A DNA stretch of 64,000 nt from the NCBI GenBank assembly GCA_000934665.2, contig KZ538334.1, positions 1 to 64,000 of the forward strand, given 5' to 3'. The notes under the pieces were generated by a model. The model worked only from the letters and a program-made list of their open reading frames with translations. It was not told the DNA's origin and did not search any database. Shown here piece by piece: positions 1-64,000 of this stretch (position 1 is its first letter; each line of letters starts with the position of its first letter). A program made the translations under genes and the position numbers. This DNA is from Catajapyx aquilonaris. Taxonomy: Eukaryota.

Positions 1-890
1 AAAGTCAAATTCCTCATATCTCGCAGTCAACCAGGCATTTCAGTGTACCCTTTCGATTGGCAGCGGCGTTTTTCCCGCCAATTTTGAAGGCACTTTTGAA
101 TGTGTCGTAATTTATCCAGTAATGTCATTTTGATGCAACAGAGTGATGGAATGTATGTTTACAGGCATGGGCTAGCTAGTTATGAACAAATATCCCAAAT
201 CCCAGACCAAGGCTAGTTCCCCATTACATGACTTACGATCACACGACACGCAAGTGACCAATCCTTGCTTCTTGCAGAACTTCCAATGCAATCATCACCT
301 AGAAGCATAAATAATTTTCATGACTGATCGGAGTCGAAGCCGTTCAAAATAAACCTTTTGAGTTCGTTACGTGGACAGAAATGCATCTTCAACAGGAATG
401 CCAAATCTTGACGTAGTGAATAGCAGAGACGGAAGTCTATAAAAATGCACAAGTTACTAACTCATTCTCGCTACACCCAAAATAAATCATGTTCTCTGCA
501 CATCTATACTCATTTTTGTACACATTTTTCTCCCTCTTCCTGAGGAACTAGCACATGTCAAAAGTCACCTGACGCAGGTGGCATAATGCGTAGAGGCAAA
601 AAAAAAAAACGAAAAATAAATAACTCTGGTTAAAATATTCTGGGCGCACGCAATCGTAGCCCAAATCAATCACATACTTAATGTGAAAGCAACATGTCAT
701 TAGCACACATTTAAAAGAACACGCCCGAAGCACCAGAAACCAAAAATCAACTCACTCTGAACAGCAACAAAAATTCACACGTACAGGTCCTATGTCATGG
801 TGTAAAAATACTTTTCTGGTGAAGTAATTCCTATACAATCTAAAATCTTTGGCACGTGGCCCAAGCCAAGTAGCAGGATCTGACCCCATG

Positions 891-3800
891 TCATTTCCCG
901 CTGACGGTTTGGGGAAGCAAAGACTCCTTGGAAGAAGCGTCATCACTTCGAGGGGGTTCCTTCCTCACGAACGTAACCCACGTGTAGGCCAGGCTTCCAA
1001 TGATGCTGATGTTAAGGCCTATGAAGTTGGTCCACGAGAAGATGTAGTCACCTCCTATCACCATTCCCAAATAGGTGACGGATATGTTTTTCAGGCAGCC
1101 CACGATGGTCGTTGTAAGGGCCGAGTTGTAGTGAGTGCACAGAACTACACTGTATGAAAGCACGAAACCCATCACACATGATAGGAGGAACTGCGAGGTG
1201 AACATCGGATCACCCCAGTGACTGAAGGCCAGAGCCTGAAAAAGATAGGATGTGATTAAGCTCGGCATATACTACATAAAATATTAATATATTAAAAAAA
1301 CAGCCAAAAGCACTACCTTGCCGAGATCTCCCGTCTGCCAGGCAAATATGATTGCAGGTAGCAACATAAAGAGCGAGTTGTAAAACAGCAGGCCGTATTT
1401 CCCCAGATCTTTTGCGTCCAGCTTCTTTTTGGTGTAGACGCCATTGCTGGCTGTGAAGACGTTGTTGATAAGGACAAAGAGGTATCCCTCCAAGTTGAAG
1501 GAGAGGTCATCCGCTGCTGCTATGACTGAACCAAGAATCATGGTGTACACAGACAGCTGGACTGGCATGGACGGCCGAACCCTAATCAGCACAAATATTA
1601 GTTAGAATCCATTTCACTGCACTGTTCTCTGAAGGAGTACTCACCCTAAGATGTAAAGTTCAGCCACCATGGTCATCAATATGGAAAATCGCCGAAGGGC
1701 AGTGAACATGGGAAGACTGCGGAGGATCAAAAACACCATAAAATAACAAAACCATTCAAAAAAAAACAAAAAACGGCTTGGACAAACCTGAGTTGCTTGG
1801 TGCCTCCTAATCCAAAGACCATGTTGCCAATGTATATAAGCGGAAGTGGCCATATCTGAGGAGGTTTAAAATGGATGCTCATTACAGTGCTAAAAATATG
1901 GTGTTCAACTGCAATTACAAGCTGTGGGAAAAATCTTTCCAGTTATGCATTTCCCCCAAAATTAGTCCTTACCTTATTGGCCACATCTAGGCCTGCATCA
2001 GGATATGACACTATCCTCGTCTTCTTTGCAGCATAGAGGACAACTATGGTGGCCACCATCTGGAAAAAAAAGGACTCGTTAGCTCCATGTCTGCTTTAAA
2101 CCAATCACATGAAATTGTAACGACGAAGCTCTCACCTGTCCTACGCCCAAAAACTGGAAGGACGGAAACCTGAAAAGGACAAAATGTTGCATTTACGTTA
2201 ACAATTGGCAACAAAATCCATCGTTTATCATGATAGTTGAGTAACATGTTATTACGTTACTTCATTCATGACAATTCTATTTTGACATAGCTTCGTGTTG
2301 TTAGGTAAGGGATACTGCACATTGCATAACCCACTGTGCAAGACACATTGGTGTAATAGCAGAGTACGTTGTCTGCCATCCTGTCTGCTTGCGATAAAAG
2401 TGCTCTCTACACATCACAAACGAATGAGTGAGAAACTGAGAATAGCATGACAATCCCCCTCATTATATTACTGTCATCAATCATCAGGCATATGATAGCA
2501 GGATGCGCACAGAATGCGGCCTCTCAGCCATATTTCAATAATGATGCTGCTATAATATTTTTACCACCGCCCACAGATTAGCCCATAACTTCCTTCTCAG
2601 AATGGCCATCTCATGCCTTTCGATAATATCCTTGCAGAATTTTCACTGCCACAAAAAAAAATCCGCGCCTGTAACATTTAGCACATTCTTTCTGGCTTGC
2701 AAGGTTACAAAAGATTGCAATAAATAAGCCTCGGCTAATCACAATGCAAGGGATGAGATACGGGATTGGGTGACATGTGGTAATGACCATGACTTGCAGT
2801 CTGAAGGCCGTTCAATGACCATGTGCCGAAGAGCCAACAACCCCGGCTCTCCCTCCCCCCAAAAATCTCCTTGCATGGGGAGGATTCCCACTAACCGCCC
2901 TCCAGGCACCACCATTCAACCCTCAGAATGGACCACAAAAAATGGAGCATTCCTTCACATCAGCTCAGGTCACTTTCACTGACACACCTGAATCCCCTTA
3001 ATGTTTTTTTTTTTTTTTTCAAGTCATCTTTTGCTACTCGGCTAATCATGAGCGTTCTCGCTTACAGGTTGTTGAGCTGCCAAAATGAGCTTCGTGCCCC
3101 TCGGCTAACTGGAGCAGAGGACCCAATTTGCTCATGCCATAGTAATTACGTGTTGCTTTGTCACAGTTGACACCCACGAACAACAGTTAAAATTGGGTTA
3201 ATGATTTCAGCAAAACTCAAGCAGTAAGTGCATGACAACAGAATTCTTAAGTTTTCCAAATATTTGAGGTCAGACTTAAAATAATCTAAAGTGGTGATCT
3301 CTTTTATGGGAGCCGTGTTTTTTAGGAAGGTTTTTTCCCCCCTCTTTTTAAAACCTGATTTCACTAAAACTTGGAAGGAAAGATAGGGAAGGTGTCACCT
3401 TGCTGATAAGAAGCTTCCCCCGAATTGTCCTTGGGAGACCAGATGACTTCATAGAAAATCCTGACAGGCACCTGAATTCAAACGCAAGACCTCCCAAATA
3501 ATAGATTGATACGTAACGTCACGACTACACTGTTTCAGTCCCTTGACTGTACAGGATGCGATCTTTGGTTAAGATGCTCCTCAGCTTCATGTAGGTTCAA
3601 GGACAAACCACCTTCACTTGGTTTGCCATTTTTTTGGTATATTCATTACATTCAGGGACATTTATACTGACATCATTGAAGAAACATTAAATCCCCCAAC
3701 TTAAATATGGACACATTGATATTTGTTATTGATTTTAATTCTGGTAATATTGAAGGCGATTGTAATTATTTTGTCTATCCCGTCAGGTTTTTGACAGAAG

Positions 3801-6307
3801 CGTGGGTTAGCATGTTATCATCCTGTCATCTATTCAGTATGGAATAGCGGTAGGATCAGGAGACATTATCATGTCTTGAATTGCAATCGAGGCTGCAACG
3901 TTCACAGCATCTCCGTCAAGGACTGAGCAAAGACTAGTCACAACTGTGCACAAACCCAAATAATACTAATTTGCAATAGGATACTTGAATAAATCTGCAC
4001 TATTTAAACTGAAAATTGTGCACATTCAAACATTGAAAGTGACATCCTAAAGAGAGCAACAGGCAACGTAATTTAAGTGCCAGACCCAGACTGTAAGTTA
4101 CAGAAAACAGACGCTGGAGAGAAAAAAGAAATCTCAATGGACTCAATCGCACTGTAAGCAGAAAACATCATTTGCATTTTTCTGCTTATGCTAACCATGT
4201 TTGTTCCATGAAATTATTGCAAATTTAATGCAGTAACACCTTTTTACAGTGGAGTTGCTCTCTTCAAAGAAAGCTTTCTAGGTTTCCATTATTTTACGAC
4301 AGAATCAAGTGAGAGTTTTATCCCAGGACAAGAAAAAAATAATTATCTAATTGACAAGTTTCTGCTGAATCTAGGAATTCTTATTGACAGGTTTTAACTG
4401 AAGTACATTGTTCACTCAGAAATCCTTGAATTAAAACGAACACTTCAAGAAAACATTTGGTTCATGTCAACGTCTACTGTGATTAAGCAACAGCTTCACC
4501 ATCTTTCACAGTTAAAAAGTAAACGTGCTTTTTTATGGTCACAGGTTGCGGTGAGGTTTGAGGTTCACCTGGTCTCTTTCACTTCAACCATAAATGTTTC
4601 TTACGGACTTCTTTACATAAAACATAATTACATCGATGCAGAAGAACTAAATGCTAGGTTAAAATTAATATATTAATGCCTGGTTGCACCAACAAAATTA
4701 TCGGTCCGATAGCTCCTAATGGACAGATAGGTAGACCTTTTAACATGTGCTATCGATCCGTTAGGAGCTATCGGACCGGTAATTTTGTTGGTGCAACCAG
4801 TCATAATACAAGCATGTTGGGATCCCTTACGAAAACAAGCTCTTTCATTTCAGCTTAAGAAGTAAAGTAATACATCATGTCTACACATGGATGAAGCAAG
4901 ACTTTCACAGCCCAACTTACTCATGCCGTGAACATGGTAATTAACATTAATTCATGATTGTCCAAAGTGCTGTAACAATCAAATGCTGGATGATGGCTAG
5001 GTATCCCAGTTTTTGGTTTTCTGTCTAATTAGTAGAATAACTTTCACAGACCGATGAAAATGGGGCGGCTTAAAAAAGGCAGTTGGCATTATACATCTGA
5101 CAAATCCACAAGAATTAGCTGGTATGGTTTTCAGAGAGGCTCAGTAAAGGAGGTCGTGTGGTTTCTAACCAGCACATGCAGCACACATAAAAAATTCTGT
5201 ATATCAAACAGAGACATTTATGATATACAGAACATCTTTTTTTTTTTTCATCCTCCTTTTCTTTTACTATCAGGCAGCCTGGTTTCCCAGACATGTGAAG
5301 CAAGCAACACCTGCTCGGAGACGGGTCCTTTTATGCAGGAACAAAACACCAAGTGTTACTTGGGATGTTTGTTGCACATCTCATTTTACACCAACCATAC
5401 AAGGTGTGCTTTAAAAATTAGCTTGTAAAAAGAATACCAAACTGTACAAAAGCAAGTTACAATATTTGGTGCAAATATCATGAAACAATAGATCTCCCAA
5501 GTAAATGTACGGCACATAATAAACCATTGAAGAAAGACTGTGTTATCTGAAGGAAGTCCATTCCTGTTTACGTCATTCCATAGATTGCTCATTGCATTTA
5601 CAGCATATTTTATCACGCGGGCAAACTTGTGGTTATCATTAATTGGGCCCAAGTTGTTTACAGTCTTTCAGATATCTTTGTGTCAATACATCGCCTACAG
5701 GGTGTCCCTAAAGTAACTGTGCATTGGAATGTTACCGTGCAGTAAAGTATACCATGCAGTTCTTCCTGTAGCAGATGTTGAAAACATCCTGATGTATGTC
5801 TGCAGCTCTGCTCTAGGTACAAGGTAGTACATGGCAACATCTGCTGTCGGAAGAACTGCAAAGTGGTTTACGCCACCGTAACTTTTGAGCCGTACATTCC
5901 ACTGCACAGGAACTTTCCTTTGTGAGAAACCTGGTATCAAACGCTCAGGTTACCACCGTGCAGTCCCCTTATCGTGTGCAGCCAAATATTTACCTGGCTC
6001 AAAGTTGACCCAAACTATTAGTAAAACGAACTACGCTACTTTGAAGTAAAATATCTCATGTACAGTGGGTCTTTTATTCCTATTTAATGCAATTAATAAG
6101 CAGCTCCATTTTACACATCATCACCTTATTTGAACATGTAAATGAATTTTCCCAGGCTCCTCATCCCTTCGTTACTTACTTGTAGGACGTGAGTACAGTC
6201 TTGTTAACGACTGTGATCATTAAGGAGGCTACCCCGTAGAAAAGGGCCGAGAAAATCCTCCAGAACTGGAGGCTTCCCGGCGGATCTTCCTCTCTGGCCG
6301 CTGCCAT
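891..6307 (-). CDS. SLC35D: SLC35D-family UDP-sugar transporter (fringe connection-like), 7 coding exons
   Basis: GT-AG exons 6307-6180, 2169-2136, 2059-1973, 1855-1788, 1716-1645, 1581-1317, 1235-891 join in frame: ...SALFYGVASLMITVVNKTVLTSYKFPSFQFLGVGQM...[37 protein letters not shown]...KYGLLFYNSLFM...CTHYNSALTTTIVGCLKN, typical of SLC35D1/frc. An alternative in-frame ATG lies at 6355. Confidence 0.93.
3370..3530 (-). mobile_element. Degenerate tRNA-derived SINE fragment
   Basis: Minus strand has GGGAGGTCTTGCGTTTGAATTC (B-box-like) and ends CCTTCCCTATCTTTCC, resembling the intact SINE at 39827-40140. Confidence 0.4.
4677..4803. mobile_element. PIF/Harbinger (Tourist-like) MITE
   Basis: Long near-perfect inverted arms (CTGGTTGCACCAACAAAATTA...TAATTTTGTTGGTGCAACCAG) with TAA on both sides (4674-4676, 4804-4806). 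Confidence 0.8.
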
Positions 6308-6968
6308 CTTGCCATGTGCAAATCGCATTCGAAACCGTCTGCCACGGTCTGCCATCTGGCGGGGACAACATTGAAAAGAAAAAAATGACGTCATGGAATC
6401 CAGTGGTGCCAGATGAAAGATGACGTCATCAACCCGCGCGGTATTTGAATGGAGTACTTGCATTGTAGTGATTGTGTACCAATTATCCGGAAGAAACCAT
6501 CGTTAGTGATGTCACTATCGGTGTGTAGTCACGACCAGGGAAGGACGAGTGAAGTCAGTCCGTGCACAAAAACCGTCAAGGATTTCTTTCAAGGTTCCAT
6601 GACATTTTTTGGCCGTTTTCAATGTGACGTCACTTTTCCAGTGTCGCCATCAAGTGGTTGAACTTTTTTTTTTAAAGTATCGATATATCGTTGTTGGTTT
6701 GTGTGTATCGATGACCCCCGCGGTGCATTGTGGGATGCGTCGAGCGAGGAGGAAAAAGGGGCCAGTTCTCTCTCCCGGAGCGGACCGTCTGCTGTGCGAT
6801 CCTGCTCTCGGTCGGCTGTGGCGGGGAGAGACTCGGAAGAACCTGAGCCCCCCCCAGGAAGGAAGTGCGCGGGGGGTGTTTTCTTTTTGGAGGAAAAGTG
6901 GGGGGTGTAGTCCAGCAAAGGATGAGGGGCCAGTGCCGCAGCGGTGCATAGGACATACACAGGAAAAG
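6308..6968. promoter_or_regulatory. CpG-rich promoter of SLC35D, probably bidirectional, with a + strand non-coding first exon ending at 6968
   Basis: TGACGTCA at 6386, 6421 and 6625; TATCGATA (DRE) at 6678; GCCATC (YY1-like) near the ATG; donor AAG|GTACGT at 6968/6969. Confidence 0.55.
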
Positions 6969-7079
6969 GTACGTTGCATTATTAATACACACACACACAC
7001 CTTTTCTGGGTGGGGGAGGTCCCTTTTCCCTGTTCCCACCCCGGATGTTGGTGCATAGAACACAGGGTCCAAACCACAC

Positions 7080-7738
7080 CCTATAGGCTATAGGGGCAGA
7101 CACACTTACTTGAAGGGTTGGCGCCACTGATTGGGTGACCACCCGGGATGACAATCAGTTATTGGCATCCCTGTGTGACCAGCAGGGATGCCAATAACTG
7201 ATTGTCATCCCTGGTGGTCACCCAATCAGTGGCGCCAACCCTTCAAGTAAGTGTGTCTGCCCCTATAGCCTATAGGCATCCCTGCTGGTCACACAGGGGT
7301 GCCAACATGTATGGGAGCAGCCCTGTTGCTTGAGATATCATTGGCACCCCTGTGTGATCAGCAGGGATGCCAATATCTCAAGTATCCCCCCCCCTAAAGG
7401 AATGGTGGTTAGTAAAATAAATCAAACAAACAATCAATAATATCTCAAGTATGACTTGTCAAGTACTTGCGCGTGACTGCATGCAGTTTCGGCACCTACA
7501 TTCTGAACAAAATATTAAGCGTCATCGTTGGCACTCCTGCGTGATCATCAGGGGTACCAATGTTTCAAGTAACAGCCCAATGTAGCCAAGGTCACGCAGG
7601 GGTGCCAACATGTGTAGCAGCCCTGTTACTTGAAACATTGGCACCCCTGCTGGTCACGCAGGAGGGGCCAACGATGCTGCGTAATATTTGGTTCGGAATG
7701 TGGGTGCCCGAAACTGCGTACAGTAGTGCTGCAAGTAC
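7080..7738. repeat. Cluster of palindromes built on a TTGGCAYCCCTG-N9-CAGGGRTGCCAA module (hAT-TIR-like)
   Basis: 94-bp arms 7080-7173 and 7183-7276 with one mismatch; further inverted pairs about 7275-7373 and about 7463-7575/7623-7738. Confidence 0.85.
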
Positions 7739-10700
7739 CTGGTGTCACGGTAATTAATGCAAGATATGCAGGCAGGTTGCCAATGGTGATGTGACTAATT
7801 CACCGTGTGAGTATCGATGTGGACACACTTGCACAATGTTGCTTTATTTAGGCCAGGACGAGGAAGGAATGGGGCGCAGCAATGCTGAACAGGAACTGGG
7901 ATGAAAATCGCTTAGCTTCATACATGTTGACGTGTGACAAGACCTAACGAACTGGATTTGTAGAGGAAAATGCACTAGTTGAGGAAATGTTGGCTCGGCT
8001 GCTGCTCACTGTGAGCCAAAATGCGAGAAAGACTTTTAATCTGTTGGCATCTCGCAGGATGTACATAGAGTACGTTGCGGTATACTGGATCCCACGGTGG
8101 GAGGATGAATTTTGTGCAATTAGTAATATTGTGTAAATTGTGTCTTGCGAAACATGCCTTTGCAATATGCTGAAATGCATGGTAAATATTGTGGTAGTAG
8201 GACAAGAAATAATTTGTGCATTTGGATGGAGTACAAATCAGGCAGGATTTTAGGTGAAATTTAGGAAAAAGTAGGTTATGCCAGTTAAAGAGTGAGTGAC
8301 TCTTTGTCATAACGCTCATCCAACGGAAAAACAATAGGCCTATGCATAGACACACTTTGTGGTGTCCGCATTTATCTGACAGTTACATTTTATGCCGCCA
8401 GCTGCAGGAACTGGGTGAATTATAATTTATAACAATCCATATATTTCTGACAAACACTGTTACACTAAAGCATTTTGACGGATATTGCCGTGTGTGACTG
8501 TAGGCTAGTCAAGTGTGCCTATATGCTCCATGGCATTATAGCAGTATGATCTAAAAACCGGTTGGAAATAGTGTGATATAGGCCTAGTTAAAAGCTGACT
8601 TTCTAAATTGGTACAAGGTGGATCAGTTGAAAACTGAAATGGCGTAAAAACTAAGATTGGAAACAAAATAACTGTAAATACTAACAACAGAAAACAGAAT
8701 CCGCACAACGTTTATGATCAAAAATTCAATCTGGGATGAGCCAGGTATATTTTACATCACAAAAGTGCGGCTCAGAATGCTGTTGAAGCGCACATGTCAG
8801 TGCATTGTTGCCGTGACAGTTACATCCATGTCAAGATTGTATATGGCTCACACAATACACTGATAACGCTTGTACAGCTGCTAGTACCGATACCAAATTG
8901 TAAACAATGGACAGATGTGATGTTGGCACGTGTCACGTGCAGCATAATGATTTCAAAGAGTGCATCACCCTTGGTGTATGCGTTATGTCAGTAATTGCAT
9001 AAGTTTGAAGTTTCAGATAGTGTTCAGATCAGTGTGAGTTATTTGTTTTTTAGTGTTTCCCAGAAGTGGCTTGCACTTGAACGTGCATTGTGTACGTAAG
9101 TGGTTAATACCGTAGAATCTTGCCGTATTTCCACTATCTGGTTATGCAGTCATTGCATGTGTTGGTGCAAATGTTGACTATTTTTGCAGCTGTGCCATGA
9201 TCGCAATGCAGACATTTTAGAATTTTTGGATTCTTCGACACTTATGATTGTTTGGTCCATGTAGATCATATTTGTAGAATGGGGTTTAGTCCAGTTGTGC
9301 CCCCAGTGCGCAGTCGCTTGGTATGCATTTGTATAATAAAATTCAAGCTCCGGCATTGACCTGCCTTTTTGGTCATAACTTGTGGCACTAAAAACGTTCC
9401 CAAAATAATTTTTGAGTAGCCATCAGACATGAGCATGTCGCAACTCCTCTTTCTGCTGTGTAGCCAGAAGAATGCAGTGCTTTGAAGGATCCCAAATTGG
9501 GGAGCTTTAGATTGGCACAAATGCCAACCCGCCTACTCTCACTCCCTGTCGCTTGGTTCTCACTTTGAAATTACTGTAGTAACTGGGCCAAAAAAACACG
9601 ACTGTCACCAACTGACTAGAAAGTGTAAACTCATTCCGGCCATTCATTGTGTTTGAACCCAATACAGTTCCCTGTCAGCGATATAAATTGTATCGTGCTG
9701 GACTCAAAAGTGTGTAACTGTTTCCTGAGATTGCTGATAAGCTGTTGTTGTAAAAGAGAGTTGTGTAACTCATCAACTGAGCAAAAATATAATTTGGATG
9801 TTATTTTTAAAAAATTTATAGCGATTTTTTTTTTAAATCTGCTGATCTGCTATGAAAATAGTTTTAAAAATGAGTATTTTTAATTTTGGCGTTTCGTGTT
9901 TGCATGCAAAATGTTCCTCTCGAGTATGGCTATCTAAAGCAGATTGTAATTAATAGGCTGGCTTTTCATAGACGTGTGTTCACCGCATGCGGGTTGTTGT
10001 TATTACCTGGTTAATTACTGTCCGACACGTGTGGTATTTTGAAACTGCCCATGTATTTACAGCGGGTTAGTTAGGTACTGTTATAATAGTGAAAGCCTGG
10101 GTTTTCATTTTGATTGGCTGCGAGCCACTATAGGATTTTAAATAAACCATGTCGACAGGAGACAGGCTTACATGAATGTAATTGTATGACTGCTAAGTGT
10201 TTCAATGTTGTTGTTTACTTGACAAACATACACCGGATGAGTCAAATGTGAATGTTTCCACCATGATGTCGACTCTAAAAGTAAGGCCCATATTGTGGAT
10301 CTACAAAATTTTCATATATCTCTAGTGAGCCATAAATTGGGCTGGAGACGTTTGTAGGTTCAATTACTGAGCACACACTGCGGGGGCCGCAAATATTAAT
10401 CCGGATCATGCCGATACGTGACGTCACGTCCCGATCTGATGTCTGATATATTACACCCACACCCTCTCCATAGAAATTGAAGTCGTACGTTTGACGAATC
10501 GATAACAAGGTTTTTCCACCAATTTCCGCGAAACTTTTCAGATTGGCGGATTTTTTACCGGTGTAAACAAGGCGGAATTTACAGGATGTGGGTTTGAGGG
10601 AAAGGCCGGATTTTCACTAAGGATATCCTTTGAACGACATAAAAAAAGGGGGGAGCTTTTGTATAGATTTTGAATTGACCGGTGCCCCTCCTACTAGTCA

Positions 10701-10891
10701 GGAATGGTCGGCTCATTACTTATTAAGGGCGGCTCATTAGGCAGAATTGGCACCTGTGGTAAGCATGGGTCGACCTTGTGTGGGCGAAGGAAGGGCATAG
10801 GTTGTCAATAGATGCGATGGACCTGGTCGTTGTTTATTGGCCCAACCCTGGTTGCGTAAGGACTCTGGAGACGGCATGTAACCTATGACAC

Positions 10892-11043
10892 CTCCTACTC
10901 CAGCCTTATGGAGATCCCCGTGCCATTTTTAGCCGTAGCGGCGATTCGTCCGCCAGGATCGCCACAGAATTCAGCACTACAGCAGCGCCGAAGCGGTTGC
11001 TGCTGAAAATTGCACTGGGATCTCCATAAGGCTGGGGTAGGAG
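10892..11043. mobile_element. MITE with about 40-bp terminal inverted repeats
   Basis: CTCCTACTCCAGCCTTATGGAGATCCC...GGGATCTCCATAAGGCTGGGGTAGGAG. Confidence 0.75.
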
Positions 11044-12442
11044 TATCAGTGGGCTACATAAATATTTCCTCATAGATTTTATTAACTATTAGAATAATAT
11101 GCTGTCCTATAGACGAGCTGGCAAGTCGGATGTTATGCAAATTGAATATGTGCTTATATGGCGGATATTTATGGAGGAGTCGATATGGGGTTGTGGGGGG
11201 GGGGGGGGGNGGGGGCAGAGAGGTATTGGGTTTTGCAACCGGATGATTGGATGCCGCGGACCATGGAAATTGCAAGCCATAAATACTTTTGAGAGCGTTA
11301 TAACGGCATTCTTGTGGAAGTTATAGACCTGGGTACGAGTTTGGTCACGTGTGAAGTTATACTGCTACAGGGTGTTCCAGCTGGCAGAATTATTAGCAAT
11401 GTACAGTATACCACAGAATTGTTTTTTTTGTGTGTGTGTGTAAACATTAGCGGGTCAAGGATTGCGTTTATGTGCGCTGCGTGGCAAAAATCGCTATTTT
11501 CCATCGCGGTTTCCCGAAGGTTAATCAAGAGAGGTAGTCACGAAATATACGGCACTGACTAATTACGGGGCTGCAATCAGACAGTCACAAACATCCACAC
11601 TTATGGTAAACATGTCGGATTTTAAACAACAGCTGATTGACATCAATAATCAAAAGTGTGACGTCGTATTTATCAATCAGCTCGGTATCTATAAGCTACA
11701 TTTATTTATTTTTTCCTGGTATTACACATATATGTATTACACAAAGGGTTACGTGACTGTTGCCGAAATGACCCGACATGTCAACACTGTCACGGAAGTC
11801 GGCACTAAACAAACCACTAGCACTGAGCCGACTATTATTAAGGAAGTTGTAGTTAAATCTACACACACACACATGTTGTTACGTAAATTATTACTATACA
11901 AATGATACAGTTGTACAGGGTGGTCCAGAATAGATTACCTGGGGGCGTGACTTTTTTTGATTAGGCGTTGCTCCAAGTGGGTTGTAATGAGGATGGAGTA
12001 CTTATAGGTGAATTATTGTGACGTTGAGCTAGAAAGCGTTACCATTCCGATATAGATGACTCTGCAGTAACATGTCTCCATCGTTTTGTTCGTTATAGTA
12101 CAGCCAATGATGACTTGTGCAGAAATATCATAGTCATTCTCTGGAGGTCACGGCCAAAGTATACCTGACCATAAATCTCGATTATCCCTGACTTACGTAA
12201 GTGTCCGGATCTGATACGGGCTATGTCCCCGGGTATACGTGACGCACGTAAAGTTTTCCTCGCGGAATCATTTCACCTCACGCTTTCTGCGCAAATCTTC
12301 CACTTTTTTATGCCTGGAAAATGCCAAGAAAAGAATCTTCATGGGAAGGAGAGGGGGTAAAGCACGCACATGCATGCTAGGCACCCATAATGTCTTGAGA
12401 GGTCTTCTATTTTATTTTATTTTTCTCTCTATTTTTTCGTAG

Positions 12443-12564
12443 CATCGTCAGCCTATGATATGAAGCCCAGGAGAGACATGAGCGGCACCTGCTGGCTGCT
12501 TACGTGACCATCTAGGATTCACCCCCTGACCCCCCTTCTCCACCTGACCATTCTGTACCGGCAG
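12443..12564 (+). other. Candidate non-coding (5' UTR) exon of the GT31 gene
   Basis: Long pyrimidine tract ending TTTTTTCGTAG at 12442 and donor CAG|GTAAGA at 12564/12565. Linkage to GT31 is inferred. Confidence 0.4.
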
Positions 12565-13034
12565 GTAAGAGATGAGTTTCGACATATGAGACCTTGTCGG
12601 AGACACAATTTTTTTTCTACGAACCTATTAGAAGCGGGTCAAGGGTGGCATGTTGCCAACATGGGGGGTTTTTAATGATGCGGTTAGGTACATATTGATT
12701 CAATCCAGTCGGAACACCTAATCAAGCATGGTGAAAATTGCGTACTTGTCCGATTAGCCATGTTTTTTTTTAAAAAAAAAGATCCCAATTGGAAGACCTC
12801 ATTAGGATCAGGCAACGACCTGATCAGCAAATTGAGTCAATCCGGCAGCCCTGGAACGGCTGAGAATTAATGGGGTGGTTCATAAATCAAGCGGCCATTT
12901 TGGGTCAATTATACCGAACCACATTTGACGTCACGTTTTTATTCTCTGTACATGCTCCCAGTCTGGTTAGATAACTGGCCCCGTAAACCGCAGGCCGGAT
13001 ATCCCTCAAGACATGGAGGGGGGTAAATGCACCA

Positions 13035-13620
13035 CAAAATATGGCCCATGTATAGTCCAGGTCCGCCATTTTTGGTCCTGAAATGTCCACTGTTTATAAT
13101 CAGGATGCGCATCTAGTGTGTATAGGACGGTATAGGAAGAGAGTCGCCAACTTCTGACGTCTCTGATTGGCTGGAGTAATTTATATACTGATGTTTACGT
13201 GTGCTATGGAGGCTGCCATCTTGCGTTGATATGGAAATAGTGGACGGCTCTGACGTCACGGTCGACACCGATTGGGCTGGAGTGCAGCCAATCGGAGTCG
13301 GCAAAATTACTCCAGCCAATCAGAGACGACCAGTGACGTAGAAGTTGGCGACTCTTCCTCTTGGCTCTCTATAGTGTAGGTAGGTCAAATCTGAAATGTG
13401 AGGCAGCCATGTTTAGTCCAAAGTTGGGCCGCCATTTTTGGTCCGAAAGTGTCCACTAGTGCGCGTATGGCTGCGTGTATAGGTCTGTTAAATTGTAAAT
13501 GTGAGTACGGCCATGTTTAGTCCAAAGTTGGGCCGCCATTTCTGGCCCAGAAGTGTCCACTGCTTATCATGAAGCGCATGTAGGTTGGTCAAACGTGAGT
13601 GCGGCCATGTTTGGTCCAGA
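13035..13620 (+). repeat. Degenerate tandem repeat of about 100 bp (about 4 copies), interrupted by a MITE
   Basis: Core GCCATGTTTAGTCCAAAGTTGGGCCGCCATTT..GGTCC..AAGTGTCCACT at about 13406 and 13510; diverged or partial copies near 13045 and 13604. Confidence 0.75.
13132..13373. mobile_element. MITE-like element
   Basis: AGAGTCGCCAACTTCT...TCTGATTGGCTGGAGTAATTT is mirrored by AAATTACTCCAGCCAATCAGAGACG...AGAAGTTGGCGACTCT. Confidence 0.7.
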
Positions 13621-16600
13621 TCGAGATATTTCTCAGGGACGTTACTCGGTCACGCCCACTGCCGGTACACTGGGCACCACAGTGAAAGTCCTGTCATGTT
13701 AGCTGTCCTGCCGAAAGCAAGGAGCCCCCCCCTCGAGATACAGATCAGCACTTTGAGCTCACTTCATACGCTACCTGACGGAAGTTAGCATGCTAATCTG
13801 CCCTATCTGCAAAGTACGTGAGTGCGAAATTTCGCATATGATCGTACCAACAAAAAAAAAGTTAAACCCGCAATGTTTGCAAATTACATACCGGTATCTA
13901 TAGCACTTGACTGAAGCACCAGTAGTTAAGTACTTTTTTTTCCTGCAAAGCTGCTGATTGCGTTATCGGACAGTAATTACACACCTGGCGATAGGCGGAA
14001 GTGTGGTATTGACATGAACAGGACGGAATGAGGAATCCTGATGAGGAGACAGGGCCCGGATTCTCATTAAGGCAAATGTATGGAGGTAGAAACAATATTG
14101 AATGGGGCTCGTCACACAATGGGGCGGGCTTGTATCTTTTAATAGATAGGAGTTGGTCGGTGGTTATTTTTGAGAACAGTTGTTTTGGGACGAGGAGGAT
14201 TCGAGGGTTGTGTGTCTGGTCACTTTTGGAATAATGTTATCTAGACGGGACATTCCAACCAGGTAAAATCTTGATTTTTATTTCTGAGAAACATAAGAGG
14301 GGGAAAGTGTGGTGCCCTCTGGCGGATTTGGGTCGAGGTTGAAGCTGATGGACACACACACAAAAAAATGGGTCCTTCTGCGTACGTCTCCAGTTACGGG
14401 AACGTTAGTGACACAAACAAGGGGACGTCACCAAGTGAAATCGGGGTCGTGGTTTCACCTTCCGGAAGGAATTTTTTGGTTGACTTTCACTATCACCAAA
14501 AGTGCTGGTCGGTAAGGTCAATTGATAGGCAAGGTCGTATGAGGCTGCCACGTGCGTTTTTTTTTCGCAACCGGATGTCATAATGTGACGTCGTAATAAT
14601 TTGTCGAGTCATAAATTATTAATGGGAATGTTATTTCGGATATATAGAATCGATTTTTTTTTTTTCAGTACCGATGTAATATATGATGAAATATTCATGT
14701 GGTGTTTTAAGGTGACTCTTGGTGAATATTCTGTACATTCAATTAGAGCTCCTTGGACCTCGAATCATATGCGTCCCTAATTATGGTATAAATTTACATC
14801 CGAAACTTTGGACCTTATTTCCAGAAGGTCTTGTTGATACCTTCAGCGGTTTTAATTTGAGAACTTGCAACTTTTTTGCGTGTTAAATTTTTGCAAAACT
14901 TGCCCTTCCGAGTTTTTTTTTCGCTGAATAATTAGAGGTTGGTTCAGGTTAATTCTGTCCCAGGTTTTCATACAATATTCATAACGGGTTATGGGGAGGG
15001 ACGGGATGAAATTAGCGGAGTTTGCCTCTCGACACAAAACCAGATCAATATGAGGCCAACTGAACTGCATACCGTGTAAATAAACAGGGGGGCGTTGAAT
15101 TTAAGGCAGATTCATTAAACCCAAAAAAAAAAGGTAATGACCTTGAATGATTAGCCACAGAATTGCGGATTGTTGATTCCAGCAACTAGTTTGCGTGTTG
15201 GCTTTAATTTTCTGATCGTTTGACCTTTTTTTAAAAAAATGTGAGGTAAAGCGACACGCTCGGCGTGATACGACCTTTTTACTAATGCAAAAGTCTAAGA
15301 CGCCGCATTTTCTTTTTTTTTCCGGATGGGGAAATCGATTCGCAGTTAATGATTCATCAGGCGACCTCTGGCCCTCCTCAACATTGTCGTTGTTACCTGG
15401 AAATTGAGCTGGGGAGGTCTATTTTTGGGAGCATAATGTGGGTCGGGCATTGTTGAAACCAGGTGGAATATATTTTCGGCTGATCTTTTACTTCAGGGCG
15501 TCGGGCGAATTGGCCATGTAAATTTCTATCCAATTTAAGAAAAAGTAATAACGCAATAGCGAAAATAGAAACTGAGCGGAAGACGCAATATGAATTAGTA
15601 ATATTGTCGTGTGCGCAATTTTCCGCAAAGCATGCGAGCCTTATTTGCGAAAATTACGATTATTGCGATATTGTTATTTAATTCTATCGTTTGCTTGACA
15701 GGCCTTCATATTTGCATATGAAAGGGGTATTAATACTCTGCAAGGAAGCTGTTTAGTTTTAAGGCTGTTGCATGTAATGCAATATAATACACAATATGGC
15801 AGTAAAAAAATTGACAGCGTTCCCGATGACATCACTTTTTTTTTGTCAGTCATACTTAACGCCATTCGATTGCTCATCTTGCAATGATTGTAGTTTTTTG
15901 ATGAGGAGAGATCTGGCTGACCTGTGAAGATTACTATCTGGTTCCGGATTTGATTTTTTTTTTTTTTTAAAGGTTCAAAATTGCGGAAGAACAACGCGTC
16001 GGTGTGAATGCACCTTGTATATATCGCGATGCTGGACCAAGCAAGACCATTAATAGCATATAGTGTTTCTTAATTTAAATTATTTTTTATTTATATCTCC
16101 CGTCCGCCTGATGTGATGGCATGGCATGCAAAGTGGTGGTGTAGAGTTTTGTTATATAGGGGGCGGTGGTTCGATTATTTCGAGGGGGGCAGGACCCGGA
16201 TCGTTTTTCACCCTGGCAGTCCGTTGCCACGTACACGGGACACACACACACATTTGGTGGAGGAAGCCTCTCGAAATCATTCAACCTCCACATTCCCCTC
16301 TTCGAGAGAGTCGATCCAGAAAATGTCTATTAAGTACTGCAATCATCCCCCCCTCCCCCATTTTTATTATCTGCTGGGCATTCCGATTGTGCCGGAAATG
16401 ACCCACATTTATGTATACTCAGTGTATAGGCGACCAGACACTATGTACAGGCAAAAGGAAATGCAAAAAGGACCGCTTTGTGCTGTCCCTCAAACTTCCC
16501 GTCGATTGCATGTCTGATGATGCTGGAATTTTAAAAAAAAAAAAAAAACTGGGGCCCAGACATACTGAGGGGACAAGATCGTGTCATCAGATCCTGTGCT

Positions 16601-16696
16601 GGACATCATGACACTTGAGGGCAAAACACCTACAAATGATCGCAATCAGACCGAAATACCGGTCATTTAAATAAAATATTACAAATCAACGTATGT

Positions 16697-16924
16697 ATAG
16701 GAAGATATACCCGTTCTTCGCACGGGAATATTATTGAAGAATATTGAAGAATAAGAAAAGGTATATAGAAGATGTTGCGGTAACTTTGTTGCTAGGGTAA
16801 CCCCGTTGCCATGGACATCCGTTGCTAGGTAACCCTGTTGCTATGGGTCTGGCAGAATAGGGCGGTGGCGGGGAAGGGAAATGGGACATACCAACAAACT
16901 TTGCCTTTTTATATTATATAATAG
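16697..16924 (-). mobile_element. Non-autonomous Helitron-like element
   Basis: Minus strand starts CTATTATATAATATAAAAAGGCAAAGTTTGTTGG and ends with hairpin CCCGTGCGAAGAACGGG about 10 nt before CTAT (canonical CTAG, one mismatch). Confidence 0.6.
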
Positions 16925-16939
16925 CTATTAATACAATAA

Positions 16940-17070
16940 TAAATATCTAACAACGAATAACTAATATAAATATCTAACATAACGAATAACTAATATAAAT
17001 ATCTAACATAACGAATAACTAATATAAATATCTAACATAACGAATAACTAATATAAATATCTAACATAAT
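16940..17070 (+). repeat. 29-bp AT-rich minisatellite (about 4 copies) in a longer low-complexity tract to about 17700
   Basis: Unit AACGAATAACTAATATAAATATCTAACAT. Confidence 0.9.
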
Positions 17071-17309
17071 AAACAGCCAAAGCAGATAATATAATAGGTA
17101 ACAACAATTAGATAATATAATAGATAAACAACAAATAGATGATATAAATATCTAAGAAGTCGATTATAAGTAAGACCTGATGAATAATATAATGAATAAC
17201 AAATAATGTAAATGACTAATAGAATAGCTAATATAATGAGTAATGAATAAATCGATAATGTGATAGCTAATGAACAACTAATATAATTATTAGGCAGTGG
17301 ACGACTATA

Positions 17310-17520
17310 CAGGGTGTCTCAACTTTTTTGTCCGAACAATTACTATCGGAAATATTGCACTAAGCTGCTTATTTTTTTAAAGCAGTGACTTTCAACCAGT
17401 GATGCTTCCCCAGTTGAGGGATGTGCCAGGAATGTAGGGGGCATATTATTCTGGCTGCATACCTAGAAGATACATAGGCTTTTCCGATAACTGTTCGGAC
17501 AAAAAAGTTTTGACGCCCTG
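17310..17520. mobile_element. Tc1/mariner-type MITE
   Basis: TA|CAGGGTGTCTCAACTTTTTTGTCCGAACA...TGTTCGGACAAAAAAGTTTTGACGCCCTG|TA. Confidence 0.85.
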
Positions 17521-19361
17521 TATGTCATAAATAGTCAGTGACAACTAATAATGAATGGTCAGTAAACAACTAGTAATAAATAGTCAATGAACAACTACTG
17601 ATATAATAAGTATGTACATTAGTATAAAATAACTAATGCAGCAGGTATATAATAGCTAATGCAATAAGTAGCTAATAAATTAATTTGAAATTTGTTAATA
17701 AAATGGAATGAATATTAATAATAATATTTTTTCGAGATTTGGATGATAAGTTGAAATGGACTTGTTGAGGACGTCCACGTCCATTTATTTTTTTTCGGCG
17801 TGGGAAGAATTTTGGCGATTTGCGAAAATGAAGGTTGGAGTCAGTGTGGCGGACATCACAGGGCGTTGGCCCCTTCGAGTTTGATAGAAAGAAAAAGAAA
17901 AAAGAAAATGAAGAAGAAGAAGAAAAAATTTGTACAGAAGGTGGTAGGGACCGGTTCCCTTTCGGAAGGTGAACGAACCAAACCTCTCTCCTCATGAAGG
18001 GATGATGCTTGGCGGATTCCTCAGGTGTAAAAAGGATGACCTGCCTCAAGGTCGACATCTTCACCCACCCACCCACCAGTTATTTTTTCTTAAAAGTAAT
18101 GGCATCCGGAAGCTGAGGTTATTTTTGGGATGAGGTCACCTGAAGATTCCAACAGGTTGCTCGAATTTAATAAAAATTCTTGGATCGAGTGCGAGAAAGT
18201 TCAAAGGTCACGAATTTTTACACAGTGCAGCAGCACAATAGTTTGCGTGCCACCGGTTGGCAAAAGGGAGATTAGAAGCAAGGGGTGGAGGAAAAAAAAA
18301 CGTGAGAATGTGATTGTGTGTGTCCTAACCTCCCACTTCCCTCCCAACCCCCTTTGGAGGGTCCATCCGATCCACGATCACTGGTTGGCCTTTTTAAAAG
18401 TTACACACTTTTTTTTATACCTTTTTTGCATCATGCCATCCGGTCCGGAAAGAGGAAGGTGACCTGACAATTTTTTGAGCGCAATGCCAGATCAGCAATT
18501 AGCAATTTTCAACACCAGCGACATTGAGATTAATTATGCAAAGCATACACTTTTTTTTTCCACCTTGATGGTGATGGAAAAATATTTAACATGCTCTTTC
18601 AAGCAGATATCCCCCCCCTTTGGTAATGTTACGTGCTGTCGCTTCACGGTGGTTGGACCCATTTGTGTAATGTAATATCAAGTTAGTGGTGCCCTAATAT
18701 TGAGCGTGTAGTGGAAATTGCATAATCCTAGATGCATGAATGTTGTACTTGTGTCTAGGGAACGGGTTTCAAGCGGGATGACAAATTGCGGTGAATTGTG
18801 GCTGTATGGCTCACCCGGGCTGTTTCCACGAAAGGCAATGGTATCTTTTTGCCACATCATCTACCCCATGCATGCAGCTCACCTGAACTCATCAAGCGGC
18901 ATGCATGCAACGGGCTACAAAAATCCAGCTTTTCAAATCAAATTGCATTCTGCGGACATGGCAGGTGGAAAAGAGGAGCCAGTGATGAAACCATCTTGAG
19001 CTCTGGCAGAATGATAATAATTATTGTTTTGGAAAATGAGTGACACACAATATTGGAAGTACATGCAACTTGTCGTTCAGTTGGAGTGGTGCATAATGGG
19101 GACATATCATATAGCGTCTGCCGTCATTTTATCAGGGTGCACTGCCAAAATGATATGAGCAATTTTAATTGAAGGCCGTGTTCCCAGTGGTCTAGCCAGC
19201 TGAGAGCATGTGAACTTAACTCGGCAGTACTGTGTTTTGTTGCATGAAACTTGTTCCGTACAGGAGATTTTTATGGAACAAAGTAGTTTATTCTATGCAA
19301 TTAATGTTCCATGGAATATTGTCTAATGATTTCTGTTTCTCCTTACAGAGTGGATGGCGTG

Positions 19362-20558
19362 ATGGCAATGCGCTTGCGGTGCCTGCACTCATGTGTGCTG
19401 GCGCTGGTAGTGGGCCTGGTGCTCATCTACTCCACTTTCCTGTCCACGCAGCTTCCGCTGCGATACCTGGACCCCACTGCCTCCACTGCCTCTCCACCCA
19501 TAACAAATGCTGACTCGAGCAATGTCACCAACCCAGTTCCTTCCCCCAACAGCTCCCAGGCCCTGGGACTGGTGGCCAGGTCGGCACCCACCCAGTCGGC
19601 CGCCCCACCACCTCCAAAGGACAAGTCAGCAGTCAGAATGACCTCGAGGGTAGTCACCAGCGTGCGGGAAGTCACCCCGCAGTCTTCCGCACCTCCAGCC
19701 CATCAGTCCGCAAAGGCTGGCCAGAAACCGCTCCTGACGAAGCATCTGTACGAAGAGGGTCATCCAATCCCTTCGGCACATTTGTGTCCTGAAGAAGGGG
19801 CTAACATACAGGTGCTGATACTAGTGACTTCAGCACCGGGACATGCAGCAGCCCGGAGTGCCATCCGGATGACCTGGGGCCATGCAGCCATGCGCTCGGA
19901 TGTGGCGCTTGGGTTTGTGGTGGGTCGGACGGCCAACCAGACGGTGCAGCGGGCCATGGAAGAGGAGCATCACCTTTGGGGCGACCTGATCCAAGGAGCC
20001 TTCCTGGACTCATACGATAACCTGACGCTCAAGACGGTGTCGATGCTGCAGTGGGCGGCCGAGCGGTGCCCCGGTGCCCGGTTTATGCTCAAGACGGATG
20101 ACGATATGTTCATCCATGTGGACAACCTGCTGCAGTTTGCACGCAAGCACTCTGGTGGGGGGCCCTCCACGGGGAGGATCTACGGGCGGCTGGCGCAAAG
20201 GTGGAAGCCGGTTCGGAATGCAAAGTCCAAGTACTTTGTATCCACAGCCCAGTTTTCTGCAGCGGTCTACCCAGACTTCTGCACCGGTCCTGCTTACCTA
20301 GTGGAAGGAAGGTCATTTCGAGCGCTGTACAACGCAGCCCTGCAGGCCAGGTACCTCAAGCTGGAGGATGTGTTCGCCACAGGGATTGTGGCCCAGTCTC
20401 TGGGCATCCCTCGGGTGCATGCAGACGCTTTTGCCAACAAGAAGCTGCCGCTGCAAGCGTGCAAACTGCAGCGGGTCATCGCCACACATATGGTGCAGTT
20501 TCACGAGCAGTTCGACATCTGGAAGAAGCTGCAGGATGGACGGACACGATGCAAGTGA
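19362..20558 (+). CDS. Beta-1,3-galactosyltransferase-like (GT31), single coding exon, 398 aa
   Basis: Acceptor TTCTCCTTACAG at 19348; N-terminal TM helix, Ser/Thr/Pro stem, motifs RSAIRMTWG, DSYDNLTLKT, KTDDD, YPDFCTGPAY, LEDVFATG. Confidence 0.95.
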   Translation: MAMRLRCLHSCVLALVVGLVLIYSTFLSTQLPLRYLDPTASTASPPITNADSSNVTNPVPSPNSSQALGLVARSAPTQSAAPPPPKDKSAVRMTSRVVTSVREVTPQSSAPPAHQSAKAGQKPLLTKHLYEEGHPIPSAHLCPEEGANIQVLILVTSAPGHAAARSAIRMTWGHAAMRSDVALGFVVGRTANQTVQRAMEEEHHLWGDLIQGAFLDSYDNLTLKTVSMLQWAAERCPGARFMLKTDDDMFIHVDNLLQFARKHSGGGPSTGRIYGRLAQRWKPVRNAKSKYFVSTAQFSAAVYPDFCTGPAYLVEGRSFRALYNAALQARYLKLEDVFATGIVAQSLGIPRVHADAFANKKLPLQACKLQRVIATHMVQFHEQFDIWKKLQDGRTRCK

Positions 20559-22512
20559 AGCTTGAGAGCGCCGCAACTCCGGGGGACGCGACCGGTGGGA
20601 GGGTAGGCCAGGAAGCTAACCTGCTCCTTTTTTGCATGGTCGTTACTGTGCATCTCTGGCTGTAAAATCACTCACATTGTGGTCAAGTTACATGAAATTA
20701 AGCTGCAGCTGTTGACAACTGCAAGAAACGTGCAGGTACTTCCTGACCTACCGTCATTTCCCGCCGCCCTGCAGGACTCGGGTGCAAGAATCGCGTCCTC
20801 CAAAATTGCGGTGCTTCGCTTGGTGTTGAATCTCGGTGCTGCCCTCCTGTAATGCTTGTCAACACACAGAGAGCGTGTCACAAAGTGTGTTTGAATGTGC
20901 AAATGTGACACTGCCTGATGTAGTAAGTCCAGTGATTGTTGTGTTAATACCTTTCCCCCTGCCCCCCCAATTCTTCCTCTCTTCCTTTGCCAGGTCCACA
21001 AGTCATAAGCAAATCCCCTCTACACAAGATGTTGTTCGTGAAGCAAAACCTGGTGGAATGAGAGTCCAACTTGCGAAGGACTATTGCTCACCATTTTTTT
21101 TTTGTGTGGAGGTAAACGGATCAGATCGGACTTGCGATGGAATAAAATCCGCTTGATCCGAGGTAGGTTATAGAGACAAAAATCAAGGAAAAGATATGCT
21201 GTGTGTGCATAATGTATTTGGAATCTCCCCGAAGCATCTGTTTAGCAATATGGAAATCAGGATCTCCGTGCATAAAAAGAAATTTCGCTCCCAACTTATT
21301 CCTCAAAAAAAAAAAAAAAGAAAGAAAGGAGAGAGAAAAAAAAGTTTTTGCTGCTGGTAGTTTTGTAATTTTGTATTCATTTAAAACCATGTCTGGAAGC
21401 TAGTTTTCTGCATTGCTGCGAAAGGTGTATAACTAGTTCACAACCCCTGTTTGAGAAAGTATGTCGTAAAAATTATTGGAGTCGCAATGTCAAAGTCTCG
21501 TGACAATTGAATTTGTTGGAAAGTAATATTTCACTGCAATTGTTGCGTCGATGCTATGGCCGTGATTTGATCTTATGTTATTCTCCACACAGAGTCTTAC
21601 GTGCAATTTCATGCGAATAATAGTGTTGGGCAATACCATGCCGCATCCTTACAGCAAGAGTAATTAATACGCATGGTAATTAGTTTTTAGCTACTACTTG
21701 CGATTATGGGGAATGATCAAGTCCTAACTAAATGAGATTATGGTAGACACTTTTACTCATTAGAATACTCAAGTCATGAAGCTCAACATTTTGGAGGGTG
21801 ATAAGGAGTGACAATAAGTTTTAGAAAAACCTGTGCCGCTTACCCTACTTACTCCTAAGAGTGGTTTCGAATCTCAAGTAGAAAAATGGTACGAGACGAG
21901 TACCTGCGCACAAGTTCTGACAAGTTGAAATTAACTTGCAGTAAAAAATTTGTCCAGAATCTGTGCCTTTCATAGCACTTGGTTTATGAAATTGCACATA
22001 ATTGCTGTTGTACTTTGTCTCTCTGAGAATAAGATGGATCGTGGCATAGGCGGAATGGTTGCGGCCCAAAGAGTCAACGGAACTGTTGCAGTGTAGTGAG
22101 AAGTGATATTATTTTCCAACAAATCGCAAGTCGCATGGCAAGGGTTTTTAAAAAAATTGCTGTACTTATGAGATTTCTGTTATTTTTTTGGAGTGAACAA
22201 TTTGCTTGTCACATGCTGGTGACACATTGCGCCAAACATTACTCGTCACACATTCCAGTCCCCCCCACTCGTTGTTTTTGAATGTGTGAAAATTGCCATA
22301 CTGTGTACTTACAGTTATGTTTTTTTGTTTTTTTTTAAACAGGCAATGTACATGATATGCGTCAAACAGTGCAATTAGGCGATGGGATGAATCCAGACAG
22401 GAAACATCGCTGTGATAGAGATTATTAAAAGTATTTGCCTCGTAAAGTCCCAATCGTCCCCATACCATTTCCTTATGTTCTTCCGATGATTCTTACTACT
22501 TTNCCCCCCCCA

Positions 22513-23601
22513 ACACATGATACACATTCCTCTCATCTGCTGCCAATCTAGACACCTCCCCCAAGAAACTCTCACCGAAATGTACTATTGAAATTATTAC
22601 TATCTATAACTTGACTGCCTGTCTGAAAAGGACTCAAATCAACGACTCAAAAAAAGAAACCTCGATCTTGAGAACTGAGAAGAGAACAATGAAAGTGAGC
22701 CCGACCGGACAAAACTTTTTATCATTATATACTCTCCTCTTTCATTATTTATCAAAGATGCGTTTCATCGGCAAAAGTCTCTGGAGTAAAGACTCAGCTT
22801 GACACTTAACAACGTCGTTTCATTTCACTCTCGATCCGAAAATTAATGTTGTGTACAGTTTCAGCCTCAGGTAAGTAGTGGAGGTCAAATGTGGTCAACG
22901 GCTGGAGCCAAGTAATTAAAACACCCACATTTATAGGCCTAGACTGTATTGGGAGTTATGCTCACATTATTGCAGCTGAACATAAAGTGCATTGTAAAGA
23001 TGAATCCCATGGTCAAAAAAATATCTCTAGAACACTATTGGGTAGATACGCTGAGACAATCTTCATGTATAAAATCTCAAAAGAAATGCACTGCTTGATT
23101 TTGGTGCAGGATGAGTAGCAAAAAATGGTGTCGTTTCTATTGGCCTGAGCATCTAGAGTCAGAGGCTTTTCATTCATGAAAGTGTCGGGAAGAGCCTTGT
23201 GCATGACTTTTGCTTCCTAGGTGCTTGGTTCTTGTCTCCCATCAGATGGTCCGACAGTCCTAGCGCATCTGTGGCTGGGAATCACGCTCGGAATATGTGC
23301 GGATATGCCTCTCGGAACTGAAGAGTAAAAAGGGTCAATTAACGACTCTCACTTTTAACCATGGTGTTATCTTGCAAATGTACCTTTCGTATCCGATAGG
23401 CCCTATCCTTAACCCTGGGATCCTTGAGGATCTGGTCCAGCAGCTCGACCAGTGCAGCATGTGACCCTGCTTCCTACTGACACTCGAACTCCTCTTGGGT
23501 CACTCTGGCGCCGAACACCGTGGAGTCCATTGAAGACCAGCTCCTCTGCAGCTGCACAGGTGTAAGTGACACATCCTCTGATTATAGTTACCTTGCTACA
23601 A
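22513..23601 (-). pseudogene. Duplicated 3' end of DEPDC1 (last two exons plus 3' UTR)
   Basis: Direct repeat of 26673-27521 with an in-frame AAG-to-TAG change near 23475, an 18-bp deletion in the last exon and about 325 bp of extra sequence (22554-22878); upstream exons are absent. Confidence 0.9.
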
Positions 23602-23715
23602 TGGAACACAATCACTACTGCATTACATATACTTGTATATTGTTACATTGCCTTAATTTTTTTTTTTAATAATCTGGGGTAGAGCTTGACCTCATCTGAG
23701 GTAAGCATCACGGAC

Positions 23716-23996
23716 CTTTATTTATTATGTCAAGTACATTTTTGAGCCTTTATATGTAGCGCCCAGGCCCACGGGCAGGATGACAGGAGGGGATGTGCAA
23801 GGTGCAGTGCAATGCCTTATCCGTGGTCATTTTTAGTGAACTCCCCCGGGTTGTTTAGTCTGTGGATATACCACCCGAGACGAAGCCAGAGGTGACCCTG
23901 AACTCTGCATGAGATGAAGGGGGTGTCCCCGGGTTGGGATCGAACCCAGGACCTTAACATCCGAGGGCGCAGACGTTACCGCAGCACCACTCCGCC
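23716..23996 (-). mobile_element. tRNA-derived SINE
   Basis: Minus strand GGCGGAGTGGTGCTGCGGTAA (A-box-like)...GGGTTCGATCCC (B box), followed by a non-tRNA body and an A-rich end. No TSD seen; 3' limit approximate. Confidence 0.7.
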
Positions 23997-24225
23997 TTAG
24001 CAATGTTTCTGAAGTTGTGATTAACGCCTGCCACTCTCTCGAAATAGCTTCGCCTCATATCTCATGCACCAAGTGAGAGTCATCATTGGTCCAAAGTTTC
24101 TGATACATTCAGCATAATGAAGAAGATGGTGGTGGTTGTTTTTTATATTAATGTTAGGAAATAATTTCTTAAAAAGAATGTCATCGTCACGAATTATTTC
24201 ACGCAAGTAGGACTACATCATGCCT
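23997..24225 (-). mobile_element. Frameshifted CMC/EnSpm-like transposase C-terminal fragment
   Basis: ...FKKLFPN...HHHLLHYAECIRNFGP...WCMRYEAK / YFERVAGVNHNFRNIAK matches the recalled HxxxHY..I..FGP...W.MRFEAKH..FK......NFKNI pattern. Confidence 0.7.
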
Positions 24226-24837
24226 GTCTATTTGCAAACTACCGGGCTGTTCTGGGCTACCAGACAGAAGAGCAAGTCCCTTATTTGTTTCTGTGGTCAT
24301 GCACTTTTGGTCGGAATGTTCCCTCTGCAGGTGATTCATCATAATGTGAATCAAATTATCTCGTGACTCACCTCAGCTCATCTTCTCGATTGCCTCCTCT
24401 GGTAGTACAAATAATTTTATCCTGCAAAATTTGAGCATGTATTAACAAAACAATCACTTGAATTACTACATCAGGCAGTGTCACATTGGCACATTCAAAC
24501 ACGACGCTTTGTGATGCGCTCTCTGTGTGTTGAAAAACATAACGGGATGGCACCAGGCAGCACCAAGATTCAACACCGAGCAAGGCGCCGCAATCTTTCG
24601 GGGACGAGATTCTAGCACCCGAGTCCTGCAGGTGGTCAGAAAGTACCTGCACGTTTCTGGCAGTTGTCAACAGCTGCAGCTTAATTTGATACATCTTGAC
24701 CACAATGTGTGTGTGACAATATAATTTACAGGGAGAGATGCACGCAGTCACGACCATGCAAATAAGGCACAAGGTTATAGCTTCCTGGCTACCCTCCCGC
24801 TGGTCGCATCCCCTCAGAGTTGCAGCGCTCTCAAGCT

Positions 24838-25887
24838 TCACTTGCATCGTGTCCGTCCATCCTGCAGCTTCTTCCAGATGTCAAACTGCTCGTGAATCTG
24901 CACCATATGTGTGGCGATGACCCGCTGCAGTTTGCACGCCAGCAGCGGCAACTTCTTGTTGGCAAAAGCGTCTGCATGCACCCGAGGGATGCCCAGAGAC
25001 TGGGCCACAATCCCTGTGGTGAACACATCCTCCACCTTGATGTACCTGGCCTGCAGGGCTGCGTTGTATAGCGCTAGAAAAAACCTCCCTTCCACTAGGT
25101 ACGCAGGACCAGTGCAGAAGTCTGGGTAGACAGCTGCGGGAAACTGGGCTGTGGATACAAAGTACTTAGATTTTGTATCCCGAAACGGCTTCCACCACTG
25201 GGCCAGCTGCCCATAGATCGCGGAGGGCCCCCCACCAGAGTGCTTGCGTGCAAACTGCAGCAGGTTGTCCACATGGATAAACACGTCGTCATCCGTCTTG
25301 AGCATAAACAGGGCACCGGGGCACCGCTCGGCCGCCCACTGCAGCATCGACACCGTCTTGAGCGTCAGGTTATCGTATGAGTCCAGGAAAGCTCCTTGGA
25401 TCAGGTCGCCCCAAAGGTGATGCTCCTCTTCCATGGCCCGCTGCACCGTCTGGTTGGCCGTCCGACCCACCACAAACCCAAGCGCCACATCCGAGCGCAT
25501 GGCTGCATGTCCCCAGGTCATCCGGATGGCACTCCGGGCTGCTGCATGGCCCGGTGCTGAAGTCACTAGTATCAGCACCTGTATGTTAGCCCCTTCTTCA
25601 GGACACAAATGTGCCGAAGGGATTGGATGACCCTCTTCGTACAGATGCTTCGTCAGCTGGCCAGCCTTTGCAGGCTGATGGGCTGGTGGTGCAGAAGACT
25701 GCGGGGTGACTTCCCGCACGCTGGTGACTATCCTCGAGGTCATTCTGACTGCTGGCTTGTCCTTTGGAGGTGGTGGGGTAGTGGGGTGCAGGTATCGCAG
25801 TGGGAACAGGAAGGTGGAGTAGATGAGCACCAGGCCCACTCCCAGCGCCAGAACACATGAGTACAGGCACCGCAGGCGCATTGCCAT
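24838..25887 (-). CDS. Inverted GT31 paralog, 349 aa, intact ORF (expression unknown)
   Basis: 24439-25908 is an inverted copy of 19341-20950 with four in-frame deletions (3, 41, 3 and 2 codons); KTDDD and EDV motifs retained. Confidence 0.75.
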   Translation of the reverse strand: MAMRLRCLYSCVLALGVGLVLIYSTFLFPLRYLHPTTPPPPKDKPAVRMTSRIVTSVREVTPQSSAPPAHQPAKAGQLTKHLYEEGHPIPSAHLCPEEGANIQVLILVTSAPGHAAARSAIRMTWGHAAMRSDVALGFVVGRTANQTVQRAMEEEHHLWGDLIQGAFLDSYDNLTLKTVSMLQWAAERCPGALFMLKTDDDVFIHVDNLLQFARKHSGGGPSAIYGQLAQWWKPFRDTKSKYFVSTAQFPAAVYPDFCTGPAYLVEGRFFLALYNAALQARYIKVEDVFTTGIVAQSLGIPRVHADAFANKKLPLLACKLQRVIATHMVQIHEQFDIWKKLQDGRTRCK

Positions 25888-26419
25888 CACACCATCCACT
25901 CTGTAAGGCGGCTCCTGCCCCAGGCCTCAGACAAGCTCCGCAGGGCCCTGTCAAGATGTTTATGTTGCCATTAGAACAGCACATTCCTGGTGGTTCGTTG
26001 TTCCAATTTTTTTAGCCCCGCAGCATTTACTTGGATCATCGCACCAATAGCAATGGAATCGTCAGTGGCATAGTCGCTTTCTGGGTCATAGCCTGTTGAT
26101 TCCACTGTCGATATGCATTAGTTCTTACCTTGCCTTGTCTGGCTGCTTGAAGTTTGAGAGGCACCGAGAAGCAGACAAGGGACAGGCAAAGAGTTCTAAT
26201 ACCTAGAGGAAGTACTACCATTAGCCAGGCTGAGGCATCTAGGTCATATTGTTGTTCCGACAGTTGTCCAGCAACTGGGACGACAACCAATAATGACAAC
26301 ACTGGGACAGCAATTAGTCCAATAATGTCAGGGGTACGCAATCTTTACTTGGGTCATATTGTTGCCTTCTTGACATTTCGCGCCAAGTGCTCTCACTAGG
26401 TATTAGCGCGTGAACCAGC

Positions 26420-26670
26420 CGGTTGCGTTTCGGATTCTAGCGCTTGAAAAAACGAAATTCGCTATGGGAGCGTTTTCGCAAATATCGGCCAGACATGTCC
26501 AGCTTCATTCTAAGAGTCATTCAAAAAAATCTTAAAATGGTCCAAGTTTGAGAAAAATCAAAATCGAGATTCGAGCGCCAATTTTTGATTCTCGTGAGTT
26601 AGTATGACCACCTCATAGAGCGTTAAAATAGGTGTCCAACACATCAAGTTTAGAATTTGTACGCATCCTC
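26420..26670. mobile_element. Possible DNA-transposon terminus at the duplication breakpoint
   Basis: Ends ...GTACGCATCCTC (GAG/CTC terminus, Sola-like) within 2 nt of where the DEPDC1 3' repeat begins. No partner TIR found; pattern recognition only. Confidence 0.3.
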
Positions 26671-27048
26671 TTACACATGATACACATTCCTCTCATCTGC
26701 TGTCAATCTAGACACAAATGGAGGTCAAATGGCGTCAACACCTGGAGCCAATTAATTAAAACACCCACATTACATATAGACTGTATTGAAAGCTATGCTA
26801 ACATTATTGCAGCTGAACACACAAAGTGCTATAAAGTTTAATAAATGCATTGTAAAGATCGTACTAAAGGAACAAGAACTGAAAACACTTCGCCCAGTCC
26901 CATTGTATGGTCAAAAAAAATATCGCTAGAACACTATTGGGTAGATACGCTGAGACAATCTCCATGTATAAAATCTCAAAGAAATGCACTGCTTGATTTT
27001 GGTGCAGGATGAGTAGCAAAATGGCGTCGTTTCTATTGGCTTGACCCT

Positions 27049-29480
27049 CTAGAGTCGGAGGCTTTTCATTCTTGAAAGTGTCGGAAAGAGCCTTGTGCAT
27101 GACTTTTGCTTCTTAGGTGCGGTAATAACCCCGTTGGCTTGGTTCTCCTCTCCTATCAGATGGTCCGACAGTCCTAGCGCATCTGTGCCTGGGAAGCGCT
27201 CTCGGAATATGTGCGGATATGCCTCTCGGAACTGAAGAGTAAAAAGGGTCAATTAACCACTCTCACTTTTAACCATGGTGTTATCATGCAAACGTACCTT
27301 TTGTATCCGATAGGCCCTATCCTTAACCCTGGGATCCTTGAGGATCTGGTCCAGCAGCTCGGCCAGTGCAGCCCGTGACCCTGCTTCCTTCTGATGCTCA
27401 AACTCCTCTTGGGTCACTCTGGCGCAGAACACCGTGGAGTCCATTGAAGACCAGCTCCTCTGCAGCTGCACGGGAAAATAAGTGTAAGTGACACGCCCTT
27501 TCAAGAGTTACGTTGCTACAAGAAAACTGTCGCTATCAGAAACACACGCTATGAAGTACACCGATCCTAATGTGGGTATGTGCAAGATTCTACAGGGGTA
27601 AGTTCTACTTTACACCACTCAGGACTTACGACGCATTGGGTTCGGCTTCCTTGGTCAGAGTTGCAATCGCCTAGGCTTTAAAAAGTGGACGTCGTCCAAT
27701 TAGTTAGGTGCATAGTTAGTGCGGTTAGTAGTGCTGTCAGCTGCAACTAAAGGCCACGTTTTAAGGTCAAATCCATACCTTGGACCCTGAGGCTGCAACC
27801 TCCACCAGTCGCTGTCTGACTGCTGGACCCAGGTCTCCCGGTGGGTTGAAAACAGCGTCGTGCCCTTCAGCCAGGAATCGCAGCAGTGCTCTGCCAGCAA
27901 CCATTGTTGCGTCCTCATCTTCCCTGTCTGCATTTGGCCTCAGCACCGCCTTAGCCAGGAGTGGACCAGCTCCGGCTCTTCTCCCTGGGGGCGGATCTGC
28001 CTGCAAGCGCGACACCATGCGTGCTAGAAGATGCAACTGACGTCTCCTGTCTGGCGGAAGCAGCAGGAGGAGCAGCTTTACAGTCCGTTCGAACCTGCCT
28101 TTGTCCGATACTTGTGGCGTCGGAGGACTTTGGCTTACATAGGGTTCTGATACGTCCGATCCGTCCTCATCAGATGCATCGTATTGCGAAACTGAAGCGT
28201 CATATTGTGACACTGAATGTGCCGTGTGATAGGAGGATCCGACTGATGTGACCGAGTCTGGTGACGTCGAACGTTGATGTCTTGCTGCTTCAACAAGCTG
28301 CTCCAGTGTGGCCACCGCTTCGTGTACAGCCTCTTCGTCCATCTCCATGGCCGGATTGACATACCCGCCTGAACGACTCCTGAGGTGTCGGGCGGCATTT
28401 GGCGCTGACACTCGGGCCACCACATACCCAGGAGGAGGGTTTACGAGGCGTGTGACCGGTTCAGCTAATGCAAAGCATGTTTCTATAACCGGCGAGGCGG
28501 TTCGTGGCGGAGGCGGTGGATGTGGATAAGGCGGTGCCTCCAGAGCATGGCGAATGGCATGGATAAACAGAGGCTGCAGAGAGGATGGCACCAATGGGTT
28601 GGGTAGAGACGACAGGTGCTCTTCCACAACACGGAGGACATCGCCACGAAATCCTGGATACTCCCCAGACTCGGCTGAAAACATAACAAGTTCAGTACTC
28701 TTAAGACTGGTAATATGTTAATACATACCATGGGCAAGGCAAGTCATGGCAGACAGCAGCCAATGCGGTAGGCTGTCCGTGTCGCCCATTGCAACTCCTC
28801 CGCCACCAATGGTCCTGGTGGCATTGACCATAATCCAGTGTCCGCTGGCTGCAATCCCCTTAGCCTCAGCCACACCCGGACATTTCGATAGCCTTTCAAG
28901 CACCTCTTCCTTCCAGGCAGCGTGGATCAAGTGGGACGGCAGCCTCTGACATGCGGATTCTGGACTCAACTCCACCTGCTCTTCCGCCCCACCTGAGTTG
29001 ATGGGCAGCAACGGAGGCCTGGATGGCGACAGCAACATTCCAGGCCGCTTCTCCGTAAACCGGTAGAGCTCCCCGTTGTCCCCCAGCTTAGTCCCATGCC
29101 TTCCTTTGCTCCGGTGTACAGGCCGCAGCAATCCCGACTTCTGAAACTTGATGAGCAGCTGCATGGCCTGTTGTCTGGTAACTCCCGGTCCAAAATCAGG
29201 CAACGACTGCAGGTGGGTCTGAAGCCACGTGACGGCTTCAGATGCGGTGAAGCATTCCTCGTGCGTCTTCATCCGCCACCAGTGACGCTTCAGAGGCATA
29301 CCAGTTCTGAAGCTACTCATAATCTCATTCCACTGTAAGTTGGTGGGGAAGGAGAGGGGGGAAAAAAAATGGTAAAGAGTTCAGCTCAAATTTTTTGTTC
29401 GATCGTGAGACAATAATGCGTACCAGTTGTGTGGCCTTGTACGGCCCCGAGATGCTCTTCTGCCTCTGCATCCCTGCCAT
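27049..29480 (-). CDS. DEPDC1: DEP domain-containing protein 1 (DEP plus RhoGAP-like)
   Basis: Exons 29480-29424, 29332-28729, 28674-27779, about 27465-27298, 27231-27049 (possible small exons in 27560-27670): GPYKATQLWNEIMSSFRTGMPLKRH...CFTASEAVTWL...FGPGVTRQQAMQLL...LPHWLLSAMTCLA...FCARVTQEEFEHQK...LAELLDQI...FREAYPHIFRERFP...KSLRL. Confidence 0.9.
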
Positions 29481-29869
29481 TCGTATCCTCCTCCAGAATC
29501 CCCTAGGCTCATGAGAGGCCGGCCCAAGTTCAAAAGCACAGGACGCAACAACAACCAACCGATCTTGTAACGGCCACCATTTTTCAAACACGAACGGGAA
29601 AGCGACGTTGCCACATTTCCGACAACAGCATTGCCAGAGACCCGCGCTGTTGCCATATTACACACGCTCATTAATTATTGACGCCTGTAGTTATAATCAA
29701 GTTCGCTAAATTCACAATGCTTAAGGACATGTGCTGATTTATTAATAGTTTTAACATTTTCTGATGTTCTCAGCTGCATTCCTTGCGCAATCCAACATGG
29801 CGGCCATTCGATCCACACATTTTTGAACGCTCAAGATTCGAACCCCCCTTTTGTTTTTGCACCGAAAAG

Positions 29870-32266
29870 ATGAAGTTCAGAGCCAAGCTGTACGATTCCG
29901 AGGCGATCAAGCAGTTCACACGTACGTCTGGGGCCACGTCTGGTACTAATTGTAGGCGGGAAGCAACGAAAAATACTCATAAATTATAGTAGTGACGTCG
30001 TGTAGCCTAGTTGTTCTCACCAGCAACATGTTGAAAGTGAAGCAACAATCACTGAATCACAGCTAATAATAGAGCTAATCTAATAATAATACTGTAATGG
30101 TAAATGTAATGGTAGTTGAGTAGGGAGTATGTTGTAGCTACAACAATACATAATACTAGTAATACTGGTGATAATAATGGTAGCGATAATCGTTGTAGCT
30201 AATAATATTAGTGACAGGAGCTGTAGCTAATAATAATGGTTTTAGCTAATAGAAATAATAGTTATAGCTAACAACAATAGTTATAGCTAATAACAACAAT
30301 AATAGTTATATCTAATAATAATAAAACTTGTAGTTATAGCTAATAACAACAACACTAATAGTTATAGCTAATAACAACAACACTAATAGTTATAGCTAAT
30401 AACAACAACACTAATAGTTATAGCTGATAACAACAACACTAATAGTTATAGCTGATAATAACAATAGTTATAGCTGATAACAACAACACTAATAGTTATA
30501 GCTAATAATAACAATAATTATATTGTAGGTAATAATAGCAGTAATAATTTGTTGTAGGTAATAATAATATAGTTGTCTAGTTGCAGATTTAAAATGAAAT
30601 GTGCTGCCGTTAAATAAATGTGGTTTGTCTGTAATGATGTGTCCTCTTTATATGTTCAGACCTGATATCGGTGATATCACGACTGTCCAAGACGTGCTGC
30701 TTGCGGATCACGAAGGACGTGATGTACTTTATACTGAGTGAGCGGGGAAACCTTTTCTCCAGCCCAAGCTTGTGGTGCGAGTTGGAGCCTGAGCACTTCT
30801 TTCCCGAGTATGCTATGGCGGGAGTGGCGCCTGAGAATGACGAGATACATTTGTCGTTCAAGCCGGACATGCTGGTGAAGGTGCTTGGTACTCTCAGGCC
30901 AACTCTTGGAGCCAGGTCCATCAAGATTAGGCTCACCAGGAAGCAAGTGCCTTGCCTCACGTTTGAGATTGATGTGGCAAGTGCTCAGCCTTCTTACTGT
31001 AGCCGTGCATCGATCCTAATTATGCCTTTATTGCAGTCTCCCGTTGAAATGACTTCCCGCATCTGTACACATGACGTTCCAGTCACTATAGTTTCCAGGA
31101 AGTGCTGGGATGAGTACAAGAAGCCAATTGTGCCTCTTTTTGATGTGAGTCAGTCTGTTATTACTCGTTTTGTTATTTATTACTCCAAATGCCATTGCTA
31201 TATATAAGGGGACAGGAGGATATCAAAGTGTTTTAACAATCTTTCATTTCCAATATAGTTGAGTATTACCATGCCTGATCTGACCAAAGCAAGGCGTGTA
31301 GTGGAGAAGATGAGGAAAATTAGTCCACGCCTAACTATCTTTGCCAACCAGGACGGAAAGTTCGTCATGACTCTTGACGAGGATGATGTGAAGCTCAATG
31401 TCCACTTCAGGGACTTACGCACCTTTATTGCAGACCAAAGCCAAGGCAGTAAGCCCTGATCCTTGTGTGTTTCTCCAGTCGAGTCTTATGTCCACATACT
31501 CATATATGCTGTGACATGGAATTAATTAAAGTTATATGATATAAGTTTAATTAATTCCATGTCAAACAAGACTTTCACAGCGTGTCATTTTCCTATCATC
31601 AAAGGAAAATGACAGTCCATAAAATACTTGCTTTCTTTCTCAGCAAAGTAGAAAGAATCTTTCATGATGTTTTGAGCACCACTTATCATTTCTTCCTCAT
31701 TGTTACTTTAATTTACCCATTCAATATACGACTCAGCATGTATTGCATTACATCTTGTAATACCTCTGACTTGCACTGTTTCAGGTGGTGATGTAGTAAA
31801 GGCTACTGAAGTTACGATTGAGTCAAAGAAATTAGAGCAATTCTTTGCCAGTGATGCAATGAATCCTGCAAAGGTCGTATGCAGTAAGTATTCAAACTCA
31901 CAGACTCTTGCAGGGGTGTTGTGGAAAAAGGTGATAACCCACAAAAGTGTTTTTCAGGAGAGCGAATTTTAGTTTGCACTCTCTTAACTAATCATAGGGA
32001 ATGCGGGTTTTGATCTAGTCCGTGTTGCCGTCTCGTGCGTGATACGTGAACTTGGAGTATACCAAACTGTTTGTCATGTCTTTTTACGTAGTTGCTATGT
32101 GTTTAGGTCAAAAATGACTAAAATGAAGGTTGTTGCGTTTTTCCATCACACCCCTCAATTGACCCCACCTTTCTTTGCAGACATAGTTGAGAAGAGGCTA
32201 CTGCACCTGCTGCTCATTCATGATGGTATAAACTTGGAGTATTACCTACCAGCACTTGCTTCTTAA
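29870..32266 (+). CDS. HUS1: Checkpoint protein HUS1 (9-1-1 clamp)
   Basis: Exons 29870-29921, 30660-30976, 31037-31144, 31259-31448, 31785-31883, 32181-32266: MKFRAK...SRLSKTCCLRI...LWCELEPEHFFPEY...CTHDVPV...VVEKMRKIS...LEYYLPALAS; AATAAA overlaps the stop. Confidence 0.95.
30060..30580 (+). repeat. AAT-rich low-complexity tract with a 28-bp minisatellite in HUS1 intron 1
   Basis: Unit AATAACAACAACACTAATAGTTATAGCT repeated over about 30340-30510. Confidence 0.9.
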
Positions 32267-32334
32267 TAAAGTCTGTTTTCTCATTATTTTGCAAACAAGC
32301 ATTTCCTAATTAACAGTATTAATGTGACATCACA

Positions 32335-32655
32335 CTGCAACCTCAGGAGATGATCCATTCCACTCACACATACGTCAAAAGCTTCAAACTTGCACTTGAG
32401 AGTCCGCCTTCTTTGGAATTTGAGTTGGTTATCGATGCAGATGAGCAACCACAAGGTGAGCATCGTGGTCGACTCAATCAACGTTCTTGCAATGAGATTG
32501 CTGTGATCATGAGTGGTCAGGAGCATGGTAAGAGGGATATTGTGTTGAAGCTTCGCGACAACAGTCTCCAGAGAAGACCCATAAATCTTATGACGCCCTT
32601 CACTATCCACTGATCTGTGTGCATGGAGAGGATGGGTACCACGTGGTGGGCCTTG
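32335..32655 (+). mobile_element. Helitron RepHel fragment (frameshifted)
   Basis: QEMIHS..YVKSFKLALE...VIDADEQPQGEHRGRLN...NEIAVIMSGQEHGKRDIVLKLRDNSLQR / THKSYDALHYPLICVHGEDGYH, the recalled Helitron 'YDALQYPL...GEDG' region. Confidence 0.85.
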
Positions 32656-32750
32656 AGTTCTCATGTGACCCCATAGCTGCCTGCTGGCACAGTCACCCGG
32701 ACCAGGTTGGCTATTTTGGGGTTGGGGAATAAAGCCACAACACCTGCTTC

Positions 32751-32943
32751 CGGTCGCGGGTGTCGGGTCGCTGGTTCCGGCAGGTCGTCGCGACTGATAT
32801 CAGTGATATGTAAATGATTGATTAAACTTGATTCATAAATTCCTCCATAAAATCGATTTCGAATCGTGTGAGGTCATATTCTACTTGCTTGCGGCACCCG
32901 CGAGCTACAGTCGCCGCGACTGGGGACCTGCGACCCGCGACCG
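32751..32943. repeat. Imperfect GC-rich inverted repeat (MITE-like)
   Basis: CGGTCGCGGGT...GTCGTCGCGACTG mirrored by CAGTCGCCGCGAC...ACCCGCGACCG. Confidence 0.55.
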
Positions 32944-33572
32944 TTTGCACAACACTATAGGCCAAGTGGATTTAGAAAATACAAAAAATTTCACAATTTA
33001 GGATGGTAAGAAGCGTTACTTTGGTTGTTAATGTAAAGTGGAATAACGTTACAGGTCCTTCCTAGACTACAAAAATGTACAAACCAGTCCTATGAAATGC
33101 ACCAGTAGGTACCGATTTCACTGGCACAAGCAAATGTAATCACAATGTGAAATCAAGAACAGTTATTAGCTCTTGGTGAAATAAATTTCTATAGACTGCA
33201 TCTGATTCGTCCCAATAAGTGTAGCATTCAGAAAATAGTGCAAAAGACACATACATCTGTCCCGAACAAGAGTGAAATGTCTTCTTACCAATTTTTCAAA
33301 GTTTCTATGGAGACGTCATCACGCAACAATAGGAGTCAATAGCCCATTCAGCTTATTGCAGGATAGATGTGAAGACGTGGAATTTGAAGGAGTTGGAGCA
33401 ACATTTTGTTCCATGTTGAGTTGATCGTTGTCCCATCTTCTGAAATTCTATAGATAGCCAACACTTCAAACGTGCTTCAAAGTCTCACATTTTTGAAGTC
33501 GCCTAGGTGAGTCTGACTGTTCCGCATTTTAATGTCTTGAAAATTGTAATATTCTGTAACAATGAGTTTCAG

Positions 33573-34097
33573 ATGAGGCTCTCAGTGCTTGCTGTCGTTG
33601 CCATTGCCACCGTCGTGTCTACCAGCCCTCTTCGGATCACCACGCTACCACCAATCGAGTTCTTACTCTTCGAGAATGACGACAACGAATTCTATCAGTG
33701 GTTTCTGGATAACTACCGTCCATTGTCCCCATACATCTACGACAGAGACGTACTTCTTGATAAAATGGCCAAATTGGTAAATCGCATTCTATTTTCTTTC
33801 TCGATATCCATTTCACCTTTGCTGCGTTTTTATGAAGGGGAATTATGTACCCTAATAATTTTTCTTATTGATCCTCAGTTTATTGCCGACGCCATGAACA
33901 TGAATGAGAAGGCGATCTCTCAAGGCAAGAAATTCTTTGAGCATTATAAAGCGCGTTGGGATGACCCACGAATTAACGCTAATGTGCAGGAGTTCCATTG
34001 GCTGAAAGATGTTCTGAATGCTGTAGGGAAAAGGAAAGACCATGACACGCATACAACGACAACGAAGCCAATAACCACAGGAAGATGTTTTCTTTAA
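33573..34097 (+). CDS. Small secreted protein A, 140 aa, unknown family
   Basis: TTCAG|ATG; signal peptide MRLSVLAVVAIATVVST; phase-0 intron 33777-33878; AATAAA downstream; similar to the neighbouring gene B. Confidence 0.75.
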   Translation: MRLSVLAVVAIATVVSTSPLRITTLPPIEFLLFENDDNEFYQWFLDNYRPLSPYIYDRDVLLDKMAKLVNRILFSFSISISPLLRFYEGELCTLIIFLIDPQFIADAMNMNEKAISQGKKFFEHYKARWDDPRINANVQEFHWLKDVLNAVGKRKDHDTHTTTTKPITTGRCFL

Positions 34098-34775
34098 TGG
34101 TAAAATAAACTATCAGATTCCTCTCTTAAACAGTGTAACATCCAGAATAATAGTGGCAAAACAACAACGAAGGACATCATGATACATCAGTGTGTGCTGT
34201 GTATGGCATTCTCATTATGACAAACATGTCATGCAATGACATTAAAATGATACCCTCGGTGCTTTTTTGAAAGGCAAGGAAGCATATTTCAGCTCCCATT
34301 TTCAGGAAATGTCGCGAGTTAGCAACTTGCGTCAGATGTCACAAGAAAGAAAAGGCTGGAATAAAAATATCCTCTGCTTAACAAGCTCATCGTTTGAAGC
34401 AGCCAGAGGAAACTAGTCATCAGGCACGGTTCGAGTAACAAGATCTCCAAAACATGCACATGACAAATCACTTGAAAAGCTGTGGTTACCGACACAATTT
34501 CGAAGGCATTGTCGTGCACGTCCTTGACTCCCAACAGAATCCATTCGTTTCGGGCATCTCTTTTCATGCCTTGCCATAAAAGCTACCTTTTTGTAGTAGT
34601 TTCTACGATGCAAATTATAGGCTGACAAAAATCTACGCAGTGTCTGTATATAAAGGAGTCACCTGTTAGTTCATGTATAGTTGACTCCAACGACTGTTAA
34701 GGTGAGTAGTGCTGTCATTAGCTCTCAATGATTTTTCTTTGTGCCAATATAATTACTATATCCTGTTTAATTCAG

Positions 34776-35266
34776 ATGAAGCTCCTTATTGTCTTGACTG
34801 TGGCTGTCCTTTTGCCATCGGCCATCTTCAGCCAAAATGCAGGCCAACCGAGCATAGATGACGTGAAGAAGCTGATGAGCGACCTGAAAGAACTGACAGA
34901 CAATAAGATGAAGCCACTACGAGACTGGGTCATCTCACACTTCAATGAGCTGAAGCCTGCTCTCGGAAATGCTGAAGCTCTCATGAAGAAAATGGCTGAA
35001 GAAGTGAGTGTAGAAATTGTCTTTGTCAAGTAACAACTTGCAGCTTTTTTTCGCGCACGACAGCTACTGTCACAGTAGCTTCAATTGCACAAGATGTTGA
35101 ATACAGTTGTTGACTGTTCTGTGTTCAGTTCACAGCAGATATAGCTGAGGTGAACGAGGATCTGGCCAAGCAGGCAAAGCAGTTCTTCGAGAATCATAAG
35201 GCCCAGCTGGGTGATGCGTACCAAAAGGTCAGCGAGGCCCTCAAGAAGCAGTTCCCTAATATTTAA
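34776..35266 (+). CDS. Small secreted helical protein B, 121 aa, unknown family
   Basis: TATATAAAAG near 34648; UTR exon ending AAG|GTGAGT at 34701; coding exons 34776-35003 and 35129-35266; signal peptide MKLLIVLTVAVLLPSAIFS; AATAAA at 35335. Confidence 0.85.
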
Positions 35267-36568
35267 AGAAAAAGGACCTGTGATGACAGCTCCAACTATA
35301 TAGTAATATGACTGTCAATATTCTGAGCCTGCTGAATAAAATTTGGTCACTTCCGACTCGAAAATTTAACATGACTACTTATTGTGTCCATTCAAGGTTT
35401 CAAGGAAGCAGCACAAAGGTGCATGCGTTTATTACATGCAAATAAGGCGTATGGGGGTTATGCAATACTTTTGTGTACTCGAAGTTACATATGAAATAGG
35501 GTGGGGCACTCCCTGGAACCACAGTCCAATAAGAGGAGCCGGAAGGTAGAAGTTTAGAATTATTCGTTCCAGTAATCACTTTAAATAGCAATACGTTATC
35601 ACGAATATGCATTAGTTCAATGCACACGAATTAGACCTGCACAATGAATGGAACTCTCTAGCAGTATGACAGTATGACTAAGTGAACATCTGACAGGCTA
35701 ATTGTACCGAGTAAATGCTAAGGAGTGCACGACTTTCACAATGATGTAATGCAGTTAACTTTCCTGCCCATCAAAGAAGAGAGTACGATTAATCAAAATT
35801 TGGCACAACAATGAGCAGCTGAGGACAATGCTGACAGCTGACTGCAAAGCGACATAAGAGTAATTAAATGAAAGCTACTGAAAACGATGTCATATGAAGC
35901 TAAAAGCAAGTTGGAATAAAGATGAGATTATATTTTGTCTCAGGAGAGATTTGCGAAATATATAGATATGAAGTGTTTTCCAATAAAAATATTTAAAAAA
36001 CTTTAAGGTAAACATCATATGATGAGATTTGGCTAGTTTATCCGCAAACCTGATCTATACTCGTTGAGCCTTTGACATTCCGGCCTTGAAATATGTCATT
36101 GAGACTGTCAGTACATTGATAATAAATTCGCAAAATGTAGTTACAACCCGCATCAAATTAAAAATAATTTATGATAAAAAGTTATGGCTTATGGGCGACT
36201 GGAACTTACACTTAAATTTAATGAGGTTGAGGTAAAATATGCCCCGTTTAAAAACTACCCCTAATGATGCCCCCTGGGGAATATTATATGTGGAGGCATC
36301 GCTATTGATTTGCATCGGGAACGTACAGTACGTCTTGAAATAAGTACGTATTAGAAGAAAGATATTAAAACCTTTAATACATAAAATAAAAACATTTAAA
36401 ATACAAAAATACACCGCATTACGCCATTTTCATACACAAATTCCTCGTCACCTCGACACATACGTATCACCAAATTGCAATATTTACATATTGACTATTA
36501 CTTGACTGATGCTTGAAATACTGATTAATACCAAAAATATGTATGCAACATCAAATTGTATTTTTCTG

Positions 36569-38937
36569 TCAGCTGGTACCCAAACAGTAGCAATACTTCT
36601 TCAGTTCGTAATCTTCCACACACTCACTCTGCCCTTCGTATGTGTTTAGTCTGCTGACAGGTCCCAGCATCTTCATCTCAGATCTGTCCACCCCAACAGT
36701 CGCCTCGAAAACCGCCTTTCCAGGCAATGTCTGGAAGCTGACGAGGTAATCAGATATGACCTTCGACCCCGACTCCTCGTGGGACACCCGGCAGGTCACC
36801 ACTTTATCCAGACTCAATTTGGCGCACCTTGCATCATCCTTAGTGTCGTTATTAATTCGGTCCAGCAAGAATCGCGCCACACGCATGACCTCAGGTGACC
36901 TGGGGTCAACCTCCTGGGACTCCTTGCAGGTGCACCAGTGAGGGTCAATCCCGGCTTGAGGACACGTGCGGTCGACAGGGATCGGATGAAACAGGGTAAA
37001 TCCTCTCCCACACGACATGGGGTCAAACCTGTTGAGCAGCACTGAGGTCAAAGTGCAGTGTAGGTCAAACGGTGAGGTCAGCCGCCTTGTATTAGTCCTC
37101 AGATTGGCCATGACCTCCGGATGTTTTGACCTGAACCATGGCGGCACCCACACCATGAAGAAGGGCATCCTCTCTTCCAGCCATCCCACGTACGTCTTCC
37201 GGATGTCCCCAAACCGAATCCCATGGTCGCTGAAGAACACAAGCATGGTCCTGTTGAGCGTGACCTCGTTGGAGAACAACCTCGTGAAGAACTGGAGGTA
37301 CGGACCCTCAGCCAACGGGGCCGTGTTGACCGTATTGTGCGTCAAAGTGCTGGTCCAGAACCACCCGAAGAACTTCTTCCGATGGTACTTGGACACGAAA
37401 TCTTGCGCGTACTGCAACACGACATCCACGCTGAGTCTGTCGCCGACGCACACTTTCAATGTCTCCTTGGTCAAAGTGGACAGCTCCTGTAGCAAATCAT
37501 AAAATTTTGTAAGCATTTTACAGTATAGCTGTAGCCGTATCGGTACCTTCTCGACAGCCAGGTTGAACGGACGTGGATAGTAGTCCGTCGGAGGTATTAC
37601 GAACCCAGTCTTCTTGAATGTGAACGTACCAAGCGTCGGTGCATCTTCGGCGAAGGCAGTGACGTACCCTCTGTCGCTGAAGTTCCTCCAGATGAACGGA
37701 CAGGCATCGAAGGACACGTTGGAGCTCTTCCAGCACACCTTCTTCAGCTGGTTCTGGTCCAATCCAGTCAGCTCTACCACCACGTTTGGAAACGTGTTGT
37801 CTCCAACCTGAAACGTCAGACGTAACCGCCACTCTCAGGGTCGTGCGAGGGGCAGTGGTACTACATGCACCTGATGACTCGCCCCGGACAAGTTGCTCCG
37901 GGCGATTTGTCTCATATGCCAGGTGATGTAAATCCCCGATATGAGGTGAAGACACTCACCTTGACGTACCCGTAGAGTTCCAAGGCCCCTCTTTGCCGGA
38001 GGTAGTCAGCTGTCTTGTTTATGGCCCTCTGAAGGTTGAGTCTGGACACCGAGTCGATTCCCACCAGTAATATGCTCAGAGGAGGAGGATCATCCTCCTC
38101 CTCTTCCGGTCCTCCCTCTTCCGTACCAGGAGGAACCCGAGACGATGTTCTCAGCTTTTTGTCGAGGACGAACGCAAACCCGTTCTTGTATATCTGCCTT
38201 TTCTGGTACTTGCACACGGCCAATATGAACTCATCATACACTGTCGTACCGTCGCGTTCAATCTTCTTACACTCTTTGCCCACACTGTATAACAATACAA
38301 CATAATTTAAATACCAGATGTACAATATGGTATGAAGTAAATAATACATACGAGTACATGCTGTCAGCCTTAGTGTTGTAATGCTTCAAGTTCTGGGATC
38401 CCCTCCGGAGTACCCGGTAACAACAATACAGATGACTTTCGTTTTTAACCTGGTAATGTCTGTAGGACGTCACGTTGATTTTCACCTGAGACTAGATCCA
38501 GCCTTTACTTCTCTTTTTTTTATATACATACCATACGTTTAGAGAGTGTTGCAAAACTACTTACGTCATGAACATGCAAAAGTGGCGGTTTTGATGAGCA
38601 TCTGAATTTCGGTTCATCCTTCAGAAACTCACGGATTGAAGGATCGAAAGGGTTCAGATCCTGAATCTTGCATCCTGGGGTATGAAGGATGTATCCTGAT
38701 GGGACATTTTCAGGTGATCTTGACCCAGTCTCAACATTCCTTAGGTGCTGGTGAAAGGCTGGGAAATAAAGTGATATCACATGCTGACAACATTTGGATG
38801 TAGTAAAAAAAAAGAGGGTCAAGTATTGTACCTTGTGTGGTCATCAGAATCTTGTGGACATCCACCATGTAGGTGACCAAAATGATGACTGTGGCTAGGA
38901 TTATCAGGCGGATTATCCGGGGTGAATTTACAATCAT
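36569..38937 (-). CDS. DUF229-family (alkaline phosphatase/sulfatase-like) type II membrane protein
   Basis: Exons 38937-38832, 38758-38565, 38485-38352, 38284-37960, 37807-37547, 37486-36569 in frame; motifs TPGCKI, GIDSVSRLN, KVGDNTFPN, GYVTAFAED, PPTDYYPRP, FSDHGIRFG, EERMP, CPQAGIDPHWCTC, KKYCYC. Confidence 0.9.
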
Positions 38938-39826
38938 TATCTGGGCAAGTAATTAGCAAAAACAAAATTACATGATGGTAGTTGCGTAATTAAACGTGCA
39001 ATTACCTACTTGTTGCGGGAAGAAATTTCGGCTCACCTTGTCCTGTGAAGAGCCTGAATGTGAATGATGTCAGCTTTCCATTTGCAGTCGCAGAAGAAGA
39101 AGAAAAAAATTCGGCCTTGCCTATACGGATGGAATCACTTGGAACTATTGGTGAAAACACTTTCGGTGTAATGTAATTTATCAATAATATTTATTTAATC
39201 AATTTATTTCCTGGTGGTACAGGACTCTCTGCACTTCCTGCTCATGTTAGTGAATTTGTCTATAGTAAAAAGTAAAAGCCAGCAGGAAAAAAAAAAACAT
39301 GCCATAAATCCCCTGGAGGTACTGTATTATCATTAGCACACTTCTCCTGCAATAAAAATTTGAATACAACAATTGGTTACTGTACTTTATTGTAGCAATT
39401 GTAGGCAAAAATGAAAGCTGGGGATGTCACATGCAGAGTGTCTCTTCTTCTCTTGCGTATTCACACTGCTTTTGCACCATCATAAGAAGCCAATCGGTAA
39501 ATCTTTCTTCTTTTCTCTTCTTGCTCTCTGCAGGGTCCTATTTGCATGCACTGCCTCTGCAAGGTCAGTTCATCTAGTATCGCAGACCATTGAACATTGA
39601 TTGAACAATTTAGACAAGTACATAAACATCTATTGTCTGTCTGTATCCGCATGAGATTAGAAGACGCAAACTGCTTGAGATGCATTCCAAAGGTGCTGGA
39701 AGAGAAATACCTGCACATGACTTGCATCAATCATACTCATTTCTAACATCGAAATTAGATCTGAACCGCGTGTGATCCAACCTGCTCGTAACGATCTACA
39801 TGCCTGCCTCATATACTCACTTCAGA

Positions 39827-40111
39827 CCGAAGCAGGTTGGTGTAAGGGTTAAGGAGCCAGACTGCTAATCGGGAGGTCCTGGGATCAAATCCCCGGGCCG
39901 GCAACTCTGACCGTGGTTTTCTGTGGTTTCCCACGGTCCCTCCAGGAAAATTCCGGAGTTGTTTCCGTAATTAACAGGCCACAGCCGCTTCCTTCCTTCC
40001 CTATCCCTTCCCAAAAAGCGAAGCAAAAAGTAAAAAGACAAGAGTTCCTGACAAAAAAAAATTGGGATGAACTCCCCCCCTAAGAGAGCCAATGGCTCTA
40101 TCACGGGGTAA

Positions 40112-40140
<29 letters not shown>
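39827..40140 (+). mobile_element. Full-length tRNA-derived SINE with (ATT)n tail and 15-bp TSD
   Basis: A-box-like TGGTGTAAGGG, B-box-like GGATCAAATCC, core GGTTTTCTGTGGTTTCCC...GGCCACAGCCGCTTCCTTCC; TATACTCACTTCAGA at 39812-39826 and 40141-40155. Confidence 0.9.
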
Positions 40141-40144
<4 letters not shown>

Positions 40145-40588
40145 CTCACTTCAGAGTGAAAATATATGCCCACAACCCATAACAATACATGGACCATCTA
40201 TGCAAAGTCTGGAATGAAATCGCACCAGTCGACAACCATGGCAATAACGGTGCAAATCACTCAAAGGAGGACATATCAAGTGAACCAAGTGCCACACGTG
40301 TGTGATGGAACATACCCTCCTCCTAAGAACAAGAACCACGTGCAACAACAAAACACATCCAGAAAAATTGTCAGCTCCATGTTGTTACCAAAACGAGACA
40401 GAAAAAAAGCTTCCCTAGAAAGAAGCTCCAATACAAAAAAAAAATACTGTCAAAAATTATGTTATATTCAATTGAATGTTTTTATTAATCTCGTTGAACC
40501 TTTCTCCAGATTCAAGCATGTGCATTTGCATTACTTATTTGTGAATTCAAATTTTTTAATGAATTATTTCACAGAAAGTTGTAAATAT

Positions 40589-41767
40589 TCAAGATGAGAC
40601 GCCAGATGATGCGCCAGCCTTCTCTGCCTGCCGCCTCTTCACATCCCAGTTGTACACTCGGGCCATGTTAACCTCCGTGGTCGTTAACTGATCTCTGCAA
40701 ATTTAAGACGTAATTTAGTTCCACAATATTGGGGCGTTATACATAAAATGCGTGACAAAAATGTAGGCAACCTGAGGAAATCCAGGTCATGTTCAACCTG
40801 CTCCAGATTAGTCTTTGCCGTGGCGATATTCTTGATCAGTAAAGCTTCTCCTTCATCCAACGTGTACTCGAGCATCACATTAGCCTGCAATGATAAGAAT
40901 CGGTGAAAATTCAGCTTCCAAGAAATCATTTGCCTGACAATCATAAGGCGCAGAAATGATCACAGTGAGATAAATTATGAATTTTTCCCCCTGCTTTTTA
41001 TACTTCATCATGCTTTAGCAGGGCTGGAGCCAATGAGCAATGCACACGCTAAAATTCATAATGTTGCACCTTAGATTCCTACTCTGTGCAGAGCTCGCAT
41101 TGAATTTAAACATACCATGACAATCACAAAATTAGTGTGGGATTACGGCATGGTGTGGGACACGACTTACCCCCAACCACAAGCAGACTTTCTCCGTGGG
41201 CAAGACCTTCGCCCGTGCAAAGACCTGCTCACAGAGAGGAAAATGAGTCTCCATAGAGTCACCGCTCTCTTTCCTGCTCTGCAGGAACCGAATAGTATCC
41301 AGCGACTTCTCCAGGTCCGGAACCTGTCCCTTCAGTCGCCTCCGCCGAAGAATCAGGTTCTCCTCCATGAACTTGTACTTGCTATGCTGCTCATCCAAAC
41401 GATGCAGAACAGCCTCGGCATTCCCATCGTTCTCCGACTCCGCCATGAACGAATCCACATCTTCCTGTTGGGTCAAGTAATTAAATATATTTGTGCCCAC
41501 ACATTTTTATATATTATTATAGTTTTTTTGACAACCACCAGCCATGCATGTCTCCATTTATGGCCACATGCCGGGACTCTAGCCACCTGCCCACGCCCTG
41601 CTAATTACGCCCCCGTCTGCTTCCCCAGTCATTCAAACATGTCCCGAGGGCATCCTCCTCACCACAAAGACAGCCATGGGTATCCCAGCGTACGACTTTT
41701 TCGGTCCATCTCCTTGCAATTCGTTCCCTTCTTTCGAAGCCGCCGAAGTCTCTTCGTCGCCCGCCAT
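40589..41767 (-). CDS. VBP1: Prefoldin subunit 3
   Basis: Exons 41767-41663, 41464-41171, 40884-40772, 40694-40589: GIPMAVFVEDVDSFM...LDEQHSKYKFME...KVCLWLGANVMLEY...[27 protein letters not shown]. Confidence 0.96.
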
Positions 41768-41983
41768 CTTGATTCTATGACGTCACGGTATCGATACACT
41801 GCCATCGATACGATACATTTGCAATTTGCAGAATCGATATATCTCTGGTGACGTCATAATATCGATACAATAGTTTTTAAAATAATCGATGTTTCGATAT
41901 TGTGACGTCATCAAATATGGCGGCGCACACTGCAAATTGAAAGAGTTCATTTTAATTGCGAATCATTGATTAATTAAGGAAAT
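41768..41983. promoter_or_regulatory. 216-bp bidirectional promoter between VBP1 and RINT1
   Basis: TGACGTCA at 41778, 41849 and 41903; TATCGATA at 41789 and 41860 plus variants; AAATATGGCGGC (YY1-like) at 41913. Confidence 0.85.
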
Positions 41984-44955
<2,972 letters not shown>

Positions 44956-45910
44956 AATTGGGCCCAAAAGGATACCATAGAGCAGCTTTGGTAACACGAG
45001 GTACGCGGGCGTTTCTTTAAAATAGTGGGGAATGATGCGGACTATAAAGCCCCAATATTTACTTCAAAATCTGCATTGTACTATTTATTATTGCTGCAAT
45101 CACAGAATATGTATGTGCGTAAATTGCTTAATTGGCTAAACTATTTGAAAATTATTATTGCAACTGTGATGTCATTTTTTTGGTCAATCATAAGAGAATG
45201 AGTCATTTTCTTATGATCTGACAACATTGCCTTCTGCGGAGGAATAACGACACGAGTTAGCACTAGTGTCGTTAAGATTATGAAATTGTGCATGCAGCAT
45301 TAAAGTTGATTATTAGTAGAAAGGGGGCACACTACTTCACTACGGAAGCTACGTAGATATTTTAAAAAGAGTCGAGATTGTCAATATTATTGCCTGTACA
45401 TAACGAGCATTGATGTTATTGTACGATAGCTATGAATTTTGTATAGGCAAACGTTCTCCAGCGTTACATTTTCATGACCGTAACTACATGAAGTCGTGTA
45501 ATAACATGTACTGTTAAGATCCTTGCGATCATGCATTTTTGTAAACATTATTCTACCAACACTTGAAATTATTAAAGACACATGCTATATGACCTGATTT
45601 ATTCCAACATTTTTTTTTTACAACTATAAATGCTATCTACATGCTATGGAGAGAGTTAAAGTGTCAATTTTCGTTAGTGTCACTCGGAACAATCCCAATA
45701 TGTGCTTAGCAAAACCACACATTCCCGATGGATTGTTTCTCCATAAGTATAGAAGAAGAAAAAAATATGGTAACGGTAAGCACAAGTGGCCTTTCCAAAA
45801 CGTCATGACATAACAGTAGCAAAAAATAGGCCGATCTAACAATGAAAAGTGCAAAAAAAATATACGATAATAATAACCCACACAGAATGGAAAAAAAAAA
45901 GTCACACTGT

Positions 45911-47407
45911 TCAGTCTTCCTTCTTCACGCCTTCAACACCGGAGCTCTTCTGCAGCTTTGCATGCTCATCGAGCAACCGATCGTACTCCTTGGATACGGA
46001 CTCGGCCTGATTCTTCATCGATTCCAGGTTCTTCTTCAGCCGACTGATTTCTGGTAAGAAAAGGCGCAATTAGACATCATCGGACCATTTGTATGCATCC
46101 GAATAATCCAGTATAATTATCCGCAAGCATAATGATTCGTATTGACATAGTCCCTTGATTATCAAACCGCAAATGGTGACAAGCGTATCTTATCAGTTGT
46201 GCGCTACTACTCTTTAAATGTCGTATTGACATAACGAGTGATTCTCACCCTCCTGTTGGTCGCCAAGCTTCTCCTTCAGAGCCTTAACTTCCTTGTCATG
46301 CGCCTCGTTTGCCCTGTTCTGAACAGATTCCCCGGATTTGATTGTTTCCGCCTCCTTCATCATTGTCATCGCAGCCTTACTGGCCGACTCAGCCTGCTTC
46401 ATTGAGGCTTCGTTTTGAGCCACCATTTGCGCCTGGTTGCTCAGCAGGACCATCAGCCGTCGGATGACCCTGAAAAAAAAAAAAGGGTTATTCACCATTT
46501 CCATGGCAGCAGCATGCGGTTTACTTACAGGCTGAGAAACAGGCTGAATCCCGAGATGTAAAAGTTGCGCTGTGCTCTGAAAAGCTTCATGTGTGTCTGC
46601 ATCTCCGCATCAAGGTGCGAATGCGTATGCTGCTCTTCACCTTCGATCGAGTACTTGCGCATCTCACGCACCGCATCTGCAATTTACAAAGATTTCCACT
46701 CAACGCCAACTGTGACACGGTCACCAGCGATTAACGAGATCCTCGCTACCCTCACATAACCATTAATAATTTTTTTTTTAAATTCTGGAGACTGGTCAGG
46801 TACTCGCCGAGTATGAGTGAATAGTCAGTAGACAAGCCTCACATTGGTCGCTCTTGTGATGCTTTTTTACGTGGCAATGCCACAATAATGTTCGTTGCGG
46901 CTCAAAAGAGTCATCACCCACACTGGAAATCGTTAAAACATTAAAAGAGCATCACTGGGCGAGTCTCTTACGAAACATCAAATGCAACTGGCAAAGCCAC
47001 AATAACGTTCGTTGCGGTTCAGGCCAACGAACATTACTGTGGCTTTGCTGGCAATTGATGTTAGGTGGGAGACTCGCTCTTTTTAATGTTTTTGCGGTTT
47101 GGGTGATGACCCTTTCGACAGTTGTTTCATCATCTTACCCACGAAGAACAGGATGAGGACCCCGAGCAGCACGTAGAAGTAAATGTACGCCTGGGCCCCT
47201 ATCGCATGTAAGAACTTCGACTTGAACAAGCGGTTCCATCTGAAAACAAAAGCGGGGGGCAAATATGTTAGTACCGCCATGATGAGTTGCTTTAATCGAC
47301 TGTGGATGCACGTACCTCTGCGCAGAGATGATGGGCAGAGTGAGCAGGAAGACAAATCCGATCTCGAAGTAGAGGAACGTTGCTATGATGGTCCACTGGA
47401 TGCTCAT
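45911..47407 (-). CDS. BCAP31: B-cell receptor-associated protein 31/29
   Basis: Exons 47407-47316, 47239-47139, 46676-46529, 46469-46249, 46050-45911: MSIQWTIIATFLYFEI...DAVREMRKY...MKLFRAQRNFYISGF...KEYDRLLDEH...KKED (KKxx ER-retrieval motif). Confidence 0.96.
46921..47105. mobile_element. CACTG-terminus MITE in a BCAP31 intron, same family as 49940-50419
   Basis: CACTGGAAATCGTTAAAACATTAAAAGAGCATCACTGGGCGAGTCTC...GAGACTCGCTCTTTTTAATGTTTTTGCGGTTT, with internal inverted arms. Confidence 0.65.
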
Positions 47408-48024
47408 GGCTGCAGCTGATGGGAACCAGAAAAATGGGGGTTATGCGACGAGCCACACAAAAAAGTGGGTCCTAGGCTTTTGTGGGTGGGATCGAATAAC
47501 AAGAGAGTGGCAGACCTTGGGCTGGTCCTTCTAGTGTGTGTCTCCTCCTCGTCTATTTAACGAAGGCCTGAGGAGGGCGCAAGACCAATGGTGGGATCAC
47601 ACGACGAGAATAATCTCAGGTGATGACTTGTACTAAAAGAGATTTTTCTTACGCAAAAGGGTCGGGTCGGTCGAGCGAAAGGCGCGTTCCTACCCCTGCT
47701 TTTTTATATAGAAAGAACAGACTCCAGTGTTCCATTAACAATTTATGATTAAAACTAAGCAATTGACTGTGTTCTAATTAAAAAAGTAAAGACAATGTCA
47801 ATACGGTTGTAAACTATATGGTTCTCAAGAGTGACGCAATACGCGCGTACGAACAGTATCGCCGCCATATTTGAACTTGTTCTTACAACGCATGATTTTT
47901 TATGAGCTCAACCGAGTGCGCAACACAGTTCGCGCAAATTGTTGCCAACACACTTTGCCAATAATGCTCTGGAACAGGGCGGCACCAGACGATGCGCAAA
48001 CTTCGGTCAGCACCATTGATTTAT

Positions 48025-48490
48025 GCGTCTCTCTGTTTGGGGCCGTTGCCAAGGCTGACGGCCATTTTGAAGTGTGGGCAACGCCAACGAGGTATAAATA
48101 TAGGGTACAGGCAAAAATAGGGTCCGCCATCTTTGATGGTTTTGGGGGCCATGGCAACTATACAGGGTGGTCCAAATTCAAGTGTCGTTTTATAACGGCG
48201 ATTAATAGAAGCGCTTAACGATGACGTAGCAGCGACGTGTAAAATTTCCCACTTCGATGGCGCCGAAGATGCGCCGAAGTGGGACATTTTACGCGTCGCT
48301 GCTGCGTCATCGCAAAATCACTGCTATTAATCGCCGTTATAAAACGACACTTGAACTTGGACCACCCCTGTATACATGGCAAGAACACGCTCGAATCGAA
48401 GATGGCCTGTACCCTATTTATACCTCGTTGGCGTTGCTCACACTTCAAAATGGCCGTCAGCCTTGCCAACGGCCCCAAGCAGAGAGACGC
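48025..48490. mobile_element. Nested MITEs: outer long inverted repeat with an inner Tc1/mariner MITE (48163-48370)
   Basis: Outer arms about 48025-48112 and 48405-48490; inner TA|CAGGGTGGTCCAA...TTGGACCACCCCTG|TA, palindromic along most of its length. Confidence 0.85.
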
Positions 48491-49195
48491 GGAAATCGAA
48501 TGCTTGCGCCTCTTATGTAGTATATGCTCCCTGGCGGCAGTGTCCCGCGTTCGATTCACGGGTCGGACAAGGATGCTTATGTGGATGTGTTCTCTCCGTG
48601 TTCGCGTGGGTTTTCTGGGGGTTCTTCCGTAACGTGCACGTCCGTATGTTACACAACGAGGAGTGGGGAAGCCTATGCGCCAACAAGTAGTGACGTACCG
48701 GGGATGTCATACCGGTACTATAAAGTGGGGGGCAGTGTTGCCAAATTGTGGTTAATTTAGGTATGGCAAGGAGAAATTCCAAAAAAAAGTATTTGCAACA
48801 GCTTTTTATTGTTGTGTTCACTATCTCTGTGACACCTTTTCCCTTGTTCAGAAAGTAGGACGCTGCTGCCCTCGATTGACGTCATCCAGTGCGATTCCTG
48901 GAGTTGTTTTTTGGGGGGGACTCTCATAACGTGCGCACAAATTAAGACAGGTTCAGTATAATTAAGGCGGCCATCACATAATAACGATCAGTAGTCATCG
49001 TAGTCATAATAATCAGGAACGGACCATTTTCCAGGTAGACTAGGCCTAGAGTCCTGAAACAACAAGAATAAAGACATAATAAGTAACATATAAAACATCT
49101 ATACGTTTATTTGGCACATTGTGACAAATATGTGATTAGTTATTAGTACGTCACGCTCTTCAATAATAGTCAAAAAAAAGAGAAGGAGAAACAGG

Positions 49196-49882
49196 TTATA
49201 CCGGGGTCGGAGGCACGTCAGATTTGTCCGTAACAGCTAGCTCGGTCGGTGTCGTCGTTACGGGAGCGAGTACTGGAGTTTGTCCATTAGTATTGTCTGG
49301 AGTGCATGGCCTCTGAAAAAGGACCTTGCAACATGAGGGACAGTTGATGGGCCTCTGTCCCAAAACAGCGTCCCATTCCTCAGGTCCTGCGTCGGGACTA
49401 ATGGGCCTCTGAGGCGATGCAGGTCCGAACGGACGTCTAGGTCTGCTGAGCAACACCGTCCAGAAATTGCTGTCCAGGAATCCACCTCGCAACAATACCC
49501 CGAGTACGTCAGCGGACAACTGAGGGTCCTTCGTGGGGTCTACGTCGCTTACCCAGAACTGCGGGTTGACATCGAAGCGGTTGCCCAGTACGGTGTTGTC
49601 TTGCGGGTTGACAGTTCCAGACGCTGGGACGGGACGTTGCGTCGGACGTTGCGTCGGACGTTGCGTCGGACGTTGCGTCGGAAGAGTCGGTCCTGTTTGT
49701 GGGAATGGCTGCAACGGGGCTTGTGTCACTGGTGCGTTTGTTGACGGAGGTCGAGGGTACCACGACGGTCTGTTGGATACGAAGCTCTGTCGTTTCAGAC
49801 GAACCAGGAGGTTGTCGGCGTGGGTGATGCTGACGGCACACGCTGCCACCAGGACGAAGGCCACTTTCCAGATCATATTCAT
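49196..49882 (-). CDS. Secreted proline-rich protein, 228 aa, unknown family
   Basis: Acceptor ACAG|GATG; signal peptide to about ITHA; RLKR|Q site; (PTQR)4 from a 12-bp tandem repeat; C-terminal CPSCC..C; AATAAA downstream on the minus strand; probable UTR exon donor near 50964. Confidence 0.8.
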   Translation of the reverse strand: MNMIWKVAFVLVAACAVSITHADNLLVRLKRQSFVSNRPSWYPRPPSTNAPVTQAPLQPFPQTGPTLPTQRPTQRPTQRPTQRPVPASGTVNPQDNTVLGNRFDVNPQFWVSDVDPTKDPQLSADVLGVLLRGGFLDSNFWTVLLSRPRRPFGPASPQRPISPDAGPEEWDAVLGQRPINCPSCCKVLFQRPCTPDNTNGQTPVLAPVTTTPTELAVTDKSDVPPTPV

Positions 49883-49939
49883 CCTGTCATAAAAGTCGTT
49901 ACGTAATTAGCAAGTGGGATATGGTTCTGACAACAACTA

Positions 49940-50419
49940 CACTGTAAACCACATAGAAAACAGCATCACCCCATGGAGCATCAATTTTTAATGCTCTGGT
50001 AATGTTTTTGTGATGCTAAAAGCATTGCAAGAGCATTAAAATCATTCCACGCATTAATTAAAAATTAACATGCTAAATCATTAATTTATTAAATCATTAA
50101 ATCATTAATTTTAATGCTCTTGTAATGCTTTTGTGTTGCTAAAAGCATCTAAAAGGCATTACGCGAGCATTAAAATTGATGCTTTTGAATTTTAAAATTT
50201 AAATGGATTTTTACTGCTTTTGAAATGCTTTTAGCAACGAAAAATTATTGCAAGGGCATTACAAATTGACGTTTTTTAAAAATCTTAATTAATTTTTAAT
50301 GATTTTAATGCTCTTGCAGTGCTTTTAGCAACACAAAAGCATTAACAAGATCATTAAAAATTGATGCTCCGTGGGAGACTCACCAGTGATGCTCTTTTAA
50401 TGCTTTGCGGTTTGCATTG
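49940..50419. mobile_element. CACTA/CMC-like MITE
   Basis: TA|CACTGTAAACC...GGTTTGCATTG|TA, subterminal inverted arms and many TTTTAATGCT/GCATTAAAA internal repeats. Confidence 0.7.
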
Positions 50420-53027
50420 TAGTGCGCTGCACTTTATGTCGAGAATACAGCTTGCAGTCTATATGACAATAATTCAATTGCCTCACCAACAAATCTGGTC
50501 ATAAAGCGAGCTAGAAACATGAACCTGTAAGACCTATCGATAGGATGTGGTCAGGTTTAGTTTCCGTCACTTTCTCCTGACGTCATGCTCGATCAGTATA
50601 ACTAGTAGATAATTTACATAACACTGTGTTTACATTTGCAATTTTAATTATACGCAGGTAAATTGACCGTCCCTTTAAAATCATTCCTTTTTTTTTTAGC
50701 CAATATGAGAATGAATTACATGTTACTACACTGTATCGAACAATGTCGAAGATAACCCAGACACATTTACAGTGCAAATTATGTAATTTTTTTTAAAAAA
50801 AGTACGTAAGTTGTTAATGTGCAGTAAACAGCCTGACCAGCACCATTAAGCCTATCTGCCCGCTATTATTTAACTGCTAATTACTTGTTATCAGCAACAA
50901 TAATAGAGCAGCTTACGTGAGCAACACAACAGTATATCCTCAGCCTTCAACAAAGGAGCCTTACCTGGGCAAAAAAAAGGTGGTCTTGCTTGGCTTGTAC
51001 GCTGAGCTGTACCAAAGCGGATTCAGAAGCTTGGAGGGCTTTTTTTACTAATTATATTGTGCAGGTTTTGTCACGTGACCCCGTTGGTAAGCCCCTCCTC
51101 CTAAATTTTTTTTGCATTGTTTTTACTTGCACTCCATCATTGGCTTTGGCGAAATGAACGTGCCGGAAGGTGTGGCCATGGAAAGTTCACCGCCAAATAT
51201 GACGACATTGCCTGCGATTCTAGGAAGCCAATTTAGGGGGTATGCCCACCGGTCATATGCATATGATCAATGTGGCATATTATTATGCAGACTTGGAACA
51301 TTGTAAAAAAAAAGCAGTATGCTAGATTCATATATGAAAAAAAAATCAAGGCCAAGGTTGCTTATTATCACGACGGTCATCAATAAAAAGGCGCACATTT
51401 CCTTGAACAGACACCGACCGGTTGCTATTAATTTCCGATATTATGTAATGCCCATCAATTGCATATGATCGATGTACACTTGAGGAACCCGCGAGTCATA
51501 ATTGCAAACAATGACGTCACCTGGATTTTACCAGTTGTTCAGATACATTTTATACATATGAACCGTGACGTTGAGTCATTCCAAAAATTTCTGGCCCTTT
51601 GTATGACCCAACAGTGCATGCAGTTAGATGCATTAACCATAATAAGTACCGTGTACCGTACGGCAGAAAAGCCAATCTTCCGCAAAGTTATTTTGTTATT
51701 AAAAGACAACGCACTTATTCCTAGAAGTGACAAAAATACTGAGAATATGTACTTTCACTAACATGCAAAAATGTCTATGAAAAAAAATAGACATCATCAG
51801 GGAAATCCCTGCGTCGCTACTACTTGATAAAAATAATGTTGCCTCCAAGGCATTTACCTTGACAATGGTTACAGAACCTGTTTGTTGCCCAAAATCAGAG
51901 TCATGACTTAGTCTCAATTCCGCGTAATCATTATGCCAATGATCTTGGAGCACAGCCCACAGCATAATTTGCATGTAATAAGAGGGCAACGAATCCCTTT
52001 CACTCTATATTTTGGCTCAACTAGTTTCAATAGACTGGACTATGAAGCTCACTTTCGCCAGTCACTGCGTCATACGCTTGTTTGTTTTCGGACAACAATG
52101 CAACGAAAATCACCCTTTTTTCCACATACAAAAAAAACCGCAATTTGTAAGCATGAAGGACAAGCTTATTAGTACAAAAAAAATACACTTAGGGTGTGGT
52201 CCTATTCTGCTGGATATTTTTCCTCCTGATTTTTATGACTCCCCCGGTAGCTATAAATATTGTAGCATATGGGCAGTCCAAAAAAATAAATAAATTGTAA
52301 CTGCCCTCCGTTTGGTTGAAACATAGTGGGCTCCTTGTGAAGTCGACCCTCGAACTTGGCTTGGGGTAAAAATATGTGGGCCACATGTGTTCCCATATCT
52401 TCCAGATGTTGCCATGTGAAGAAAAATCTCTAGCTGCCATGAGGAAAACTGTATGGTATGTTCAAAGTAATTAAAAACCTCCAGATTATGACCGGATGTA
52501 CCCAGCACAAATTCGCTTATCAATCAAGCCACCAAAGTCCACTGTCCTTGAAATTAATGTCTTTTTGTATGTGCCATCATTGCAAATATTTCTAGGGGGA
52601 ATCCCACCGTACACACTAATTAGCTCCTGATTGGCTCCAGCTACAATATGAACACTTCTATAGTATCAAGAGCTCTTGATAGTATGAATGAGCCCAATGA
52701 GGACCTTGGACTGTCCTACTAGAGGAAGTGTTGCATTCAAGCAGAAACATGACGTCATGGTTATGAATATACAGAGCAACAACCCTAAGATTTACACATA
52801 TGGCCTATTAAAAATTTGGGCCATATTTTTTCAGAGGGGATCCTTCTAGGGTGTATAGAGTGTTGCACTGACATCACTCAGATCACGTGACTGGGAGGCT
52901 GGTTGGTGTGGCCGGGGTGGGCCACAGGCTTCTTCTCTCTTTGGTATAGTTTGAGTGTTGGTAGTAGACCCTCCAGAGACGACCATTCTTCACGTGGAGG
53001 GGGTCTGCCCCTCATTTGACTGCCCAA

Positions 53028-56000
53028 ATGATGGCCAGTGCTTTCATTCTTCTTGTGGCCATCATCTTTGGATGTGCAGGTGAGCGTGTCTTCATTTTTT
53101 TTTTTTTTGGGAAGTGGTTGGGGGTGTTTCTTCTTCTTTTGCTTTTCTTCCCATGCCTGCGGGTTTGGTGGGAATGGGGGACCTTCAACCTTGCGAAGTT
53201 GCCAAGTTGTGACCTGGATTCTGGGGTTTGTAGGGGGAATCACATGTGGACAGTTTGGGGGCAGATTTTGTTTAATTTATGTGTGGTACAGGGTAATTAG
53301 ATGTGTGCAGTCCAAACATGGGTACGTCAATTACGTGCGAGTGCGTACGTCACACTAATAAACATTGTACGGCGAGACCTGTCATTAGCCCGGATAATCG
53401 GGAGTACATTGTACTTATTAAATTAATAGTGATTACCCAGGGCTTATGACAGGATATTAAAATCAGGAAATGGTTACAGATAAAAATGAGCTATTTACAG
53501 GTTATGCTGCTTTAACAAAAAGCTTAATAATTAAATAAGAAAAAATAATAAAACAACCATGGATTTTTTAAATAGTTTGTTTGCGAGACAATTAGAATTT
53601 TTTCGGACTTTTTAATCTCATTTTTTTGGCGATCCACGGATAATCCGCAACGAATAATCGGAAGTGCAGTGTATAAATAACAAGTACGATAATAAAAAGT
53701 AAATACAGTAGGCTACACACAAAATTCTTGTACGATCACAGTTTTTTTTCTCCTGAAAACTTTGAAGCACATCATGATGAATAATTATTGTACTGCAAAA
53801 TCAGTTTGTAATTTTTAAAATTAAAAATCTTATACGGTGACGTGACGTTCCCGTGACGTGACGTGAATTCAATCTGAGAAATGGTACACAACCGTCGAAA
53901 TTTTCATGCCCAATTTTCTCCATGCATCACGAACCTGTAATCACCTACCCATGAAACTTTACAAAAAATAGCTTTCAAAAGATTTAATTAGAGGCCAGAT
54001 AATTAAGAGGTCCTTTGAAGCACGACCCAAAAGAGCTGTGTGGTGTAAAAAAAGTATATAATGAGAGGTTCACACCCTCTAAAGTGTGTGTGCAGCCACA
54101 TTCATGCATGCACAGTTTTTAACGAAGCAATTGGGAGCAGGCAACTGCTGTGTGCCCTTTTTGGTGGCTTCATAAAGTGGGAAAGGTCGCAAGGTCATAT
54201 GAGAGCCAGGACATCAAACTTTGAGAAAATTCTGAAGCGCTAAGATAAGGATTAGACTAGAGAGAGGTGACTTTGACAAGAGGATATGTCTTACCAGTTA
54301 TCAAAACAGGAAGCCCATTAGGACTTCCTTGATGCTTGACAACTTTTTATATATATGTAATGAGGCCTGTTTTTGCAGCACCGGGAGCGTCTGAGGCACC
54401 TCCAGCATCCGATGTCACCGGAGGGGTTAGACGAGGGGACGGAAGGCATGGAGCGGCATATAGAGGTTCATGTCGCTACGATGATGATGATGTTATGTAA
54501 TTAGCATATAAGGATGAGACAACGATGTATGTTTTCAGGTTATGTGGCGCAGAGGTTACATCCTTGCGACCAGAGCTCGTGTTATCCTGCGACGGGTAAC
54601 TTGTTGATTGGTCGAGAGGACCGATTAAGTGCAACATCTACATGCGGACTGCGAGGACAGGTGACTTGTTAATACTAGCCGTTTCATGAGACAATTCAAT
54701 TAGACACTTGTTTATTCGCTGTAAATGATCACATGCAAATAGTACTTGTAATAATTCGGTACTCGACTATTCCAGGAGCGTTATTGCATAGTGTCACATT
54801 TGGAGGACCGTAAAAAGTGTTTCTGGTGCGATTCAAGGCCGGAGATGGCAGACAGGCCAACTTACAGTCACAGAGTGGAAAACATTATATACAGATCCGC
54901 ACCGAGGTAGGTTTTATTTGCTAATTTTGTGTCTGAATCTCATTGGGTTTTATGCAGGACACGTCAACGCTCTTGGTGGCAGTCTGAAAATGGAGTGGAG
55001 AATGTTGTCATCCAGTTGGACTTGGAAGCCGAATTCCACTTCACTCATCTTGTCATCACTTTCAAGACCTTCCGGCCTGCTGCGATGCTTATTGAGCGTT
55101 CGTATGACTTTGGACGATCATGGCATGTGAGTATGACTGTTTGGATAAATCTGTGACCATATTGTAACCCTGCACTTTCAGGTGTACCGCTACTTTGCGG
55201 ATGACTGCGCTTCATCATTCCCTGGTATCCCGCATGCACCACCGTCCCACATGGCGGATGTGGTGTGTGAGCGCCGCTATTCGGACGTAGCCCCGTCCAC
55301 GGAAGGAGAGATCATCTTCCGTGTTCTCTCTCCCAACATCCGCATAGAGGACCCCTACTCCCCTGAGGTGCAAAACCTCCTGAAGATGACCAATCTGCGA
55401 GTGAACCTAACCAGGCTGCACACTCTGGGCGATGATCTTCTGGACAAGCGTCTGGACATACAGGAGAAGTATTATTATTCCATATATGAGATGGTGGTGC
55501 GGGGCTCCTGCTCCTGCTACGGCCATGCTTCTCGCTGTCTGCCGCTCCCTGGAGTGGATCCAAGGCCGGACATGGTGCATGGAAGGTGTGAGTGTACACA
55601 TAACACAAAGGGACTCAACTGCGAGGAGTGCGAAGATTTCTATAATGATCTGCCATGGAGGCCTGCGCTTGGGAGGCAGACTAATGCATGCAAAAGTATG
55701 TTGCTGGTATTACAGCCATGTGCAAGTTATGATGGTATGTCTACTTACAGGATGCAATTGTAATGGACATGCAACAAGCTGCCACTTTGATCATGCTGTG
55801 TACGAGGCAACAGGAAGAATCGGTGGCGGCGTGTGTGACTCATGCCAGCACAACACCATCGGAATAAACTGCGAGTCATGTTCGCCCTACTTTTACCACA
55901 ACCCAGCTTTGCCCATTTCTGATCCCGAGGCCTGTCAGCGTGAGTTGAAAATAAATTTATTCTTGTCCCTACTGAGTGTGCGTATATTAAACGTGTCTTC

Positions 56001-59000
56001 TTAGCATGTGACTGCGATCCACGTGGGTCGCTGGAGGATGGAATATGCGACTCGCGAACGGATGAAGAGAATGATCTGCTTGCTGGACGCTGCTACTGCA
56101 AACCTAATGTGGATGGCCTCCGATGCGATCGTTGCAAAGCTGGTTTCTGGCAGCTAGACAAGGACGACCCTGATGGATGCCGCACCTGTTCCTGCAATAC
56201 CCTTGGCACCGTCGGCAACCGCGGGTGTGACGTCTACAGTGGAGAGTGTACCTGCAAGCGATACGTCACAGGAAGGGATTGCAACCAGTGTCTTCCGGAA
56301 TACTGGGGACTTGCACAGGAATGGGAGAATGGATGCCAGCCATGCGCTTGTGATCCAGGTGGTGCCTACGACAACAAATGTGATGTAATCACCGGACAGT
56401 GCAGGTAATCTTGCCAATAATGGTTTGCTACTTTGCTGGTTGGTGATATTAATGGTTTCTTATATGGTCAGGTGTCGTCCGCATGTGACTGGGAGGACTT
56501 GCGACCAGGCCGAGCAGCGATATTTCGCAGGGTACATGGATCATTTTGTGTACGAAGCTGAAATTGCTAGGGGCACACAGGTACTTAATTACTATGGACA
56601 TATTTGTACGATGTTGTATATAAAAGTGCCATGTATAATGCTTCAAAATGTTAACAGAAGGCCACTAAAATTGAATTTTTAACAATGTGCTTTGTAAAGC
56701 TTGATATAGTTTTTTTCTGCATGTCATTTTGGCTGTAACGTGCTTTAAAAAGAAGTTGGGCCCGTCTTGTACAGTAATAGGCCCTAACGTGATGTCGTGC
56801 TTATTTACGGCAGAAAAATTGATGGTTGTATGAAGTACTAACATGTATGCTACCACTAATCAATGTGATTTCAGGATTGCGTCCAGGCGAGCAGTGAATA
56901 TGAATCGCGGCAGAGTGTAAGCAATGAGTTGGTTCTATTGTTGGGGAGCGTGTTCTCTTTGCATGAGTTTTCTTTCAGACGTGCACCTTCTTTCACTATG
57001 TAGCTTGGTCCAACAAATTGGGTGAAATGGAAAGCACGATGGAAAGAACCAGCCTCTTTGAAAAATGTCGAAATGTGTTACAGAACTGCCAGGTGGTGCT
57101 GCGGGAACCATACCGCGACGGACAGGCAAGTTCCTGGACTGGGACTGGCTTCATGCGAGTGTTTGAAGATTCCCATGTCGAGTTTGTGATCCAGAACATT
57201 GCGACAAGTCTCGAGTATGATTTGGTCATCAGATACGAGCCTCAACATTCAGGCACCTGGCATGACGTACGCATCACTGTTGAGCGAGATGGTCCTACAG
57301 ACCTTGATGGACCATGTGCTAACCTTCGACCTGGAGACGACCAACTTCGAGCCTCATTGCCAACAGGTAAGCCATCTTCATTTTGCTGGATGCAATCGCT
57401 GAAATGCTATTTTTGTTGCAGATTTCCGCTATGTTGTGGTGCATCCACCTATTTGCCTGGAATCTGGAAAGACGTACAAGCTTAGAATTGACTTTAAGCG
57501 TTTTGACCCCACTAGCGACACACCTACTGCATCGACACTCATCGACTCTGTAAGTTGATCTGGCAATTCACAATCGCAAGTTCTGACTTGTATAAAATAT
57601 TTGCAGATTTCGCTGGTTCCTCGGGTGCGAGACATTCCATTCTTCTCTGGCAGTCCTGAAAACGACCGTCGCAGGACTGAGTTTGAGCATTACCGTTGCG
57701 GTAATGCATTCCTTGGTGCTACAAAGCCTCAGCTACCTGAAATTTGTAAGAAGCACTTGGGAAGTATTGGATTTTACGTCTTCGATGGTGCATTTGGTGA
57801 GTGCTTACGTGTAAACATGTAGCAGGCAGTTACTGACCTGGCAGTTTTTTCACAGAGTGTGGATGCGATCCGACTGGTTCACACAGCGGAATTTGTGACC
57901 AACTTGGAGGCCAGTGCAACTGCAAGCCTAATGTTGTCGGCCAGAGATGTGACCGATGTGCACCTGGAACTTACGGGTTTGGACCTCAAGGCTGCAGGCG
58001 TAAGTATCTCATTTACTGGACTGTTAATAGTACAGTACAAACATTTTCTATTTACAGCATGCGAGTGCCACTCGGTGGGTTCGCTTGACAACTTTTGCGA
58101 GGGTCAGCTGGGACAGTGTCGCTGCCGGCCGGACACATATGGACGGCGATGCAACGAGTGTGGGTCTGGCTGGTGGGGCTTCCCCTCCTGCCGACGCTGC
58201 GAGTGCCATGGCCATGCGGAGGAATGCGATCCGACAACAGGGGAATGCATTGACTGTCAGCAGAACACTGCTGGCCGACATTGCGATCGGTGTGAGGAAG
58301 GCTATTATGGCGACCCCCGACCTGGAGTTGACATACCATGCCGACAGTGTCCGTGCCCTGGGACTGAAGACTCTGGCCGTTCCCATGCTAGCCGATGTGC
58401 ACTGGATCCAATCACACGTGATGTCATATGCGAGTGCAAGGAGGGCCATGCTGCTCCTCGCTGTGACGTATGTTCCGACAATTATTTTGGAAACCCTGAT
58501 GAGGTTGGAGGGAATTGCCTTCCATGCGATTGTAGCGATAATGTGGACCTGTCACGACCTGGGAACTGCGAGCCCAACACTGGAGAATGCCTCAAGTGCC
58601 TCTTTGATACTGAAGGATTCCGATGTGAACATTGCAAGCTTGGATTTTACGGAGATGCTTTGCAGAGGCAATGTGCACGTCAGTATAATGCTCAAGTTCT
58701 TCAGTTGTGCAAATGAGTAATTTGCCTTCCGTTTTCTATAGAATGTGTGTGCAACATCCTCGGTACCGATGCGTCTCAGCCTGGTGGAGGTGCCTGCAAC
58801 CGCCAGACAGGCCAGTGCCCTTGCCTGCCTAATGTGGAAGGGATCTCGTGCGATCGTTGTGCTGCCGAGCACTGGAAGATAGCCAGCGGGGAAGGATGTG
58901 AGGCATGCAACTGCGATCCTCTCGGGTCGTACTCAAACGACTGTAATGAGTACGACGGTCAGTGTACCTGCAAGGAAGGATTTGGAGGCAGGCAGTGCGA

Positions 59001-61450
59001 CCAGTGTGAGACCAACCACTGGGGGAATCCTAAGGCTGCTCAGTGTTTCGGTGAGTATTCTGCCATTGCCGAAAGTGTCTCTCTCCAGAAAAAGAACAAG
59101 AAAAATGCTAAATCTTCCTTTCAGCGTGTGACTGCGACATCTACGGTTCGGCTACAATGCAGTGTGACCGTACGTCAGGAGTGTGCGTATGTGTTGAGGG
59201 CATAGGTGGTGACCGCTGTGATCGCTGTGCCCGAGGTTACCTGGGCTCAGCCCCGTACTGTCAGCCTTGCGGCGAATGCTTCGACAACTGGGACCGAATC
59301 ATGTCCGAACTCAACAACGAGACTAACACAGTAGTGGATGCCGCATCGAAGATCCGGGAAACCGGAGTAAGCGGAGCATATGCCAAGCAGTTTGAGGGCA
59401 TGGAGGAAAAGCTGGAGAAAGTGAGGGGCATCCTGGCTAACACCAGCGTACCAACGGAGCAAGTTGAGTGGGTCGAGAGAGATCTGGACAGACTGAGAGC
59501 AGAGCTTACAGCTGCGGGAGAAAGGCTGGATAGCATCGATGAGTCACTGGCCAACACCACGCAGAGAATCTACCCAGCCAACATCGCCCTTGAAGCCCTC
59601 AAAAACAGGGTGCAAGATCTCACAAATCAAGCGAATGCTCTTAAAGATAACGCCACACGCCTGCAGGTATGTCCGTATGCTTTGCAAAAATTATGGAATG
59701 TTCACTGTATGCAATTTACAAACCAAGATGGATCTGCCTGACCATTATTGCTACCATTGTTAATGTGAGTGATTCTTTATATTTCAACAGGAAGCAAATG
59801 TCGAAGGTGCGTTGAACTTGACTCGTGAAGCATGGCAACGAGGTCAGAGGGCACAGCAGCGATGGGATGGTGCTGGACACATAGTGGCTGACTCGGAACG
59901 GCAGCGCAGGGGAACCGAGATCCTTCTCGGAAGAGCCAGCGAGCAGTTCAATCGCACGCTGGAGGAACAGAAGCTGAATTTGGACGACTTGCAACAACGC
60001 CTGGACAGTCTGGATGGAAAATTCCCAGAGGCTAACCAATTAGTGTGTGACGGAATGGGAGACCCCTGCAATCCACTGTGCGGAGGGGCTGGATGTAGAG
60101 GAAAGTGTGGCGGTGCTGCTTGCGAGGAAGGGGCTGTCAACAAGGCGGAAAAGGCCTTACAGATTGCCACTGACACGCAGGAGCAGCTGAAGGAGAAAGG
60201 CTCTGAAGCAGATGAGCTTCTCCGAGGGGTACGTGTCTCATAATGCGCTTGTGCCAAGTTGATTAACCGCTGATTGTTGCAGTTAAGTCAAGCTCAGCAT
60301 GAGGCTGAGAAGGCAAAGGATGCAGCCCAGCAGGCTTTGGACATCGCTGAAACCGCTCAGAACAGATCAGGAAATGCCAGAGCCGACATTGAGCAGTTGT
60401 TGAACAAGATAGAAGACTTCCTGGACGTCCCTGGTGCCAAGCCTGCTGAGATCAGAACTCTGGCCAATGAAGTAAGTTCTGATGCATTTGAACTGCAATG
60501 CTGAGTTCTAATCATTTTAACATTTCTAAAGGTTTTGGCAAGCGACATTTCCCTACAACCAGAGCAGATTCAGGAACTAGCCACGAGCATCGGCGACACT
60601 ATCGCTTCTCTCACGGACATTGATGAGATTTTACGTGAAACAGCTGGAGACGTGGAGCTGGCTAATCATCTGAAGAGACGTGCCGATGCAGCCAAGTTAG
60701 TTGAAATTTGCTGTACATACGGTTTGAGACTGTTCTGACATAATCTTCCTACGCAGGGAGCAGGCAGAAAACCTGCTGAAGACGGCTCAAAAAGTACCAG
60801 AGATCCTGGATGAAGCGTCCCAAGCACAAGAACGTGCCAAAGAAGAGATACGGCGCTCAGAAGAAGATGTGTCAGAGGCCGAGCGAGACTTGGTTCAGGC
60901 TCAGAGCGAGCGGGAAGCGGCAGCGACATTGACAAGCGAGGGACTGGAAGACGCTGAGAACCTGGAGAGCCGTCTTCAAGGGCTGCAAGGTCGCATCCTC
61001 CGAACCCAGCTGGCCCTGAAGGATGCCGGAAGGGAGGCCGAATCAGCCGGAGCACTTGTGGATGAAGCGCAGACTGGACTTACCCAGCTGGAGTTGTTAA
61101 ATGCGGCCGCAACGGGAGTGTTGGCCAACAAGGAAGAGTCGTCCGCAGGCGTAAAGGACAGAGCTCTTGAACTGCAGGAGCGGGCAGGAAGGCTTGCGGC
61201 CAATGCATCTGGACAACTGGAGGAACTTCAAGGTGAGTTATTTCGGCAGCGATTAATATTGTAATTATTATTACCGGTACTGGCGGTGCACATAATAATT
61301 TTGCCGACAGCCATGGAGAAGGACTACCAAGATGCTGAAGTGCGGATGAGGGACCTCTCGGCAGAAATTGAGGAACTGACCCACAGGATGAGCATATACA
61401 TAGAGGACATTGACGGGAAGGCAAAATACTACAGGGAATGCTTATCGTAA
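53028..61450 (+). CDS. LanB1: Laminin subunit beta, about 21 coding exons
   Basis: Signal-peptide exon 53028-53079; LN domain [20 protein letters not shown]...[28 protein letters not shown] repeats; L4/LF domain; [10 protein letters not shown], coiled coil with Cys-rich beta knob; stop at 61448-61450. The first two exons are less certain. Confidence 0.96.
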
Positions 61451-62651
61451 GGGGGGGGGGGGGNAAAAAAAGCCAAGTGCCACATTTCTCACTGCCACTG
61501 TAATTAGAGTACCTATAGGTGACCTGTGCCAGACCAAATGACAGCATAATATTCAGACTACAGTGCCATATGTTTTTTAGCATTTAAAAAAATATATATT
61601 GTTTTGGTCACTGTATGTAAAAAAAAATGACCAAAGACCGCACTATGGCTGTGTGCATTTTTTTCCTACCTCTGAGGTCACAGAGTAATGGTGGTTAATG
61701 AATGCGGGAGTCCTTTTTTTTGGGTTATGAACAAGTGTCATTACCACAAAACCCGCAGTATAAATTGCACATTTTTTGACAGTCTGAAAGTGTAGTTTTC
61801 TAGTGGAATATTTGCTACCAAAGTTGTTGTTTTTTTTTTCTTGCGGGACTTTGTACATGGATTCTACTCAGTATTACAGGTCATGTCCGCCACTGTACTG
61901 AGCTACCGTTAGCAAAATATATAAGCAGTCATCTGCATTAAAAATGACTTTACTTTTTATTGTAATTTTACGTAACATGTGGGATTTTATATTACAGTGT
62001 TGCGATCAAGTACGAACAAGTACTGTACTCATTACGAGCATGACCAAAGCCGTTAATTAGTCATACTGCAACTCGAGCATCGAACTCGAGACTTTCTCCA
62101 ACTACTCCAAGGCGACAGGCCGCCAAAGAGTCTAGACAAGAGATGGCGCCATGCTCGCCACTCCTGGAAATACCTGCTGTAATCCGGCATTAAATACGTT
62201 CTTATATTTTTTGTGCAAGATTACCACATTAATAATAATTAAATCAATATGTTATGTTGTTAAAAATTATGGATTACCTGTTGAATCCCGGTTTACACAT
62301 GCAACGCGGTGTCCAATCATGTGGCGAGGTTGTGCTTGACGCATGCGCACTCCAAGTTCCGTTTCGCTCCCCCCCTTTATTTCCAACCCTGCACAGCCAT
62401 GCAAGCTGTCATCACGAGGGGACCACCAGACGTGTTGAGCTGAAGGCGCGTGGAATTCGACCTCTTCTAAAGCTGAAATTGGACGCCGGGTAAGCTTCCA
62501 CTCAGGGTAACTATAACTGCGGCGGAGGATGGGGGGAAAAACCTTGAGAATGCACTACTTGTACAACTATATGGTGTGTAGCTAAAAAAAAGAGGGGGCA
62601 TGTTTGTAACAAGAACAAAAAGGGACGCAGCAGGGGCACATTCTTTGGCAG

Positions 62652-62848
62652 GAAGAAGAAGGAATGCGACAAGGCGGATGGAAGGAGACGGGAAGAAGAC
62701 TGTGGCGGCGGGCAGCGGAGGAGGAGGGAGGAGGACGGCTGATGCTGGAGGAAGGGAGAAGGTTCAGATGCACTGGACGAGGACTCTGAAGAAGCCCTCC
62801 AGAGACATCAGTAAAAGTGCGCTGCTTTCATATCCATTCGGGAGGGGG
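62652..62848 (+). other. Possible early exon of a gene continuing past the window
   Basis: Purine-rich segment between TTCTTTGGCAG and GG|GTACGC, an upstream donor GTAAGC near 62490 and a YY1-like AGATGGCGCC at 62141. Product not recognised. Confidence 0.3.
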
Positions 62849-63069
62849 TACGCACACCTGCATTGCACGTAACGGACCACTTAATGCCTGCGAAAGAACG
62901 TTCTTTTTGCTTCTTGCTCGGGATTCAAAGCCGAGTTTACATGTGAGCCGGTAAAGTAACGATATATCCCTAAACAATCGCTCGCATGTAAACGCCGGGG
63001 TAATTCTTACATGCTTGGGAACACACGGCAACATTCACATATGGTCAGCCCAGCCACTCCCATTGACAG

Positions 63070-63440
63070 TTTTGTTTACCAACTCCCGAGTCAGCAGAAA
63101 TCTGCCGAATTCCATGGAGATGTCCTCACGCAACAGTGGGAGTGAACAGCTGCTGTTTGCTCCCATTGTTGCATTAAGGCCGGTATCCACGTACAAGAAT
63201 CTCGCATACGAGGAGCCGCGAGGAGCCAACTGCGCATGCCCAGGTACGAGAAAATTGGAAAAAGTAGAACATTTTCTACTTTTTCCCATTTTCTCGTATC
63301 TGGGCTGCGCAGTTGGCTCCTCGCGGCTCCTTGTATGCGAGATTCTTGTACGTGGATACCGGCCTTTAGGAACTCTCCGTGGAAACAGGAAACGGTGCGT
63401 TCGGCAGATTTCAGTTGACTCGGAGTTGGTAAAAACAAAA
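63070..63440. mobile_element. Harbinger MITE (63177-63365) nested in an older inverted-repeat element
   Basis: TTA|AGGCCGGTATCCACGTAC...GTACGTGGATACCGGCCT|TTA near-perfect palindrome; outer arms TTTACCAACTCCCGAGTCA...CTGCCGAA and TTCGGCAG...TGACTCGGAGTTGGTAAA. Confidence 0.85.
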
Positions 63441-64000
63441 GGAGATTTTGGGTGGAATTTAATTTTTGTTAACTGCATCAATTTTTTTTATTTTAAAAAT
63501 AGTGGGCAGCAATTCGCAGGCTAATACAGGTGTGTGTACGTTCTGCTTTTTTTTTCCAGGGCATTTTCTTTATTGAGATGGTCGAGGTGAGCATTGTACC
63601 GTTTTTTAAAAAAACCACATGTTAGGGAAATCTTTGGGGCTTCAATGATTCTGATGCAAAGGAGTTTGAGAAATGGCAGTCCAATTTTTTGGGAACTTTG
63701 TAAGAGACAATGCTTACCTTTTTTGGGGGGTGGAAATTGAAGCGATGGTGAGTTTTAAAATTTCATTTTCCATGTCATTTGAACATGTGGCTTCATTAAT
63801 ATCATGTCTATTTAAAGGAAGATTTTTGAGTTGAGACTGAAAGCGGGGGGAAATTAAGCGGCACTTTTCTAATATTCGTGTTAGCCTGGCAAAAAACCCT
63901 TTGCCAAATGCTGGTATCTAAGTGACTGAAGCATGGGATTGAAACAGAAATTTATTAATGTTTCATTAATTTCATTAACCTGTGATGTGTCAAATGGCAT

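Follow-up and report, generated by a model that had tools for sequence, protein, structure and literature searches.

The question raised by this locus is whether one rearrangement duplicated two non-adjacent segments, one of them in inverted orientation, and thereby created a new glycosyltransferase gene. The window analyzed was a 64,000-nt stretch of Catajapyx aquilonaris DNA (assembly GCA_000934665.2, contig KZ538334.1, positions 1-64,000).

Architecture of the Rearranged Region

Gapped and ungapped self-comparison of the window confirmed a complex duplication at 19341-27521, with the segment order A - B - C' - X - inverted A - Y - C. In the gapped comparison, 19341-19492 matched 25908-25767 (inverted, 85.5% over 152 columns) and 19603-20950 matched 25778-24439 (inverted, 89.6% over 1374 columns, E = 0). 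The C pair was recovered as direct matches of 22513-22555 to 26673-26715 (97.7%) and of 22879-23601 to 26719-27521 (82.3% over 812 columns including gaps, E = 0). The ungapped comparison recovered the same A and C blocks. Substitutions were found at 95 of 1444 aligned sites of the A pair (6.6%), plus 192 gap columns, and at 56 of 715 aligned sites of the C pair (7.8%), plus 96 gap columns. No large repeats besides these two pairs were detected in the window by gapped self-comparison, and a word-7 search of the window found no second copy of B, X, or Y (two weak low-complexity matches, both in B). The topology given in the original prediction, with two non-adjacent duplicated segments, one of them inverted, a single-copy B, and fill at both junctions, was thus upheld, and the alignments placed its segment boundaries correctly to within a few bases. 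The name DUP-NML-INV/DUP is also appropriate, as the junction types match the definition in PMC6902434.

Read Support for the Structure

Short-read contigs from DNA runs X1-X3 bridged three of the four inner boundaries with 0 differences: 24345-24854 across 24438/24439, 25701-25988 across 25908/25909, and 26536-26955 across 26672/26673. Contig depth in X1 was 27.1 (C'), 31.8, 27.7, and 26.8 over the copies vs 30.9-32.8 in unique flanks, and unitig ends coincided with 31-mers common to both copies. The reads contained both sequence versions of the block at 19651-20168, including an X2 contig with seven copy-2 variants. Because X1-X3 represent one sample, which may be the assembly's own source, this junction support is not independent. 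An assembly artefact, in which a haplotig or an allelic copy was mis-joined in tandem, would be in keeping with that single sample and with two further observations: none of the DNA contigs listed bridges C'|X (23601/23602), and the homopolymer N at 22503, immediately ahead of B|C', is not crossed by any listed contig. Such an artefact is nevertheless very improbable, because three of the four inner boundaries are bridged and depth is at flank level. Every copy has full rather than half depth, which answers the concern about haplotig-level coverage; the copies differ by 6-12% with many indels; the inverted copy has its own unique, contig-bridged junctions; and both block versions occur in the reads. 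The earlier argument that diverged copies speak against an assembly duplication was therefore strengthened by separate contigs of flank-level depth at the three bridged boundaries.

Parental GT31 Gene and Its Inverted Copy

Segment A, the parental copy (19341-20950, plus strand), was delimited by alignment and by an RNA-like contig of run X5. It starts with 8 nt of intron including the splice acceptor (CCTTACAG, 19341-19348) and contains the entire coding exon of GT31 copy 1 together with 392 nt beyond the stop codon. The complete one-exon CDS (19362-20558, plus strand; 398 aa + stop) is GT31/beta-1,3-galactosyltransferase-like (Pfam PF01762, E 1.1e-44; PDB B3GALT5 8zwp, E 3.4e-40) and its product combines a hydrophobic anchor at the N terminus with a stem rich in Ser/Pro/Thr and a Galactosyl_T catalytic domain, in which DDD occupies residues 246-248. 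The X5 RNA-like contig matches 19346-20595 without a single difference, and another 166 of its letters map elsewhere; copy 1 is expressed and is joined to an upstream exon by splicing. Segment B, the single-copy NML part (20951-22512), probably represents the long 3' UTR of copy 1, because an RNA-like contig covers 20577-22486. Its depth was 32.8 in the DNA contig, equal to the flanks, and 53.7 in the X5 contig.

The inverted A (24439-25908, minus strand) was defined by self-comparison and alignment, and DNA contigs bridge both of its ends. The homologous stretch begins 8 nt within the intron and extends to 392 nt past the stop codon. Since these 8 nt of intron are kept and poly-A is absent, the inverted A is a DNA-level copy and not a retrocopy. 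A processed copy of the glycosyltransferase mRNA would suit a gene of essentially one exon that starts near an exon boundary, but the last 8 intron nt are included, the 166-nt upstream exon part of the RNA contig is missing, the copy ends within the 3' UTR and lacks a poly-A tract, and no target-site duplication flanks it. This origin is contradicted by the alignment and is hardly conceivable. The rearrangement is real, fairly old, and DNA-level, in an invertebrate animal genome.

GT31 copy 2 (24838-25887, minus strand) is an intact CDS of 349 aa + stop (Pfam PF01762, E 1.4e-43). Its catalytic domain aligns over the full length with PDB 8zwp (E 9.5e-40), DxD is kept (DDD at residues 199-201), and every family motif is present. 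In both copies the Pfam Galactosyl_T match runs end to end, and both carry the DxD (DDD) and EDVF motifs, as do B3GALT5 and arthropod "B3GALT5-like" GT31 proteins. Copy 1 shows only 40-56% identity to its best database homologues, and neither copy exceeds this range with any database protein; a further difference from B3GALT5 is the long Ser/Pro/Thr-rich stem, which in copy 2 is 47 residues shorter, 44 of them from the Ser/Pro/Thr-rich part.

Copy 2 departs from copy 1 at 27 amino-acid positions and by four in-frame indels of 9, 123, 9, and 6 nt. All four coding indels are multiples of 3, whereas this applies to 7 of the 18 indels in the non-coding parts of A and C. Pairwise dN/dS was 0.284 overall, or 0.305 once the conversion block described below was left out (N vs S, p = 9e-6), and in simulation the chance of no stop codon arising after 36 neutral substitutions was 0.31. 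At the 27 differing sites, the commoner outgroup residue was found in copy 1 at 22 and in copy 2 at 4, with one tie; the 11 informative sites split 10 vs 1 in favor of copy 1 as the outgroup-like sequence (binomial p = 0.012). This polarity of protein change indicates that copy 2 is the derived copy. The amino-acid change lies nearly all on the copy 2 branch, where dN/dS calculated by hand was ~0.5 and not significantly below 1; for this reason, copy 2 could be a young pseudogene whose frame survived by chance and gene conversion. The proposal that a new glycosyltransferase gene was created thus stood in part. The intact 349-aa reading frame, the complete set of family motifs, and the pairwise dN/dS of 0.28 speak for it, and the second copy still looks usable, with a putative function. 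On the other side stand the concentration of change on its own branch, the absence of the 5' exon, the promoter, and most of the 3' UTR of the parent, and the result that no copy 2 transcript was seen.

Probable Gene Conversion Between the GT31 Copies

Inverted paralogue pairs, such as palindrome arms, can be homogenized by gene conversion. A tract at 19734-20171 (plus strand), matched to 25219-25656, contains 8 differences in 438 nt (1.8%) vs about 7-12% in the remaining A (Fisher p = 2e-7). The contrast held for synonymous sites only (5/108 in the tract vs 22/156 outside, p = 0.013), and the tract is probably the product of gene conversion linking the two copies. As in palindrome arms, a central tract is far less diverged than its flanks, synonymous sites included; unlike in such arms, the tract here is short, at about 440 nt, divergence of the arms is otherwise considerable, and the two genes are of unequal status. 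Gene conversion also indicates that the region is recombinationally active.

Segments C and C' of the DEP-Domain Gene

A DEP-domain gene (26891-29424, minus strand; Pfam DEP, E 1.6e-15) occupies the same strand as GT31 copy 2, upstream of it; segment C is the 3' end of this gene. The gene has four spliced joints and is expressed; its DEPDC7/DEPDC1B-like identity is a lead only (Atlas score 0.94 to a DEPDC7 cluster). Segment C (26673-27521, minus strand) is the functional copy, as seen from X5 contig joints, splice sites, and reading frame. The final two exons of the gene fall within it, the penultimate at 27298-27465 and the last at 26891-27231 with a stop near 27050, and a 66-nt intron separates them. 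The segment also includes the 3' UTR and 56 nt of the intron beyond the penultimate exon. CT..AC joints of the X5 contig lie at 27231>27298 and 27465>27779. Segment C' (22513-23601, minus strand) was recognized by alignments as a decaying copy of this 3' end. Its two pseudo-exons, at 23384-23551 and up to 23317, each contain premature stops, and 323 bp at 22556-22878 are C'-specific and absent from C. C' is thus a dead partial copy of the last two DEP exons. The suggestion that the neighboring gene had been captured is not supported, as only these two exons were copied and both now carry stop codons; the exon-like scraps assigned to the spacer are misplaced, since the true exon copies sit within C' rather than there.

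Junction Fills and Possible Transposon Capture

Junction fill X (23602-24438, 837 bp) has no match elsewhere in the window. It contains the predicted SINE, a tRNA-derived element at about 23758-23997 on the minus strand, which is supported by a B-box complement and by a summed contig depth of ~1e5 vs ~30 in flanks; Rfam and tRNA searches of X gave no match. The part at 24080-24300 has a second genomic copy elsewhere, about 94% identical. The first 22 nt of X weakly resemble the start of the inverted A; the score was reached by 2 of 300 shuffles, and this comparison was one of nine tried. Junction fill Y (25909-26672, 764 bp) consists mostly of a mid-copy repeat whose summed depth is about 1800-2800, vs ~30 in flanks; searches of Pfam and of the rest of the window gave no match, and terminal inverted repeats were looked for and not found. 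As 837 and 764 bp of unrelated DNA fill the two junctions, no clean microhomology is readable at them; the 22-nt resemblance at the start of X is the sole hint.

Under a transposon-capture explanation, X - inverted A - Y would be a past or present composite element (CACTA/EnSpm, Pack-type, or Helitron-like) that acquired the glycosyltransferase gene and inserted in the 3' end of the DEP gene. The repeat content of both fills and the second copy of 24080-24300 are compatible with it, as is the CACTA-like string near the start of X (...CACTACTG...). At the ends of the unit, of X, and of Y, however, no terminal inverted repeats were found (best scores equalled in 53-190 of 200 shuffles), nor were short target-site duplications. 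No transposase or other family was recognized either: in a Pfam search at E <= 1, none of the 16 ORFs reached the curated cut-off, four giving only weak, unrelated matches of 12-14 bits, and the four ORFs of X yielded one sub-threshold match (14 bits vs a cut-off of 27). Transposon insertion does not produce a duplication like the 850-1089 bp of C, and the gene was copied whole from a source only 3.5 kb off. Transposon capture is therefore improbable, and neither the EnSpm-like fragment nor the transposon-driven composite insertion of the original prediction was borne out.

One Event or Several

Divergence of the A 3' flank (43/370) did not differ from that of non-coding C (37/386; Fisher p = 0.41), nor did it when synonymous sites outside the conversion block were pooled (p = 0.20). 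The K2P distance was 0.127 +/- 0.020 in the 3' flank of A, compared with 0.095 +/- 0.018 in the 3'-UTR part of C. Whole C was less diverged than the A flank (57/758 vs 43/370, p = 0.026), which constraint on the functional C can explain; two events would fit too. The pre-set comparison of A and C ages thus left the claim of a single event standing, in the sense that it was not rejected.

Two or more independent events, e.g., insertion of the inverted A beside C and a separate tandem duplication of C, in either order, with the fills as later repeat insertions, are a less probable but serious alternative. The lower divergence of whole C, the ~0.8 kb of foreign DNA per junction, which implies several insertions in the region, and the recombinational activity seen from gene conversion favor this account. 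Against it, the second event would need its breakpoints to fall at the ends of the first insert, non-coding divergence of A and C is indistinguishable, and the topology is exactly that given by two template switches.

We consider a one-event, DNA-level template-switch duplication the best explanation on balance. The ancestral state would be two convergent genes, a plus-strand GT31 gene with one coding exon and a long 3' UTR (A then B), and a minus-strand DEP-domain gene ending in C. In a single replication or repair event, rightward synthesis would have passed through A, B, and C to the DEP intron point equivalent to 27521, jumped to the other strand at A's distal end (20950), run back along A as far as 19341, and returned to the proximal end of C before continuing. 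The product would be A - B - C' - inverted A - C, one of three isomeric DUP-NML-INV/DUP structures. The fills are in part later repeat insertions (the SINE and the mid-copy repeat), and another part may stem from other loci copied during the event. C' would have been left as the dead copy, whereas the inverted A would have retained the full coding exon and splice acceptor and lost the promoter, 5' exon, and polyadenylation site; its reading frame has stayed open, evolving faster than the parent while still in gene conversion with it. The mirror polarity, with inverted A - Y - C ancestral and A - B - C' derived, is the less probable arrangement.

Comparison With Known Rearrangements

Complex duplications of this type are already known. 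For human PLP1/Xq22, PMC6902434 describes three possible DUP-NML-INV/DUP structures, and iterative template switching (FoSTeS/MMBIR) is held responsible in PMC6902434 and PMC9851044. The present locus resembles those cases in that two duplicated segments flank a copy-neutral one, one junction is distal-to-distal and the other proximal-to-proximal, and an inverted proximal segment lies between two direct copies of the distal segment. It differs from the PLP1 cases in scale (1.6 kb, 1.6 kb, and 0.85-1.1 kb vs tens of kb to Mb) and in being an old invertebrate germline variant, 6-12% diverged, rather than a de novo disease allele. Here, moreover, the joins show neither a pair of inverted repeats nor clean microhomology, ~0.8 kb of fill lies in each junction, and an intact paralogue was left. 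Recombination between the inverted copies can convert the three isomers into one another. The dupINVdup or paired-duplication inversions, reportedly described by Brand et al. in 2015, are said to have the same two junction types and to represent an isomer from which recombination between the inverted A copies would yield the structure found here. Unlike in dupINVdup, B is in parental orientation to both flanks, and the middle is not inverted in the assembly.

Repeat Structure and Segment Order

Gapped self-comparison of the window revealed only two large repeat pairs. One pair is inverted, with 19341–19492 matching 25908–25767 (85.5% identity over 152 columns) and 19603–20950 matching 25778–24439 (89.6% over 1374 columns, E = 0). 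The other is direct, with 22513–22555 matching 26673–26715 (97.7%) and 22879–23601 matching 26719–27521 (82.3% over 812 columns, E = 0). The same blocks were recovered by an ungapped repeat finder. A sensitive word-7 search for second copies of the intervening segment B, the junction fills X and Y, or the piece specific to C′ found none in the window; the two matches returned were of low complexity, and both were for B. These comparisons therefore give the order A (19341–20950), B (20951–22512), C′ (22513–23601), X (23602–24438, 837 bp), inverted A (24439–25908), Y (25909–26672, 764 bp), and C (26673–27521). This is the order originally predicted, and the self-comparison and alignments place its boundaries to within a few bases. 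Segments A and C are present in two copies each and B in one copy in the window, and the contig depth of B equals that of the flanks.

In the alignment, 323 bp of C′ (22556–22878) have no counterpart in C. The empty site in C reads ...CTAGACAC/AAA/TGGAGG..., the piece itself ends in GGTAAGTAG, and no target-site duplication was evident at 22556–22878. Either C′ may have gained the piece by insertion or C may have lost it by deletion. Self-comparison also returned short, diverged tandem or local repeats of 67–85% identity at 7287–7649, 13374–13618, 30234–30567, and 49986–50364.

Read Support for the Rearrangement

Contigs of four sequencing runs were compared with 17500–29500. Three of the runs (X1–X3) are DNA from one sample, possibly the assembly’s own source, and the support for the junctions is limited to this sample. 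Three junctions were bridged by DNA contigs with 0 differences each, namely X/inverted A (contig at 24345–24854), inverted A/Y (25701–25988), and Y/C (26536–26955). Among the contigs listed, none bridged C′/X (23601/23602) and none crossed the N at 22503, which precedes the B/C′ boundary by 10 nt. Single Ns occur three times in the window (11210, 22503, and 61464), each time within a G or C homopolymer, and are homopolymer-length ambiguities of the assembly; the one at 22503 is therefore not a gap at the margin of a repeat.

The contig depths of run X1 on the copies were 27.1, 31.8, 27.7, and 26.8, compared with 30.9–32.8 on the unique flanks; the depth on the copies is full, not half. Contig ends coincide exactly with stretches where both copies share 31-mers, and seven variants of the inverted copy of the 19651–20168 block were found in a separate X2 contig. 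The rearrangement is real, as far as reads of one sample can show.

DNA-Level Copying and Junction Topology

The GT31 gene in A (copy 1, plus strand) has a paralogue in inverted A (copy 2, minus strand). The homology between A and inverted A begins at CCTTACAG/AG (19341–19348), the 8 nt that close the intron upstream of the coding exon, and stops 392 nt past the stop codon, within the 3′ UTR. No poly-A was found at the 24439 end of inverted A. The intron bases at the start and an end inside the 3′ UTR without poly-A, together with the missing upstream exon, exclude a processed retrocopy, and the copy was therefore made at the DNA level.

At the first join, the end of C′ (equivalent to 27521) abuts 24439, a position that corresponds to the distal end of A at 20950. 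The second join runs from 25908, which corresponds to the proximal end of A at 19341, into the proximal end of C at 26673. Such distal-to-distal and proximal-to-proximal joins define DUP-NML-INV/DUP, in which two segments are duplicated, one extra copy is inverted, and a copy-neutral segment lies between them, according to a PLP1 study (PMC6902434). With A and C doubled, B single, one copy inverted, and the joins matching the definition, the duplicated-normal-inverted/duplicated label of the original prediction holds, and both topology and junction logic fit this known class of template-switching complex duplication. The MMBIR model is the subject of a separate paper (PMC2621351). We infer that the three structures, the dupINVdup form among them, are isomers interconvertible by recombination between inverted copies, which would allow dupINVdup as the initial product.

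A transposon-driven insertion had been offered as another route, and an EnSpm-like fragment had been noted in the spacer. No terminal inverted repeats were detected at the ends of X, Y, or the whole X–inverted A–Y unit, where 53–190 of 200 shuffles equalled or exceeded the best scores, and no short target-site duplication was found around X–inverted A–Y in searches that stayed at shuffle level. In a Pfam search at E ≤ 1, the 16 small ORFs taken from X, Y, and B contained no transposase or other family at or above the curated cut-off, four of them giving weak, unrelated matches of 12–14 bits (best E 0.03). The flanking duplication is ~0.85–1.1 kb and not a few bases. Neither capture by a TIR transposon (CACTA/EnSpm, Pack-type) nor the EnSpm label is supported on these grounds.

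Both junctions contain unrelated DNA, and clean microhomology is therefore unreadable. The SINE predicted in the spacer was recovered in X as a tRNA-derived element recognized by its B-box complement near 23940 and its summed depth of ~1e5; Rfam (E ≤ 1) and tRNA scans of 17000–30000 returned 0 matches each. For the part of X at 24080–24300, the DNA runs gave a second contig of approximately equal depth (~41 of 76) with ~12 differences, and a copy of ~94% identity therefore exists elsewhere in the genome. This copy may have served as the template for that part of the fill, or it may be a low-copy element. A mid-copy repeat with a depth of ~1800–2800 makes up most of Y. The first 22 nt of X weakly resemble the first bases of inverted A, in one of nine comparisons and with 2 of 300 shuffles scoring at least as high; the other eight junction-homology comparisons stayed at shuffle level, and neither X nor Y matched the parental breakpoints.

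Probable Gene Conversion and the Age of the Duplicated Segments

In the block 19734–20171/25219–25656, A and inverted A differ at 8 of 438 nt (K 0.0185), compared with K values of 0.067–0.077 in the neighbouring coding parts and 0.127 in the flank (block vs. rest of A, p = 2e-7). Synonymous sites are likewise low in the block (5 of 108, against 22 of 156 outside, p = 0.013), and constraint alone is insufficient as an explanation. The inverted copies probably exchanged sequence after duplication, that is, by gene conversion.

Substitution-only K2P distances were 0.127 ± 0.020 for the 3′ flank of A, 0.095 ± 0.018 for the 3′-UTR part of C, and 0.083 ± 0.011 for C overall, and dS outside the conversion block was 0.161. 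The single event of the original prediction was examined by the unequal-age test. Non-coding A and C were statistically indistinguishable in divergence (A flank 43/370, non-coding C 37/386, p = 0.41; p = 0.20 with synonymous sites pooled in), whereas the A flank differed from all of C (p = 0.026). The lower divergence of C is expected because half of it consists of exon and UTR of a working gene. An equal age of A and C is not rejected, which is no proof. A single event is not rejected by the one test available and is the most economical reading.

Complex duplications of this kind are known mainly as fresh disease-causing human alleles. By title, the papers found on “DUP-NML-INV” are all human clinical or methods papers, and none in a second set that includes the MMBIR model paper is on gene birth; neither set proves absence from the literature. 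The present locus is a compact, fully sequenced case that has persisted to ~10% divergence. What remains of such an event here is a partial, dead duplicate of one gene, a complete duplicate of another that is still open but stripped of its regulatory ends, and apparently ongoing gene conversion between the inverted copies. The locus is a useful worked case of gene duplication by template switching and a neat evolutionary example, if unsurprising to the specialist.

The Two GT31 Copies

Copy 1 has an ORF from Met 19362 to the stop codon at 20556–20558 (398 aa), encoding a protein whose N-terminus is a hydrophobic anchor, followed by a stem rich in Ser, Pro, and Thr and by a complete Galactosyl_T domain (PF01762; E value, 1.1e-44). 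The ORF of copy 2 is intact (349 aa, from 25887 down to the stop codon at 24838–24840) and contains the same domain at E 1.4e-43. Both proteins cover profile positions 2–194 of 195, scoring 153 bits (copy 1) and 149 bits (copy 2) against a curated cut-off of 23. The nearest solved structure is beta-1,3-galactosyltransferase 5 (8zwp; E 3.4e-40 for copy 1 and 9.5e-40 for copy 2), and the alignment of copy 2 extends across the entire catalytic domain and takes in the KTDDD motif. KTDDDMF of copy 1 and KTDDDVF of copy 2 align to KTDSDMF of 8zwp; the DxD motif is the metal/nucleotide-sugar motif of GT31 enzymes. Both copies are predicted GT31/Galactosyl_T beta-1,3-glycosyltransferases with the DxD motif kept.

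A search of a 5.8-billion-protein collection with copy 1 gave 157 matches with E ≤ 0.001, of which the best 120 were either arthropod “B3GALT5-like” proteins or unnamed ones, with 31–56% identity (40–56% for the strongest). No protein nearly identical to copy 1 or copy 2 occurred among these best 120 of 157 matches, and the lineage is therefore poorly sampled in the collection.

Run X5, which was produced in a study separate from that of the DNA runs and behaves as RNA, gave a contig spanning 19346–20595 of copy 1. The contig has 166 further letters outside 17500–29500, which indicate an upstream non-coding exon of copy 1. Another X5 contig lies on 20577–22486 at a depth of 53.7, five times that of the copy-1 CDS contig (11.7). 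The cover runs on into the C′-specific piece, where one contig goes back 207 (22734 to 22528), and the RNA cover of 20577–22734 may represent an extended 3′ UTR, an independent transcript, or a tandem variant of small size. X5 does not cover 24317–25519 and, as the only RNA-like run, is uninformative on copy 2 either way.

The proteins of copy 1 and copy 2 differ at 27 aligned sites. In comparison with 120 outgroup proteins, the commoner outgroup residue is carried by copy 1 at 22 sites and by copy 2 at 4, with 1 tie. Sites with at least 60 outgroups aligned and one or both residues at a frequency of at least 20% were taken as informative (11 kept, 16 dropped), and these were split 10 to 1 in favor of copy 1 (p = 0.012). 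Copy 2 is therefore the daughter, given this residue polarity and the observation of copy 1 as spliced and expressed.

Possible Constraint on Copy 2 and Its Possible Fate

The pairwise dN/dS of the two copies was 0.284 (dS 0.112, dN 0.032; N vs. S p = 9e-6), and 0.305 outside the conversion block. Indels in the coding sequence number four (9, 123, 9, and 6 nt), each a multiple of three, compared with 7 of 18 indels in non-coding A and C; the chance of this outcome is ~0.02 if all four arose in an unconstrained copy. In a simulation, the chance of avoiding a stop codon after 36 neutral substitutions was 0.31. Ten of the 11 informative changes lie on the copy 2 branch, and the branch ratio, calculated by hand, was ~0.5 and not clearly below 1. 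Several changes of copy 2 are at highly conserved positions, though they are conservative (M249V, R276Q, N286D, L332I, and L334V in copy 1 numbering). The intact ORF, the pairwise ratio, and the in-frame indels favor the “new glycosyltransferase gene” of the original prediction, but the branch ratio does not clearly do so; judged from its sequence, copy 2 as a functional new gene is plausible but unproven.

The stem of copy 2 has a 123-nt (41-codon) deletion (19470–19600 vs. 25779), on both sides of which CCCCAC(T/C) occurs in copy 1. This repeat suggests a microhomology-mediated or slippage deletion.

Copy 2 lacks the parental promoter, 5′ exon, and polyadenylation site. It sits ~1 kb downstream of the last exon of the DEP gene, the minus-strand source of C, on the same strand and with its acceptor kept, which suggests a possible route to transcription. 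Splicing directly from the penultimate DEP exon to copy 2 would be out of frame, as read from the sequence by hand. In a joint reading, which we consider improbable as a whole, one double template switch would have produced a working second glycosyltransferase, expressed by DEP read-through or alternative splicing or from a promoter in Y and placed under relaxed or new selection. Conversion with the parent would shield its catalytic core, and the inverted pair may flip the 3.5-kb segment between its two members, shifting the locus from one DUP-NML-INV/DUP isomer to another within the population.

The DEP Gene and Neighboring Genes

An X5 contig aligned to 29099–28729, 28674–27779, 27465–27298, and 27231–26891 with 0 differences, and a second contig connected 29332 with 29424. 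The four stretches skipped in these alignments all run from CT to AC, which reads GT..AG in the minus-strand direction, in agreement with the consensus splice contexts. The DEP gene occupies 26891–29424 (minus strand) with very short introns of 54, 66, 91, and 313 nt, and an in-frame stop within the 54-nt intron makes two long ORFs resemble one interrupted frame. Pfam analysis identified the DEP domain (E value, 1.6e-15), and an Atlas match scoring 0.94 offers DEPDC7/DEPDC1B-like as a lead. The 316-aa middle ORF had 0 matches at E ≤ 0.001 in the length range searched.

From the spliced joints, C (26673–27521) consists of the 3′ UTR, last exon, 66-nt intron, and penultimate exon of the DEP gene and 56 nt of the next intron. 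Both exon copies in C′ contain premature stops, and their changes are mostly non-synonymous; C′ is therefore a dead partial copy.

The neighboring genes are HUS1 (30638–31207, plus strand), a DUF229 family gene (36569–38385, minus strand), RINT1/TIP1 (42802–44574, plus strand), and a laminin beta-like gene (55149–61264, plus strand). The locus is that of an invertebrate animal with very short introns, and the laminin fragments of the window are at most 67% identical to any database protein.
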